Part shown: piece after piece, positions 1 through 64,000 of the stretch | How the letters are laid out: each line of letters begins with the position of its first letter | How positions within the stretch are numbered: the first letter of the stretch is position 1 | Source of the DNA: Eutreptiella sp. 'Long Island Sound 2002' | Lineage: Eukaryota; Protista; Euglenida | Direction: 5' to 3' | DNA length: 64,000 bases | Assembly (NCBI GenBank): GCA_964036045.1 | Contig: OZ038378.1 | Location: 168,516,001-168,580,000, forward strand | The notes under the pieces: generated by a model | The model's input: the letters and a program-made list of their open reading frames with translations, nothing else | Told to the model about the DNA's origin: nothing | Database searches by the model: none | Made by a program: the position numbers and the translations under genes

Positions 1-2509
1 CCAGGTACGCAAGGTCTAAATCTAGAGCCGCTCTGTGTGCACGTCCACCAGTGTGGTCTGACGGCTCAGCAGTTGGTTTCTCTGCGTCGCCGGCAAGTTG
101 CAATGCAAAAGTGCAAGTTTCTGTACCGTTGTTGTGCCTGTGTGTAGAAGCATCGGTACAGAGAAATTTTGACGCACCAGACATATTGAAGAAAGCATTC
201 CCCAAATTCAATTTTTTTTGCATGCTCAACAGTTCCACTGAGTACAGTATGAGCTCTCAGGCAACAGCCTGGATCAAGATCTAGGGCATGTAGTGCAAAC
301 AATGTTCCTCAAATTCAGTGTCCTAACGCCGGTGTCGTCACAGTGTGAGGCCCATGTTCTCGCTCTGTAAGGGTGTCCTGTAGGGTCTTCACATCCTGCT
401 AGCGATTATGAAGTGTTGCTCCAATGGCAATGTCCACAGAGAGCAACAAAGCACGCACTACACAACGTGTTCTCGATCTGTGAAGGCGGAATGTGCTGAG
501 AGGTAGAACCCTTGACATGGGACACTGCTGGTGCAGAGTGTGGCAAGTCCACAGAATTTCTGTGATGAAGTGTGCGCCATCGGAACAGTGTAGCCGCAGA
601 CTACACCTATGAATGGGCATGCATGTCTAACACATTTGTATCCGCACATAAATGCGAATGTCATGTGGCCAACATGATTGCTGCAGGACGCCTGGAATAA
701 AAGGCGGATGCACAAGAAAGCATATCAAGTCTTCAAGGTTGTCCCGGATTCAGGGGTCTGTGCAGATGGTCCAAGTGCTCAGCCAGACAGTTGAAGTGTG
801 CTCCCGCTCAGGGCGGTGCCTTGGTCCCTCTTGGTACCTACAAGGCCCCCCCTTATGCATATGCGCCACAATTGATTGACAACCAAATGGGCAGGGAAGA
901 GATGCAGACAGATATCGGGGCACACAAGTGTACTCCCTAAAAGCAGAAACACACCGTTTTTGTCAGCCAAAGTGCATACATGCAATTCAATGGCTTGATA
1001 TATACACGCAACTGTAGCGTCGATAGAGGGGAAAGCTGTCCAAAAATGCGACTTCGCTGATTCGTGTCTGAGAAACCGCTGCATGCAATAACATCTCAAC
1101 CAAACTGCCCAGCAAAAGTCAGGCAAGTGCTACTAACACTATCACTAGAAGCGGAATCAGCACTAAGCTCGAAGGCTTTACCCTTATCCTTGTGTCCCGT
1201 GGGAGCACATGGAGAAGAGCCTTCGACGCCGACACAGCTAGAGGTTCGTACAAAGGGACGAAAGGTACAGCGTAGCCAGATGGCAGGAAGAAGAGGGATT
1301 CGCGTGGGACACAGAGGGCCATACTATGCGCCCTGTGCACATTTGCAATGGGAACCCACATTCCCAGGGTCCAAGAGCCATGACCTCCCTGTTCTTGGAA
1401 TACTGACTGAAAATACAGTACATCTACAGACAATCTTTGGAACTGTTGTCTGCAATTCCAGAGCAGGGAAATCACGTTGAAGGATGGGATGCAGACCCTG
1501 CACCTTTTTTTTTTTAGTTCAGACCTGCATAAGCTAGCAAAGCCCTCTTACCAGACGGTACTCGAGAAAACTCTCAGAATCAGGAATCAGAGCGGTCCAA
1601 TGCTACGATTGTCCCACAGCTCAGTGTGGTAGCGGACATGACACGTAGTTAGTGTAAACTAAATCTGAAACCATGAAATGCAGCGGGAACTGCCACGCCC
1701 GTAGGCATCCCAAGGTGCTGCTGGAGCACATAGAAAACTGAAGGCCAAGAAGAATTCGCAGGTTGTATTTCATACACTACTGGCACAGAGAGGGAGGGGG
1801 AAATGACGTTTAGGCATAGTTGGTCACTATTCGCTGTGGGGCGGGGAACATTGTTGCCCCTACTCCAGTTTGGGGTATGGACGGTGCCACACAAGGATTG
1901 AGGTGAAAATCAGAGCACAAGCAGGGTGATGGCGCGCTGTGGAGTGGCATTTCACTCCTGTGGGGGAAAAGTAGAAAAGGAAGGCACAGGAGGACCAGCC
2001 TGCCATTGGTTGGTGAAAAAAATGGTAACTGACGCGCAGCCGACACCACTGACAAGTGTATGGGTCAAGGATTTGGTGACGCTGCCCTGGGGTGTCTCAG
2101 TCTGGGGGTTTTGGGGGGTATGCAAGCTCTTTTTGGTTGGGAGTCCCCAGGGTTGCAGGGCTGTGAACGCTTTTTGAAGTGATGTACTGTGGCTGCGGCA
2201 TCCCGGAAAAGGTCCTCCATAATGGACCAGTTTTTCTGTAACAGCTGTGCGGCAATACTGGTAAGCGCTTGCATTGATTGATGTCTCATGGCACGTAGGG
2301 ACTGAACCCAAAATTTGGCTTTTCGTGTGTTACACGTATCCATCAGTGTATCGTAGTAGTCAAGGAGAAAAGTCCCCTGACGCCTCCAAACAATGATGCA
2401 GCGGCAGCAATGGATGTGTGCAGGGTTGTGCAACACTGTCGCACCCTTTTATAAAAGCGCTGTAGAAGGGAGGCTTCGATGTATCGTGCATACTGGAGGA
2501 AGCGACTCC

Positions 2510-3450
2510 CTAGTGCCATATCCCAACGCAGGTGCCGCATAAGGGTTTGGGCCAACTGATCATACTCCACGAGCGCTGTGGACTGGAACTTTGATATGTG
2601 GTTTGGGGGAGAGCAGTTTGAGGTGGCACACACCTGGGGATGCGTGAAGTGTGAGGAAGCAACGGTCTTGAAATCTGCTGCGTAGGGGGTACAGGGGTGA
2701 CGGGTGAGGTGGTGGACGGCTTTGGACCGATTTTTTTAGGTGGGGGGGCTGTGTCAACAGCGTTTGTATCCGGCGCACTTCGTAGGGTAGATGCCGGCTT
2801 GGGGGGGGAGGGCAGAAGGGGGTCTGAGCTTCGTTGCGCTGGGGAGAAGTGCATCTGCTCCCGTAGGACTGTTGCGGTTGGGTTAGGTTGTATTTTTCTG
2901 GGGCGCAGTGAACCGAACCAAGCAGAAACAGATTGGGTAGGGACAAAGGGATCGTTACACTGAGGGGGCATGGGCAGTTTGCCCCGGAGGGCCGTCACCA
3001 ACAGCAGTAAATGGTACTGATGATATGCAACGCGCTCACGTAATGCAGGTCGTAGTGATCGACGTAGACCATCTAAGAAGGACTGTGGGATTCTCAAGCG
3101 GGATATACGAATGAGGTCATCACGTGTTGCTTGGCCATACCAGGAGGTGGCATATTCAGTGCAGTCCCCCCAGTGACTGAGGCAGACTTTTCGGAAGTGG
3201 GTCTTCCAGGCGGGACACTGAATGAGCCTCAGATGGACTGTGCTGCCGTGGCATGTATTGCAGAGTGGGCACTGGCTGACTGTCTTTTCCCAAAGGGGGG
3301 CGCATCCCTCCCACCGTACACTTCCCCATAGCCAGCGGAGCCACAGCATGGCCAACTTGGCCCTGACCAGATTTCAGAGCAGTTAGATGGCACATCGGGG
3401 GCACCATTGGTGCAAGAACATGAAGACAACCAAACAACTCCGCATCCAGG
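2510..3450 (-). mobile_element. Degenerate non-LTR retrotransposon C-terminal remnant (zf-RVT-like zinc finger)
   Basis: CPLCNTCHGSTVHLRLIQCPAW (CxxC...H...C-W) in the 281-aa ORF; surrounding frames are broken; no RT motif seen. Confidence 0.45.
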
Positions 3451-4075
3451 CGGGGATCCCTGACACACACATGCGCACACACAAACACCCCACCGCACCC
3501 TATACCAACTGGCCTGTGTTGTGAGTTGCTTTCCCACATGGTCTTAGTTTGTGCCCCGTTGGTAACGTGCTTGAGCCCACGCAGTCTTTCCTTCATGGCT
3601 CTGCAACCTCACACCCCAGCGAACTGCAGTACAGCAGCTAAAATGTCATGCTGTTGTGGCTGCCGGAAGGTTGCTGGGCTACAAGAAAGCCTACACACCT
3701 GTGGCGATGCCGAGCGACTAGAATACACAAATGCGATACAATATATATAACACAACAACGCTTTCATGGAGGTGGTGCTTCTTCTCCATCAACAAATGGA
3801 TAAACCTCAGCCTCACCAACCATTCTGTTGACATGCAAATTGCTCATATGATGTCAGTTGGCGAATTCACTTGCCTGTCAAATTGATCAGCGCCTGTTCA
3901 AACGAACACCTCGGGGGTTGCTGTCCTGTCGCTTAAACACGAGCAACCTTCCTGTGGCACTTTTCAGCCGTGGGCATTCGTGGGAAACATGCATCACCTT
4001 GACTCCCCCACACAGACCGCCAAAACAAGTGTAAATCGGTGCGACCGGGAACAGGGAGCGGACCAAAACAAAGGT

Positions 4076-6493
4076 CTAAAGCGGTGGGTTGCACTGGGCC
4101 TGGATGTCCTCCTGGGTCAGACCGTCACAGAACACCACTTCCATGTCCGGAGGTTCAAAGCACGCGTAGCAGTGTTCCATCAACTTCGATAAATTCGGAC
4201 AGTAGAAGTTGACCAGGTGACCATTATCAAGAGAGCAGTCACCGTCATCACTTGGGCTCGGGCTTGGGCTGTCTATTGGGGGGCTTGAGCTGCTGCCTGG
4301 ACTTGAGACCGTGGGAAGCACTGCAACAACTGATGTATGTGGCACTGTGATGGAGAAACACCCGTGCCCGCCTGGCCCTTCGACTTGACCACCTTTCTCC
4401 AAAATATTGGTTCCGGTACTTTGGCCGCTTGAGTACAAGTACACATTGATAGCGGACGATTGAATGCCACAAGCTTCAGATTGCATGCGTGTGGCAGCAA
4501 CGTGACCGCCATTGGCATCGAATCGGTGCACCCGCAAAAACAGTGCTTCACCGGGATCTGCTTGCGCTGGCACAAGGCCCAGGTTGGCAAACCCATCGGC
4601 GTTGGAAGAAGCATGCACCGACACAATCGCCTTGCTGACACTGGAACCCCAATCCTGCATCTTCACATTTCTGCCCCCGCTGGGGGCGGGGATCTCTGCT
4701 GTGGGACTGTTTTGGGTATCCACAAAAGCCTGACTGGATTCGGAGTATAGCTGCACCTCAGTGTCCTGAATGCTGTTGACCAGTGCCTGCCGATCCTCCG
4801 TTGTCAGGTCAGCCACACTGGCAGATGCCTTTGTCAAAAAACTGGCCAACTTTGTGTTGGGACCAGCATACTTCGACACACATGGGCCCTGAAAACAAAT
4901 TTCAGATGCAGTGTTGTCGGTTGGGCAATCTGCGCCTCCATTGCGTGGTTTGATGGTTGTCCGAGATCGTGTCCGCGTTCCATCTCCACAGGAGGCACTG
5001 CAGGCACTCCAAGCATCCCAAGCCCCCACCACGCAATCTACAGCTTGCGGGGGGGCTGCACAGATCAAATGGTGATTAGCAGCAGATGATAGCCATCCTC
5101 CAGTTACAATGAGGCGGTTGCCAAGGTAGCCTGTACAGTGACCCTGAGGGTAATTCCCAACAACTACAAACGGGAGTGGAAAATCGGACGCACATTTGAA
5201 TAGATCCGACTGGCCACAAGTTGTGGTGGTAAATGGGATGACACGCCCACTGCAGTCGCCAGAACCAGGATAATTACCTGCAGGCTTGCCCCTGGGAATC
5301 CTGCCACATGCACTCACCACACCTTGCAAATCATTTGCATAACTTCCCTTGATGGCATAGAGGAGGTAGCCCTCGTGCTGCATGAACGGCTCTACAACAT
5401 TCACAGTGAATGTGCAGCTTTTGCCTCGGTTGCCCGTTGCATCATTTGCATCGCAACTCACTGTACTGGCGCCCAAACCAAACACACTACCAGATGGTGG
5501 GGTGCACGTCACCGCCACCGAGACGTCCACGTTATCTGTAGCGGTCGGCACTGCATAGGTCACGGTGGCACCGGCTGCTGACATGGCTTCAACTCCAGCA
5601 GTGATGTCGGCTGGACACGATGTCATGGCTGGTGGTGTTGTATCTACAACTTCCAAACCAAACGTACAGCTTGTGCCCACGTTGCCCGCTGCATCCTCTG
5701 CTCTGCAACTCACTGTGCTGGTGCCCAAACCAAACACACTGCCAGATGGTGGCTTGCACGTCACTGCCACAGACACGTCCACGATATCTGTGGCGGTCGG
5801 CACTGCATAGGTCACGGTGGCACCGGCAGCTGACGTGGCCTCAACTGCAGTTATGTCGGCTGGACATGATGTCATGGCTGGTGGTGTTGTATCTACAACT
5901 TCCACGTCGAAGGTGCAGCTTGAGCCCACGTTGCCCGCTGCATCGTCTGCACTTGTGCATGTTACAATATTGGTGCCAAAGGCAAACACACTGCCAGATG
6001 GTGGCTTGCACGTCACTGCCACAGACACGTCCACGATATCTGTGGCGGTCGGCACTGCATAGGTCACGGTGGCACCGGCAGCTGACGTGGCCTCAACTGC
6101 AGTTATGTCGGCTGGACATGATGTCATGGCTGGTGGTGTTGTGTCTACAACTTCCACGTCGAAGGTGCAGCTTGAGCCCACGTTGCCCGCTGCATCGTCT
6201 GCACTGGTGCATGTTACAATATTGGTGCCAAAGGCAAACACACTGCCAGATGGTGGCTTGCACGTCACTGCCACTGGGCCGTCAAAGTTGTCTGTGGCGC
6301 TCGGCGGTGAATAGATCACTTTGGCACCGGCAGCTGACGTGGCCTCAACTGCAGTGGTGCCAGCCCAACACGTGATGGCTGGTGGTGTCGTGTCGGGCAG
6401 ACCAATCGAGACTCGATCAATGAGCCACATATCATATTGCTGGTTCAACTGGTTGGAAAACCTGATGGTCACAGACGGCGCATTTGCACTGAA
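4076..6493 (-). CDS. Segment 5: four HYR domains, Cys-rich domain, TSP1 repeat and C-terminal region
   Basis: DTTPPAMTSCPADITAVEATSAAGATVTYAVPTATD repeats (HYR); DCVVGAWDAWSACSASCGDGTRTRSR (TSP1). Confidence 0.88.
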   Translation of the reverse strand, partial: FSANAPSVTIRFSNQLNQQYDMWLIDRVSIGLPDTTPPAITCWAGTTAVEATSAAGAKVIYSPPSATDNFDGPVAVTCKPPSGSVFAFGTNIVTCTSADDAAGNVGSSCTFDVEVVDTTPPAMTSCPADITAVEATSAAGATVTYAVPTATDIVDVSVAVTCKPPSGSVFAFGTNIVTCTSADDAAGNVGSSCTFDVEVVDTTPPAMTSCPADITAVEATSAAGATVTYAVPTATDIVDVSVAVTCKPPSGSVFGLGTSTVSCRAEDAAGNVGTSCTFGLEVVDTTPPAMTSCPADITAGVEAMSAAGATVTYAVPTATDNVDVSVAVTCTPPSGSVFGLGASTVSCDANDATGNRGKSCTFTVNVVEPFMQHEGYLLYAIKGSYANDLQGVVSACGRIPRGKPAGNYPGSGDCSGRVIPFTTTTCGQSDLFKCASDFPLPFVVVGNYPQGHCTGYLGNRLIVTGGWLSSAANHHLICAAPPQAVDCVVGAWDAWSACSASCGDGTRTRSRTTIKPRNGGADCPTDNTASEICFQGPCVSKYAGPNTKLASFLTKASASVADLTTEDRQALVNSIQDTEVQLYSESSQAFVDTQNSPTAEIPAPSGGRNVKMQDWGSSVSKAIVSVHASSNADGFANLGLVPAQADPGEALFLRVHRFDANGGHVAATRMQSEACGIQSSAINVYLYSSGQSTGTNILEKGGQVEGPGGHGCFSITVPHTSVVAVLPTVSSPGSSSSPPIDSPSPSPSDDGDCSLDNGHLVNFYCPNLSKLMEHCYACFEPPDMEVVFCDGLTQEDIQAQCNPPL
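5390..6395 (-). repeat. Four tandem 252-bp HYR-coding units, the middle two nearly identical
   Basis: Anchor ggtcacggtggcacc recurs at 5558, 5810 and 6062 (period 252 bp). Confidence 0.95.
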
Positions 6494-7850
6494 TCATATC
6501 CTCGCCAAACACCTTGGTGTCCTTGTTTTGAGCTGCAGCTGGAAAGACGACCCCATCCACTCGCACTTCACAGTGTTGCCTGAATTGCTCCGATGTTCGC
6601 GTTGAAAGAATCCTGAAAGCCGATAGGAATCTGAGGTGATAGGCTTGGCCCACAACGAGATCGCCAACGGTCTGCTCGATCCAGGCACGGCGTGGCCATA
6701 TGCGAATATGGTATCGACCATTTCCAGAGTCGAACTGCTCATTGCCATTCGGGACTAAAGCAGCATCGCATCCCTTTCTCTTCCATCCCTTTGGAGGATT
6801 GTTGCACGCTGCAAGATTTTCTCCTTGTCCATCTGCCTCGAAATGTGGATTCACTATGGGCACTCCTTTTGTGCAAAGTTTTCCACCATAAATCCATTTG
6901 CCTCCGTCACCGCATGTGGCAGTGGGTGAACCCCTGTAGCCACTGGCACACGTTGGAATGCAGACGCCACCAAAATCAGTCTGACAGTGGTCGAAAAGAG
7001 TGCCCGTGTTGCTTGGTGGCCCACAGGAAACCGGCTTGCAGGTGCCACCAGTGACCCATTGATGATCTGTTCCACATTTTGCAGTGGGTGAACCAGAATA
7101 GCCATCTGCACATCTTGGCGAGCATACGCCCCCAGAATGGGTTTCACAAGGAGGATGGCCCTCGTACACTACACCAGGTCGCGCGGCTGGTGGTCCACAA
7201 ACGGCTGACTCACAATTGCGTCCAACAAATGTGGGCGGGCAGGTGCAGGAATACTCTCCGGGCCTGTTGCTGCAGACTCCGCCATTCCGGCATGGATTGG
7301 GATCGCACTCGTCGAATGTATCCACATCTTCAGACCCACACGATCCCTTGGTGACCCAATAAACACTTTCCGCTTCACAGGCGTTTCCTGAACCAGATTC
7401 AACAGGATAACATGGATATCCGCCCCAGACACCTTCCAATATCCGCCCATCCACATGTTTGCAGCACTGAGCCTTATCTTGAATGCTCGGGCATCCGCGT
7501 TGATCAGGAAGAATGGTTCTTTTGCTGTCACAATCCAAAAAAGCGGTTTTACTGCTTGCATCCCGGATGGACAGGCGCCTGTAATCAGTGCCATCCTCAC
7601 AAAAATACTCGATTTCCATGTCCTTGTTGCACCAACCAATCGGAGCATCACTGACACCAAAGTCAACAACGTTGATGGACCAGTGGCATGCCAAATTACC
7701 ATCACAACACTTTCTTGCTTCAAGGGTCAGGTCATCACGTACATTCTTGGAGGGACAGGCCGAAGAAACACCACAATTCTTGCCATAAACAGCCGAAATC
7801 ACTCGGATACCTCTGCCTGTAACAGCTTGGGTACACTCACCAGCAATAAT
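6494..7850 (-). CDS. Segment 4: SUEL/Gal-lectin, Cys-rich, EGF, two Sushi-like and galactose-binding-like domain
   Basis: In frame with segment 3 across TGA (TAKCGIDGK*IIAGECT); IRVISAVYGKNCG, DECDPNPCRNGGVC, IVNPHFEADG motifs. Confidence 0.85.
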
Positions 7851-8640
7851 TCACTTCCCATCAATGCCGCATTTGGCAGTGGGTGAGCCCTCGTACCCTG
7901 GGGTACATCTGGGAGAGCACACGCCACCAGAATGCATCTCGCAATCATCGTACCTCACCCCAGGCTGGGCCTGTGGAGCCCCACACACAGCGAATTCACA
8001 ATTGTTGCCTTGGTATACAGTGGTTCCAGTGCTGGGGCACACACACGAGTATCCCATCATCCCGTTGGTGCAGACTCCGCCATTTTGACAAGGATTGGCT
8101 GCACATTCATCAAATTTGTCTTCAGACCCACACGATCCCTTGGTGACCCAATAAACACTTTCCGCTTCACAGGTGTTTCCTGAACCAGATTCAACAGGAT
8201 AACATGGATATCCACCCCAGACACCTTCCAACATCCGCCCATCCACATGTTTGCAGCACTGAGCCTTATCTTTAATGCTCGGGCATCCGTGTTGATCAGG
8301 AAGAATGGCCCGGGTGCAGTCCAAAAAAGCAGTTTTACTGCTTGCATCTTTTACCACGGCATGCCGTGCAAGAATTTCAGTGGCACAGGTGTAAGAGATT
8401 TCAAGGTCCTTTGTGCAATGGCCAACAGGAGCATCACTGACACCAAGCTCAACGACATTGATGGACCAGTGACAAGCAATTTTACCATTACATTTTTTGG
8501 CTGCTGGACTGGTCAAGTCATCGTATGTATTGCATCCACACGACTTTCCATAAGATGCGGAAAGAATTCTGACACCTGAAGCCACGCATGTCAAAGGAGT
8601 GAATGTCCCATCCGTCTGGCAGATGACGTCCCCATTGCCA
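7080..8640 (-). repeat. Tandem duplication of about 792 bp (SUEL-Cys-EGF-Sushi block)
   Basis: ttcagacccacacgatcccttggtgacccaataaacactttccgcttcacagg occurs at 7329 and 8121; flanking protein blocks are paralogous. Outer boundaries approximate. Confidence 0.9.
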
Positions 8641-11600
8641 CTGTATCCCACATCACATTGCACTGGGATCTGCATGCCAGTGGTCCCTTGGATGGATCCT
8701 GATTGAGCCTTGTCTGAGTGGGCTACTGATGTATGTGTGCATGAGTTGGCTGTACATGTCAACGGAGTGAATGTCCCATCCTTCTGGCAGGTGACGTACC
8801 CACTGCCACTGTATCCCACATCACATTGCACTGGGATCTGCATGCCAGTGGTCCCTTGGATGGGTCCTGATTGAGCCTTGTCTGAGTGGGCTACTGATGT
8901 AGGTGTGCATGAGTTGGCTGTACATGTCAACGGAGTGAATGTCCCATCCTTCTGGCAGGTGACGTACCCACTGCCACTGTACCCTGGATCACACGTTACT
9001 GTCACAGAAACACCCCGACCTCCCCAGATCCACGAGGGTCTGTTTGAATGAGGAATTCCTGTTGACTGGCATGGATTTTGTGGGACGGTTGTGCATTTGT
9101 GGGCCACCCACCAGGCCCTAGCATCTGCGGGAGCAAACCCCCAACTTTTCTGAGCGTACGAGACAGCATGCACATTCGATATGCCTTGGCATGAGCAGCT
9201 CCAACCTGAACATTCTGTGCACTGTAAAGACGTGAACATACCCTCCGCTTGGCAAACAACATGACCACTACCACTGTATCCAGAATCACATTGCACCATG
9301 ATGTGCTGTCCAGTGGTACCCCTTATAGACCCAGGTACTCGTTTGTCAGAGTTGGCCACCTGTGTCGGCATGCATGGCTGGGCCACGCACTTCAAGTAGC
9401 TGAAGTAGTAGAAGGTGAAGAATTCATTGGCTTTACAAATTACTTCGCCACTACCACTGTATCCTGGATCACACGTCACCGTGACCTGTTGGCCAATAGT
9501 GCCTGTGATAGAGCCATGCGCACTTTTATCAGAATGTGCCACTTGTGTTGGAAAGCACGAGGCCAGTGTGCATGTCAGACTGGTGAACTTCCCATTGGCT
9601 TGGCAGGTGACGTAGCCACTACCAGTGTACCCTTTATCACAATAGACTGGAATCTTCTGGCCAGTGGTCCCTCTAATGGAATTTGGCTCGCTTTTGTCAG
9701 AGTTGTCCACTTGTGCTTCAGTACATTTCCTCGGTAGGCATACCACAGGATTAAATCTTCCGTTCGGCTGGCAGACAGCAAACCCATAGTGATCATCATA
9801 AGAATTATCCTCTCGAAATGCAGCAGGGTGTCTAATAAATGAAGCACGGTATCCAGGGTTACAATTCACCCGCACCCACTCACCAGTGGTGCCCTTGATG
9901 GACCCTTCTTCACTTTTGTCAGAGTTGGCGACTTGGGTTGACTCGCAGCTTTCAGCAGCGCATGTCATTGATGTGAACAATCCATTAATTTGGCATTCGA
10001 CGGTGCTGCTGCCTCGATACCCTGCATCACAGATCACTTGGACCTTCTGACCAAAGGTACCAGTGATGAACCCCTGGCCACTTTTGTCGGAGTGAGGCAC
10101 CTGTGTTGGCTTGCACGGTTTGGGCTTACATGTCACGTGTGTGAAGTGGGAATTGGCTTGGCAGGTAACATCACCGCCACCAGTGTATCCCGGGTCACAT
10201 GTCACTGTCACTTTCTCAAGAAAGCCGGCGCTGAATTCTTTTCCCCATGCGTCAGAGTTAGCTACCGGCACATTGGTGCAACGTGGTGCGCAGACGTTGG
10301 AACAGCAGACGTTGGAACACCCGCTGTTGTACCGAAAGTTGTTCTCAGTCCGTTCATCCTCCTCCCACGTACTCCATGCCGTGTCAAATCGGTGGCACTG
10401 TCCAGATGCGCTGTCAAAATACCAACGGGACACGCATTCGTCAGTGGTACATCTCTTGACTGGTTTCCGGCATCTGTTGCGCACAGCATCTGAGCAATCC
10501 CACCAAGTAAATCTTCCGTTGGCTTGGCAGATAAAATTGTGGACCTGCTGGGGATCGCCATTACACGTCACTGGTACAACATCACCAGTGCTCCCAGTGA
10601 TAGAATTCCACACTGGATAATCGGAATCCCTGTGGCCTGTTGGCTGGCATGGATTAGGTGTGCATATCATAGAGGTGAATGTTCCATCCGCCTGGCACAT
10701 CACGGTACTGTTGCTGCTGGTGTACCCTTCATCACATTTCACTGTGACAATCTGACCAGTCGTCTCATTGATGGATCCCGGGTCACTTTTGTCGGAGTTG
10801 GCGACCTGCGTCGCTTTGCATGGTTTGCCTACACATGCCACATAAGTGAATCTACGGTCGGGTTGGCACCTCAGCTCGCCCCAATCCACATTAGTCATCC
10901 ACGTCTTCCACGGAGTGAAGCCATATGCCGGGGTGTACCCCTCGTCACAATTCACTGTCACAGACGAACCAGGAAACCCAATAATCGACCCTGGCACCTT
11001 CCGGTCCGAATTAGCCACTTGGGTGACCTCACAGGGACTGGCGTGCATCACTCGAAACGGAAACTGAATCAAGTGCCTTCCGGCAAGGTCATCGATCGGC
11101 ATTCCACCCAACGGCACCCCAGCCTGCGTCAGGTCGACCGTCCACCCCAGACTCCCGGGCAAGGAACCCGGAGCTGTGATCAGGACTCGGAATGTGTATG
11201 CCCCAGGGAGCAGACAGTCACGTTTTGTGATGCGGGTCCCACTGCTCGACGAAGAATAGCTCTCCGGAGGCTCCCCTCTGGCAGGGGTTGCCTCCGGGAT
11301 ATACCACCCAAAGGCACCAGGCCTGGACGGCAGGCTGATTGTGAGTTCAACTTCCTGGCAAGCGCAATCCAAGTGCACCGTCTTGCCGTGGGCTGCTGGA
11401 ATGGAGAGGGTTCTGGCCTCATTGTAGGTGCCACACCTGTACTTGACGTCAATGGAAACGCCATCGCAGGAAACCCCTCCAAGCGCAGGACCGTCGACGA
11501 ACCAAGCGCACGTCACATGGCCATTACACTCCGCGGATAACTGCGGCGTCACATCATTCCCCCTTCCACAGCGTTGCCCATATGTGGCATCCAGCACTTG

Positions 11601-13264
11601 GATTGCATCTGCAATGGCGCAATACTGAGGCCCTGACACGTGGCCCCTGCGTGGCTGCCGTCTCACACCGTACTCCTTCAGGTAACAAGCCGCATCAGAG
11701 GACACGTGTGTCCAAAAGTAACACCAAGCGTTATCTTGACACTCTGCTTGGCACTGCTCCTTGCTGGCGATTTGAGTCTTTGTTGCAATAATCCGGCTTT
11801 CCAAATCAATCTCTTGCTCAGCACAACTACAGTCCATGCACGAGCCACCACAGTCCACTCCCTCCTCATCGCCATTTCGCATCCCGTCGGCGCAAGAAGG
11901 GTCCGAAACGGTGAATGGGTGGACAGTGATGGGGTGGACTGCGTGTAGCAGCAATTTCCCACTGCTATAAATGCTCACCTCCTGGACCGATTCCGCAGAG
12001 GCAGAGAAACGGTGTGTCCAGGGTAACAGGCACTGTCGTTGATGCTGCTGACCTGCAGTCTGATATTCGACGCTTGTGGTCTCCTCGGGTGTCCCGATGG
12101 ACCACTCTGCCACCCCTCTACTGCTATCTGGGCGGGAAACGATGTACACATCCACTTCTGTGCATGTGGCGTGACTGCTGCAGTCGGCTCCAGAGTACCC
12201 ATAGCCGCATGTGCACCCCTCCTCCTTGCACACACCGTGCCCGGAGCATGGGTTACCTGCTCCTCCTGGGCACTCCACACAAATTCCACCAGTGGCCCAA
12301 TCCCCAGAATCCAGGCACGTTGCCGTGGGCCGTCGCGGCACGTTCGGTTGCATCCACCCAGCGGCACAGCGGACGGGACACCGGCCATCGAACATGGTTT
12401 CACAAGGGCCATCGCGGACGGCATTCCTTTGCGCCAGCTCAGAATCCGGCGGGGGACCACACTGGACCGGGCTGCAGGAGCCCTGCATGGTCCACGCCCC
12501 ACTGGGCTCACAAAGGATCACGGGGGAGCCAAGGTACCCCGGCGCACAAGCCACTGGACAGTGGCCCCCGTAGGTGAAGTCGCAGGGCCCTGCCGTGACG
12601 ACGTGGGCAAAGTAGAACTGCTGGCAGTCCTTTGGGGTGCACCGGGCGACAGTCCAGCCACCGTCGTGCCCGCACACGGCAGTGGGGGTGCCGTAGTAGC
12701 CCCGGTCACACGTGACCTCACAGTGCCCGAAATAAGTGGTTTGGCACCGCCCCGGCACCACGACCACCCCTGTCCCCATCACATCCGGGGGCTGGCTATC
12801 CACCTCGTGGCAGTCCGGCCCGGTGTACCCTTCATCACATTGACACACGGGGCGGGCGTCCCGCACCGTACATGACGCGTTGGCAGGACATGCCCCCGCG
12901 CAGGCGTTGGTCTCGCACGTGGGGCCCACCCACGGCCCTGGGCAGGTGCACTGCCCCGCGGGGCCGCAGGTCCCGCCGTTGTGGCAGGGGTTGGGCACGC
13001 ATTGCTCGGGCACGCAGTTCTTGCCGTCCCCGGCGGGGCTGGCAAACCCCGGGTCGCAGGCGCAGCCCCCACCCCCCGCACAATCCGAGTGGGCCCCACA
13101 TGGACAAGGGTCAAGGATCTGGATGGAGTCAATCAGGATATCCCCCTCAACGTCCACGTCTCGTGTGAAGTACAGAGGCCAGAAATGGTCCGAGTAAACG
13201 GTGAACTCGTCGACCACCTTTTTCCAGCCCGCCCCTATAACGTTCGGCAGCGGGTAAAAGAAAT
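7854..13264 (-). CDS. Segment 3: EGF repeats, Sushi/CCP-like repeats, PAN/apple domain and two SUEL/Gal-lectin domains
   Basis: CVPNPCHNGGTC and DECAANPCQNGGVC (EGF); KEQCQAECQDNAWCYFWTHVSSDAACYLK (PAN); IQVLDATYGQRC and VRILSASYGKSC (SUEL); more than 10 repeats C..TQVANSDK..GSI.GTTG..V.V.CD.GY.GSG.V.CQ..G.FT.LTC. Confidence 0.85.
8590..9000 (-). repeat. Near-identical 168-bp Sushi-like coding repeats
   Basis: Anchor aa(c/a)ggagtgaatgtcccatc at 8593, 8761 and 8929 (period 168 bp). Confidence 0.93.
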
Positions 13265-14899
13265 CCCCCCCCCACGGCTCACCTGCAGTGCCTTGTGCCT
13301 GCCACAGACCCAATACACTAGCATATAGCGGTGATTGGGGGTCAACCCGGAGGCGTATTGGTACACCCATCGGGAGTCGCGCAAAAGCAGGGCGGCGTTG
13401 CCTGTGTGCGGGGCCCCACAAATGTACCGCGCGTTCTTCGTAAACGATTCCGGGGCAACGGCCCAGGAGTCTTTAGTCGAACTCCAGTGCCCCGTCCCAA
13501 GCTCGAAACCGCCGTTGCGAAGGCCGGGGTGCGACGTGATCGGATCCCGGATCAAGATGGTCTGATGCCAGCTGGGGTAGTTGCAGTTGCAGAAGGGGTA
13601 GTCACACTCTCCATACTTCCAGAGTTTCCAGGACCGCTCAATCCTCTTGAGAGTTGCATACCCATGCAACTTTGGGTAGGGCGTGTATTCATCGGTATAT
13701 ACACTGATCCGCGACAAAGTAGTCACGGGGGTTGGTTCCCCGGTCACGGCGGGTTCATACGACGCGCCGTACGGCAACTCAATCCTTTCGGGAGGCGTAG
13801 ATAGCCATGGCGAGTCTTTTTGAACCTCGATGGTCTGCGGCCTTGTCAGACAAGCAGCGCCATGCCCGTAATCCACCTTCCAGGTCCTTGTGATGGTCTT
13901 GCTGCACGCTTCGTCGTTTACAGCGGCCACAGAGTCAGAGTACGTCAATGTGATCGGGGCGCCGCAGGGGTCTGAGACCTTTGGGGTCCCAAGGCCGTTA
14001 TTGGGATCCAAATCATGCGACTCTGTGACAGTCCGGTCCGGGGGGAAGTACGTGATAGAGGGCAGGCCGAATCGTGTCACAACAATTTTGCGCCTGACCT
14101 CACTGTAGCCCCCGCATTGCGGACCGTTCCAGGCTCGCAAAGAGAACTGGATGGTCTTGTCGATACAAGTCGGTGTCACGAGCACGGACTTTGGGGGGTC
14201 CACCTTCGCACCAACCTTGCACTGATCATCAAACTCCCAATCATGAATATCACCCTGCAGCACCAGAGGTTTAGAGCAAGAGAGATGCTTCGTCAGTGCC
14301 TTCAGGTCTTTCCATCGCGGTTTGTTGGGGGTGGGGGTGTCCCTCCGGCACTCGTTCGTCACTCCGTGCTGGCTCGCAATCATTTTCTTCGCGGCATCGG
14401 TTGCGAGTTCTCTCACGATGTTGTCCTTGCTGCCCTCGACCGCAGCCTGCGAAGTCAAATCAACCTTCACGTCCAGGGTGTAGCGTCTGACCCCCCCATT
14501 TCCTTGGCCGCCCAAAGTGCCCACCGTCACTTGGACTGGGACCGGTACTGCCGTGGGGTCCGTGCCATGGGGAATCTTTACGTGGGACGGCACTTGGAAA
14601 TCTACCTCAGGCATGAGTTCTGGGCTGTCCTGCAGCTGGAGCAGCTGCTGATTACCAGCCTCCATGTCACGTATGCACTTTTCATCCGACTGGAGCTCTC
14701 TGATCTTGGGTGCGACCTTCTGTTTGAACTTCTCCCGGAATTGATCGTGGCAAGCCGTGTCGTAAACAAGGCTCGTCTTCCCCTCGGACTTTTCCTGGCA
14801 GTGTGTGCTGCATCCAGCAATGCCACATCTCTCGATACAGTCCGCCTCGTACCGCTCCGTGAGCGCGCACCCCACCGCGTCGTTGCCCTTGCTTCTCTC
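13265..14899 (-). CDS. Segment 2: Cys-rich/coiled-coil, Ig/FN3-like, two bacterial-type HYR-like repeats and start of a galactose-binding-like (CBM/DUF642-like) domain
   Basis: In frame with segment 1 after the TAG (TEI*ERSKGNDAVGCAL); repeats of the type PPDRTV...GTPKVSDPC...TYSD...ITRTWKV...QTIEV; GLRNGGFELGTGHW motif. Confidence 0.7.
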
Positions 14900-14902
14900 C
14901 TA

Positions 14903-17900
14903 GATCTCCGTCAAAGAATCCGTCTCACAACTGAATTTGAACCAATTGATTGAGGTGAGACACGAGAGCGCACCGGCCCCAATAGCACCCAAGTCTTTCA
15001 GCTCTTCCGGCAACTCAACTTCGTTGAACACCTCGCGCACCCCGTTGGCTAGCCCCTTGAGGACTGCCCCCGGGGTGCCCGAGATCACATCGAAGAAGTC
15101 CTCCACGCTCTCCACGTTCTGCAGCGTCGCAATTTGACCAAGGAATGCGTTGATGGTGGACTCCAGCGGGGCCAGCAGGGGCCCTACGACGGGGCCCAGC
15201 GCGCGTCGGATGTCGCCGAACACCTTCTTCGCGTCGTTGTGCAGCCCCTCCACTGCTTTGCCGACCTCCTGGGACACGGCCCGCACCCCGGCGTCCACCT
15301 GCCGCTTCGCCCCGGTCACCAGCTCCCCGACCACCCGCCCCCAATCGACGTCCAGCTCAAACTCGCTGTCTGTCAGAGGGTTGGCGATCTTGGCATGGCC
15401 CTGGATGCGGACGACGGGCGTTTTCAAATCAAACTGCAGCGATCTGTCACTTTCATCTGCAACAACGGTCACGAACCCTTGGAACCCCAGCACAAAGATG
15501 TCACAGGTCATCCTCTTTTCCCCGGTTTTTGCAGTGTACGTGTACGTCAGTTCTTTGACATGCACAATCGCGAAACTCAAGTCTCCTATCCCCATCGTGA
15601 AATCATCGGTCTGCCGGCTCCACGTTGCATACACCGAGGCTGAAAACGTACCCCAAAACAAATGCAGCCGGCCTTTGAACTCGAACCCGGCGTCGTTGAC
15701 ATTGACACTGACAGAGCCATATGACCCCAACGGCGGAATGCTCACTGCGGCCTTGATTTCCACCAACACCGTGCTCAGGGATACATCCACAAGGAACCGC
15801 GCCCGGCCCTCCGCCTGGGGGGGGTCCTGATCGTGGTCCAGGCTGCCCCCAAACATCAACAAGCCCGTGATTCCGAAGGGATCCATAAGGGCGTCGATTT
15901 TAAAGCGGGATGGGCTCACTATCAGCTCCAGCGAAACGCCCCAGCCAAAGAGCACCAGCCGCCCGCTGATCTGCAGCCCCGCTGGGACGTGGATGTTGCC
16001 GCCGCCGAAGGAGATTGTTCGGGGGCGCAGCGTGAATGTGATGTAGGCAAAGCACTCCAGGGCAATCTCAGTGGTGACTTCTGAAGGTGGGGATGTGATG
16101 CCGGCACATTGCTTCGTGGTGCGGACGCGGTAGATACCCGACTCTCGGAACGCTTTGGGCAGCTTCTTGAACTGGTCCCCAAGGCCAGTGTGCCCCGCCA
16201 GCATGTTGAGCGCCTGCCCCATCGTTGCCTCCGTGATCACAGCGACGAAGTAGTTTTCGTTGTAGGTGGCCTTGTTCACACCAAGGTACAGGCCGCCCCA
16301 GACGGGCGCCTCGTCCCCTGCCGTAGGGGGATTCGGCTCCTGGCAGCGCAGCCCAAGGCATACCTGCGCCCCAATTTGAAACCCGCTGGGGCCTGCTACA
16401 ACCGCCCAATCCACCGCCAGCATGAGATGGCGGATGTGCAGGAAAGGCAGCCCGAACGCCTGTGCCCACCAGCCCTCCATCTGAATCTTCCCGCGGATGA
16501 TCACTTGTGGCGGAGGCGGGGTGAGTTGAGCAATGACACTCACATCGCCAGAAAAATACAACAGTTTTCGTGACGACACCGTATCACAGTCGTTGACGCA
16601 TACTCTCAACGGCAGGGTGACGCCCACCTGAGCGTCCGTGGACCTGGGACTCCATCTCAGGGTCAGAAACAACCCCATTCCCTTGTTCTCCGCCTTGTCA
16701 ACGATGGCCCAATTCGCTTCCGGGTCAGTGTCCGGTGCACTGCTCACGCTCAGAGTGAGACTCAGAGCACGGGGGAATGTCAGCGTTGCCAAAACCTCCA
16801 GACGCATCCCGGTCAACCCGTTCAGCACGTCACCCAGAATCCCAGTGGCACCGGGTGGCATCAGCAACCCACCCTTGGCTGAGATAGCCAACTGGACTGG
16901 GGTGCCCAAGCTCAAGGTCATTGATATCATGGCGTCCGAGAAGCTGAGATCGAACACCCCATCCAACTTGTTCTCGAGCTCGGGAGCCATTACAGGATCA
17001 ATGCTGTGTGCCAGGCCACCTACCGTAAGCTGATGCACACTCACCGCGGCAGTGAGCGCCGTGCAACTTTTCATGCCGAACGTCGCCGTCCCAAGCACAG
17101 CATTCCTCACAGACGGTTTGCGGCACTGCCCACCACAGAAATTCGCACTGATGCTGCTTTGCGAAATCACCGACTTCAACGTCTGGGCAAGGTTCGCGAG
17201 ATCTTGTTGCGCTTTGGTTCTCTCAGCTGCGGGGGGGATTCCAGGTGGGGTTGGGTCATTGCTTTGCTGGGTTGCAGTCGTTTGGCTAGGACAGGCGGAT
17301 GCGTTGAACGTCCATGCCGATTCCCCCTTGTCGTGGCTGTCCCAAATTGTGACTCCGGCTTCGAAAAGCAGGCTCAGGCCATCCATAAACTTCGCCCGAT
17401 CGTTCTGCCAGACTTCTTTCAACCGCGATGTCACGAGGCTCTTGATCTTGCTTGGATAGTCACGGATCAGCTGCTTAATTTTTTGGAGCGCAGCCTTCGC
17501 GTCCACCGATCTGAGATCGTCGATGGCTGCGAAAACAACACCAAACCCCCCGAATGCAATGCCTTCCATCCAAGCTTCGAAATTGAAATCTCTTTCGCCG
17601 AAGCAGGCCCAGTGCGCGTGTGTGTACAAGATAAACACCTCGGCAACGGGCAACGTGCGAAGTAGCTCAGGAGACGTGATGGAGATGCTGAAAGCATACC
17701 CAGAATAGGTCCCAGCTTCCCGCAGCCACATGAAGCCAAAATCTGCAGAGACTTCAGTCTTGCCGTTCCCTAACTGCGACCAGAAACTCTTCTTCTGGCT
17801 CTGGCTGCCAGTACTACCACCATTGCTGGGGTTGGGATGGGGGCTTGGGGATGGGGCAGGTTGGGATCGAGTGATTCCCAGTTCAAACCCGAAGCCTAGT

Positions 17901-18523
17901 CCGAAGAAAGCTTTGCCTTTGTCCCCAGTGACTCTCCCGGCCACCACTTCAAAATTGATGCCGACTGGCATTTCCCCAGGGCCGATCTTCTTCTTCATGG
18001 ACGGGTGGCTGAACGAGAGGCCCATGGTGGCCAGCCACAAGGAGTTGTCAATGAAATTGCCCTGGCTTGTGTTGTTGGAAGGAGGCGGGGTGCCATCAGA
18101 TGGCAGCGGCGGCTCGCTCGCACTGCAGTCCCCCGATAGAATCGACACATAGGGATCCAGCATCTGGGCCACTTGCTCATATTGGGACGCAGGCTGGGCC
18201 ACAACGTCGTCCAGAAACTTCAACATATTTTCTACGCCCTCCTCTGCTTTTCGCCGGAGGAAATTAGGCAGCCAAGTGATGCTTGCTACGTAGTGTAAAG
18301 CAGTCTGCATGCCTGTCCGGTCCAGGGCCTCCTCCACTCGGGTCACCAGGTCGTCAACCGCAAGAGCTCGGAACTCGTCTACCTGCTCCCTCAGCATTTC
18401 CATGTCAAACAACGAGGTCACCTGAAGAGGCTTGTCAGTGGGCGGGGGGGATTCAGCAACGACCACACCAAGGAGCAGCCAAGCTGCTGTCACCGCCAAC
18501 AAGGCGGCATTCAAGCCGATCAT
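14903..18523 (-). CDS. Segment 1 of giant gene: signal peptide, Gly/aromatic beta-strand-rich region and amphipathic helical region; family not recognised
   Basis: Open frame of about 1,200 codons from Met68 of the listed ORF; alternating hydrophobic beta patterns (e.g. GKIQMEGWWAQAFGLPFLHIRHL) followed by helical VVGELVTGAKRQVDAGVRAVSQEVGKAVEGL. Confidence 0.75.
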
Positions 18524-18764
18524 TGGCACAAACAGAAAATACCAGTATGCTTGCACAAAAAACAAAACTGAGCCAGGAGGTTGAACAGCATATGCACGCC
18601 GAGCGGTTTTCGGCAGTTCAGGTGTGTTGATTTGTGCCGCAGCCCTCGTAACAGACGAAACCCAGTGGCGATACAGGAAATGCAACTGAAGTAAGCTGTC
18701 TGGGCGAGCATATTGATCCAACAACTTCGTGCCTTCAGTACATCAGAGGTGAGCAAGGCAAGTC

Positions 18765-19010
18765 ATGTACTGGAACCCCTCAGTTTTCGTGTTACCTCAG
18801 CCTGCGGTTTGGCGCTACCTTCGAGCGATGTGGATGTGTTGGTCACGGGAATCAAAGACTTCAATCCCAAGCTCCCTGCATCCCAACTATACGAGCTGCT
18901 CATTTCGCATGGAATCATGAAATTAGCGCTCTCCCAACCGCAAGGGTTCCCATCACCAATGACCCGCGCTCCCACGTTTGGGTTGATGTGAGCTTTCTGG
19001 CTTTCAACTC
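18765..19010 (+). pseudogene. Relic of a Trf4/Cid1 (TENT/PAP2-type) terminal nucleotidyltransferase catalytic domain
   Basis: SACGLALPSSDVDVLV (GL.LP.SD.D motif, 18806-18838), then in a shifted frame ARVPI (18940-18954) and NDPRSHVWVDVSF (third Asp, 18985-18987). Order and spacing match this family. Confidence 0.7.
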
Positions 19011-19320
19011 CAGGGGATGGAGTTGCACTGCGCGCTACTTTTAGCCATAATCCGACGATGGCCGTCACCCCCGGCATCCCACTGGCAGGAAATCACTGTT
19101 CATGTGTCCGGCAAACGCGGCAGAGCCGCGGCCACAAATTGTCCATGAGCGGCGAAGCCGCGCTCATGTGTCCAGCAAGGCGGCGAAGCCGCCCTCATGT
19201 GTGTGTGCACATCCTGTGCACAGTCCCTACCACCCTGTTGGGTAAGGTCTCGATGCCATTTGGGCTCAAGATAGATGTTAATCCCCAAAAACTGTACCAT
19301 GCCCGTCGGCGCCACGATCT

Positions 19321-19390
19321 ACACGCCGGGCATCGAACCAAGGCCCTCCGCCACGAGGCCCCAGTGCACTTCCAATATGCTACGCTGCCC
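19321..19390 (-). mobile_element. tRNA-derived sequence (SINE head or tRNA pseudogene) with Pol III A and B boxes
   Basis: Minus strand GGGCAGCGTAGCATATTGGAAGTGC...CTTGGTTCGATGCCCGG: A box TAGCATATTGG, pairable D-arm GCAT/GTGC, B box GGTTCGATGCC; acceptor stem cannot close. Confidence 0.55.
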
Positions 19391-19989
19391 ATATGATTAA
19401 CTAACCGTCATCTGTCCCACCCCCCTGTGTTCCCCTGCCCGCCCCTTCGCTGGCCCCTCCCTGCAATAGCCGCACAGCAGCTGTTCATGATTGACGGTGC
19501 CGTGGCCTCCACGAGCCGCGATGACGGAGCGCACTGCGGGGCGAGGCCCCCGTGCAATTTCCGGTATGTTCGCTACCCCACCATCCTCACGCTGCCCATA
19601 AAAACATGAGGGTGTCCGGCCGGTCGGTGTAACTCAGCCCTCCCCGGGGTCCAAACCGCCCCTTGAAAAGCTGAAGAGATGTGTACGCCCAACGATACTA
19701 TGTTGCGCCCACACCTTGGTACTACACTTTTTCTCCTTTGAGTACCCAAGTATTTATCGACAGCATGCTACTTTTAGACTAGGTTCCCCCCATAGAGCCC
19801 CCACGAACGCCCCTTCCAATGGGCCTTATAATGAGGCGACCCAAGCTACACACCTCAAAAACTGTTGCAAACTACCTTCCCTTCAGATCAAACATCATGC
19901 AAAATGCGGAAAGCCATGAATGGCGATGGTCGCTACCCCAAATGTCCACTCCCAACAACTGTTGAATTGTCCACTAAGTAAAAAACAGA

Positions 19990-20600
19990 ATGAGCAACTT
20001 GTGTGCACAACATGACACGATTGCTGAATTCAAGAAGCGTGACGTTGTCACATGTGTGCGTGTCAATGCAATCCGTACAATATTGCAGCTGACACTTGTC
20101 ACACATGGACATCTTCTTAAAGACAGACTTGGTGCAACAAAGGGCACATACATCCCCATCGTCACCCACAACATCCTGATCATCATTGTCCTCATGTATA
20201 GGTGCGACCCATACATGTGCGGGTACATGTTCCCATGGACCATATGGAGGGTACCATACTTGTCTGCGAATTAAAAAAAGTGGTGGAAATGCAAGAGTAC
20301 ACGCATGTACTCATGCAACTCGGTGCCGGATCCCCTCCTTACGATGCCCCAATGCCACATGCATGCAAACAAGTGCTCAATACGTGCCCTATAGGAACCA
20401 TGAACATCGTTGTACTCCTTCTGCCGATCGGTCAAAATTTTTCGACCGATAAATGGCCATGCCACATGGAGGCCCCCCTTGTATGCACGATCCATAGAGC
20501 CGTTCTCATAATTAATATAATGTACTTTCGCCCTTTTAGGTCCTTCGCGATCCCAGATGAGCACATCATCTCATGCACAAAGAAAAGCACAACAATTATA
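19990..20600 (-). mobile_element. Transposase remnant of DDE_Tnp_4 type (PIF/Harbinger/ISL2EU-like) with C-terminal Cys-rich zinc finger
   Basis: MDRAYKG...PF...LTDRQKEYNDVHGSYRARIEHLF matches the D..Y...P...L+..Q..YN..H...R..IE..F signature; after a slip in an A/T run (about 20273-20280) the frame continues to DVCALCC...CDKCQLQYCTDCIDTHTC. Confidence 0.65.
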
Positions 20601-20670
20601 CAAAATGAAGCGTCTTGTAAAGGCGTGTGGATTGTGAGTCCATATCGCCAACATCGGCACTGACTTAGGC

Positions 20671-20930
20671 ATGGGGGGGGGGGGTGCCTCACATCCCCGC
20701 TCCAGCGCATGGGTAGCAAGGGGGGCCATGTGGGCAAAGGGGGGAATGCCTCACATCCACGCTCCAGCGCATGGGCAACGAGGGCGGCCACGTAGGCAAA
20801 GGGGAGGGTGCCTCACATCCACGCTCCAGCGCATGGGCAACGAGGGGGGCCACGCAGGCAAAAAGGGGGGGGGGGGTGCCTCACATCCGTGCTTCAGCGC
20901 ATGGGCAGCGAGGAGCCACGTGGGCAAGGG
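20671..20930. repeat. GC-rich minisatellite, about 62-bp unit x4 with G-runs
   Basis: cctcacatcc..gctccagcgcatggg recurs at about 20687, 20749, 20811, 20879. Confidence 0.9.
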
Positions 20931-21379
20931 GGTGGAAAGGGGTGAAATTCAGTGAAAATCTAAAAATGCCACATCCTCAGTGTGGAAGAAGCCACAAAAC
21001 TCGCCGTCAAACGACAATGATGCCCGCACTATCATGAAATATGGGTGTCTAATACGGCCAGACGCCCAAGTAGTTGCACTACCCGCGCACTGCACTTAGG
21101 TCCCCCCCTACACGCGCACTGCGCTCGTAGGGGGGGACCTCGTAGTCCACCCCTTATCCCTGTGATCAAGGTGTGTTTGGCACTTTTTCGTACTTTGTCA
21201 CTAGGCGCTTCAAGGGCGATTTGCGCCTGTTCTGCTTTGTGCCTTCGGTATCATTCGGTACCAACTCCACCATTCCACCTCTTCGTGGTTCGATTTGCAG
21301 GGCTATCTGAATCAAGTTCCCCTACTCAAGCCTCTTGTCACCATCTTCAAGACGCTCCCATGTGTTGTATCATGTAGCG

Positions 21380-21470
21380 CCGCACAACACAAACAGCACA
21401 ACACAGCCCAGCACCAAACGGCACCACACAGCACAAAACAACACTATACAGCACAGCCCAGCGCCGAACA
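21380..21470. repeat. Degenerate pentamer microsatellite (CACAR-like)
   Basis: cacaacacaaacagcacaacacagcccagcaccaaacggcaccacacagcac... Confidence 0.7.
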
Positions 21471-22171
21471 GGGGCTGGGGTGACCAATTTCTCAGGGGCT
21501 CCATTTTCTCAGTGGTTGGGGCAGCCGTTTTCTTGGGGGTTGGGCCCACCATTTTGTCATGAGGCCGTTTGTGCCCCTGAATATCTGGCCGTTGGTCATG
21601 TACCCCCCCCCCCCTTGCGCAAGCACGGCCGCGGTCCCAGAAGTCCGGCCAAAACGGCGGTTCAACGCCCACCCCGTGCTTAGACAAGGCCATGCATGCG
21701 CGTGACACATGTGACAGCCAGACCGGGAATAACATTGTTAGCCATGGCTGAAAATCACATCAGAACAAGCAGCATGGGGTTCCAATGTGTGGTACAATGT
21801 TGTTATGAACAGAATGCACCATCACAGACATGAATGAGCCCCTCTTTCCCTATACAAACGCTCTACAGACACCCAATCCTCCATTCTGGACCATAAAAAC
21901 AGCGGTCCCAAAATTTCCTCAAAACGGCGGTTCAACGCCCACCCCGTGCTTAGACAAGGCCGTGCATGCCCAAGGGGGGGGGGGCTACGTACACAATTAT
22001 TATGGTCCCCACACCTACTGTACCTTGGACAAAGGCGTGGCTTATCTGCAGAGCGGTGGAAAGTCCAGCATTACGTCCCCACCGACAGACGTATGCCCTC
22101 ATCAAGTATCGTGCGGCGCAGCCGCGTAACAGTTGTCCAAAACGGCGCCGCCAGGCGCCAACACGAATTGT

Positions 22172-23050
22172 TCAAAGTTCCAACAAGGCGCCGTGAGGCG
22201 CCGCCACAGATTGCTCCACCCTCCTGCCCCTCTTCCTGGGATTATCACTGACATCCGTACTGTATTCATCGCTGTCCGCCCACCCTAGCGAGCCCAAACT
22301 CGAAGTTGCTCCGGGTGCACCCTCCTCCCCAAGCAGGCTCCCTGTGCTATGCGAATACCCACTGTCGCTAGCCTCCCCCTCCCCAGATGACATCTCCTCG
22401 AGCCCCAACTCCTCCCACTGCTGCTCAAGGCGGCGGCGTTTCGGGAGGGAGTCCTCATTATACGGATGCTGCAGTCTCCCCTGCTCAGCCATCTTGTCCG
22501 CCTCTTCATTCCCCGCCACCCCTAGATGAGACAGCACCCATCGAACCTGGAGTCCGTCCCCTGCGAGCTCCCGCTCCGCCAGGACCGCCATCCACAGTTC
22601 CTTGTGCTCCACCTCCCTCCCTGAGACCCTCCACTGATGGCGCCGCCACTTACTGGACCACTGTGTGATCCCTTTGAACACATACTCCGAATCTAACACG
22701 ACAATCATGTGTTCCTCCCATCGCCTGCTGCGGACAGCATGCAGGACCCCCCTTAGTTCTGCCCTGCTCACACTTTGCTTTTCTCCCAAAGGGACAAAGT
22801 CAGAACTGTTGCGCAGGGAGCCCGGCCCGTACCAGGCCCCATACCCTGCCTGTGCCCAACCTCTGACCACTTTCGCAGACCCGTCTGTGTAGACGACAGT
22901 CCAATCCTCCCTAGACAAGCTCTCCAGTTCTGCCACCAATTTTGTCTTGTACGCTCCCCATTTTGCCTCCTTCATCTGTTGTTTGTCCACCTGCGGCCCT
23001 CCTCCAACAGTGGTTGGCTGCTGGGGTGGTCCCTGAAAAATCCCCGGCAT
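22172..23050 (-). CDS. Ribonuclease H1-like domain with acidic/basic tail, probably retroelement-derived
   Basis: VYTDGS, SRAELRGV, VLDSEYV, VRWVLSHLGVAGNEEADKMA: all catalytic acidic residues and the His are present; uninterrupted 292-aa frame without introns. Confidence 0.88.
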   Translation of the reverse strand: MPGIFQGPPQQPTTVGGGPQVDKQQMKEAKWGAYKTKLVAELESLSREDWTVVYTDGSAKVVRGWAQAGYGAWYGPGSLRNSSDFVPLGEKQSVSRAELRGVLHAVRSRRWEEHMIVVLDSEYVFKGITQWSSKWRRHQWRVSGREVEHKELWMAVLAERELAGDGLQVRWVLSHLGVAGNEEADKMAEQGRLQHPYNEDSLPKRRRLEQQWEELGLEEMSSGEGEASDSGYSHSTGSLLGEEGAPGATSSLGSLGWADSDEYSTDVSDNPRKRGRRVEQSVAAPHGALLEL

Positions 23051-23052
23051 TG

Positions 23053-23112
23053 CTGGATTATCGAACCATCCAATCCAGGATGTTGATAATAATAATAAAA
23101 AGATAATAAAAA
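23053..23112 (+). other. 7-bp hairpin followed by (TAA)n/A-rich tail, resembling a non-LTR element 3' end
   Basis: ctggatt (23053-23059) pairs with aatccag (23072-23078); then ataataataataaaaagataataaaaa. Confidence 0.4.
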
Positions 23113-23350
23113 CAAGTCACGCCGCGGCACCGACATGTTGGACTCGGCGCGCCAGCGCCGCAGGACCCCCGCCCACCCTGCAATAAGTTCGTCCAGCGTT
23201 GTCAAAACGGCGGTTCAACGCCCACCCCGTGCTTAGACAAGGCCGTGCATGCCCAAGGGGGGGGTGTGACCTAATTAAAAAACAGACAAATGCAAACCAG
23301 AGGTAATGCACCCCACAGTCAGGCATAAGTGCATCTTTATTCTCTATGCC

Positions 23351-23385
23351 AAACCTGGTTAACCTGGTTAACCTGGTTAAACCTC
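23351..23385. repeat. 9-bp tandem repeat aacctggtt x3
   Basis: aacctggttaacctggttaacctggttaaacct read directly. Confidence 0.9.
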
Positions 23386-23997
23386 AAGACACACACTGTG
23401 TCTGAAACAGAAAACAGAACATCATGTCTGACTACATTAATCAGACAATCACAGTCAGTAGCTGTCAGTCAGACATCAGCAATCAGTGTCGGATAAAGAC
23501 ACCATGCATTACCGGCCTGGCCGAAAAGAGCAACCCGCCGCTTGCCGGCTGGAGAAGACTCCTGGGGGGTGTGACCTAATTAAAAAACAGACAAATGCCC
23601 AAGGGCGGGGGGGTACGTACACAATTATTACGGTCCCTACACCTACTGTACCTTGGACAAAGGCGTGGCTTATACAAGGGGGGGGGGGGTAATTGTCTTC
23701 ATGGACATGGAATTTTGGTAACATCTGGCATGTCCATTCGTAAACAGGTAGAGGCGTGACAACGGTGGAATCAGTTTGTGCACACACCTCGCAACACTCC
23801 TCAACTTTCCCCTGTTCCCCCCTGTTTTTCATGGTCTCTTTGCCAAATGACATTTCCTCCTGGGGGAGTATTCGCACCGCGCGTGCACCACATCCGCGAC
23901 GCGTCAGGTATTTGAACAACTTCCCTAGGAGATGGTCCACTGGGAGAGGAGTTGTAAATGGTACCTGGTGGGCTCTTGCGGTATTACCATTCCCCCT

Positions 23998-24160
23998 GAT
24001 TGGCTCTGGATGATTGCTGTTATTTCCTGGTGGGCCGTGGATGGTCATTGTTATTTCCTGGTGGGCTCTGGATGGATGTTGTTCTTTCCTGGTGGGCTCT
24101 GGATGGTCACTTTTATTTTCTGATGGGCTCTGGATGGATGCTGTTATTTCCTGATGGGCC
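23998..24160. repeat. 31-bp minisatellite x5
   Basis: tttcctggtggg..tggatgg recurs at 24023, 24054, 24085 and in further degenerate units. Confidence 0.9.
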
Positions 24161-27100
24161 CTCTTGATGAAAGTGTCAGCGCTAACGTGTGAGGGCCCCC
24201 TTGGGCAAGCTCACATGCAAACGAAGTCAACAAAGCACACAGAACTGACACCCCTGCATGAAGCCATGAGAGAGACATAGCTCTGTTCAAACAAGGGGAC
24301 AGAATTCTGCAATAAAATTTTGAAACCAACAGGCCTACAAACTAGGGAACATGGCAAAAGGCATTGCAAAAGCAAAAACAAGGCACACATGCAGATTGGG
24401 GATGTCTTGGCCCCCCAAAATGGGCGCAGTTGCCTCTAAATTGGCTGAAAGGGCCTACAGAACAACCCCAGTACCCGCACCGCGCGCGCACCGTGTCTGA
24501 TACTCCCCCCCTCTGTTACTCTTTGTTCCTTTGTAAAAAAGCCTCCCTGTTCACGGATGCCAAACAGCGTTTCATCGCCCTTGGTTGTCAGGGTTTGGCA
24601 AACATGGACCTGTGGCCATGAGTAAAACTCAGACAGCTGCTGCTGTAACTTCCAGAATCGTCTTGGAAAAGGAACCTGTGTATGCACAAAGGAAGTCACA
24701 ACGAAAATACCTGATACCCACACTGAAACTTTTCATCGAAAAAACTCAGGGAGAGGGGGCTGGAAATGCAGCAAAAAACACAAGCAGAAACAGACCCCGT
24801 ATTCCCTGCAAAAGAGCAAGCATGAATTGCAATGTGACAGCAGATGTACTTAGATGACCCGTTGTGGTAGAATCCCAGCCAACTTTGAAAACATGTGGTT
24901 CCAAGAACAATTGATTGTCTGTAGGGGACAGCTGAATGAAGAACGCCCATGTGCTCAAGATTTGCTTTACAATTCATGGCAAGATGTCTGTTGCTGAATC
25001 TGTCCATTTCCTCCCATATCAAAGACTTGGAGAGAAAAAGGCATTCAGACAAAGAGGACAGACAAATGGGAGGAAAATGAGGTTGACACCACACCAGCAG
25101 TAGCAAATTTAAAAGGTGTAATGAGATAAATGCCATGCAATGTGATGCCATAAATGTGCCCAACGAACAGCCCTCACATGGATTATCCTGCTCACCTGCA
25201 CACCAGCAGCACCACATTGACATGCCCTGTTAAATAATCTGTTTATGAATGCAAAAGTGGACATTCACAAGAGAAGGGCTCTTGACCACTGCAGTAAATG
25301 GAGAACCCCACCCTCTGGGAGCCCAATGCACAACCTCTGGTGGCCAGTCCCCATGGGTTATCCTGGTTGCAGACCCTGAGACATTTTGAGGGAGGTCTCA
25401 ATGCACTGACTTCACAGTACACATGGCTCATGTCATCTGAAAATCACAGTCGAGCAAAGCCAGATGCACACAGAACATCGGCCCAATATTAATTGACATA
25501 CCTAACCCAAAACGAAAAGCAGCAATGGTGCAGCAATGCAGTGATGCATCTAAATTATTCTGTACACAAATGCTGGAGGCAAGAATACCAAATTTCAGTG
25601 GTATCTTTCTGAGATTTCTTTTCTTTACTGGCTGTGTGTCAACATCCTTGCTGCAACAGCCACCGGATGCTTCCCTCAACTCCTCTCGCTCAGCCTTCTC
25701 TCATTTTCGCCTTAACTCCTCCTCCAGGGGATAGTAGAGCAGTAGGTGGATTCATGAAACATTGCACAGCAACCATGTAAGAAAAGGATACACCATGACT
25801 TCTGGGGCTGGCGTTCAGGGACCGGTTTATGTCTCTGTTGGCATGTCCATTAGGGGCGGATAACACAACATTCTGTTCACATGCGATGTGTGCACACATG
25901 TGCAGATACTGTTTGTGGAAGCTACAACCCTTGAAATTGGCCATATAAGGCCAGCAAAGCTCCCGAACAGGCCAGTGTTACATGTGCCACACAAAATGTG
26001 CAAACAAACTGATTTGGCCACCCTGTACTGCATGTATGACACAAATCCAAGAAACTCTGCAAGATGGACTGTTAATGCTGCAAAGATGAAGTGCAGGGGT
26101 CTTCCAACAAGTGTACCACACCCTGTTCCTCAGCTGGATGCAAACCAACCTGCTGCCCTATTCACATAATCCACAGATTACAAAGATGAAACGTGACGTT
26201 AAACACAAATCATAGGGCTGTGCGTCACTAAGGGCTATTTGCCTTCTAAGTCAGTCAAGCAATCAATCATCCTGCTGTCAACTTGCCGTCATCATAGATC
26301 CTGCTGTCGACATTGTCTTTGCATCTCAGCCACTCCAAATAGCTACCCCAAGCGCCAAAGCCCCGAAATGCAACACAACACAAATGTTGAATAACCCTTA
26401 CCCAGCATCCCCCAACTGGATGGCGAACACCCAGCCAACCTGGACACCCCAAAGTACGCTTCCCCTTCCTCAGCAGTGCTTCTTTTGGCAGAGTGCGATT
26501 GCAGGCCCAAAGGAAGTTACTTCCCCAAAGGGGTGCTGCAATTCCACCATGGAGATAGGGGGTAATAAGAAACAATTCAAATGCAGCAGTCGAGGGTTAC
26601 AACGTGGGAAGGATGCTGTGCAACGCCACCCCTATCCGAGTCGACACGACAGGCTGGTTAAAGAAAAGCACCTCCTTGGAATTCAAAGTTAGACACCAAA
26701 CACTCATGGTAATTATCACCTCATATCATGCAAGGATCGCGCACCATTTAGTCGGTGAGATTTGCCCTCCGTCGGCATACTGTACAGCTTGCCAAATGGT
26801 ACCTTGAGATGGTTAGTGGAGTCAACCCAAATGTCTCGTCGCACCACCAAACTGTTGCCCGAACTAAACAGTAAACTTAAACTTATTGCTGCCCCAAACA
26901 CAAATCACATGCGAGATCTGAAGGGGGTGCAATGTGGGCCACCAAATATATTGAGCTATCCGTTCAGACCAGACACAAACTCAGTGGTACAAGCGCCGCT
27001 AGGAGCTGCCGCTAGGAGCTGCTGGGACAGTGGTACGCAGCAGTGCAGCAGTGCAGCGCACCCAGGCTGCACTGCTGCGTGTAGCTGATGGTACAAAATG

Positions 27101-28799
27101 GAGGGCGAGCGCAAATGGTCAGCTGATCACTTTTGCATGTGGCGGAAGATGCAGCAGGCAGAGATGCAGCCCACCTCTGCGGTGCTGGACACACAAACAC
27201 CATCATCAGCTGAACGTAGTCCCGGGAATTGCTGCAATTTTCCGCCTTACTGCTGCGTGCTGCTCCCTGTACGAAACTAAAATCATGGATTGTTGCCCAA
27301 CAAAGGATCGGCAACTTGAAAAATCGGTCTATCATGCATCGTAATCATGCATCAACCAAATAAACACCCGTTGCGAGGCGTAAGCCCCTCACGCTACATA
27401 AGTATAAGAGGCACCAGGTCATGCATCTCAAACATCAGCTGCCCATTGCCGCAACACCCTTTACTATGTGTTGAATGGGATGAAGACAAAGGCAGGAGCC
27501 TGTGAAGCCGCTTTGGGAGGGTGCCATTGTCCTGAGTCTTACATGATTGCACAAGTCTTCTCCTTCTTTTGCTTCTGTTGAAGAGGCTGCAGAACAATAG
27601 AGTTATGGAGAAAGCACCCACAGCTTCACGCCATACTGCCGCGCCCCCAAATCCCAGGTATATGCATTGCCCCACAAAGAAACGCACCAAACAAGGACCA
27701 GCAAAGAAGCGACCTTTTTTGGCGTCTTGTGGTGTTGTTTTGCACTCTGTGAGTCTGTGTATTTGATGGCTGCCGGTGGAATATTTGGGCTTCGATATTG
27801 GCTATGGGTGGTGGGTTGCAGTCAAGACTAAAATGCCACAATCCATCAATCACCCTCTCCAAGTTTGCTGCAATCCATTTTGTGTGGTTTTTTTTTGTGT
27901 TGCCAAAGGCACCAAATGATAACAGCACATATGTAGGTATGTAAGTTAAAACATACAAGCCTGGTTTGTCTTGTGTCTTTTTTTCCTGGAAACTGAGCAG
28001 ATGAGAGAGGTTACAATTCCAATGAGGTCCCATGATTTAGACTGTCTACAATTAGCACTGCATCAACAATGATTGGGAGAACAAGAATTTAAACACACTC
28101 TCACCCGTATCCTCTGTGGGCCCTAAGGGCTGTTTGGTGCCTTTCATGCATCATGCCCACAGATACACGGGCAGGTTTGGATATTGCACAGAGCAGGGTC
28201 ACACGGTGTGATAAACATGAAGCCCATTGACTTGATCAGAAGGTCTCGAACTTCTGTTCTGCATCCTCCCTGCGCTCAAATTAGACGTCATCACAAGCAA
28301 TCCCCACCCCGACTCATGCTGACTGTCTGCTGACTCCTTGGTGTTGGGGTTTATACCATTGACGTGTATCCGTTGAATGGCAAATGGCGGTTGTTCGGGC
28401 AGAAAATATAGCCAGTGTGGCTGCACATGAAAAATGCCTTTCCCGTGGATCCGGTGGGGCTGCACACGCAGCATCGACATGACTGCGATGGCGGGGGCGT
28501 CAGCCGGGTACCCGGTGGCACCCGTCTGGGCATTTGGCTGAGCCACGACTGCAGTCTGGGAGGGTGGCTGGGCAACCTAGGCGGCAGAGACATCCCGAGC
28601 GCTGCTCGAGGGCATGTCCTCTTGGGGAGGAAAATGGACGCGACTGGCCGTGCCACCGGGGCCCATAGCAAGGCCAAATCGCGGCTGCGTTTTGCGCAAC
28701 GCACGGGGGTCAGGCTCCCAAATGGTCCACGTCTCCTAATGTCTCCCATACCTGGGGACTTGCTGCTGCTCAAGCGTCCCCAAAATTTTCTTGAGCAGC

Positions 28800-30273
28800 G
28801 GGTCAGTGGGGGGGTCGATGTGAGTGGCGTTGGGCAGCACGTTGGCATGCTCTGTCGGGGGTCCACTGCGTGAACAGGGCCCCTTGCATGTCTTGGCCGG
28901 GGGGGGGGGGGACCATGGTGGCGGGCGGTGCTCACCATGACGAGGACCCCCCCTTAGTTGAGGAGGACCTCGACCCACCTGTCCACCTGGGCTTCCCCCA
29001 AGGCCGTTTCCAGGCATGCACAGGCGGTACCGGGGGAGAGGGCCACAAAACTAGAGAGGTGGCAGTCCGACATTGACCTGTCAGACGGGGGGAGGATGTG
29101 GGGGGCGGTGGAGGTGTCCGTGTGGGCCAGCTGATCGCCGGACTCTACACCGGACACGATGACGGAACCGGGGGGCATGGGGTGAACGAATGCGAAGGGG
29201 GCAGGCATCCTATCCTTTAGCTTGGTTACGAGTTTTTTGAACATGCTCCCAGCCAGGGCCTCTGTCTTAGACGCTCTGGATTGGTAGCGCTGGGGCAGGG
29301 AGGGATCAGCCCTTTGTTGTTCCACGGTTTTTTGGTTAAACACAACATTGAAAAGCTGTGGAACTTTGTTACCCCCCCCCCCCCCGCCCCAGATTTTCTC
29401 CACCCATTTCCAAGCCACCTTGCAGTCGGCGCAACTGAGGGTGTCTCCGTTCACCGTATACCCAAGCCCGTCAACAAAGTTGAGGGGCATGGGAGGTGCG
29501 GGACAGTCGAGGAGGAGGGAGGGGCTAGCGGTTGCATAGGCGGGGGGGTCCGGCAAGGGGGCGGTTCACAAACGGGGTTCGGGGGTCATGAAGGGGGGTG
29601 GGGGTCGGCCAATCCCCGATACCAACTCAACCCACACATCTGATGGAGCGTGGGAAGAGTGATGTCGGGGATGTGGTGGAAGGGGGGGCTCAGGGTGGGC
29701 GGGGAAGAGCCCCAAGTCATCCCACCACTGAGCAGTGGCAGTGTGCCACTGAAAGGGGAAACAAGAATGGCCCCCCTTTGGTTCCTCGGGAGGGAAGTAC
29801 TCGTTCACGGCGATCATATCCATGTGCAGGGGGCAGCGGACAAGGTTAGTGGTGGGGTAGATCCGACAAACCCCCGATTTCAACTTGCCCGACCCGTGCA
29901 TAGACATGACCCCCAAGAGGGAGTCAACCGTTTTGGGGGCGGGAACAAGGCGGACGGCCCTCACCTTAGGGAGGGCCAGCTGCAGTTGTTGCCACAGGTC
30001 TGTGGCCGATCCCTTCTTGCGAAGAGCACCCGCACGCTCGGATTCCCTCATGTCAATATGGATAAGGGTGGGAGAGGGGTTCAAACCCTTTGCCCATTCC
30101 ACCACCTCCCCCACCAGCAGGCCCCCCGTGTATGTGGCCTCCTCCAGCGTATGCGGGCGGCGGGGGAGGCCCAGGAAGTGGGCGTGGCTGTCGGCGGCTA
30201 GGTTGCGCAGGCTACCATGTTGCAATAGGGCCATTGCAAAAGAAATCAGAGTTGTACAGGGGGACAAAGGCAT
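28800..30273 (-). pseudogene. Degenerate ORF with 2OG-Fe(II) dioxygenase-like domain and an unassigned (possibly Ulp1/C48-like) N-terminal domain; probably mobile-element cargo
   Basis: One frame broken by TGA (29566-29568) and TAA (28954-28956); contains SVIVSGVESGDQLAHTD...HLSSFVALSP...VEVLLN*GGVLVMVSTARHHG (HxD...H triad pattern), then after a C-run slip GQDMQGALFTQWTPD. Confidence 0.5.
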
Positions 30274-30604
30274 GGAAAGGTGCTAAACTTAAAACAAAAT
30301 TGTGCATATTCGCGCGATCTTCGCGCGAATGGGAATTACATGTGAATGCTAACAAGACATGCGTGCGAGACATGCGAATATGCGCGCGAATTTAACATTT
30401 TTTTGTGAATCTAAGCGGCGTTAGCAACCACTCGAGCTACACTTTGCTTGAGTTTATTTTTCTTCAATTTTTGCCGAAGTAAGCACGGCAAACGGGCAAA
30501 CGGGCACGGAATAACGGGCAAAACGGGCCAAAAGCATGCGACGTGTGCATGTTCATTCAAAAGCGCGGTTGGCAAAAGGTACATATATCCTTGTGTCTGC
30601 AACC

Positions 30605-33007
30605 GTCTAGAGTGGACCCGTTTTGATGTCAGTTTGGTGTGAAAGTAAATTTTGGCCTGTGACAATGGATGACAACGACGGATGTTCCCAAAATGGGCCA
30701 CTTGGTGGTGCATGGCTCAGGACAAATTCTCTGCAATGTGGACTTGTCGAAGGCAATAAAATTTCCATGGGGGCATGATGAGTGCTGAAATGTGCCAAAT
30801 TGAAATGCTTATGGATTTTGTTGGTTTGACGGTTTGTTGGTTTGTTGGTTTGATGGTTGTGGTGCAACCATGTGGGAGAGTTCGTCATAGTCATTGACAC
30901 AAGCAAATATCAAGTGCGGTGTGGTTGTACTGGATAGAAATTCTGAAGCTAGTGATTTTGTTTCCAACGACCACCACCAGCCTCCTACTTTAGTAGGGAT
31001 GTGTTTGACTGTAGATTGGCACTGGTAGTGGGCAACTCTGTGGTAGGCTGCAAACCCATGTAGGAAGTTTAAATATGTTGCCAAATTCTATTGCCTTCGG
31101 TAGTGCACCTCGAAGAGAGCCTGACAGTCAGCCAATCGGTCAGTTACTCAGGCAAGCAGTCGGTCAGGCAGTTAGTCGGGCAAGCACACAAGCAGACATG
31201 CAGACAAAAACACGCAGTTTGGGTTTGTTCAGTGGCGGACTCTGTAGTGGGGAGCCCGAAGTGCAGCAGAACAGTCAGCGGTCAAGTGATAATGCAATCG
31301 ACAGCCAAGAGTCATGTCGGCGGTTCGATTCCCAGCCGACAGATCGCCGACTGTGCCGGCCAACCTGCAACCTTTGTTGTACCCGACCCTCTTTCAAATC
31401 GTTCTAAGTACAAACTTTTGAACCCCCCCACCCCCCCCCCACCCCCAACCTCCCCCCCCCCCCCGAAATTGATATCCAATTTCAGGGAATAGAGGCTTCA
31501 GAATCAAAAAATCCATTGGGGGATTGTTTTATTGGGCAAAATAATGATTTTACAAAGGGGGTTGGACATTCAATATCATGCCTTGGGGTATGCTACGCGA
31601 ATGACCCCCAAAAACGGAGGGGTATACGACGCACGCGCTTGATCAAACAACCTCTCTTCGAGATGATTTGGTGTAGAACATTGGAACAACAAGTTTTTGG
31701 CCTCTTTTTGGTATAGGCTCTGCATGCGGCATATTGTGAACAAAATGAGGAACACTTAGAGCACTAGAAAATGATAGCATCATGTGCACGCAGTACTTGT
31801 AACAACCACAACCTATGACAATTATCACCAGGCTTTCGGGACAGTGGAGAATTTTTGGTTTGCCATTCGTTGCAGTTGGGTTACATGTAGGGCAACAAAT
31901 AGCACTACCCCTGGTGTTGTTCTTGATACAGGGGGTAGGGCTTCTGTGAAGGGAGGGTTTTGTGTGGGAAATTTGGCATTTCAATTGTGTGCGAAATTTC
32001 CCACACGATTTTTAGGCCACTTTGCAAAATAAAATTGTGTTGAAATTTAGCAGTGTTTTTTGTCGTGCAAGCGTCTTTGCTAAGCGGACTCAGCACTTGT
32101 ATGGGGTACAATCAAGTTCTGTGAGTGCAAAGCCTCTCGGCGTGAATAATTCCTTGCAACCGTCTAGATTGGACCCGTTGTGACGTCGGCTTGGTGTGAA
32201 AGTGACGTCATTTTTTCTCCGATGCGGAGAACAGGGATGTGCTCGTTTCAACAACCAAAAAAAATTGTTCCGTTCTGTTGCTTGCCTGTGTTAACATGTC
32301 TTCTGGAGCACTGGTTTTTTTTTACCGCGTTTCAAACGTAAGATTTTACAGCTAGAGGTGATTGGTAGTTCAACAACAACGAAATTCAGATTTTCCCCTG
32401 CATGGAGAACGGTTCTCTGTTGAATGTTTCCAAAAATTGGGGTGTGTTTTGTGTGTAACACCCTCTATTGACACTGCTGTAGCCAATTTATTCAACACTT
32501 TTTGATGCCTTTTGACCCGTCCAAAGAGTGCGTCAGTCATATGACTAGCATGTTTTGCTTAGGGTGTGACAGTCCATATCACCCCCAACTACAATTTCAC
32601 TACTAAAGAAGGGGTTCCATACAGCTCAAACACCTCGTTTTAGACAAGAAACTTGGGAGAGAACTGCACCTGAGTGACAGCAATAGGATATTTGGCTTAT
32701 TTTTTACGGTTGAAGCACCGTACAACTTAGGGGTTTGTTTAAAAAAGCTTCTCCCCCAAAACAGGTGCTTCGCTGCAACTTTGTGCATTTTTGTTCACCT
32801 TACGGCGCCCCCTTGTTCAGCCCTGTTCAGGACATCCCCAGGCATAGTGCATCCCAAGCTGATTGGGGATTGAATGCTGGATGCTAATGATGGATGATCC
32901 CAACAATCCGAGATGTTGAATCTGAACCAATTCCAAAAACCACTCATGCTTTGTGTCTACAATTGTCTAGGGTGGACAGGTTTTGATGTCACTTGTGCGT
33001 GAAAGTG
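30605..33007 (+). repeat. Three dispersed copies of an about 42-bp motif gtctag..tggac....tttgatgtc..ttggtgtgaaagt
   Basis: Copies at about 30605, 32162 and 32965. Confidence 0.75.
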
Positions 33008-36000
33008 AGTTTTGGCCTAAGAATCTAAAATGCTGACCGTGATTGGGGATGGCATGATGGATGATGACAGAGATGATCCCAAAATCGCAGATGCTGAATC
33101 TGAAATGATTCCAAAAACTACCGATGTTGTGTATGCAATAATCCATTTGGTGTGCACATTGCAAACCCCCATTCAAATCATGCATAGACTTACAAAAGGA
33201 GGATGATATCAGCAATGAGGAGGAAGAAGGAGGTTCCATCTCAGGCACTAGACTGAGTTAATATGCGGTATTCAGTCGGACTCAGCACATCCCAGAAGCG
33301 TGCATGCACAGATATTTAGGTGCGCGCGCATGCACACCTTGTAGAAAGTGTTTTTTCTGTGGAGCAGGGAGCGCAAATACAGATAGAGACGGCGTGCCGG
33401 ACGAGTGGCGAAGCTGAAGCAAGAGGCTGGGCCCGGAAAGCACATCTGCACATATACATGTGCAGATGTACTTGTTTCCAAAGCACCAGCCAATTGTTCG
33501 TACGTCCAGTTTACATCATGCAAAACCCGTTTTTATTGAAATGTAACGCAGCTTGTCAATGCGATTGTAGGCACCCTTTTATTGCGACACTGATTGTGCT
33601 AATACAAGCTGCCACTCTTTGTGCAGGAGGCTGTCGACTCACCGAGGCAACAAAAGCGTCCTTGTTAGGTGTGCTGAGCTGCTGGAGCCCAACTGCAAAA
33701 AAGTGCTCTGAAGTCCCCATATCTCGGCGACTGTTTGCAACGTAGGGGCCCAACTGTGGACCTGGGTACGGGTTACTGAGTGGTGTTAGGGAATGAAATC
33801 AACCGTGCATGGGTTCATGAGAGGTGCGTGTCACTTGCATACAAGTGTACATGGGGGTGAGAACTCATCAGAACGGTTCCCAAGGCAAGTATAGTGGGAC
33901 AAGGGCTCATGTCAAGTAGCCCAATTTTATACAATGTATGAGGTCTGGGCCGCATGTGGCTCGCATTACTGGTCATGCCCAAAGGGTGTGATGTATGATG
34001 TGAAGTGTGATGTGAGCTGCGCAACCCCTAGCATGTCCCCCTCCCTCGTACCACAAGCACGCGCCCCTCCTCCTACTGCGAGGAAGCTGTTGCAGTCGAG
34101 GTGCGTTTCTCAGAAGAGGCAAAAATGGACTGCGGGGGATAGGGTTCTGGACTGCCTTGAGGGCCTAATCCACAGAGGGTCGCAAGCAACAATTGGTCCA
34201 ACACAAACACACGCACAACATACAACGTTCGCATGCGGAGAATTGGCTGAATAACCTGCAACAGAGACGCATGTGCAACAGGAAATTGGAACCTGGCAGA
34301 GGCGGGGCCATGCATTCCCCGCAGAGGTCGCAGTGCCAAGCAAGTATGAAGCAGCGAGGCCGGAAGGGATATGGCCCGTTCTGTACCACCGAACCACATC
34401 CAACCACACAAAGGTACCCTTGGGGGAAGCAACCACCACCTTGGGTTGCACAAGACGCACTCGCACAGCCGTAAGCCCCCAAACCCAGGGCACCGTAAAT
34501 GCACTCTTTTTGAAAACATGCACACAACAGGGCTCTAATCCCCTGAATCGCAAATGTATGGCCAATGAAAATTTTACGGCGCCAGCGTAAACATTGACGA
34601 ATCTCGGTCAAATTTGCGTTTTCTCTCTTCTGAGTTGTATCTCAAAAACACAGTTCCAGCAACGGTTTAAACTACTAGCGCAGGACCTGGACCTTGTTCA
34701 GATATGCTAAGACGGTTCATTGGCAACCCTGGGGGAATGTGTAAAGCAGATCCACAAAAAGACAGATAGCTACAAGTTGCATTTTCAATTTAAAAGACAC
34801 TCCCTAATTGGACAACTCTAATGAGGAAAATATTGGTCAAATGAGCCCCAAACAGTCTGTCATCATTTGTTGTAGAGAGAAACCCTCAATGTAACATCTC
34901 CCTGCAAAAAAGTTTACGGTGCCAGTGCCGTTAAAAAAAAATTCGTCTTCCTACTGATTGGAAACCAATACTATGACCAAAAAATATTTTCTCTGTCTGA
35001 AGGAGAAGGGCAGGAGAAGGGCACAGATGGACAGATTGGGAAAAACTTGCATAGTCCACTTGTACCACTGCTATGCGAACAGTCACCCCCTCTCAGATGT
35101 GGTCAAGCCTGCACACAATGAATCCCCCAGCGGTTGTTACGTCCGACGTCACATCAAAGTCTAAATCCTCATTTGTTGCAGGTGCGGGATCAAAACCCGT
35201 GTATGTGTACTAATGTCGTCCTGCTCGGCAGGGTCCTCATAGACAGGTGTTACAGCACCCACTTCAGTTTTGTCATTTTCCATTGCACCAAATTTGGTGT
35301 CACCGTCACTCAACTCGTCCTCCGGTACGTCGTGGGCTTGGTCCTGGGGTTCTTGGGGTTCCTGACCAGCCGCCGCAAGGGCGGCCGTTGCAGTGACCTC
35401 CTGCTATCAGACGCTACAGGCTCCTAGGCTGCAAGGCAGCGCTTACCACTGTAGGGTGCCATTTTGATGCCTTTTGATGCCGGTGGGTGACACAGAGAGC
35501 CCATTTCAACCAACCCGACGCACATTTTCATCCCATGACCCCGCCCTGTTCCAGACACCCCAACACACATGCAAAAACCACTCCATAGCAAAACAGCATG
35601 CTGCCCATCAACGGGACTTGTTTCTACAGAAAACACAATGTCTACAATGTCTGCAGCATGTGGAAAAATTGCACAGCCTAACAGGAACCCACTCTGTGCA
35701 AAATGCAGTTGAAGGCGCAGTCTGCTGCACAGGTGTTTCGGTGTGTGGTGTTGTTGTAACAACTTTCTAACCATGGAGAAAACGCAACAACAAAGCACCA
35801 TGTTACGGCAGCAACAAAGTAACCCGGACACAAGAATTTTTATTTGCCTATGAATAACCGCCACTAGCTAACACCGTAAGTAGCCAAATAGATGGCCAAT
35901 GAGGTCCTACCACCATACAAAAGGGGTATCAGCTCAGCTTCACCAAAACCCTTGAATTTCATCACTATATATTTGTTGCAGAGCCTCCTATTCACATCTA

Positions 36001-38248
36001 GATTCTGCAAGCCAGTACTTTCCTGTTGCAGTGCCACACCTTTGAGGCCAGCAGCCAAAGACATGTATACAAATTTACGGCAGCGGCGCCGTGAGTTGTA
36101 CGGCGGCAGTGCCATAAAAGTGCTTTCTTGTACCCAGTGGACTATGCGGGTTCCCCAAATTCTCCATCTCCGCCCTACCTCGGACCAGGGTTTACTTGTG
36201 GTTCATCGTAGGGCAGTAAAACAATGGTTTGTTGCTGTTCGTCATTGTTCGCCGTTGTTTGTCGTTGTGTGTTGTTGTTCTTGGTATCACAAATGGATCC
36301 TATGGAGCATTTGGTGGACCAAAATTATGTTGGTTTGAAAGCAAATAAACATATGTAGCCACACACTGTGCAGGGTGGCTCATTGCTTACCAAACCGTGA
36401 CATAGGAACAAAAAAAATTGGACACGGTGATCTTGGGCCGCCACCTAGAGTTGCCAGCAAGGAGGCACACTATTTTGTAATATGCTCCTTGGCAAATGGC
36501 CTGTTGTACACGGTTCGACAATAACAAAATCAAGTCAACAGCATCATCTTTCACGCGGATGGTATTCAAACGACTGTGCAAAAGATATGGTGTCCATGGC
36601 TATAGATCACTGTTAATGACGATGCCAGTAGCAATGCGTGGCACAGAGGCAACTGCACAGTGCCAGAGACTGCCCGCAGCACTGTGTGGCAGTGTGCTAG
36701 CTGCAAGCGTAGCCGTGTGCCGCTTGCCACTTGCACAATGTCAGAGAGTGCGTGCTGCATAGCGTTAGAATGTGCTTGTAGCACCGTGTGACGAGGTGCC
36801 TGCTACACGGCACCACGGTGTATCAATTGCACGGCAAGACAAAGGCTTGGTGCGCTATGTGATGGAGTGCCTATAGTACAGCCAAACAGAGTGCCTGCTG
36901 CACATCATGACAAAGAGCCTACCGCACAGCATGGCGGTGTGCCTACTGCACAGCATCGCAGGGTGCTAGTTGCATAGACCTGAACCCGCGGCTCAACTGG
37001 ACTTGTGAAGTTGAGGCTTAGTTGAGGGCTACAAAGGCTCGTTTAGGGCTAAATGGTATTTTTCAAGGGAGTTAATGTCAAAGTTTATGGCTTTCGGGGC
37101 TTGGGAGGGGTTTTAGGATGTCCCAAAACTGATTTCAATCCCTACTTCAAGGGGGCTTGACAAGGGTACTTTTTTTTTGACGGCTCACTTGACGGAACAA
37201 CTTGACTGAGCCGTCATTGAGCAGCTAGTGAGCCGACTCACTTAGCTGTGACAGAGCTCTCACTGAGAGCTAAGTGAGAGGTTTGGTGCTCTCAGTGAGA
37301 GCTAATTTGAGGCTCACACAGGGCTCATTTAGCACTTTCCCCCGTCTTTCCTCTCTATGCTTGATCCAATGTGTTTGACTGCATATACTTTCTCCAGGTG
37401 GTTCACATTTTGCCCGCACTGTTTACACCACATCTGATCTTCATCTCTAATTTGACGAACCACCTGCACGCTTTTGTGGGGTCATGTGTTTCCCAGGCAC
37501 TTGTGGCTTCCTTGTCGGAGCATTGGATACATCTGCTTGTGATGCTAGCACATCTATCTCGGGAGGGAACTCAGCTGGTGCTTTGGGTGGCATTGCTGTT
37601 GGAAATGAAATGGAAATGGAGAGGACAACATAGAACACAGCAAATGCAGAGGGTGACAGGGGAATGACAAAGGGAAACGGCAGAACAAAAAACTAAGGTG
37701 GTTTGTCGTGGTTCGTTGTGGTTCGTCTTTTGCACTTTTCTAGTGGTTTGTCGTTGTTCGTCGTTGTTCGTTGACAAACCCTGCTCAGACACTAGAAAAG
37801 ACCCTGCAAATGACATGGCCTCCCTGAGGCAGGCTGTTACTGTCCACACCGTCGTCTTGTTCTTTGATCATGTTGATGCTTGCTTGTGGAGAGGTGAAGA
37901 GAAAGGAAAGGGGGTGTAGTCTCTATTCCTCCTTAGGGGGGTCAAGTCTCCCTGCTACCTAACTGCTTCCCCTGCCGTATACGGCGGTGGAACCGTAAAT
38001 GTTTATAGCGGTGGCGGCGTAAACATTTACGTTAGAACTATGCCAAACCGCCTGCCACCCCCGTTTTGGCATTCCCTACACTTAATGGAAATCTCTGTGG
38101 TGTTTATAGCACTTTTCGCACCCTGGCGCCCCACGTTTACGGCGCTATGCGTGTGCACAGAGCACCGCAAGACCACCCGGCAACGTACAAAAATCCATCC
38201 CGCCTCATCCATCCGATGGTCAAATCCTGGGTGTATTGCAGAGCACCA

Positions 38249-41200
38249 CACAACGGTACACGTGCTAGACATACCAAGCCTGCCAGGGATGGGCGTCTTA
38301 GGACGCTGCCCTGGTTGCTTAGCCTGGGGCTTGGGAGGCTGCTGCTGTGCAGGTGCTTGCTGTGCCCCTCGGCTGTTTGCACGTTGAATTTGCTCCAAGA
38401 TCAGCTGCTGTTGTCTGCAGAAGTAGTTTGAATTGGGGCCCAGAGGTTTGGGTGGAGATCAATGCATGCGGCTGCGGACTGACTGCCCTACCCTGGGGTA
38501 GCCAGGGGTGGCCCAGATGTCACACCACGACGACAGCTGCAGCCATACCTGAGCGTAACACCTGCTGAGGCAGGTGTCGGCAGGTGTCAAGAATTCTTTC
38601 GGCAGGTGTCGGCAGGTGTCAGGCATTGCAGTGGCTATTGCTAGAAACCACACACAAACACACATACCCACCAGCACACAAGCGCGCGCACACTCAGAGG
38701 GAGGGGTTGTTCCTGGGGTTGTGGGGACTGGGGACTGGAGACTGGGTGCTGGTTATCCACCCGATGGCCCTGATTGAAAATTGGCAGCACGGTCTCAAAT
38801 GCCTGTGACAGAATGTAGACCATGCTGAACAACACTTCCACGCACACCACGCAATCCAGCGCGCACACACCTCAACTCGGCAGGTGTCGGCAAGTGTCAA
38901 GAATTCTGTTGGCAGGTGTCGGCAGGTGTCATCAATGTTTTTGGCAGGTGGTGGCAGGTGTCAGCAAGTGTTTCAGCAGGTGTTATGCTCAGGTATGGTT
39001 GCAGCCCCTGGCGCTGGTGTGTTCACAAGGATGTGGCCCCAGAATGACAGCTTGTGGGAAAGGGGAGTGATTGCCCACCATATCGTGTGTTTGGGCTGGG
39101 GAGAAATTCAAGAGCCTGCGGAGGGGAGGGGGGTGCCCAATCGTTCGAGCCCCTTTTCCAGAGCCTTCAAATCTCGGTGCACGGGCACATTAGTCAGGGA
39201 TTCCTGGTTGTTTTTGTTGGAATCAGAGCATCCAAGAATACATCTGCTTGGGCAGCCATCTTTCCCAAGACGTATTGAGGGACTCAGCCGATCCATGCAC
39301 ACCAACACCACACCACATGTGGTTCAACTTTGGTGTTGTGTATGGTCTGCACTGTAGTGTGCGTGGTGGTACTCCAAGTGGCAAATAGGGGTCTGCAGCC
39401 CGCCACAATGCATTTCGGAAGGGCTATGGCAACTCACTGCGACAAAAGATTCTGAGCCTTTGCTTGTTGCCTTTGGCATGGCGTTAAACACCTCATGCGG
39501 TCCCTGCAAACTTCTTCAGAGGGGCCAAATCAATCACCGCTTGCTCCTTTGAAGGTCCACCGAGCGTCTATTGCGCTCCACCGTTTCAGGAGGAGGAGTG
39601 AGCAGGATTCACACAGCATGAGGAATCAACCAGATTCCTGTGGTTCAGATGCTTCCCCCGACCTCTGCATCAACCAGAGATCTGCATGGTTTCCACCTCT
39701 CCTGCCCCAAGGTGGCAAAAAAATTCACAGCCCAGCCTGTGCCACGGTCAGGACTGTGTCCTTGTCGCAGCCTACCCCTGAAGAGACTTAAGGGTCAAGA
39801 ATGGAAGACGCCGAAGGGATATGATGCGACCGGCAAGATTTGCTGTCAAAGAGCCATTTGATTGCTTCTGACTACATAAGATGTCGGAGAATTGCCTGAA
39901 ATGGGGCCCAAAATGGCCCCAAATCTGCGCAGTTCGGCACAAACAACCTGAACCCAAAAATGGGTCACATAGCTCCTTGGCTCAAAATTCTGCCTTGTCG
40001 ACGCCCCACTTTTTGTGGTTTCCATGCCTAAGAATAGCCCAAATAGATGCCTAGACCCCCTAATAGGGCGCTAGGACCTGCGGCGCACAGAGCCCAAACC
40101 AACCCGGGCCGAAAAAAGTCCACTGGCGGTCTCTGGGGGCTCCCAAGTGCCGTATCTCAAAATTGTTCTCAGACCAATGGGGAACCTCAAACAAGAGTTT
40201 TGAGCTGATTTTGAGCCTGCGGTGAGCCTGCGGGCCCTTCCAAAATCCCATAAAAGTCTTGAAAATAGGTGGATTGGGGACCGAAACAGGGCCCAAAGTT
40301 GGTCAAAAACGCAGTTTTCACAAAGTGTTTCGACATGCTGGGAACGTGTTGAAGAGTTTTAGCACGTAGTGACCACGGGCTCGACACGGCTGAAAACACT
40401 TGTTTGAGCATCGCAGCACATCCACATTCATTTTTGGAAAAAAGCGTTTTTGATCCATTTTGGGCCCTGTGTTCATCCATAAACAGCCCATTTTCAAGGC
40501 TTTTTGGGACTTTCGGAGGGCCAACATGGGGGCCACCATGTGTCCTTGCTGTAGCCCTGTGTTTCGCTTTTGCTGCAGCTTCCAGAGCTCTGCGAAGGCC
40601 TACAACATATCGTCACGCAGCCAGAAGTGGCCTGCCATCGCGACTGAAGCTGAGAAGCGGAAAACCCCTTTGACAGCTGGGAATGAAGCTACCCATTATG
40701 TTGTGCACAGGGGTTTGGTGGATTTGGACAGAGTCCGAACGCCCCACAGGTCAGCGAAAGAAAATGGTCAAGATTGCTGAACACGATTCCCCTATTCTTC
40801 GTATTCGTGGTTCACCAGAACGGCCTTTTGCATTGCACACCCTCAATCAGGATCGCGTTCAAAGGTATTCAAAGCGAAAGAACATCAGTACACACAAAAT
40901 TCATCTCATCAGAGGAGGGGGGCGAGTCAGCTATGTCAGTCCGGCATTCGAAAACGCCAACCCCATAGCCATTGGAGGGAGGAGGATGACCATGTGAGGG
41001 ACAAAAGGTGTCGAGCGGGTGCGATGCTTTCTTCAGCTTCAGCATGTTCTCGCGGCAAGAGTGACAAGGACAGAGCGCTGAGATGGATCACTGGTGGTAT
41101 ACCTCCGTTGTTCGTCAGTGACCTGCATGTCATCAGCACCTGGAGGAGGTCGTTGGCCTGCCTGCTGCTGCTGCTGCTGCTGCATTGCAGCGTGCCGTGC

Positions 41201-44200
41201 TTGTTGCTGGGCTATATACTGCTGCTGCTGCTGGGCTGCCTGCTGCCGCTGCTGCTGGGCTTGCTGTGCTAGTTGACGATTGCTCTGGGGCTGCTGCTGC
41301 TGCTGTCGTGCAGGCTGTGTGTGCTGCTGCTGCTGCTGCTGCTGCGAAGCATACTGCTGCTCAGCAGCAAGCTGCTGCTGGGTGGCATACTGCTGTTGCT
41401 GTTGTGCAGCTGCTGCCTCAGCCGCCATTTGGTCCTCTTGCATCAATTGCAGGGCCATCAGTCGGTCAGCACTGACGGAAAAAGAGAGAGGGATGCATTG
41501 CTCCTGTTGGTACTCGACCTTACACCCCACCCTTCAACAACGGCAAAATTATGCCATGTTGGATAGGCGCCACTGATTACCTACTTCGCCCGGTTTGGGT
41601 AGAATTTTTTCGTTTTGCTTTTTTTGGTTGGACACTTGCTATTTCTCCCGTTCTATTCACCATTTCGCCTGTTTCAGGGGGAATTGCCATTTCGCTGGTT
41701 TCTTTTGCGGGGGCTCCAATCTATTGTGTGTGTTTTGTCGAAAGGGAGCCAGTGCCCACGGGCACCGCCATTTCTCGACACTGTACCCTTACACGCAGAT
41801 TTTCGTGCCGGTTTCAAGGGTAGCATCTGGGAGGCTGGAGGGGCGCAATGTCGTGGGCATGGGGGCACAAGGGGACTCGGAGGCCTTCCATAAGAACGTT
41901 GTGGGAGCAGCTGATGTGGCTCCAACGCTCATAGGATCAAGAGAAATTGCTGTGCGTGCCAGCCAGTTGATGCGGGAACCGTAAATGCAGTCCACCATGC
42001 CCGCTGGAGCGGCTGGGCATGATTCTGAATGAATGGGCTGCAGTATCTGTTTGTTGACCCAGACGTTGAAAACTAAACTTCTGACTCCTGGGCATCTCAT
42101 CATTAGTTTACGGGGCTTCATTTTTCGTTGTGAACGGCATGCCGCTGGAGGCAAACACTGGGCAAAGACATACGCCTCTTGTTCGCTCACCTCTCTTGCT
42201 TCCGCAGGGGGCTTGGGCCGTGGGATCACGAAATCACTGTTCACAAAGATATTGTCTCCATCAATCTCGCAGAGTTTCTCCCAAACCACCGCTTCGTTCA
42301 TGTAACCCACGTCAGTGACCAGGGAGTAGAGCTCCCCTGAGAGCCAATGAAGGCGTCGAGGGGCCATAGAAACGATTTGCATGGGAGCGGCTGAGGGCAG
42401 GAGTGATCGTGTGGTAGGAGCAACATTGGGGAACCCATTGAGGATGCAAGGGCGAGTAGTATTTAAGTCAGATATTAGCAGTGAGAAAAACGGACAACAG
42501 TGGACACGCGCACAGGAATGCCGCCGGCCAAAACCTGGCAACGAATGACTTGGGGCTGCAGGAGGCCGTAAAAAGCTCTGAGATAGCAGCAAAACAGCAC
42601 CCCTTGTGCAACCATCCTGAGGCCGGTTCCCATACGCAGTCGCCACAAATGTTACGGGAGGACATTGGATGCCCAACTGCATATCCCAACTGCAGGTGTT
42701 GCAAAACCTCTTGGTTCACAAGGGCCAAAATGACTGATCCCTGTAACCAGCCTCATTGAGGAGAGCCATTTTTGTCTCTACTCCGCCAGATATTCTGAAG
42801 GCAAAATTTTGTCCAAAGGAATGGCTATACTTCCCAGGCCAACTCCCTGCCCAAACATGCCTGAATTGAGGGGTGTCACCAAACGCATGGGCGACTCGGA
42901 ATCCCTGAGACATTACCCCCAAGCCTCTGGGCTCAACTGGGGAAAAAAAAGAACTCGTGCCCCAGGTTCTCCCAACCCTAGCACCCAACTATGTCTCCAT
43001 AACATCAGCAGCAGGAGCAAGTGCGACTGTAGTGCAATCCGGTTCTGTGCAGCTTGGGGCGGCACTCGCCGAAGCTGCTCGAGCGGTTGATGCTACATCC
43101 CTCACCGCACGTTGTCGAACCACTAGGCGGCGTGGTCATGTATCCACGGTAGGCGCCTCCGCTCGCCCAGTGCTTGTTCTCCGCTGTGCCTGCACCACCT
43201 GGCTCCAGTGTAACAAAATTCAGCACAGAGATCTTGAATCTTTGAGAAAATAGGAATGTACGCTGAAAATATGCTAAAACCACACTGAAATGTATAAAAT
43301 TCGACAGCAAATTTCATTCGGCTCTGTGCCTCCTCCCATGGTTTGTGGATGGGATGACCAGTGGTGTTCGCTTTCAGGCTTTTGTAAGGTGGCAACCCCA
43401 TTGGCGACCCATAAGCCAAGCGGGTAGGCTTCATTGGGACGTGCAACAGGCAGTGCCCATGGAGGGGACAAATGGTACATACCCCCCGTCCCCCCATACC
43501 AGCAGTGGTTACTTCGTACATTCATACGTGTGAACGAACAAATGGGCTCAAAAATAGCAAAACTGTCGCAACAATTTTGTGCTTATAAAGAATCGTTTCC
43601 AAAAATAATTCAATGCATGGATGGCCATCGCACCACTCACATAGATAGGATTGCAAAATGTTGCAGAAAGATATGGAACGGTCCATAACCATGGACTCCC
43701 ATCCCCCAGATGGAATACTTGACACAGTACAGTGTTGCGCCAATTCATCCCCCTCCCATCCCCCGCCGTTCCATGCTTGAAACCCATACTTGTTTTTCGG
43801 GTGATTTTGAGTGGGCACGGAGAGTGTGTCAAACATCATTTCTTGAGGGTTGGTTGTTTCTTGTGGCCCTTGCCGTTGTGGGGAACACCAAAGCTTTCCC
43901 GCAACATAATGGCAAGTAGTCAATCAAGCAGGCACGTATAGTGGAAGCCCACAACCTCACAAATCTAGCCAAGGATTTGCCGTTAAAAACACGAACCAAG
44001 CAATGAATTGGACGCAAATGCGCGAACGTTGTATTTCCACAACAAGAAACATAGATACCTTGGTTCTTAAATAGCGTCGAAAAATGGTTGTTGCGGAACA
44101 AAACACAAAGTTCCAACTCTCGGACGTCTTCGTGCAACTTCTGCAACCCGTGGTATGTAAGTTGCCCAGCAGATGCTTGGAGGAAATTATCGATGACGAC

Positions 44201-47200
44201 ACCCTCGTGGATGATTTTGTCGTTGGCCTCCTTCTGCTCGGGAGTTTCCTAAAATCCAAATCATAAGCGACACGATGTTTCCGTTGCGATTTTGGGTGTG
44301 GGGTGATTTGAGGTATAATGGAAAGAAGAAGAAAGCGCCCGTGGAGGAAACCACAAACACCAAGGAGCCATGCATCATCCATGGGTTTGTCCCCCTTCCC
44401 TCCTCGCACCTCTTTCTTTGATCACGGTTAATCCCCCATGCAGCCACTTTGCTTTGAGGACGCGTGTTCACCATCACTTGAGGCCGAAACCCATTGCTCT
44501 CTTTTCCGGGCATCATCAGTATTGGGGCCAAAGCGACAAACATGTACTCTAGCCACCAATCACATTAAACTTCTGTGAGGGTCCTTCGGTTGGATACGTT
44601 TGAGATGCGGATATGGATGCGTACAAGAGTCAAGTGACTAACAAAAAGCTTGGGACGGAACATCGAGATCAAAATTGTTTCGTACACGCACAACAAATAA
44701 TTTTTCGAAGCAAAACTCAAGTGCGTCTTGCCCATTGAAACAAAGCAAAAATAATTGTGGTTGCCGTGCACGGGACAAAGCCATTTAAATCCCTCTCGAG
44801 GGACCAACCTTGGTGATGCTAAAAAAAATGGTGGGATGGCAAACATTTTGGGTCACAAGACTTTTTGGTTTTGGATGTTCATTTCTCTGCAAGCTTCGGA
44901 GCCGCTTTCGAAGCCACTTCCGCTCGAAATCGAGGGCCGGGGTGCGTCGGACAAGTGGACCTCCACCTCCGGCAACCATAAGGTGCACCGCATAGCAAGA
45001 CCGCTTGAAGAAGGATTACCTCTTTGCCATGCGCGGTTAATTTCTCGCGTTGGTCTTCGACATCGCGCATTTTGATGATACACTCCACCAAATGATTGTA
45101 CGAAAGCTTCCCTGATGAAGAAAACTTATGGGGAGCGCCGATCCGTCTACGTCAATTGCCCAACGCGATGTCACCACTTTGCCACCCCATATGGCCATAT
45201 CCTTCCCATTTTTTTATTTGGCACCACCCAACTACGTACCCTTCGTTAACGAGGGTTAAATCCACGCGTGAATTTGGCCTTTTTTCCGTGTTTTGATTAC
45301 CGCGTGGTGCCATTGTGGTTTGTTGTGCCGTTTGCACAAGAATGTACGGATTAGCGACGCCCAGCAGTGCAAACAACAACATTTGAGGCACTTGAGAAAA
45401 ACACCCCCGTGAACTAAGCGTGAATAGAGCGTGAAAGGGGGTGTGAATGGTCCGTTCACGCTCCGTTCATAGCGGTGTTTTTCTCAACCGACCCAGATGT
45501 CGTTATTTACACCTCTAAGCGTTGCCAGCCCCTACGGTCCCGTGAAAACGGAACGACAAACGACACAGTGGCACCAAGCAGTGAGTAAAACACGTTAAAA
45601 AGAGGCCAGATTCGCGCGATCATTCAAACGACCAGTTCACGAAGGGTGCAGCACCAATGGCACTTGGAGTCTCCAAGCTTCCCTCGATTGCCGGCGACGA
45701 ACCACAAAGCGAGTGCTCGGAACCGCGCTTGCAATGGATAGATCCTTTTGATCCCCCCACCTCACCCTACCCCACCCCCAATGGTTGGCCTTCGCGGGCT
45801 GAGTTGGCAACAGCCGGCCGAGTTGACGGATTGGGCCAAACCTCGCCGGCCGGATGGGTGGGCGGTTGGCCTAGCTAGACCTTTTGAAGAACTACTCTTT
45901 GCGTTGTCGGGTGAAGGCAATGAAGGCAGCAAGCACGAACGGTCAGCAAGACGACACAAAAGACCAAAGACACTTTTGGAACGCACACGCTTTTGGAACT
46001 TGACGTCGTGGTCGGGCTCGGCCCACACGCTCTTCCGTAGGCCTGAACCCACTTTGATCGTCCCAATCAACTCAACTTAGCAAGGTGTTGGTGCCTAGTG
46101 CAACTCTCACGTGCAATGAAACCGCCCACTACTATTCCATGGGACGCACAAAGGAAGGGTGCGCTTGCTTTCGCTAATTCCCATTCCAAGTTCATGTGTC
46201 GTTCACGGGTCTGCATAGCAAAATGTGGAACACGCACAGAAGAAGGACACAATGCTACACAACCAATATACATGCAAGACCACAAACTTTTGAGGCGCAA
46301 GGTTCTTGATGATCACTACCTAATCTCTAAGGTTGTGAATGCACTCTACTTTGCGCCCTTGTGGTCCACTATCCTCCCAATTTTTGGGTTCGCTTGAGGC
46401 TCATTAGGTTCCAATCGGACCTAGACCTTGAGACCATGGCATGCATGCATGGTGTCCGCAAGAATGTAATGTCCTTCGAACCACGAAAACAATAACGACC
46501 GCAAACTTGCAATTGGTTGTCGCGAGACTTCCGCAAGTTAGTGTGTCGAAAAACCACTTTGGGTCCCTTCAAGACATAGTGCACGAGCATTGGCATCGGG
46601 CGCATACCGACAACTTTGGTCGTCGCTTCATCTTGTTCATCAAGGAGCCAACCATGAACCAACCTCATGTTCAATAAGTCGAACACGAGTTGGTTTTGAG
46701 TAAACTCGAAGTCGGTTATTCTAAGGCGTGAAAAACGAAAGTGACTTGAAGGATTAGAAAACGACTGACAAACTTTCAAAGGATCGAAATCCAAACCGAG
46801 CGCAACATTGGCACCTAACGAATCGCAACATACGAATGGAACTTCACGTTGACGTCGAGGCCATATTGGAGAGTGGGCATGAATTCGATGACATCTGAGA
46901 TAGCGCCATTTGATGTGCCACTTCCGTGCACGCTTCCTTATTCGGAACTGGCATGGGACCCAAACCCGCAACCCAAACCGGACGAAGGGCGTGTAGCTCA
47001 ACTCTTGGTGCTTTCGTTGCCCTAGGACATTTATTTGTAGATACGTGGAAGGGTGAGCATACCGTTGAGGTTGCATTGGACGTTCTGATTGTCTTGTCCC
47101 TGTGGAAAACGAGAGGACTCACAAAGCCGGTAAAACCGACGGCATAGACATTCAATGACGCGGCGTAGCACGTGTTTCGCAACACGTCTTTCAAGGGTGG

Positions 47201-47550
47201 TGCATTGGCCACATGTTAGCACAAGTGTGGAACTGGCGGCAAATAGAAGATCATACTACAATATTGGCGTCGACCAAATAGTCGCTAACGATGTTGGACA
47301 AGTAATCGAAGGTGACCATATTGTAATCTTGGTGGATGTTAAGCACCCCCCTCAAGAACAACACGTTGCAGATTGCAATAAGGGGACACGGCCCATTGAC
47401 ATTCTGACAGATGATTGGAACCGATCTGCCCCGAAATCCGATACGCTTTACCCTGTGAAAAGGCAGCGGTTCGACAGTAAACTACGCATAATTTTTGGCG
47501 TTGAAAAACTTTACGAACCTGTATGTTTTCGCCTCATCGGTTTCCGACAT
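38249..47550 (-). CDS. MINDY1/2: MINDY-1/2 family K48 deubiquitinase (FAM63-like), 10 exons, with MIU-like motif and polyQ tail
   Basis: Phase-consistent GT-AG exons: 47550-47519, 47452-47257, 47099-47063, 46894-46834, 46720-46608, 45111-45020, 44248-44059, 42336-42174, 41471-41103, 38414-(38275 donor or read-on). Peptide shows CQNVNGPCPLIAICNVL, GLDVNVKF, DFEFT...FDLL..RLVHGWLLD, GKLSYNHL, GQLTYHGL, FRNNHFSTL, LYSLVTDVGY, VWEKL..IDGD..FVNSDF, ADRLMALQLMQE. 3' end uncertain. Confidence 0.93.
38536..39005. mobile_element. MITE-like element with 33-bp terminal inverted repeats and subterminal ggcaggtgtc repeats, in a MINDY intron
   Basis: gctgcagccatacctgagcgtaacacctgctga (38536-38568) is the reverse complement, with 2 mismatches, of tcagcaggtgttatgctcaggtatggttgcagc (38973-39005). 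Confidence 0.75.
41140..41420 (-). repeat. CAG-rich polyglutamine tract within MINDY exon 9
   Basis: (ctg)n runs on the plus strand in frame as QQQQQ. Confidence 0.9.
45239..45646. mobile_element. MITE (cccttcgt..aa TIR family) in a MINDY intron
   Basis: ta|cccttcgttaa at 45239 and ttcacgaaggg|tg at 45636-45646; subterminal sequence resembles the 54591-55015 copy; internal perfect 14-bp inverted repeat at 45392-45405/45474-45487. Confidence 0.7.
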
Positions 47551-48755
47551 CTGAACGCACGGGACGGGTGTAGTTGCCTCCTGAACGCACGCGCGCGTAC
47601 GCGGCCGGACCCAATGCGACCGGGAAGGGCCGCACAGGGAGCAAGTCGCGTACCGGTACTGTAGTACAGTACGACAGTACGAGCGTAAGTACTTAATGCT
47701 GTATGCTCCCCACTTTGCTTTGTGACCATTCTTCCCTAGTCTTTTTCAAGATGTGGTGATTATGACCATCTCTTTGCACCCCCACCCCCAAAAAGAGCAC
47801 CCAGGTGAACAAGGGGGGCTGTACTTGTAGTAGTAGTACTGCAAGGGTTTTGCAAGTGGACCCCAAGGAGTTGGTGGGAATTGGTGGTCAATTTGTTTGG
47901 GATGTGTGCAAATTGCACGCAAAGTAGTGCTTGCATCCCCACCTTTTTGTACCAGTGAACCCTCTACCTTGGGCCGGTTGGTTTTTGAACACACAACGTG
48001 CACATTGTTTCCGTTGTTTCTATAGCTACGGGCAACCGCCTTTGTGTTGCTTGCATGTCTTGTGCCCGCTGACGAGTTCTCCTGTACTTCAAGATTGGTA
48101 CGTGAAGTGGTGATGGCTTGCGAAAAAGAATATAAGATGATCAAAATGGCTACCTCCTTGATGGGCATGGCGACCCTCGTATATGTACCATGTGGATTTG
48201 GAAAATCCTTGCACCATGCTGTCGTTTTGCTCCATGATTTTTGATTGATTACTCCGTTTGTATTACTTTACAACCAGTTGAGAGGCTCTAGGTCTTGGGA
48301 GGGCAAAATTGTGCACTCCGAAAGCGCGAAAAATCGGCCCACGCAATCGCTTACACTTACCTGCTTCCCCAAATATACGGCATTTTCAAGGGTCCGCAAT
48401 TTCCCTTTTTTCTGGTTCGCGAACCCCCTCCATCGGGTCGAGGGGTCTATCCTTGTTTTTATTGCAAATGTTTTTCGATGTCGTACGAATGGTCCTTTAC
48501 GTACTTAAGAATTATGTCGTGCTTTCTTATTGCACCACCTAGTGGTGGAGGAGGGTGGTATGGGCATATTGTGTGGTCGCCGGGTTTGCTTGTGCTCCTT
48601 GTGACATTGCGTGCGAAGCCGGTCGAGAGTGTGCAACTACCGCCGAACTACGAGAGAAGGGAGTGCACTCCGTGCCCGAGAGTAAGATCGCCTCCGCCTT
48701 TTCTCATGGGGTAAAGAAACCGTGCTTCCTCGTGCTAGCATCCGACCATGCTAGA

Positions 48756-48770
48756 TGTCTATTTTTTTCG
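48756..48770 (+). other. Relic resembling the 3' part of the euglenid spliced leader
   Basis: tgtctatttttttcg, preceded by ctaga; the Euglena SL exon as I recall it ends CTGAGTGTCTATTTTTTTTCG. Not followed by GT, so not an SL RNA gene. Confidence 0.35.
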
Positions 48771-51130
48771 CCTCACTCTAATGCATTTGGGAGCAGCCTA
48801 CATTCGCTCTTCGTGCTTGCATTCGGATTGGGTGCTTTGTTGTTGTCGTCGTATCGTGTTTAGCTCAACCACTACCTTCGCCGTGGCTAGCCACGGATAG
48901 AGCCATTGCCTAGAGGGTGGGTGTGGTTGCCTAGCACGGACCAACAACCCAAATTGTACTCCAACAAGCATTCTATGCCTCACACACAAAGGCACACAAA
49001 ATTGGTCCAACAATCCATCTTCCAAAAAAAATTGTTAAAAGAAAATGGTTGAGGCAAGGCAGATGAAATTGATCCACAAGGACACTTTTGGATCACCACG
49101 CCTAGTGTTTGGATCAAAAATGATCCGATCACCGACCCCATAACCCCCCCCCCACCTGCATGCCGCACACATCACTGAAACGTGCCGGGGATGCTCCAAG
49201 AAAATTTGTTGGTTGTGGGGAGCATGTCCGTTCACAAATAGCATGGGGATGTCGCGCCCCCCCAACACTTTGCCACTAGGCCGCGGGGTGCTTCTTTTCG
49301 GGGTTGCAAGCTTGGTTTGTGAGCCATAGAAGCGAACCAACAAAGGAGCAATTTTGACATTGTGTGCCTATCTTTTCTGTGTTTTTTTGGGAAGTTAAAG
49401 TTTTGGATAATTTTTCAGATGAATCTGTGGATCAGTTCGTTGCTTTGTACTGGCATGTTACACTAGGTGTTGGATCATTTTTTCTAAAGATGAATTGATG
49501 GATGATTTCTTTGCTTTGTACTTGCACGTTACACTCGGTCACCACGTACGCTTTGAACGAAGCGGTAAATCATCGGTAAATTGGTAAATTGGAAAGACCT
49601 TTTGTTTCTTCCACATGCCTTTCATGTGCTTAATTTTTTGTAATGGTGCATTAGTTCGTGCAATGTGTGTGCACTTTGCAACTCTGGGTTCTTGGGGGGA
49701 GAGGGAGGTTTCTAGGGTAGGCGATCCGTGATCCACAGATCATTCTAGGGCGGGGAGGGGGGGGTTTATGGACCCCCGCGAATCGGACTTCCCAATGCAC
49801 TGTGGTCACGGGGGCGGGGGCGCGTGGGGCAGGAGGAGCGGGCCCCTCTGCCCAGGCTAGCTACCTAGTCATCCCAAGCCAACCGGCCGGCAAGTGAAGG
49901 TTTGGCCTTGCAATCCGCCGACGAGGCAAGTAGTTTCCGGGGGCTACCCCGGCTAGCTACCCATATCTAGCCATCCATAAACAACCGCGGGTCGCCATGC
50001 GGGGGTTGGGGGGGGTTCAATAGCACCGTGTCTAGGACTAGCTCCATTTGCTTCGATAATCATGACGTGTCTCGCCGCGGGAGGCATCAATTTTCATATA
50101 CATAATCGGGCCAGTAATCCATAAGGTTTGTACATGGGGATATGCGAGGTTTTTTCCGCGCACGGGACCGTGGAAGCTTGCTCACGCAAGCCTACCATAG
50201 CAAATCGGTGCACCTCTTGGAACCTCAACAAAGGACACGTGAACACACCCCTTTTAAGGTTTTTTTCCCGTGGCAACACAGGCGACTTATAGATGGTTGT
50301 CTTATCGTGCCGCTCTTCCCGCATGTTTCCTACATTTAGCGCATTGTGATGTGATGTTCCGGAGGAAATTTGCGACCAACACCTCGAGACATTGACGTGT
50401 GCGGAACCCAAGGATGAAGAGACAAAGGTAGTTTGCAAGGTGCGATTGAGCTTGGCCATAAGCTCCCAATGGTGTCGTGGGTGACAATTATTAGTCCGAA
50501 GTCTTGCCCGAAAAGCTTCATCCCAACGCACTCACGACCACAACATGCTTGTGAATCGTTTCGATATTTATGTTTCCGAATTTTAAACTTTTTGTTCTTT
50601 TTTGCAAATGGCATGGCGATCACAATCAACACAATTGTTTTGGTCGAAACGTCAAATTGTTCCTCCTTGGCTCATGAACTACGCGGAAAGGCCGACGAAT
50701 ATATCACGACCCATGGGGACCCCCATGTACCACCCAGAGAATTTGCAAGTTTCAAACATGCGGTGCATTATTTGCGAGTCTCGTAAGAACTAAATTCGTC
50801 TATTGTTCGTCGTCCGGCACGAGCGCAAACAAAAGCGATGATTTCGTTTGCGGTAGGTGTAGGGTTGTGGGTGTATGTGTTCATTCCTATGTCCTCAAAT
50901 CTAAGACGAAACCACCGAACCGGGTCGAAAGTGCGCAATTGGACGGAGTGCTACGGTTCGCGGTGGGAGGGGTGCGAAACAACCTAAATAGAACGGCCAC
51001 ACAATAGGTTGATTTAAGATTCGAAACGGGGGCTTGTAACCGCTCGTGCATTTGGAGTTCCTCTAGCAAGCAGGTCCGTGGCTTATGCAATCCACACGCC
51101 CTTGCACTTGTTCCCTCTCTTTTTAGTGAG

Positions 51131-54100
51131 ATGCGGTTGCGCAAGTGCTCAAGTGAACATTCTCGACATGAAACGGACATCATTACCCCGCATCAAAGCG
51201 CAGCCAGCCACTTACACAAGTCGATGGCTTCTCGGGTGCGTGCGCGCATGGACTCCGGGTTTGCCCCAATGTCAACACAGGACTTATGTGAGTTTGTGGA
51301 GCAGAGATTGTCTGGCAAATACATTGGTGTCGAAAGCAACCAACTGACCAAAGAAGGTGTGATCTCGCTTGGTATTTGACCTTGCTTACCTCCCCAACCG
51401 CGCAAGAGGAGACCTCCAAACTTTGACTAGCGCCTACTTCATGGAGCACTAAAGTAGCCCAAGATGGGTGCATTTCCTCCTCTTGGCCCTTGTGCTCTAC
51501 CTCCTTGGTTACCTCCCCATCTTGACACCCCGAGCAAGAGGAGACCTCCAAACCGAGAACAGCTCTGGCATAATGGAGCACTGAAGCACTAAAGTAGCCC
51601 AAGATCTCCCTTGTTATCTAATGTGTTGCCCTTAGGGGATCGCACAAGGCTATTTGTGTACATCCTTGTGCCATGTCTCCCTTTTTGTGTGCTACCATGT
51701 GTTCTCCTTCCCCACTGATTGTGACCTATTGTGCTTCCCTTTTTGATGTTTGCTATTTTGTGTGCAGCTTCGTGGGTGGTGGTAGTGGTGGTGGGTCTGC
51801 ATGACTTGCACTAGAACTCGGGGCCACCCACCCTACCAGCGTTGTGGGGTGTGGGAACTAGGCACTCACATTTTCCTACTAGCCAAGCCCGCAAGCCGTA
51901 GACTAGCTGGCCAGTGTTCTGGGGGCCTAGTTGTGGTAGCCTCTCCGTAGGGCAGCCACTCTGCGCGGGCCCACCACCACTGCGGGCAGTCCCACAGGAA
52001 GTGGGCCTTGTCTTTGTGCGGGGCACCACAGCGTAGGCAGCAAGGCGGTGGCCCTGAACGCTTGCTGCCGTCCACATTGCCGGTCGTGCCCCGGTGTGAG
52101 GACCAAGAAGACAACCTCCTTTGCCTAGGAGAGTTGTGAGGCGCCCCCCCCCCCCGTCCAGATGCAGGGGCATGGGTAGGGTCGGAGGTCCCCACAAGGG
52201 GACAAGCACTTCGCAATGCGGGGTGTGCTGTGGCAACCATGTGTGTTATGAGGGTTTGCACCTCACAATGTCACAAGAGAAAGAAAACCCCAATATCTCA
52301 AAATGTGCTTCCTACGGCCGCGATCACACGTCCACCTTGACCCTTGGGATCCATTGGGCTTGCCATGTGGCAACCCTCCCCACCTTCTGATGCAGCCTTC
52401 GGGGTCGTTGCCCCCAAGGAGTGTGGGGGCATACCCGTGGCAAGACCTCCATGGCCCGCTGCCGCATGCACCTTTGGTGCCCCCCAAGTGATGCTTGCGG
52501 CCCGGCGTGCCCCCGGGAATTGTGCCTGGGGACGTTGCCCCGGACTGTGTGAAGCGCCAGGCTATGCACACGGTGACAATGGCACCTGGCGGCGGACCGC
52601 CTACTATACTGCCAACAGACCGGTGCCAGGTGCTAATCCCCCTTGGCGGTCGGAATTCACACAAGCACATATAGCACTGCCATTATAGAGGCTAGCACCA
52701 CATTGCTAGGAGACTTGCCTCAAGCACCTGCGGGCGCCGGCGTCTCTGTCCGTGGAGGGGGAAGGTGTGTGACCTCTGAAGCTAGCACATTGCGCGAGGA
52801 GAAACGAGTTCTGAGCCCCTTGTCATCAGGAACCATTCATTTGGGAACCTCCATTCTTGGGGGTTGGAGCACCCCGGCCCCTGCATATGCCGCCACGCTT
52901 GCAGGGTACAGATGTGCCGAGAAACATGTGGAGATGCCAAGGTTGCTCGTTCCGCCTGTGGGGAGTCCAAGGCCTCCATGAGGTGCTATGCGGGCAGCGG
53001 GGGGCGCTGGATGACGCCTCCGCGGGTGGGGGTGGCGGGAGGGGGGGGTGTTGAATGGGCCACACCCCCTCTAACCCTGCATCCAACGCGTGGCGCACAC
53101 ACGACTACACTGGCTAGTCTTGCAAGCCAGGCGGCCAAGGGCCCAGCTGCCGTGGCACCACGCACAGTGGCCACCGTTGCGGCCTCTCGGATGGGGCCGC
53201 GCCTCCGAAGCTAGCCGGGCCCAATTCAGCAAGGCCAACATCACTGCCGCTCCTGCCTTGCGCTCCTACGAGCACTTGATATCTCGGGCCATGGCACGGC
53301 GGTGCGGGCGGCTATCCTCAATTGCTGGGCCCCTCATGGCCGGCCATGCGGCAGCGGTTGATGCCCTAGCCTAGGTGCCGGCTGCGGTGGTAGGAGGGCG
53401 CACCATGCTCCAAACACCGAGCCCCCACTGTCCCCCGCTCCTCTCCGGTGCGCTGGGCCATTGGCGCCTGGGGCACCCCCAGTGCCTGCGCCCAACACGG
53501 CCACCGGGGATGGGAGGGGGGGGGGGGGGGCTGGCACCGGGCCCCCATCCGCCAGCTGCAAGAAGTAGTCCACGAGGAAGCGCACCGCTGCACACCCTAA
53601 CAGGGTCCACAACAAACTGATTTTCCTTGCCACCACAAACTTGAGGGATGGTCGACACATACCATAACAGGACAGGGGTATGGGGTGAGCCCCCCCCCCC
53701 CAAGCCCTAGCTATTAGCCCTCACTATTTCACACACACACACCGGGGGGGGGGGGGGTTGAGGAGTTCCACAGCGGCACCCACAACGTGGCGGCAATTGA
53801 GCCAGCCCTTGTTCTGTAAAGCGGGCAGGCAAGCAACACTATTTGGTGTGGGGCTCACTCACCCCTCTCCCTTAAGAGGGCCGGCTGGGGTGCCTAACGC
53901 TCCCACCCCCTAGGAGGGCAAGCACCGTCGCGACGGCTGCATGGGAGGGCATCTTTGGAAGAGACATGGTCCCGGCTACCTTGCTCCTCTGTACCGCCGT
54001 ACTCCATAGGTAGGTGCCACTCACAGGGAGGTGGGTGCCCAGACTCAGAGTAAATGTGCCTTCTTTTGTGTGAGTTTCACCCCGTTTGGCCATTGTGTGC

Positions 54101-57100
54101 CGGGGCTGGGAGGGGTCCTTCCCAAAGGATTCGTGCACAACCTACTTCTATAGTTTTCAGCCTCAACATCTAAAAATTAAAATTTTGTGAAACTCATATG
54201 TACACCCCCCCCCCCGACAAGATATCCTACCCGGGACCCCCCCCCCACTGCCCCCCCCCCAAGGGCCCAAAAAGTTTAAGGGGGGGTTTGGGGTCAAGAT
54301 TTGAGTCTGTACGCCCCCCGTGCTTTAATTTTTGCAGGAAGACTTCTGCAACACAGAAAACTAAATTGACAAAAAGCAATGTGTGAAGGTTTGGCCGTTT
54401 TTTATGACATGAAGCCGTTGGGTAGCAAAAAGACCATACCGGCATTGAATATGTTTGCGCCGGGCCGCCAAAGCAATATACAAAGCACCTCGGTAAAAAA
54501 AAAAGGTGACATGGACTTAAATTGGGAATTTTTTTCCACTCCACTTCTTCTACTCCAAGGTACTGGTGCCCAAATAGGCCCCCATAGGTACCCTTCGTGA
54601 ACTAGCCGTTTGAATGGGCGATTCACGCTTTTCATGTTTTGCTCACTACTTGGTGCCATTGTGTCCGTTTATCCTCTTGTTTTTGCAGGAATGTAGAGAA
54701 TTGCAACGCCTGCACGCTTGTGAAAACGCTTTAATAAATGGACACCACGGCACCATGTTGTGAGCAAATCATGAAAAAACACGGACAAATTCACACGCTC
54801 ATGAACGGTACGTTCGTGCTCCATTCATGGGGTTGCTTTTCTCAGGTGCCTCAATTGTCATCATTTCACTTTCTAGGCATCGGCAGTCCCTACGATCCTG
54901 TGAAAACATCACCCCAAACGGACACCATGGCACCAAGTAGTGAGCGACACACCAAAAAACAAAGTCGGATTCACACGCTCATTCAAACGCCCAGATAGAA
55001 GAAATTCACGAAGGGTATTTGCAGGTACCGGGCTGTGTTCGGAGCATCAAGGTACCTTGGTGATAAAACCACCAAGTTCAGTTGATGCTCCGAACAAATT
55101 TTCCATGTGATATTTTTCAAAGATGTTCTCTTGCAGGTCAAGTATGACAGTGCCGGGGCGCCTGGCACATATCCTCGGCATGAACTATTTCACCAATAGG
55201 AACGGCAGGGAAGTCATGGATCACCCATGCACCATGGTGTTTTCTCGGCACCAAGTGATGTGGGTGCACCATCCAAAAGTTCATGTCAACATTCCACAAG
55301 ATGTCCCATCCCATCTTTTGCAAACCCCAATCAATTGACCCTTTTGGATAAGGGGATCTTGTTCTCAAGGCAGAATGGTGACAAGCCTACATTTGAGGAG
55401 TTTGATCACTGTTTTGACAATAAAGTCTGAAAATCCCATGTGCCGCTCTACATTCTTGCTTACAAGACAATCAAAAACAAAAGATGCGCTCGAATATGTG
55501 CAACAAGGGGTGGCAAAAGGGGTTGTGTGTTCCTGAAGCCACCTCTTCTCGCCAAAAAAATACACTGGGGCACCCCGGTGGCATCTTGGTAGTGTGTTTT
55601 TACCACTCATTGCACCTAATTAAGCAGTATATGCAAACATACGGCAAACACCCTGGTACCAGGGTGCTCAATATGGGAGGTATTGGCATATCAGTCATAA
55701 TAAGAAAAAAGAAAGTTTGCATAACCTCAATGATTGCTAGAGCAAAGATGCCCCCGCCCCCCCCCTTCTTGGATGGCAAGGATAAAATGTAGCACCCAGG
55801 TCTGGGGTGCTTGCACCAAGTGAGTGGATGGTTGCATGCACCTGGTGTTGTCAGCACATCACACAACTCTTGACAATGATTGAGACAGCCCTCAGACCTT
55901 GGCACCTGGGTGCCCCCTAATCATTCAGGAAATGGGGTGTGTGTGCCCGGTCTCATGTAGCCTTTATGCTAGGAGCACCAATCACATGTGACCATCTGCC
56001 CGCTCTCCCACAACAAGGTCATGTGCAATGTAATCATGCGTTCGAGCCGCACCCTAGGTTGTGTGTTGGCAGGGGGGCGCACCACCATCCCACCCTCATT
56101 ACACCCCCACACCGTGGTGAGGTATGTGCCCTTGGGCGGCATTGGGAGCAAACAGGAAGGTGCCGCAAGGGTAACAGGCAAAATGGGAGGCAACAACACA
56201 AGGCAGCACGCAAAGAGGCAGAGCACATGGCAGCACATAAAGAGGGATGTCACAACACACAAAAAGGGGACATGCACCACATGTGAGCACAACAAAAGGG
56301 AGGTGCAGCACAGGTCTGCACACAGAACAGAGGCACAACACAAGAGGACACACAAAAAGGGCGGCACAACACACAACAAGGGACATTGCACAGTGCAGTA
56401 CACGAAGAAGGAGCACCCGGGCATAGCACAGAGCAACATGTAGAGGGAGGGCTCAGCACAGGGCAGCACACAGAAAGTGCGGTGCACAACATGAATGCAT
56501 AGGGAAAGGCAGGAATAGCACACAAAAAGGGAGACACACCACACCAAAGGGGGACACAGCATAGGGCAGTACACCAAGAAGGAAGCACAGCACACAGCCA
56601 TTGAGGCACACCACAGGGTAGCACGCATGATGGGTGTCACAACACTACAAAGTAGGCATTAAGGGGGGGGGGGGTTCGCGACGGGACTTTTTTGCTGTGT
56701 GATATTTGGCGTTCCAAATTCGTGCCAAATTTCCTACTCAATTTTCAGGCTGCTGTGCAAAATAAATTCATGTCAAAATTTAGCAAATTGCTTGTCGCAC
56801 AGTTGCCTTTGTCACACACCGAGCATTTGTAGACGGTATACGGTCAAATTCTGTGGGTACAAATTGTCTCGCCATTGATTCATCCCGTTGTTGCACAGTT
56901 GTCCATTTTCTACCTACATTCTGCAGTTTTCTTTCCGCAATGCAACGTTCTTTTAGCCCAAGCCCAAAACAGATGAACGGTAGGAGAAGATTTCTGCGAT
57001 GGGTCAGCACTTGAAAGCCAATGGTGGAGTACGCCGTCAAATGCATTAGGCTCCATATTCGAACAAGGCATGGGCTTCATTGGGATGACAATAAACGGCA

Positions 57101-58849
57101 ACCCTCTAAGAATTAACGACACATCAGGAATTAACAGCAACCACCGGGAATCAGCAACAAGCCACTAGCAATCAACAACAAGCGACTCGGAATTAACAGC
57201 GATCCTCCAAGAATTAACAGCAAGCCACCAAGAAGTAACAGCAACCCTCTAGGAATTAACAGCAACATATTAGGAATCAAGAGCAACGAACAGGAAGCAA
57301 CAACAACCCTCCAAGAATTTACAGCAAGCCAGCACAAAGTAGCAGCAACCACTAGCAATTACATCAAACCACGAGATAGCCAAAGGCAATGTGTGCAGTG
57401 ATGTGCTACGGGGGGGCTTGTATGAGAAAATTTCAACACCGGTTTGTTCCGCACGCAGTTTGCGGGAAATTTCGCACCCACATGCTTTGAGCCTGCGTTT
57501 GGCACGCTGGACTTGCCATATTACAGTGTTTTTTGGTGTGTTTCAGCTTGTTTTTCTAGGAATTTTGCCAGAAATGTTGTTTTTTCGTGAATGCTAAGAC
57601 GGCAGGTGCAGCACAGAGCAGCACACAAGAGAGGAGGCACACACGCTGGCCCATTTGTTGTGAACTTTCACCTCAACACTCCTATCCCAACACCGCCAAC
57701 TGCCCTACGAACCGCTTTTTCTTTGCATGTACCCAGTTGTGGAGAATATCAAAAGCCACTGGATAGACGGGGCTGTGCTGGACGCCATGCGCCCCAAGGA
57801 TTGGATGGCGATCTGCCCGTACATCGGCCCACGCATCTATATCACGGAGGAGCTCAAGGCGCTTCGCCAGCCCTCCATCGGCACTGACACCCTGTCAGGC
57901 ACTTTGGCCTTGCAGGGCGGATCTTGCGGCAGCGTAAAAAGCCCCCGAACTTTCCGTGCCCCGTCATCCATGCCGGTGCAGTCTACCCCGTTCAAAACAG
58001 GACCCAAGTCCATGCCAACCCCGAATCTGAACCCGTCGACCACCAGCGTCAGCCCTCAGTGCCCTGGTTCGCCGCCTACTCCTACAACTGCCCCTGTCAC
58101 TGGGGACCCCGCGACAGCCCCCGCTGTAGGCGGCCGTACAACGAGCGTGAGCTTCTCCCTAGACTCCGTCACGCACCCCCCCACGCCCCCGCCGCCCAAG
58201 AAGCGGTTCTCGCTCTTCGAGCGCACCCCAAGTGACAGCAACGCCAGTGACAGCCACCGTGAGCAGCTCAGCCAGTTCATGCGGGAGACCAGCGACCATT
58301 ATGCGGCAGTGCCATGGCTCACCGTCGACCCCGTCACGGCGATGGGCAGCAGGAAAAAAGAGGCGTCTTTGACCGAATCCCCTGCCGCGTCCTCCGCCTC
58401 ACCAGTGGGTCCGAAACTTCCTCCGCCGGCCGATCCGTCCGCGGGCGACAGCACCTCGAAATGCGAGGGCCCCTTTGCGCGCCTCACCAGCAGCGATCAG
58501 TCCACGATTTTGCGTCCTGCCAGCGACCAGTCCGTGACGCCGCAGGTGACGGTGGACTCCCCCAGTACCACGGACCGGAAGGCGATGGTGCTGCCGGACA
58601 GTTTCCTGTCGACCCAACCAAATCCACGGGCGGACTCAGACTCCGCTAGCGCCTACGGAGACACCGATGGGGAGATGGAGAGGGTACGGTCCATGCCTTT
58701 GTCTGATGGTGGAGCCACCACCACCAACACACCACCACCACCACACCACCACCAACACCACCACCACCACCACCACCACCACCACAACAACAACAACAAC
58801 ACCAGCAATGCCACCACCACCACCACAACACCACCACCACCACTACACC

Positions 58850-58899
<50 letters not shown>

Positions 58900-59499
58900 G
58901 AACAACAACAACAACAACAACAACAACCACAACAACCACAACAACAACAACAACAATAACACCATCACTGCCACCACCACCACCACCACCACCACCACCA
59001 CAGTAGTGAGTCTAGAGCGGCAGTTTCAGTGCAACTGAGGCGCACAGCAGGCTGCTTCAGCTGGCCCAGGTGCCTAATAAGCCTGTGTCGAGAACCTCAT
59101 ACTGCGGTCTTCGCCGTGCGGCGCAGCGGAACGCTGATGCACAGACGCAAGCAATAGTTCCCAATATGCCTTTGCAGCCTGCACGTGGTGGTGGATCGTG
59201 TCTTCAGGTCGGATTTGCTTTGCAGTTAAGAGGTATGGCATAGATGGTAGGAATCTCAAAGTTCACAGAGTGATGGGTTCCGACACACAGCTCGAAGGGG
59301 GACAGGCTAGCAGCCTGCAAACGTAGCTCATCATCCACGAATCCACGAATCCACCACCACCACCACAACAACAACAACAACACCACCACCACCGCCACCA
59401 CACCACCACCACCACCACCACAACAACAACACCACCACCACCACCACTACCACCACCACCACCACACCAACAATAACAGCAACAACAACAGCAACAACA

Positions 59500-59540
<41 letters not shown>

Positions 59541-61735
59541 GCACCACCACCACCACCGCCGCCGCCGCCGCCACAACAACAACAACAACACGATCACTGC
59601 CACCACCACCACCACCACCACCACAACAACAACAACACCATCACTGCCACCACCACCACCACCACCACCACCACCACCACCACCACCACCACCACCACCA
59701 CCGCTGGCAGAACAAGGGAGGACAGTCACAGATCCGGCCGCAGGAGGAAAGCAATAGGTTGGGGTGGAATAGGTGCATCAGGACACATACTCACTTCTGT
59801 GTGGGCTGCCGTAAGTTGTCATGGGAAATGCTTAGCTCCAGCTCCTGCTGGGCCGTGAGTTCTCGTGTTTCCGGTCCCGGAAACATTGGGAAAGTTACTT
59901 TTTCGGAGGGTTGTGGGTCATTAGATAAAAGGGATGTGCAAGCCCCCCTCTTCAGCGCTAGGTCCTGTGCGGATGGTTCCGACTTTCAAAAATGGGAATT
60001 GCCTGTCTTGAACGACTGATTTCTTCTTCGGTTCTTGATGACTCTTGGGGAAAATCTATGTTTCAGTTTCAGAAGTCAACTGGACAAGTATCACGAACAT
60101 GCCGAATGAGCAAAGGGAATACGCACATGGTCTTAAGTCGCATGGGGCTTCGGACCACAGAGACCATCAGGGGTCGGATTTTTTTTTTGGAGATGGAGAT
60201 GGGGGTGGAGTTGGTGACGTCACAGATGAGGGGTTTCCACTTGATGGTCTGAAATGAACCATTTCGGGCAACGTTGGGCTGTTCTCCGGCCATAGGGAGT
60301 TCTGCCCCAGATGTTGTCCTGCTGTGTTGCAATGGGCCCCCCATACCCAATATTTGCACCTTCCGGGCCTGCACATCCCCACCGCAGGTGATTGACAATG
60401 AAATTGGGCTCATTTTGCTCCCACCAGTGGTTGTTTGTTGGGTCAATGGACCCCTTTGGTTGCAAGAAGGCCTTTTGGCACCCTCCACAACATTTGCGCT
60501 GATGCGTTTTTTCGTTGGGATTTCAAGCGGCACCTCAGCCCTTGCCGCTGCCGCTTCCCACGGGATTTCCATTGCGGGGATCAATAGAGCCGCCCACAAG
60601 GGGCCGCGTGGGCAATTTCAGAAAAGGTGAAGATAGCATTAGTGGAACGCGACGACGGAGGCAGAATTTTGTGCTATTTTCTGATCTGGGTGTCCATTGG
60701 TGGAACACGCCTGTTGTCCACCGTTGTTCGAAGTTTCCTTCCTGCAATGCCCCGATCTCTAGATCGGGGTGTCAACTTCTCTGCGCAACGACTACCCTGG
60801 TAGACGGCGCTGTTGATGGCCGCCACGCCCTTAATCCCCAAATCCCTGCCCTTCCCTCCCCCTTTCGACCGTGACCGTTTCCCCTTTGGCGGCTTCTCTG
60901 TCCCCTTCTTCCCCACAGATCAACGGAGGACCACAGAGGCAGTACCCTCCAGTGTCATGTGCTATGCTCAAGCAGCGGTCTGCGTTCTCGAACCACCCCA
61001 TCATTGACACCCAATGGGAGCCGGACCCCGAGCAGCATTGGTTACGGCAGACCTGGGAGCACATCGTGTTCTTCTTATTGAGGACGTTGTTCCATTTTCA
61101 GATTGTCCGGTGAGCCCCCCTCTAGTGTGGCCTCTGTTGGCGGCGGTCGATAGCTGAATGCGGGAGGAGGGTACTGGAGCCCAAGCTGAGCATTTCGGCC
61201 CCAGACTGTGCATGCAATATTCACTGCAGAGAAAGAATGACTCTGGGATGTGTCTTCCACTGGATAAACTGGAAACGGCCGAATGTCCACTGGGCGTTGC
61301 TGAGCCCGGGGATCTTCCTGTTGAGAAAGTGTTGTTGCCTGTCTTATGTCACAGACTCGTTACTTGACGTCATTGGAACTGGGCTCTCAGCCGTTGCATT
61401 TTTGTGCCATGGTCAAGAATGTCCACCAGAACGACAATTCAAATCCTCTCGTGGTGGCTCCGTTGTGGAATGGAACCTCTGTCACACTCAACAGACTGGA
61501 TACGGAAACTATGAGACTGACGGTTCAGCAGTGCTATGCAAAGGTGTCCCATTGTTTCTGCAGGAAATTTGGTTTGGGGTTACGCCACATCCCAACACTG
61601 GCCCTGCCTATCTTTTGCACTGGTATCTGCTACACCCGCAAATGGACTATCGATTTGTCGCCGTCTCTTTTCATCACGATTCTCGTCTTTCCTGCCTCAT
61701 TTGCCATGCATGCCGCTTACGCCCGCCGCGAACAG
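51131..61735 (+). CDS. Multi-exon gene: SAM domain, long Ser/Pro/Thr disordered region and bestrophin-like (UPF0187/YneE-related) membrane domain; probably continues past 61735
   Basis: Phase-compatible GT-AG exons 51131-51356, 57737-58683, 60919-61109, 61564-61735. SAM-like MSTQDLCEFVEQRL...KEV|VENIKSHWIDGAVLDAMRPKDWMAICPYIGPRIYITEELKALR is rebuilt across a 6.4-kb intron; membrane part WTIDLSPSLFITILVFPASFAMHAAYARREQ. True start and any exons between 58683 and 60919 are uncertain. Confidence 0.6.
51800..53650 (-). mobile_element. Degenerate non-LTR retrotransposon remnant in the SAM-gene intron
   Basis: CLRCGAPHKDKAHFLWDCPQW (zf-RVT-like CxxC...H..W.C) near 51990-52060; GC-rich broken frames upstream. 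Boundaries approximate. Confidence 0.5.
54591..55015. mobile_element. MITE with TA target-site duplication (Tc1/mariner-like), in intron of the SAM gene
   Basis: TA|cccttcgtgaa ... ttcacgaaggg|TA; long imperfect inverted arms (tggtgccattgtgtccgttt / aaacggacaccatggcacca). Confidence 0.8.
56180..56640. repeat. Degenerate CAC/purine-rich tandem repeat region
   Basis: Recurrent cacacaaaaaggg, gcagcaca and ggcacaaca motifs. Confidence 0.65.
57107..57362. repeat. 21-bp degenerate minisatellite (about 12 units)
   Basis: Unit resembling aggaattaacagcaaccctct repeated; stops occur on the plus strand. Confidence 0.8.
58717..59001. repeat. Compound (CAC)n/(AAC)n microsatellite
   Basis: Read directly. 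Confidence 0.97.
59350..59702. repeat. Second compound (CAC)n/(AAC)n microsatellite
   Basis: Read directly. Confidence 0.97.
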
Positions 61736-63508
61736 GTCCCTTTCTTTGCCACGGCGTGTGAGGATTGCCTGCAAGTCTTTGTCAGGGGATAGGGCAGGTC
61801 TGTGCTGGTAAATGTGCTGGTCTTCCCCAGCCTATTGCAGTTGACCTCGTCGCGCCTCAGTTTTACACTAAACACGTTGCTGGGCTGTACCTCTTTGCAA
61901 GTGCTAATCGCATGGCGAAGGGTTTGGAGAGGTTTCAGGTTTCTCAAGATAACAAAAGAATGCTTGCCAAGACTACGTGCATCCCCGCCCCGTTTATTTT
62001 CACGCATCAGAATAATATCACGTGGTGCAGTTTGTTCTATTTTATGCTGTTTTACACCCTGTCCTGCTGCATGGAACCCAGCAGGGGCAAAGTACAGGTG
62101 GTCAGAATAATACCACGAGCGTGATAATAGAATGGGAAGGGGTTTAGTACTATTGGACAGGGTTACTAGGGTTGCATTCAAAGGGGGCGGGTGTACTCAG
62201 GCTGTGATCCAGCCGTTCTCTTTCTTTCCCAATTGCAACCCCCCCCCCTTCCCGCCAGAACCCCACCAACCCCCTGCAATTGCCCTCCTGACAAGGAGGG
62301 GGTGAAAGCTTGTGGTGTGAATGCCAACTGGCCCACCAAATCCTTGAAAAGCGTCCTTTTTTGCTTTCAAGTGCAAAGGGGTCATATGGAACGTGGAGGA
62401 TGACAACAGACATGCATCAGCAGGGGATGAGCGCAGGGCAGCGTGTCCGTGCTGCGTGAGGCTTGCCCAAAGATGTGGATGTCATTGGATCGCGGTTTTG
62501 GGTGCGGCTGAGCCCTTCACCCATACGTTGACGAAGTGGATGTGTATTGTTGAGCCCTTGCCTGCGGTGCCCTCTTGCTGTTCTATTTGTCCCACGGCTC
62601 GCTCAGCCATCAGAGGTCGACCCTGTGGCAGCACTGAGTCTTGTGGCTGTGAAGAATCCCTGGATTTTGTGTGGTAAATTTCGCGGACACCCAGAAATGT
62701 TGTGGTGTGTGGGCTTTCCAGGCTTGGCGAATTGGTGAAGCCAAGCCACAGGTGCCACTCACAATGCAAGGGAGACCCATCTGCCACACTCTGCCAGTGA
62801 TGAGGGTCAAGTGGGTCTCAGGTCCTGACATGTGTTTGAACTTTGACAGTGGGATTTGACTTACACCCCTGGCAAAAGCAACTGCAACTACTCCCTGCAA
62901 AGGACCTGAACTGAATGTTATACCTCATTCTCCGGAGCACTTTTACGGACCAAAAACCGTTCCATGAGACAGGGGCTGAATGAACTGGGAGTGCAGACAA
63001 TCCTCATGGCGGTTTAGAGCTGAAACAGTGGTGCACAAGCAAAGAGTGCCCGATAGGGCCCCCCCTCGCGGGGTACCTGTAGCAAAGAGTGTATCAACCC
63101 CCACCGGAGTCCACAGTATCTGCCGCTAGTGTGCGGTAAATTTTGCAAAAGCCCCTGGATTTGCATGGGAAATTTTGCGGCTAATTTGAAACTTGAAGTT
63201 TCCCACACGAACTTGACTAACCTCGAAATCCCCCCCTTGTATGAACATTCCAGAGCGCTTTGAAGGGGGGGGTTGCTGGCAGACCCGGGCAGATGCGTTG
63301 CAGCGACACATGGCAAGGGAGGCAGACAACCAAGCGAGCCTTGGGGATGTAAACCTGACATCCGAACGTCCGGGCCCACACCCTTTTGCCAAAACCCATT
63401 ATGAGGCCCCGTCATAACATAGTTTCAGTGTCAACAGTGAAACCAATTCAGCAAAAGAATTTGTTGTACGGCATCGTGGTCTATGAAGACACCTCTGTCC
63501 ACCACTAG

Positions 63509-63614
63509 AGATTGTCATGCGTCACTTGTGCGGGGTGCTACATTTTGACACTGAGAGTTTGCAGCAAACACAGCAGACTTTCACTGTCAACATTGAAGCT
63601 CTTCGTACATGGAG
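63509..63614 (+). CDS. Candidate downstream exon of the SAM/bestrophin-like gene
   Basis: AG-bounded open frame EIVMRHLCGVLHFDTESLQQTQQTFTVNIEALRTWR ending at a GT; linkage to upstream exons not resolved. Confidence 0.3.
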
Positions 63615-64000
63615 GTTTGTGCAGGTGTGTGGCATATTGAGGGCCTGCCATGCGGCCAATAGGAGTTTAGGATGGCTAGTAGCACTGACTGGTCTTGTCT
63701 ACCCTATGCTCCAGGAAATTGGTGGAATCACCACATGGTCACTAGAAAGGCACCAAACGTGATCAAAAACTACTTCTTTGGTGACATTTTGTAACCACCT
63801 GGTGGCCTATTGCACCACCACATGGTCACCCACTTGAGAAGGTGACAACCCCTTCCGTCTTCAGCCGTCTTCAGGTGAGGGCACGTTGGGAATTGATCCA
63901 GCATCCCCCTAGCTAAAGATAGGAGTAGGAACCACTAGACCAAAGCATTCCTGTACTCCAATTGCGGTTCCAAATTTCAGTGTTTCACGTCCACTATCTC

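What the first reader, a model, noticed from the sequence alone, without database searches (positions are those of the whole stretch)
4076..18523. 14.4-kb intronless mega-adhesin hidden as five ORFs in an intron-rich genome
Seen: five ORFs join into one polypeptide of about 4,800 aa with a signal peptide and more than 30 extracellular modules, without any intron, while the neighbouring MINDY gene has nine introns in a short CDS. Only four lesions occur and the domains run cleanly across each. Known: HYR, SUEL, EGF, Sushi, PAN and TSP1 are adhesion/lectin modules. Inference: a giant surface, mucilage or prey-capture protein with an architecture I do not recognise, either recently inactivated or mis-assembled.
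Basis: partly seen in the sequence, partly recalled or inferred. Interest (0 to 1): 0.75.

Follow-up and report, generated by a model that had tools for sequence, protein, structure and literature searches.

The report
Broken giant secreted adhesin gene, Euglena
This is one 14.4-kb intron-free gene of a Euglena-type alga for a roughly 4,800-residue secreted, lectin-rich surface or matrix protein. As assembled it is cut by two stop codons and two frameshifts, so it is most likely a very young pseudogene, but its front part reveals an undescribed protein module shared by euglenids and diplonemids.

Summary
Five collinear minus-strand ORFs (window 4076-18523) begin with a signal peptide and carry at least 39 extracellular modules. 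They are separated only by an in-frame TAG, a frameshift at a G9 run, an in-frame TGA and a second frameshift.

The TGA sits exactly where a Sushi domain needs its conserved Trp, and that frameshift (D) has too little room for an intron, so at least these two are true coding lesions. The TAG lies inside a region that intact homologues span in one ORF. The G9 frameshift could instead be a homopolymer error or a short intron.

The genome is Euglena: 3,309 exact spliced-leader copies, and diplonemid homologues. It keeps other single-exon ORFs open for up to 15,953 aa, so neither intronlessness nor giant size is unique to this locus, and general assembly error is unlikely.

The best reading is a recently inactivated gene or null allele for a secreted mosaic lectin/adhesion glycoprotein.

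The new element is the N-terminal ~1,100 aa. It has no Pfam family, 111 relatives (Diplonema, Rhynchopus, unnamed contigs), and a confident all-beta model resembling only barrel walls.

No transcript evidence could be obtained.

The parts
18443..18523 (-). Start codon (ATG at 18523) and signal-peptide-like N-terminus. A pyrimidine tract followed by AG about 25 nt upstream is a possible spliced-leader acceptor (inference).
14903..18523 (-). Segment 1 (1,207 aa). It has a poorly modelled N-terminal part, an all-beta core, and long C-terminal helices. No Pfam family matches.
15323..17215 (-). Conserved all-beta core of the Euglenozoa-specific module (631 aa, about 40 strands). AF2 gives pLDDT 87 and pTM 0.77.
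14900..14902 (-). Break A: in-frame TAG in a weakly conserved linker, just before a Cys-rich motif that homologues also have.
13238..14899 (-). Segment 2 (554 aa). It holds a linker, an HYR_4C-like Ig-type unit (about 13805-14059), and the N-terminal half of a DUF642/CBM-like jelly roll (about 13238-13537).
13265..13273 (-). Break B: G9 homopolymer where the two reading frames meet. The frame change must lie within about 13225-13310. A 65-nt GT..AG (13218-13282) is an alternative.
7854..13421 (-). Segment 3 (1,856 aa). Order of modules: EGF cluster (12747-13124), 3 Sushi, EGF, an unknown unit, PAN (11607-11849), SUEL-like (11352-11630), an unknown unit, the main Sushi array (8583-11042) with a Kunitz-like insert (10272-10514), SUEL-like (8307-8624), a Cys-rich unit, EGF, and a Sushi cut by break C.
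7851..7853 (-). Break C: TGA at the position of the conserved Sushi Trp. The sequence reads CGIDGK*IIAGEC, against CGTDHQWVTGGTC and CGDGGKWIYGGKLC in sister units.
6435..7850 (-). Segment 4 (472 aa). It holds SUEL-like (7536-7850), a Cys-rich unit, EGF, 2 further Sushi, and the N-terminal ~145 aa of a DUF642/CBM-like jelly roll (6435-6869). Its first 260 aa are a 71%-identical tandem duplicate of the end of segment 3.
6473..6497 (-). Break D: a +/-1 frameshift, not at a long homopolymer. The room between the last stop of the new frame and the start of its coding-looking sequence is too short for an intron.
4076..6472 (-). Segment 5 (798 aa plus TAG stop at 4076-4078). It holds 4 HYR (5387-6391), an unknown ~130-aa unit, TSP1 (4880-5035), a Ser/Pro-rich tail and a Cys-rich C-terminus. 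There is no TM segment and no hydrophobic C-terminus.

Best explanation
The locus is a single-exon gene of a Euglena genome. Until very recently it encoded one ~4,800-aa secreted glycoprotein.

Layout of the protein, in order:
- a signal peptide;
- a Euglenozoa-specific ~1,100-aa module whose core is a large antiparallel beta-meander;
- HYR_4C-type Ig-like units;
- a long array of carbohydrate- and protein-binding modules: 18 Sushi, EGF, 3 rhamnose/galactose-type SUEL lectins, PAN, 2 DUF642/CBM-like jelly rolls, 4 HYR and TSP1;
- a Ser/Pro-rich tail.

Likely role (inferred). With lectin and CBM modules, no membrane anchor and a mucin-like tail, the intact protein most likely worked as a multivalent glycan-binding component of the secreted coat, mucilage or matrix. 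The N-terminal module would serve as the family's common scaffold or attachment part.

Present state. In this genome the gene is broken. Two lesions are shown: a TGG-to-TGA-type nonsense codon in a Sushi Trp position, and a +/-1 frameshift in a jelly-roll domain. An in-frame TAG and a frameshift at a G9 run are probable further lesions. It is therefore a very young unitary pseudogene or a null allele. At most, the 1,207-aa first segment could still be made.
For: One gene:
- The five ORFs are collinear, with 2 in-frame stops in ~4,800 codons.
- An intact 1,668-aa homologue from another organism aligns over window 13874-18478 straight through the TAG. P0019 and the Rhynchopus protein also align across it.
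- Segment 2 matches the part that follows the module in P0012, P0013 and P0008.
- A Sushi unit is split by the TGA at profile position 49/56.

Functional for most of its history:
- dN/dS is 0.26 between the old duplicate blocks on either side of break C, and 0.42-0.48 among the HYR units.

Secreted:
- The only hydrophobic segment is N-terminal.

Module identities.

Lesions real rather than assembly error:
- C is a substitution and D is not at a long homopolymer.
- The same genome keeps ORFs of 15,953 and 10,439 aa open.
- A 678-kb record in the protein collection carries ORFs 100% identical to segment 3 (1,788 aa) and segment 4 (456 aa). The 456-aa length equals that of the window's 6432..7802 ORF.

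Organism: 3,309 exact copies of the Euglena spliced leader against 0 in the control. The named homologues come from Diplonema papillatum and Rhynchopus euleeides.
Against:
- Word searches with segments 1, 3 and 4 found no transcript-derived near-identical protein. This fits a silent gene but is not proof.
- Break B sits in a G9 run, a classic long-read error site.
- A and B could each be removed by a short GT-AG intron.
- Whether the 678-kb record is independent of this assembly is unknown.
- Segment 1's own ORF was not found in the collection, and I cannot explain that.
- The proposed function is inferred from module content only.
- Domain continuity at B and D rests on weak hits: Pfam E 0.04-0.08 and atlas score 0.89. 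The two jelly-roll candidates are not significantly similar to each other.
Confidence: 0.6

Rival explanations
1. The gene is intact in the organism. The four breaks are consensus or polishing errors, or belong to one haplotype of a polyploid genome, and a full-length ~4,800-aa protein is made.
For: - Break B lies in a G9 homopolymer.
- Only 4 lesions occur in 14.4 kb, and the signs of purifying selection are strong.
- A published E. gracilis assembly was built from noisy PacBio Sequel reads polished with Illumina. Which technology produced the present assembly is unknown.
Against: - C is a base substitution and D is not at a long homopolymer.
- ORFs of up to 15,953 aa stay open in the same assembly. 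If the error rate were below 1 per 48 kb, four errors in 14.4 kb would be very unlikely.
- A second record (678-kb contig) carries identical ORFs for segments 3 and 4.
Confidence: 0.2
2. The locus still works as a shortened gene. Only segment 1 (signal peptide plus the beta module, 1,207 aa) is made, like the 1,198-aa Rhynchopus homologue, while the downstream array decays.
For: - P0009 of Rhynchopus euleeides, from a transcriptome, is 1,198 aa and aligns over residues 23-1136.
- The start codon, signal peptide and upstream pyrimidine-AG are intact.
Against: - The TAG falls about 10 residues before the Cys-rich motif with which the short homologues end, so the product would lack it.
- A premature stop far from the 3' end may trigger decay. 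Nonsense-mediated decay is suggested for Euglena in PMC12501133.
- The downstream part has only three lesions in 10.8 kb, so any such state is very recent.
Confidence: 0.1
3. A and B are short introns rather than lesions (conventional GT-AG, or euglenid nonconventional CAG..CTG type). The gene then has two small introns and only two lesions.
For: - A 65-nt CAG|GTGAGC...AAAAAG| interval restores the frame at B.
- GT-AG intervals of 51-72 nt remove the TAG at A.
- Synthetic 50-bp nonconventional introns are spliced in Euglena (PMC12501133).
Against: - GT..AG pairs that keep the frame are numerous by chance: 106 candidates at A and 39 at B.
- No nonconventional candidate has a good CAG/CTG-flanking stem (at most 8 of 12 pairs).
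- Homologues align through the A region without a gap.
- C and D remain lesions in any case.
Confidence: 0.15
4. The locus is foreign or retro-derived DNA: a processed retrocopy of a multi-exon parent, part of a giant endogenous viral element, or a recent horizontal transfer. That would explain the missing introns.
For: - There are no introns in 14.4 kb, although euglenid genes average about 12 (55,727 genes and 703,976 introns in E. agilis).
- A paralogue on C13 carries a GTAAGT-type intron at the PFLH motif, where this gene is uninterrupted.
Against: - No parent gene exists. The best paralogues are 30-38% identical.
- There is no spliced-leader remnant upstream and no poly(A) after the stop.
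- GC is 50-62% here, against 32-37% for Euglena viral elements.
- The N-terminal module is shared with diplonemids, which points to vertical descent.
- Many other giant single-exon ORFs exist in the genome.
Confidence: 0.05

Closest known systems
Giant mosaic extracellular proteins built of Sushi/CCP, EGF, HYR and lectin modules, such as animal SVEP1-type proteins (my own knowledge)
   Same: A signal peptide followed by long tandem Sushi arrays mixed with EGF and HYR units, and very large size. All of these Pfam families pass their thresholds here.
   Different: This one lacks VWA and pentraxin modules. It adds SUEL lectins, PAN, DUF642/CBM-like units and TSP1. It begins with a 1,100-aa module found only in Euglenozoa, is encoded by one exon, and is broken here. 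There is no sequence relationship beyond the shared modules.
Uncharacterised Euglenozoa proteins: Diplonema papillatum KAJ9452103 and KAJ9450044, Rhynchopus euleeides EP01061_P021826, and unnamed ENA contig proteins (P0007-P0024)
   Same: They share the beta-rich module at 26-33% identity, with E down to 2e-92. Several start with it directly after the N-terminus and continue into HYR_4C-like units, in the same order as segments 1 and 2.
   Different: Their downstream parts differ: none in P0009, PAN in P0014, four tyrosinase domains in P0021. None has the Sushi/SUEL/HYR/TSP1 array. All are annotated 'hypothetical' or carry no name.
Walls of transmembrane beta-barrels (Tom40, VDAC, TamA, BamA) and inverse autotransporter adhesins such as intimin/invasin, as an analogy of layout
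   Same: The core model aligns to barrel walls at Z 10-11 over about 220-230 residues. Inverse autotransporters also place a beta anchor at the N-terminus, followed by Ig-like repeats and a lectin tip (my own knowledge).
   Different: The rmsd is 8-10 A and Foldseek finds nothing at E <= 0.001 with TM <= 0.2, so this is only a common strand arrangement. No eukaryotic machinery is known to insert barrels into the plasma membrane. No membership is claimed.
DUF642 / CBM_4_9 galactose-binding-like jelly rolls
   Same: The two units cut by breaks B and D begin with the NGGFE...W or NPHFE...W type motif. They give weak Pfam hits to the N-terminal halves of CBM_4_9 and HpiC1-like, and atlas neighbours that are all DUF642/CBM clusters.
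   Different: All scores are below the family thresholds, and the two units are not significantly similar to each other.

Membership tests
Sushi/CCP (PF00084) | Profile match above the gathering score, with the four-Cys and conserved-Trp pattern | tested here: met
   E 6.5e-21 and 74.9 bits against a cut-off of 20.7. A self-built profile finds 18 units. The Trp is present in sister units and replaced by TGA in one.
HYR (PF02494) | Profile match above the gathering score | tested here: met
   Four tandem units, E 2.4e-53.
TSP1 (PF00090/PF19028) | Profile match above the gathering score | tested here: met
   43.4 and 50.6 bits against cut-offs of 21.6 and 41.
SUEL / rhamnose-binding lectin (PF02140) | Profile match above the gathering score, with the YG(K/R) and Cys framework | tested here: inconclusive
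   Pfam gives 20.2 bits against a cut-off of 31.4 for one copy and nothing for the other two. A profile of the three copies hits only RBL lectins in the PDB: 5h4s E 3e-4, 2zx0 1e-3, 8suf 2e-3. Sugar binding was not tested.
Kunitz/BPTI (PF00014) | Profile match above the gathering score, with the six-Cys framework; protease inhibition | tested here: inconclusive
   23.6 bits against a cut-off of 21 over profile positions 2-52 of 53. Cys spacing is irregular by eye. Inhibitor activity cannot be tested here.
PAN/Apple (PF00024) | Profile match above the gathering score | tested here: met
   24.4 bits against a cut-off of 21.4, which is marginal.
DUF642 / CBM_4_9 jelly roll | Profile match above the gathering score over the whole domain | tested here: inconclusive
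   CBM_4_9 E 0.075 over profile positions 4-76 of 136. HpiC1-like E 0.041 over positions 3-89 of 174. Atlas score 0.89 to DUF642 clusters. Both units are cut by frameshifts, and no joined sequence was tested.
Processed (retro-)pseudogene | A closely similar multi-exon parent gene, a 5' spliced-leader remnant and a 3' poly(A) tract | tested here: not met
   The best paralogues are 30-38% identical. No spliced-leader match within 3 mismatches occurs in the window. No poly(A) lies within 780 nt after the stop.
Unitary pseudogene / null allele | Premature stops or frameshifts that interrupt conserved domains of an otherwise conserved ORF, and that are real in the organism's DNA | tested here: inconclusive
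   Interruption of conserved sequence is shown for C, room for an intron is lacking at D, and interruption is supported for A. Reality in the DNA rests on indirect arguments. Reads were not available.
Giant endogenous viral element of Euglena | Low GC (32-37%) and Nucleocytoviricota marker genes | tested here: not met
   GC is 50-62% across the locus, compared with Table 1 of PMC12455990. No viral family appeared in the Pfam scans.
Membrane beta-barrel (Omp85/porin/VDAC type) | A closed barrel that superposes at low rmsd, and a family profile match | tested here: not met
   Z is 10-11 but rmsd is 8-10 A. Foldseek TM is <= 0.2 with no E <= 0.001. There is no Pfam match.

The most novel reading that the evidence does not exclude
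The ~650-aa all-beta core at the front of this protein would define a new, Euglenozoa-restricted structural family: a barrel-wall-like or belt-like sheet. It would act as the common anchoring or lipid/pellicle-binding base onto which euglenids and diplonemids graft interchangeable extracellular arrays (lectin/Sushi here, tyrosinase or PAN elsewhere). That would be a eukaryotic functional analogue of inverse-autotransporter adhesins. Together with the other 5,000-16,000-aa single-exon ORFs, it would mark a class of giant surface genes that escape the extreme intron load of euglenid genomes.
Probability: 0.12. Interest if true: 0.75.

Novelty: new variant of a known kind. Interest (0 to 1): 0.4.

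Why it matters
Almost nothing is known about the extracellular proteins of euglenids, that is, their mucilage, coat and substrate adhesion.

This locus shows three things:
- Euglena built very large secreted proteins from modules usually thought of as animal adhesion and complement modules, joined to a lineage-specific beta module that is also present in diplonemids.
- Such genes are single giant exons in genomes where genes carry about a dozen introns on average.
- Automatic ORF or gene calling splits them at a few lesions.

The copy itself is probably dead, which limits its direct importance. The module family (111 relatives, none annotated) and the class of giant single-exon ORFs are the useful leads.

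Tried and rejected
Searches that led nowhere:
- Word search with segment 1 found nothing in the 665-2,117 aa range. PDB sequence search found nothing. The atlas gave only unnamed bacterial clusters at 0.86-0.89.
- Word searches with segments 4 and 3 returned only their own ORFs on a 678-kb contig, plus weak EGF/Sushi proteins. So no transcript evidence was found.
- Two literature searches for such proteins in Euglena or Diplonema found nothing relevant.

Readings rejected:
- Retrocopy. There is no parent, no spliced-leader remnant and no poly(A).
- Giant-virus insertion. The GC content does not fit.
- Stop-codon reassignment of the kind reported in Blastocrithidia (my own knowledge; TGA as Trp, TAG as Glu). 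I considered it because the TGA sits at a Trp position, but only two in-frame stops occur in 4,800 codons.

Tests that were inconclusive:
- The intron rescue scan was uninformative for GT-AG because there were many chance candidates. It found no convincing nonconventional intron.
- I tried to show continuity at B and D in three ways. The two jelly-roll candidates were compared with each other (not significant). Paralogous copies were sought in the genome (none). The PDB was searched by sequence (none).
- Fold searches of the module, as the whole model and as the core alone, gave only generic beta-barrel-wall, ApoB-belt and teneurin-shell resemblances.

In scripts, one junction was read with X at the stop for a local BLAST, and hypothetical splice products were only checked for open frames.

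Full report
WHAT IS THERE

On the minus strand of the window, five ORFs follow one another without any gap:
- 14900-18724 (segment 1)
- 13235-14875 (segment 2)
- 7851-13421 (segment 3)
- 6432-7802 (segment 4)
- 4076-6472 (segment 5)

It opens with MIGLNAALLAVTAAWLLLGVVVA. This is the only hydrophobic 19-mer in the whole locus, so there is a signal peptide but no transmembrane segment and no hydrophobic C-terminus.

From the ATG to the TAG stop at 4076-4078 is 14,448 nt. The window contains no N. The three fixed minus-strand frames over this span hold 53, 79 and 241 stops, while the coding path holds two. This is not a chance arrangement.

THE FOUR BREAKS

Break A is an in-frame TAG at 14900-14902, in the context ..SLTEI*ERSKG...

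Break B is a change of frame. Both frames are open between 13238 and about 13474. A run of nine G at 13265-13273 lies where the coding-looking sequence of one frame hands over to the other.

Break C is an in-frame TGA at 7851-7853. The text reads CGIDGK*IIAGEC, and the sister Sushi units of the next segment read CGTDHQWVTGGTC and CGDGGKWIYGGKLC. A profile built from the locus's own Sushi units finds 18 of them. The one at the end of segment 3 stops at profile position 49 of 56, and its last Cys follows just after the stop. So the stop replaces the conserved Trp codon.

Break D is a frame change. It must lie between the last stop of the new frame (about 6497) and the start of its coding-looking sequence (about 6473). 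That leaves roughly 25 nt, too short for any intron, and it is not at a long homopolymer.

ARE THE FIVE PIECES ONE GENE?

For C the answer is yes, because one domain is cut in two.

For A the evidence comes from homologues:
- An intact 1,668-aa protein of another organism (P0012) aligns collinearly over window 13874-18478, straight through the TAG.
- Read with X at the stop, the junction is also spanned by alignments to P0019 and to the Rhynchopus protein P0009. Both place a Cys-rich motif just after it.
- Segment 2 matches the region that follows the N-terminal module in P0012, P0013, P0008, P0015 and P0016.

For B and D the evidence is weaker:
- In both cases the upstream ORF ends in a unit that gives weak hits to the N-terminal half of jelly-roll families. 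These are CBM_4_9 positions 4-76 of 136 at E 0.075, and HpiC1-like positions 3-89 of 174 at E 0.041.
- The language-model atlas places the unit at D among DUF642/CBM clusters of 172-199 aa, at a score of 0.89.
- The 145 aa before D plus about 25 aa after it, up to the first HYR unit, would make up that length.
- Against this, the two units are not significantly similar to each other. They have no paralogous copies in the genome and no PDB sequence match.

So 'domains run cleanly across each' is shown for one break, supported for a second, and only suggested for two.

COULD THE BREAKS BE INTRONS?

The genome is a Euglena (see below). Euglenids use both GT-AG introns and nonconventional introns. 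The nonconventional type has a 3-nt spacer plus CAG at the 5' end, CTG plus a 5-nt spacer at the 3' end, a purine after the intron, and flanking complementarity. Introns as short as 50 bp are spliced (PMC12501133).

I scanned each junction for intervals of 30-400 nt of either type that would restore one open frame:
- GT..AG pairs that do so are abundant by chance (106, 39, 64 and 21 candidates at A, B, C and D), so they carry no information.
- No nonconventional candidate has more than 8 of 12 possible stem pairs.
- At C and D every candidate deletes parts of recognised modules.
- At A (for example 51-72 nt, 14892-14963) and at B (65 nt, CAG|GTGAGC...AAAAAG|, 13218-13282) a short intron cannot be excluded.

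Whatever A and B are, C and D make the reading frame as assembled non-functional beyond codon ~3,690.

REAL LESIONS OR ASSEMBLY ERRORS?

No reads were available. Three indirect arguments favour real lesions:
- C is a substitution and D is not a homopolymer slip.
- The same assembly keeps single frames open for 15,953, 10,439, 5,993 and 5,511 aa. I confirmed that two of these begin with signal-peptide-like sequences and run on for more than 2,000 aa to the end of the fetched stretch. An indel or stop error rate high enough to put four errors in 14.4 kb would not leave 48 kb intact.
- The protein collection holds ORFs 100% identical to segment 4 (456 aa, the same length as the window's 6432..7802 ORF) and segment 3 (1,788 aa). 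Both are on a 678,115-bp record, whereas the window lies on a sequence of more than 168 Mb. Other hits show that chromosome-sized records are kept whole in that collection (52 Mb). So this is a different record, though it may stem from the same data.

Two points count against:
- B is at a G9 run.
- I cannot explain why segment 1's own ORF was not returned by its word search.

AGE AND HISTORY

The end of segment 3 and the start of segment 4 are an old tandem duplicate: SUEL-like, Cys-rich unit, EGF, Sushi. They are 72% identical in protein, with dS 0.86 and dN/dS 0.26. The four HYR units give dN/dS of 0.42-0.48.

Both sides of break C were therefore under purifying selection for most of their history. 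Four lesions in 14.4 kb then imply a very recent loss. This is my inference from the rarity of stop-creating and frame-shifting changes.

A 397-nt fragment of segment 1, 96% identical, lies 2.3 Mb away.

ORGANISM

The evidence points to a Euglena gracilis-like euglenid:
- The genome is 2.28 Gb in 2,317 sequences.
The reversed control occurs 0 times.
- The only named relatives of segment 1 are from diplonemids.
- Flow cytometry puts E. gracilis at 2.14-2.34 Gb (PMC11252322).

The published 46-chromosome assembly has a largest chromosome of 121 Mb, so this is another assembly or a close relative. It is not human DNA.

NOT A RETROCOPY, NOT VIRAL

Retrocopy:
- No closely similar parent exists. The best paralogues are 30-38% identical.
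- There is no spliced-leader remnant in the window.
- There is no poly(A) after the stop.

Viral origin:
- Euglena's giant endogenous viral elements have 32-37% GC (PMC12455990). This locus has 50-62%.

INTRONS

The window's MINDY gene lies at 42,230-47,457 on the same strand. It matches its Pfam profile in four separate pieces, so it has introns. I did not verify nine.

E. agilis has 703,976 introns in 55,727 genes. A paralogue of segment 1 on C13 is interrupted at the conserved PFLH motif by a 13.7-kb interval. That interval starts with GTAAGT and contains a retroelement ORF. This gene is uninterrupted at that point.

So the absence of introns is real and notable. It is shared, however, with the other giant ORFs of the genome. 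Those carry Sushi, VWA, or SRCR plus HYR modules.

THE N-TERMINAL MODULE

Sequence searches on segment 1:
- It has no Pfam family at E 0.01, no PDB sequence relative, and no word-search hit.
- The exhaustive HMMER search found 111 proteins at E <= 1e-3. Of these, 23 are at E <= 1e-30. They are 26-33% identical and 108-4,415 aa long.
- Named members are Diplonema papillatum KAJ9452103 and KAJ9450044, and a Rhynchopus euleeides transcript.
- In several members (P0009, P0012, P0013) the module starts near residue 8-30, as it does here. In the giants it is internal.
- Downstream parts vary: HYR_4C-like units (P0008, P0016), PAN (P0014), four tyrosinase domains (P0021), or nothing.

Structure prediction:
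- AlphaFold2 with 32 homologues modelled residues ~440-1050 at pLDDT around 90. The first 430 residues were poor, and long helices followed residue 1065.
- The core alone, with 38 homologues, gave pLDDT 87 and pTM 0.77, with about 40 strands in an up-and-down arrangement.
- Foldseek found nothing at E <= 0.001, with TM <= 0.2.
- The exhaustive aligner's best hits are walls of membrane beta-barrels (Tom40, VDAC, TamA, BamA). They score Z 10-11 but at rmsd 8-10 A, close to the background of Z 7-8 quoted by the tool.
- The whole-model search also gave ApoB-100 belt and teneurin-shell hits at very low TM.

I conclude that this is a large curved antiparallel sheet without a specific known relative. 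Its function is unknown.

HOW IT MOST LIKELY WORKED

The following is inference from content. A signal peptide sends the protein into the secretory pathway. With no anchor, it is released or held by protein or glycan contacts.

It carries many modules that bind sugars:
- three SUEL/RBL-type units, whose joint profile hits only rhamnose-binding lectins in the PDB;
- two DUF642/CBM-like units;
- PAN.

It also carries modules that bind proteins (18 Sushi, EGF, HYR, TSP1, and a Kunitz-like unit at 23.6 bits against a cut-off of 21), plus a Ser/Pro-rich tail.

This is the make-up of a multivalent cross-linker of a glycan-rich coat, mucilage or substrate. The family-wide N-terminal module would be the constant part, a scaffold or attachment, and the array the variable part. 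None of this was tested.

NOVELTY AND SCORE

Giant mosaic adhesion or lectin proteins are a known kind, and a broken copy is of limited interest in itself.

What is new:
- the Euglenozoa-specific module family, with no annotation anywhere I could search;
- its pairing with animal-type modules;
- the class of single-exon giants in an intron-laden genome.

I rate the finding as a new variant of a known kind, with interest 0.4.

LIMITS

- No reads or transcripts were available.
- The spliced-leader probe came from memory and is validated only by its copy number against the control.

Noticed in passing
G000 genome-wide, e.g. C1:29492-29515 (L023) and C1:113346-113369 (L024): The 24-nt Euglena spliced-leader sequence occurs 3,309 times exactly, on both strands and dispersed along the chromosome, with 0 hits in the reversed control. 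These could be dispersed SL-RNA genes or the 5' ends of retroposed mRNAs.
   Followed up: no
G000:C11:6482263 (L025), C10:65150610 (L026), C8:79685035 (L027): Other giant single open frames of 15,953, 10,439 and 1,831 aa. The two largest open with similar signal-peptide-like starts (..WIVWFLF..). They carry Sushi, Sushi plus VWA, and five SRCR plus HYR respectively. Giant single-exon secreted mosaic genes are a class in this genome.
   Followed up: partly
G000:C1986:8946-9917: A MINDY deubiquitinase copy matches the whole Pfam profile (positions 2-250) in one 348-aa open frame on a small unplaced contig. The window's MINDY gene (42,230-47,457) is split into at least four exons. This copy could be a retrocopy or a contaminant.
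   Followed up: no
G000:C13:22726808-22743810 (L015-L017): A paralogue of the N-terminal module is split by a 13.7-kb interval that begins with GTAAGT and contains a retroelement with a 1,047-aa RT-like ORF. Its second part carries one in-frame TAG.
   Followed up: partly
G000:C1:166204797-166205198 (L002): An isolated 397-nt fragment, 96% identical to window 16616-17012 (the middle of segment 1), lies 2.3 Mb away. It is also present as a 138-aa ORF in the protein library (P0010).
   Followed up: partly
protein P0021 (4,415 aa, unnamed ENA contig of 2.7 Mb): A homologue joins the same beta module (residues 1278-2010) to four tyrosinase domains (E 1.3e-54). This hints that the module carries enzymatic as well as adhesive cargo.
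   Followed up: no
window 22175-23050 (-): A 292-aa ORF with an RNase H domain (E 5.5e-24), probably part of a retroelement, lies 3.6 kb upstream of the gene's start.
   Followed up: no
G000:C9:30228653-30234896 (L018-L020): A more distant paralogous locus has a Sushi array (38% identical to segment 3, residues 1276-1634) and an HYR unit in long open frames (1,595 and 723 aa). It contains one in-frame TGA.
   Followed up: no
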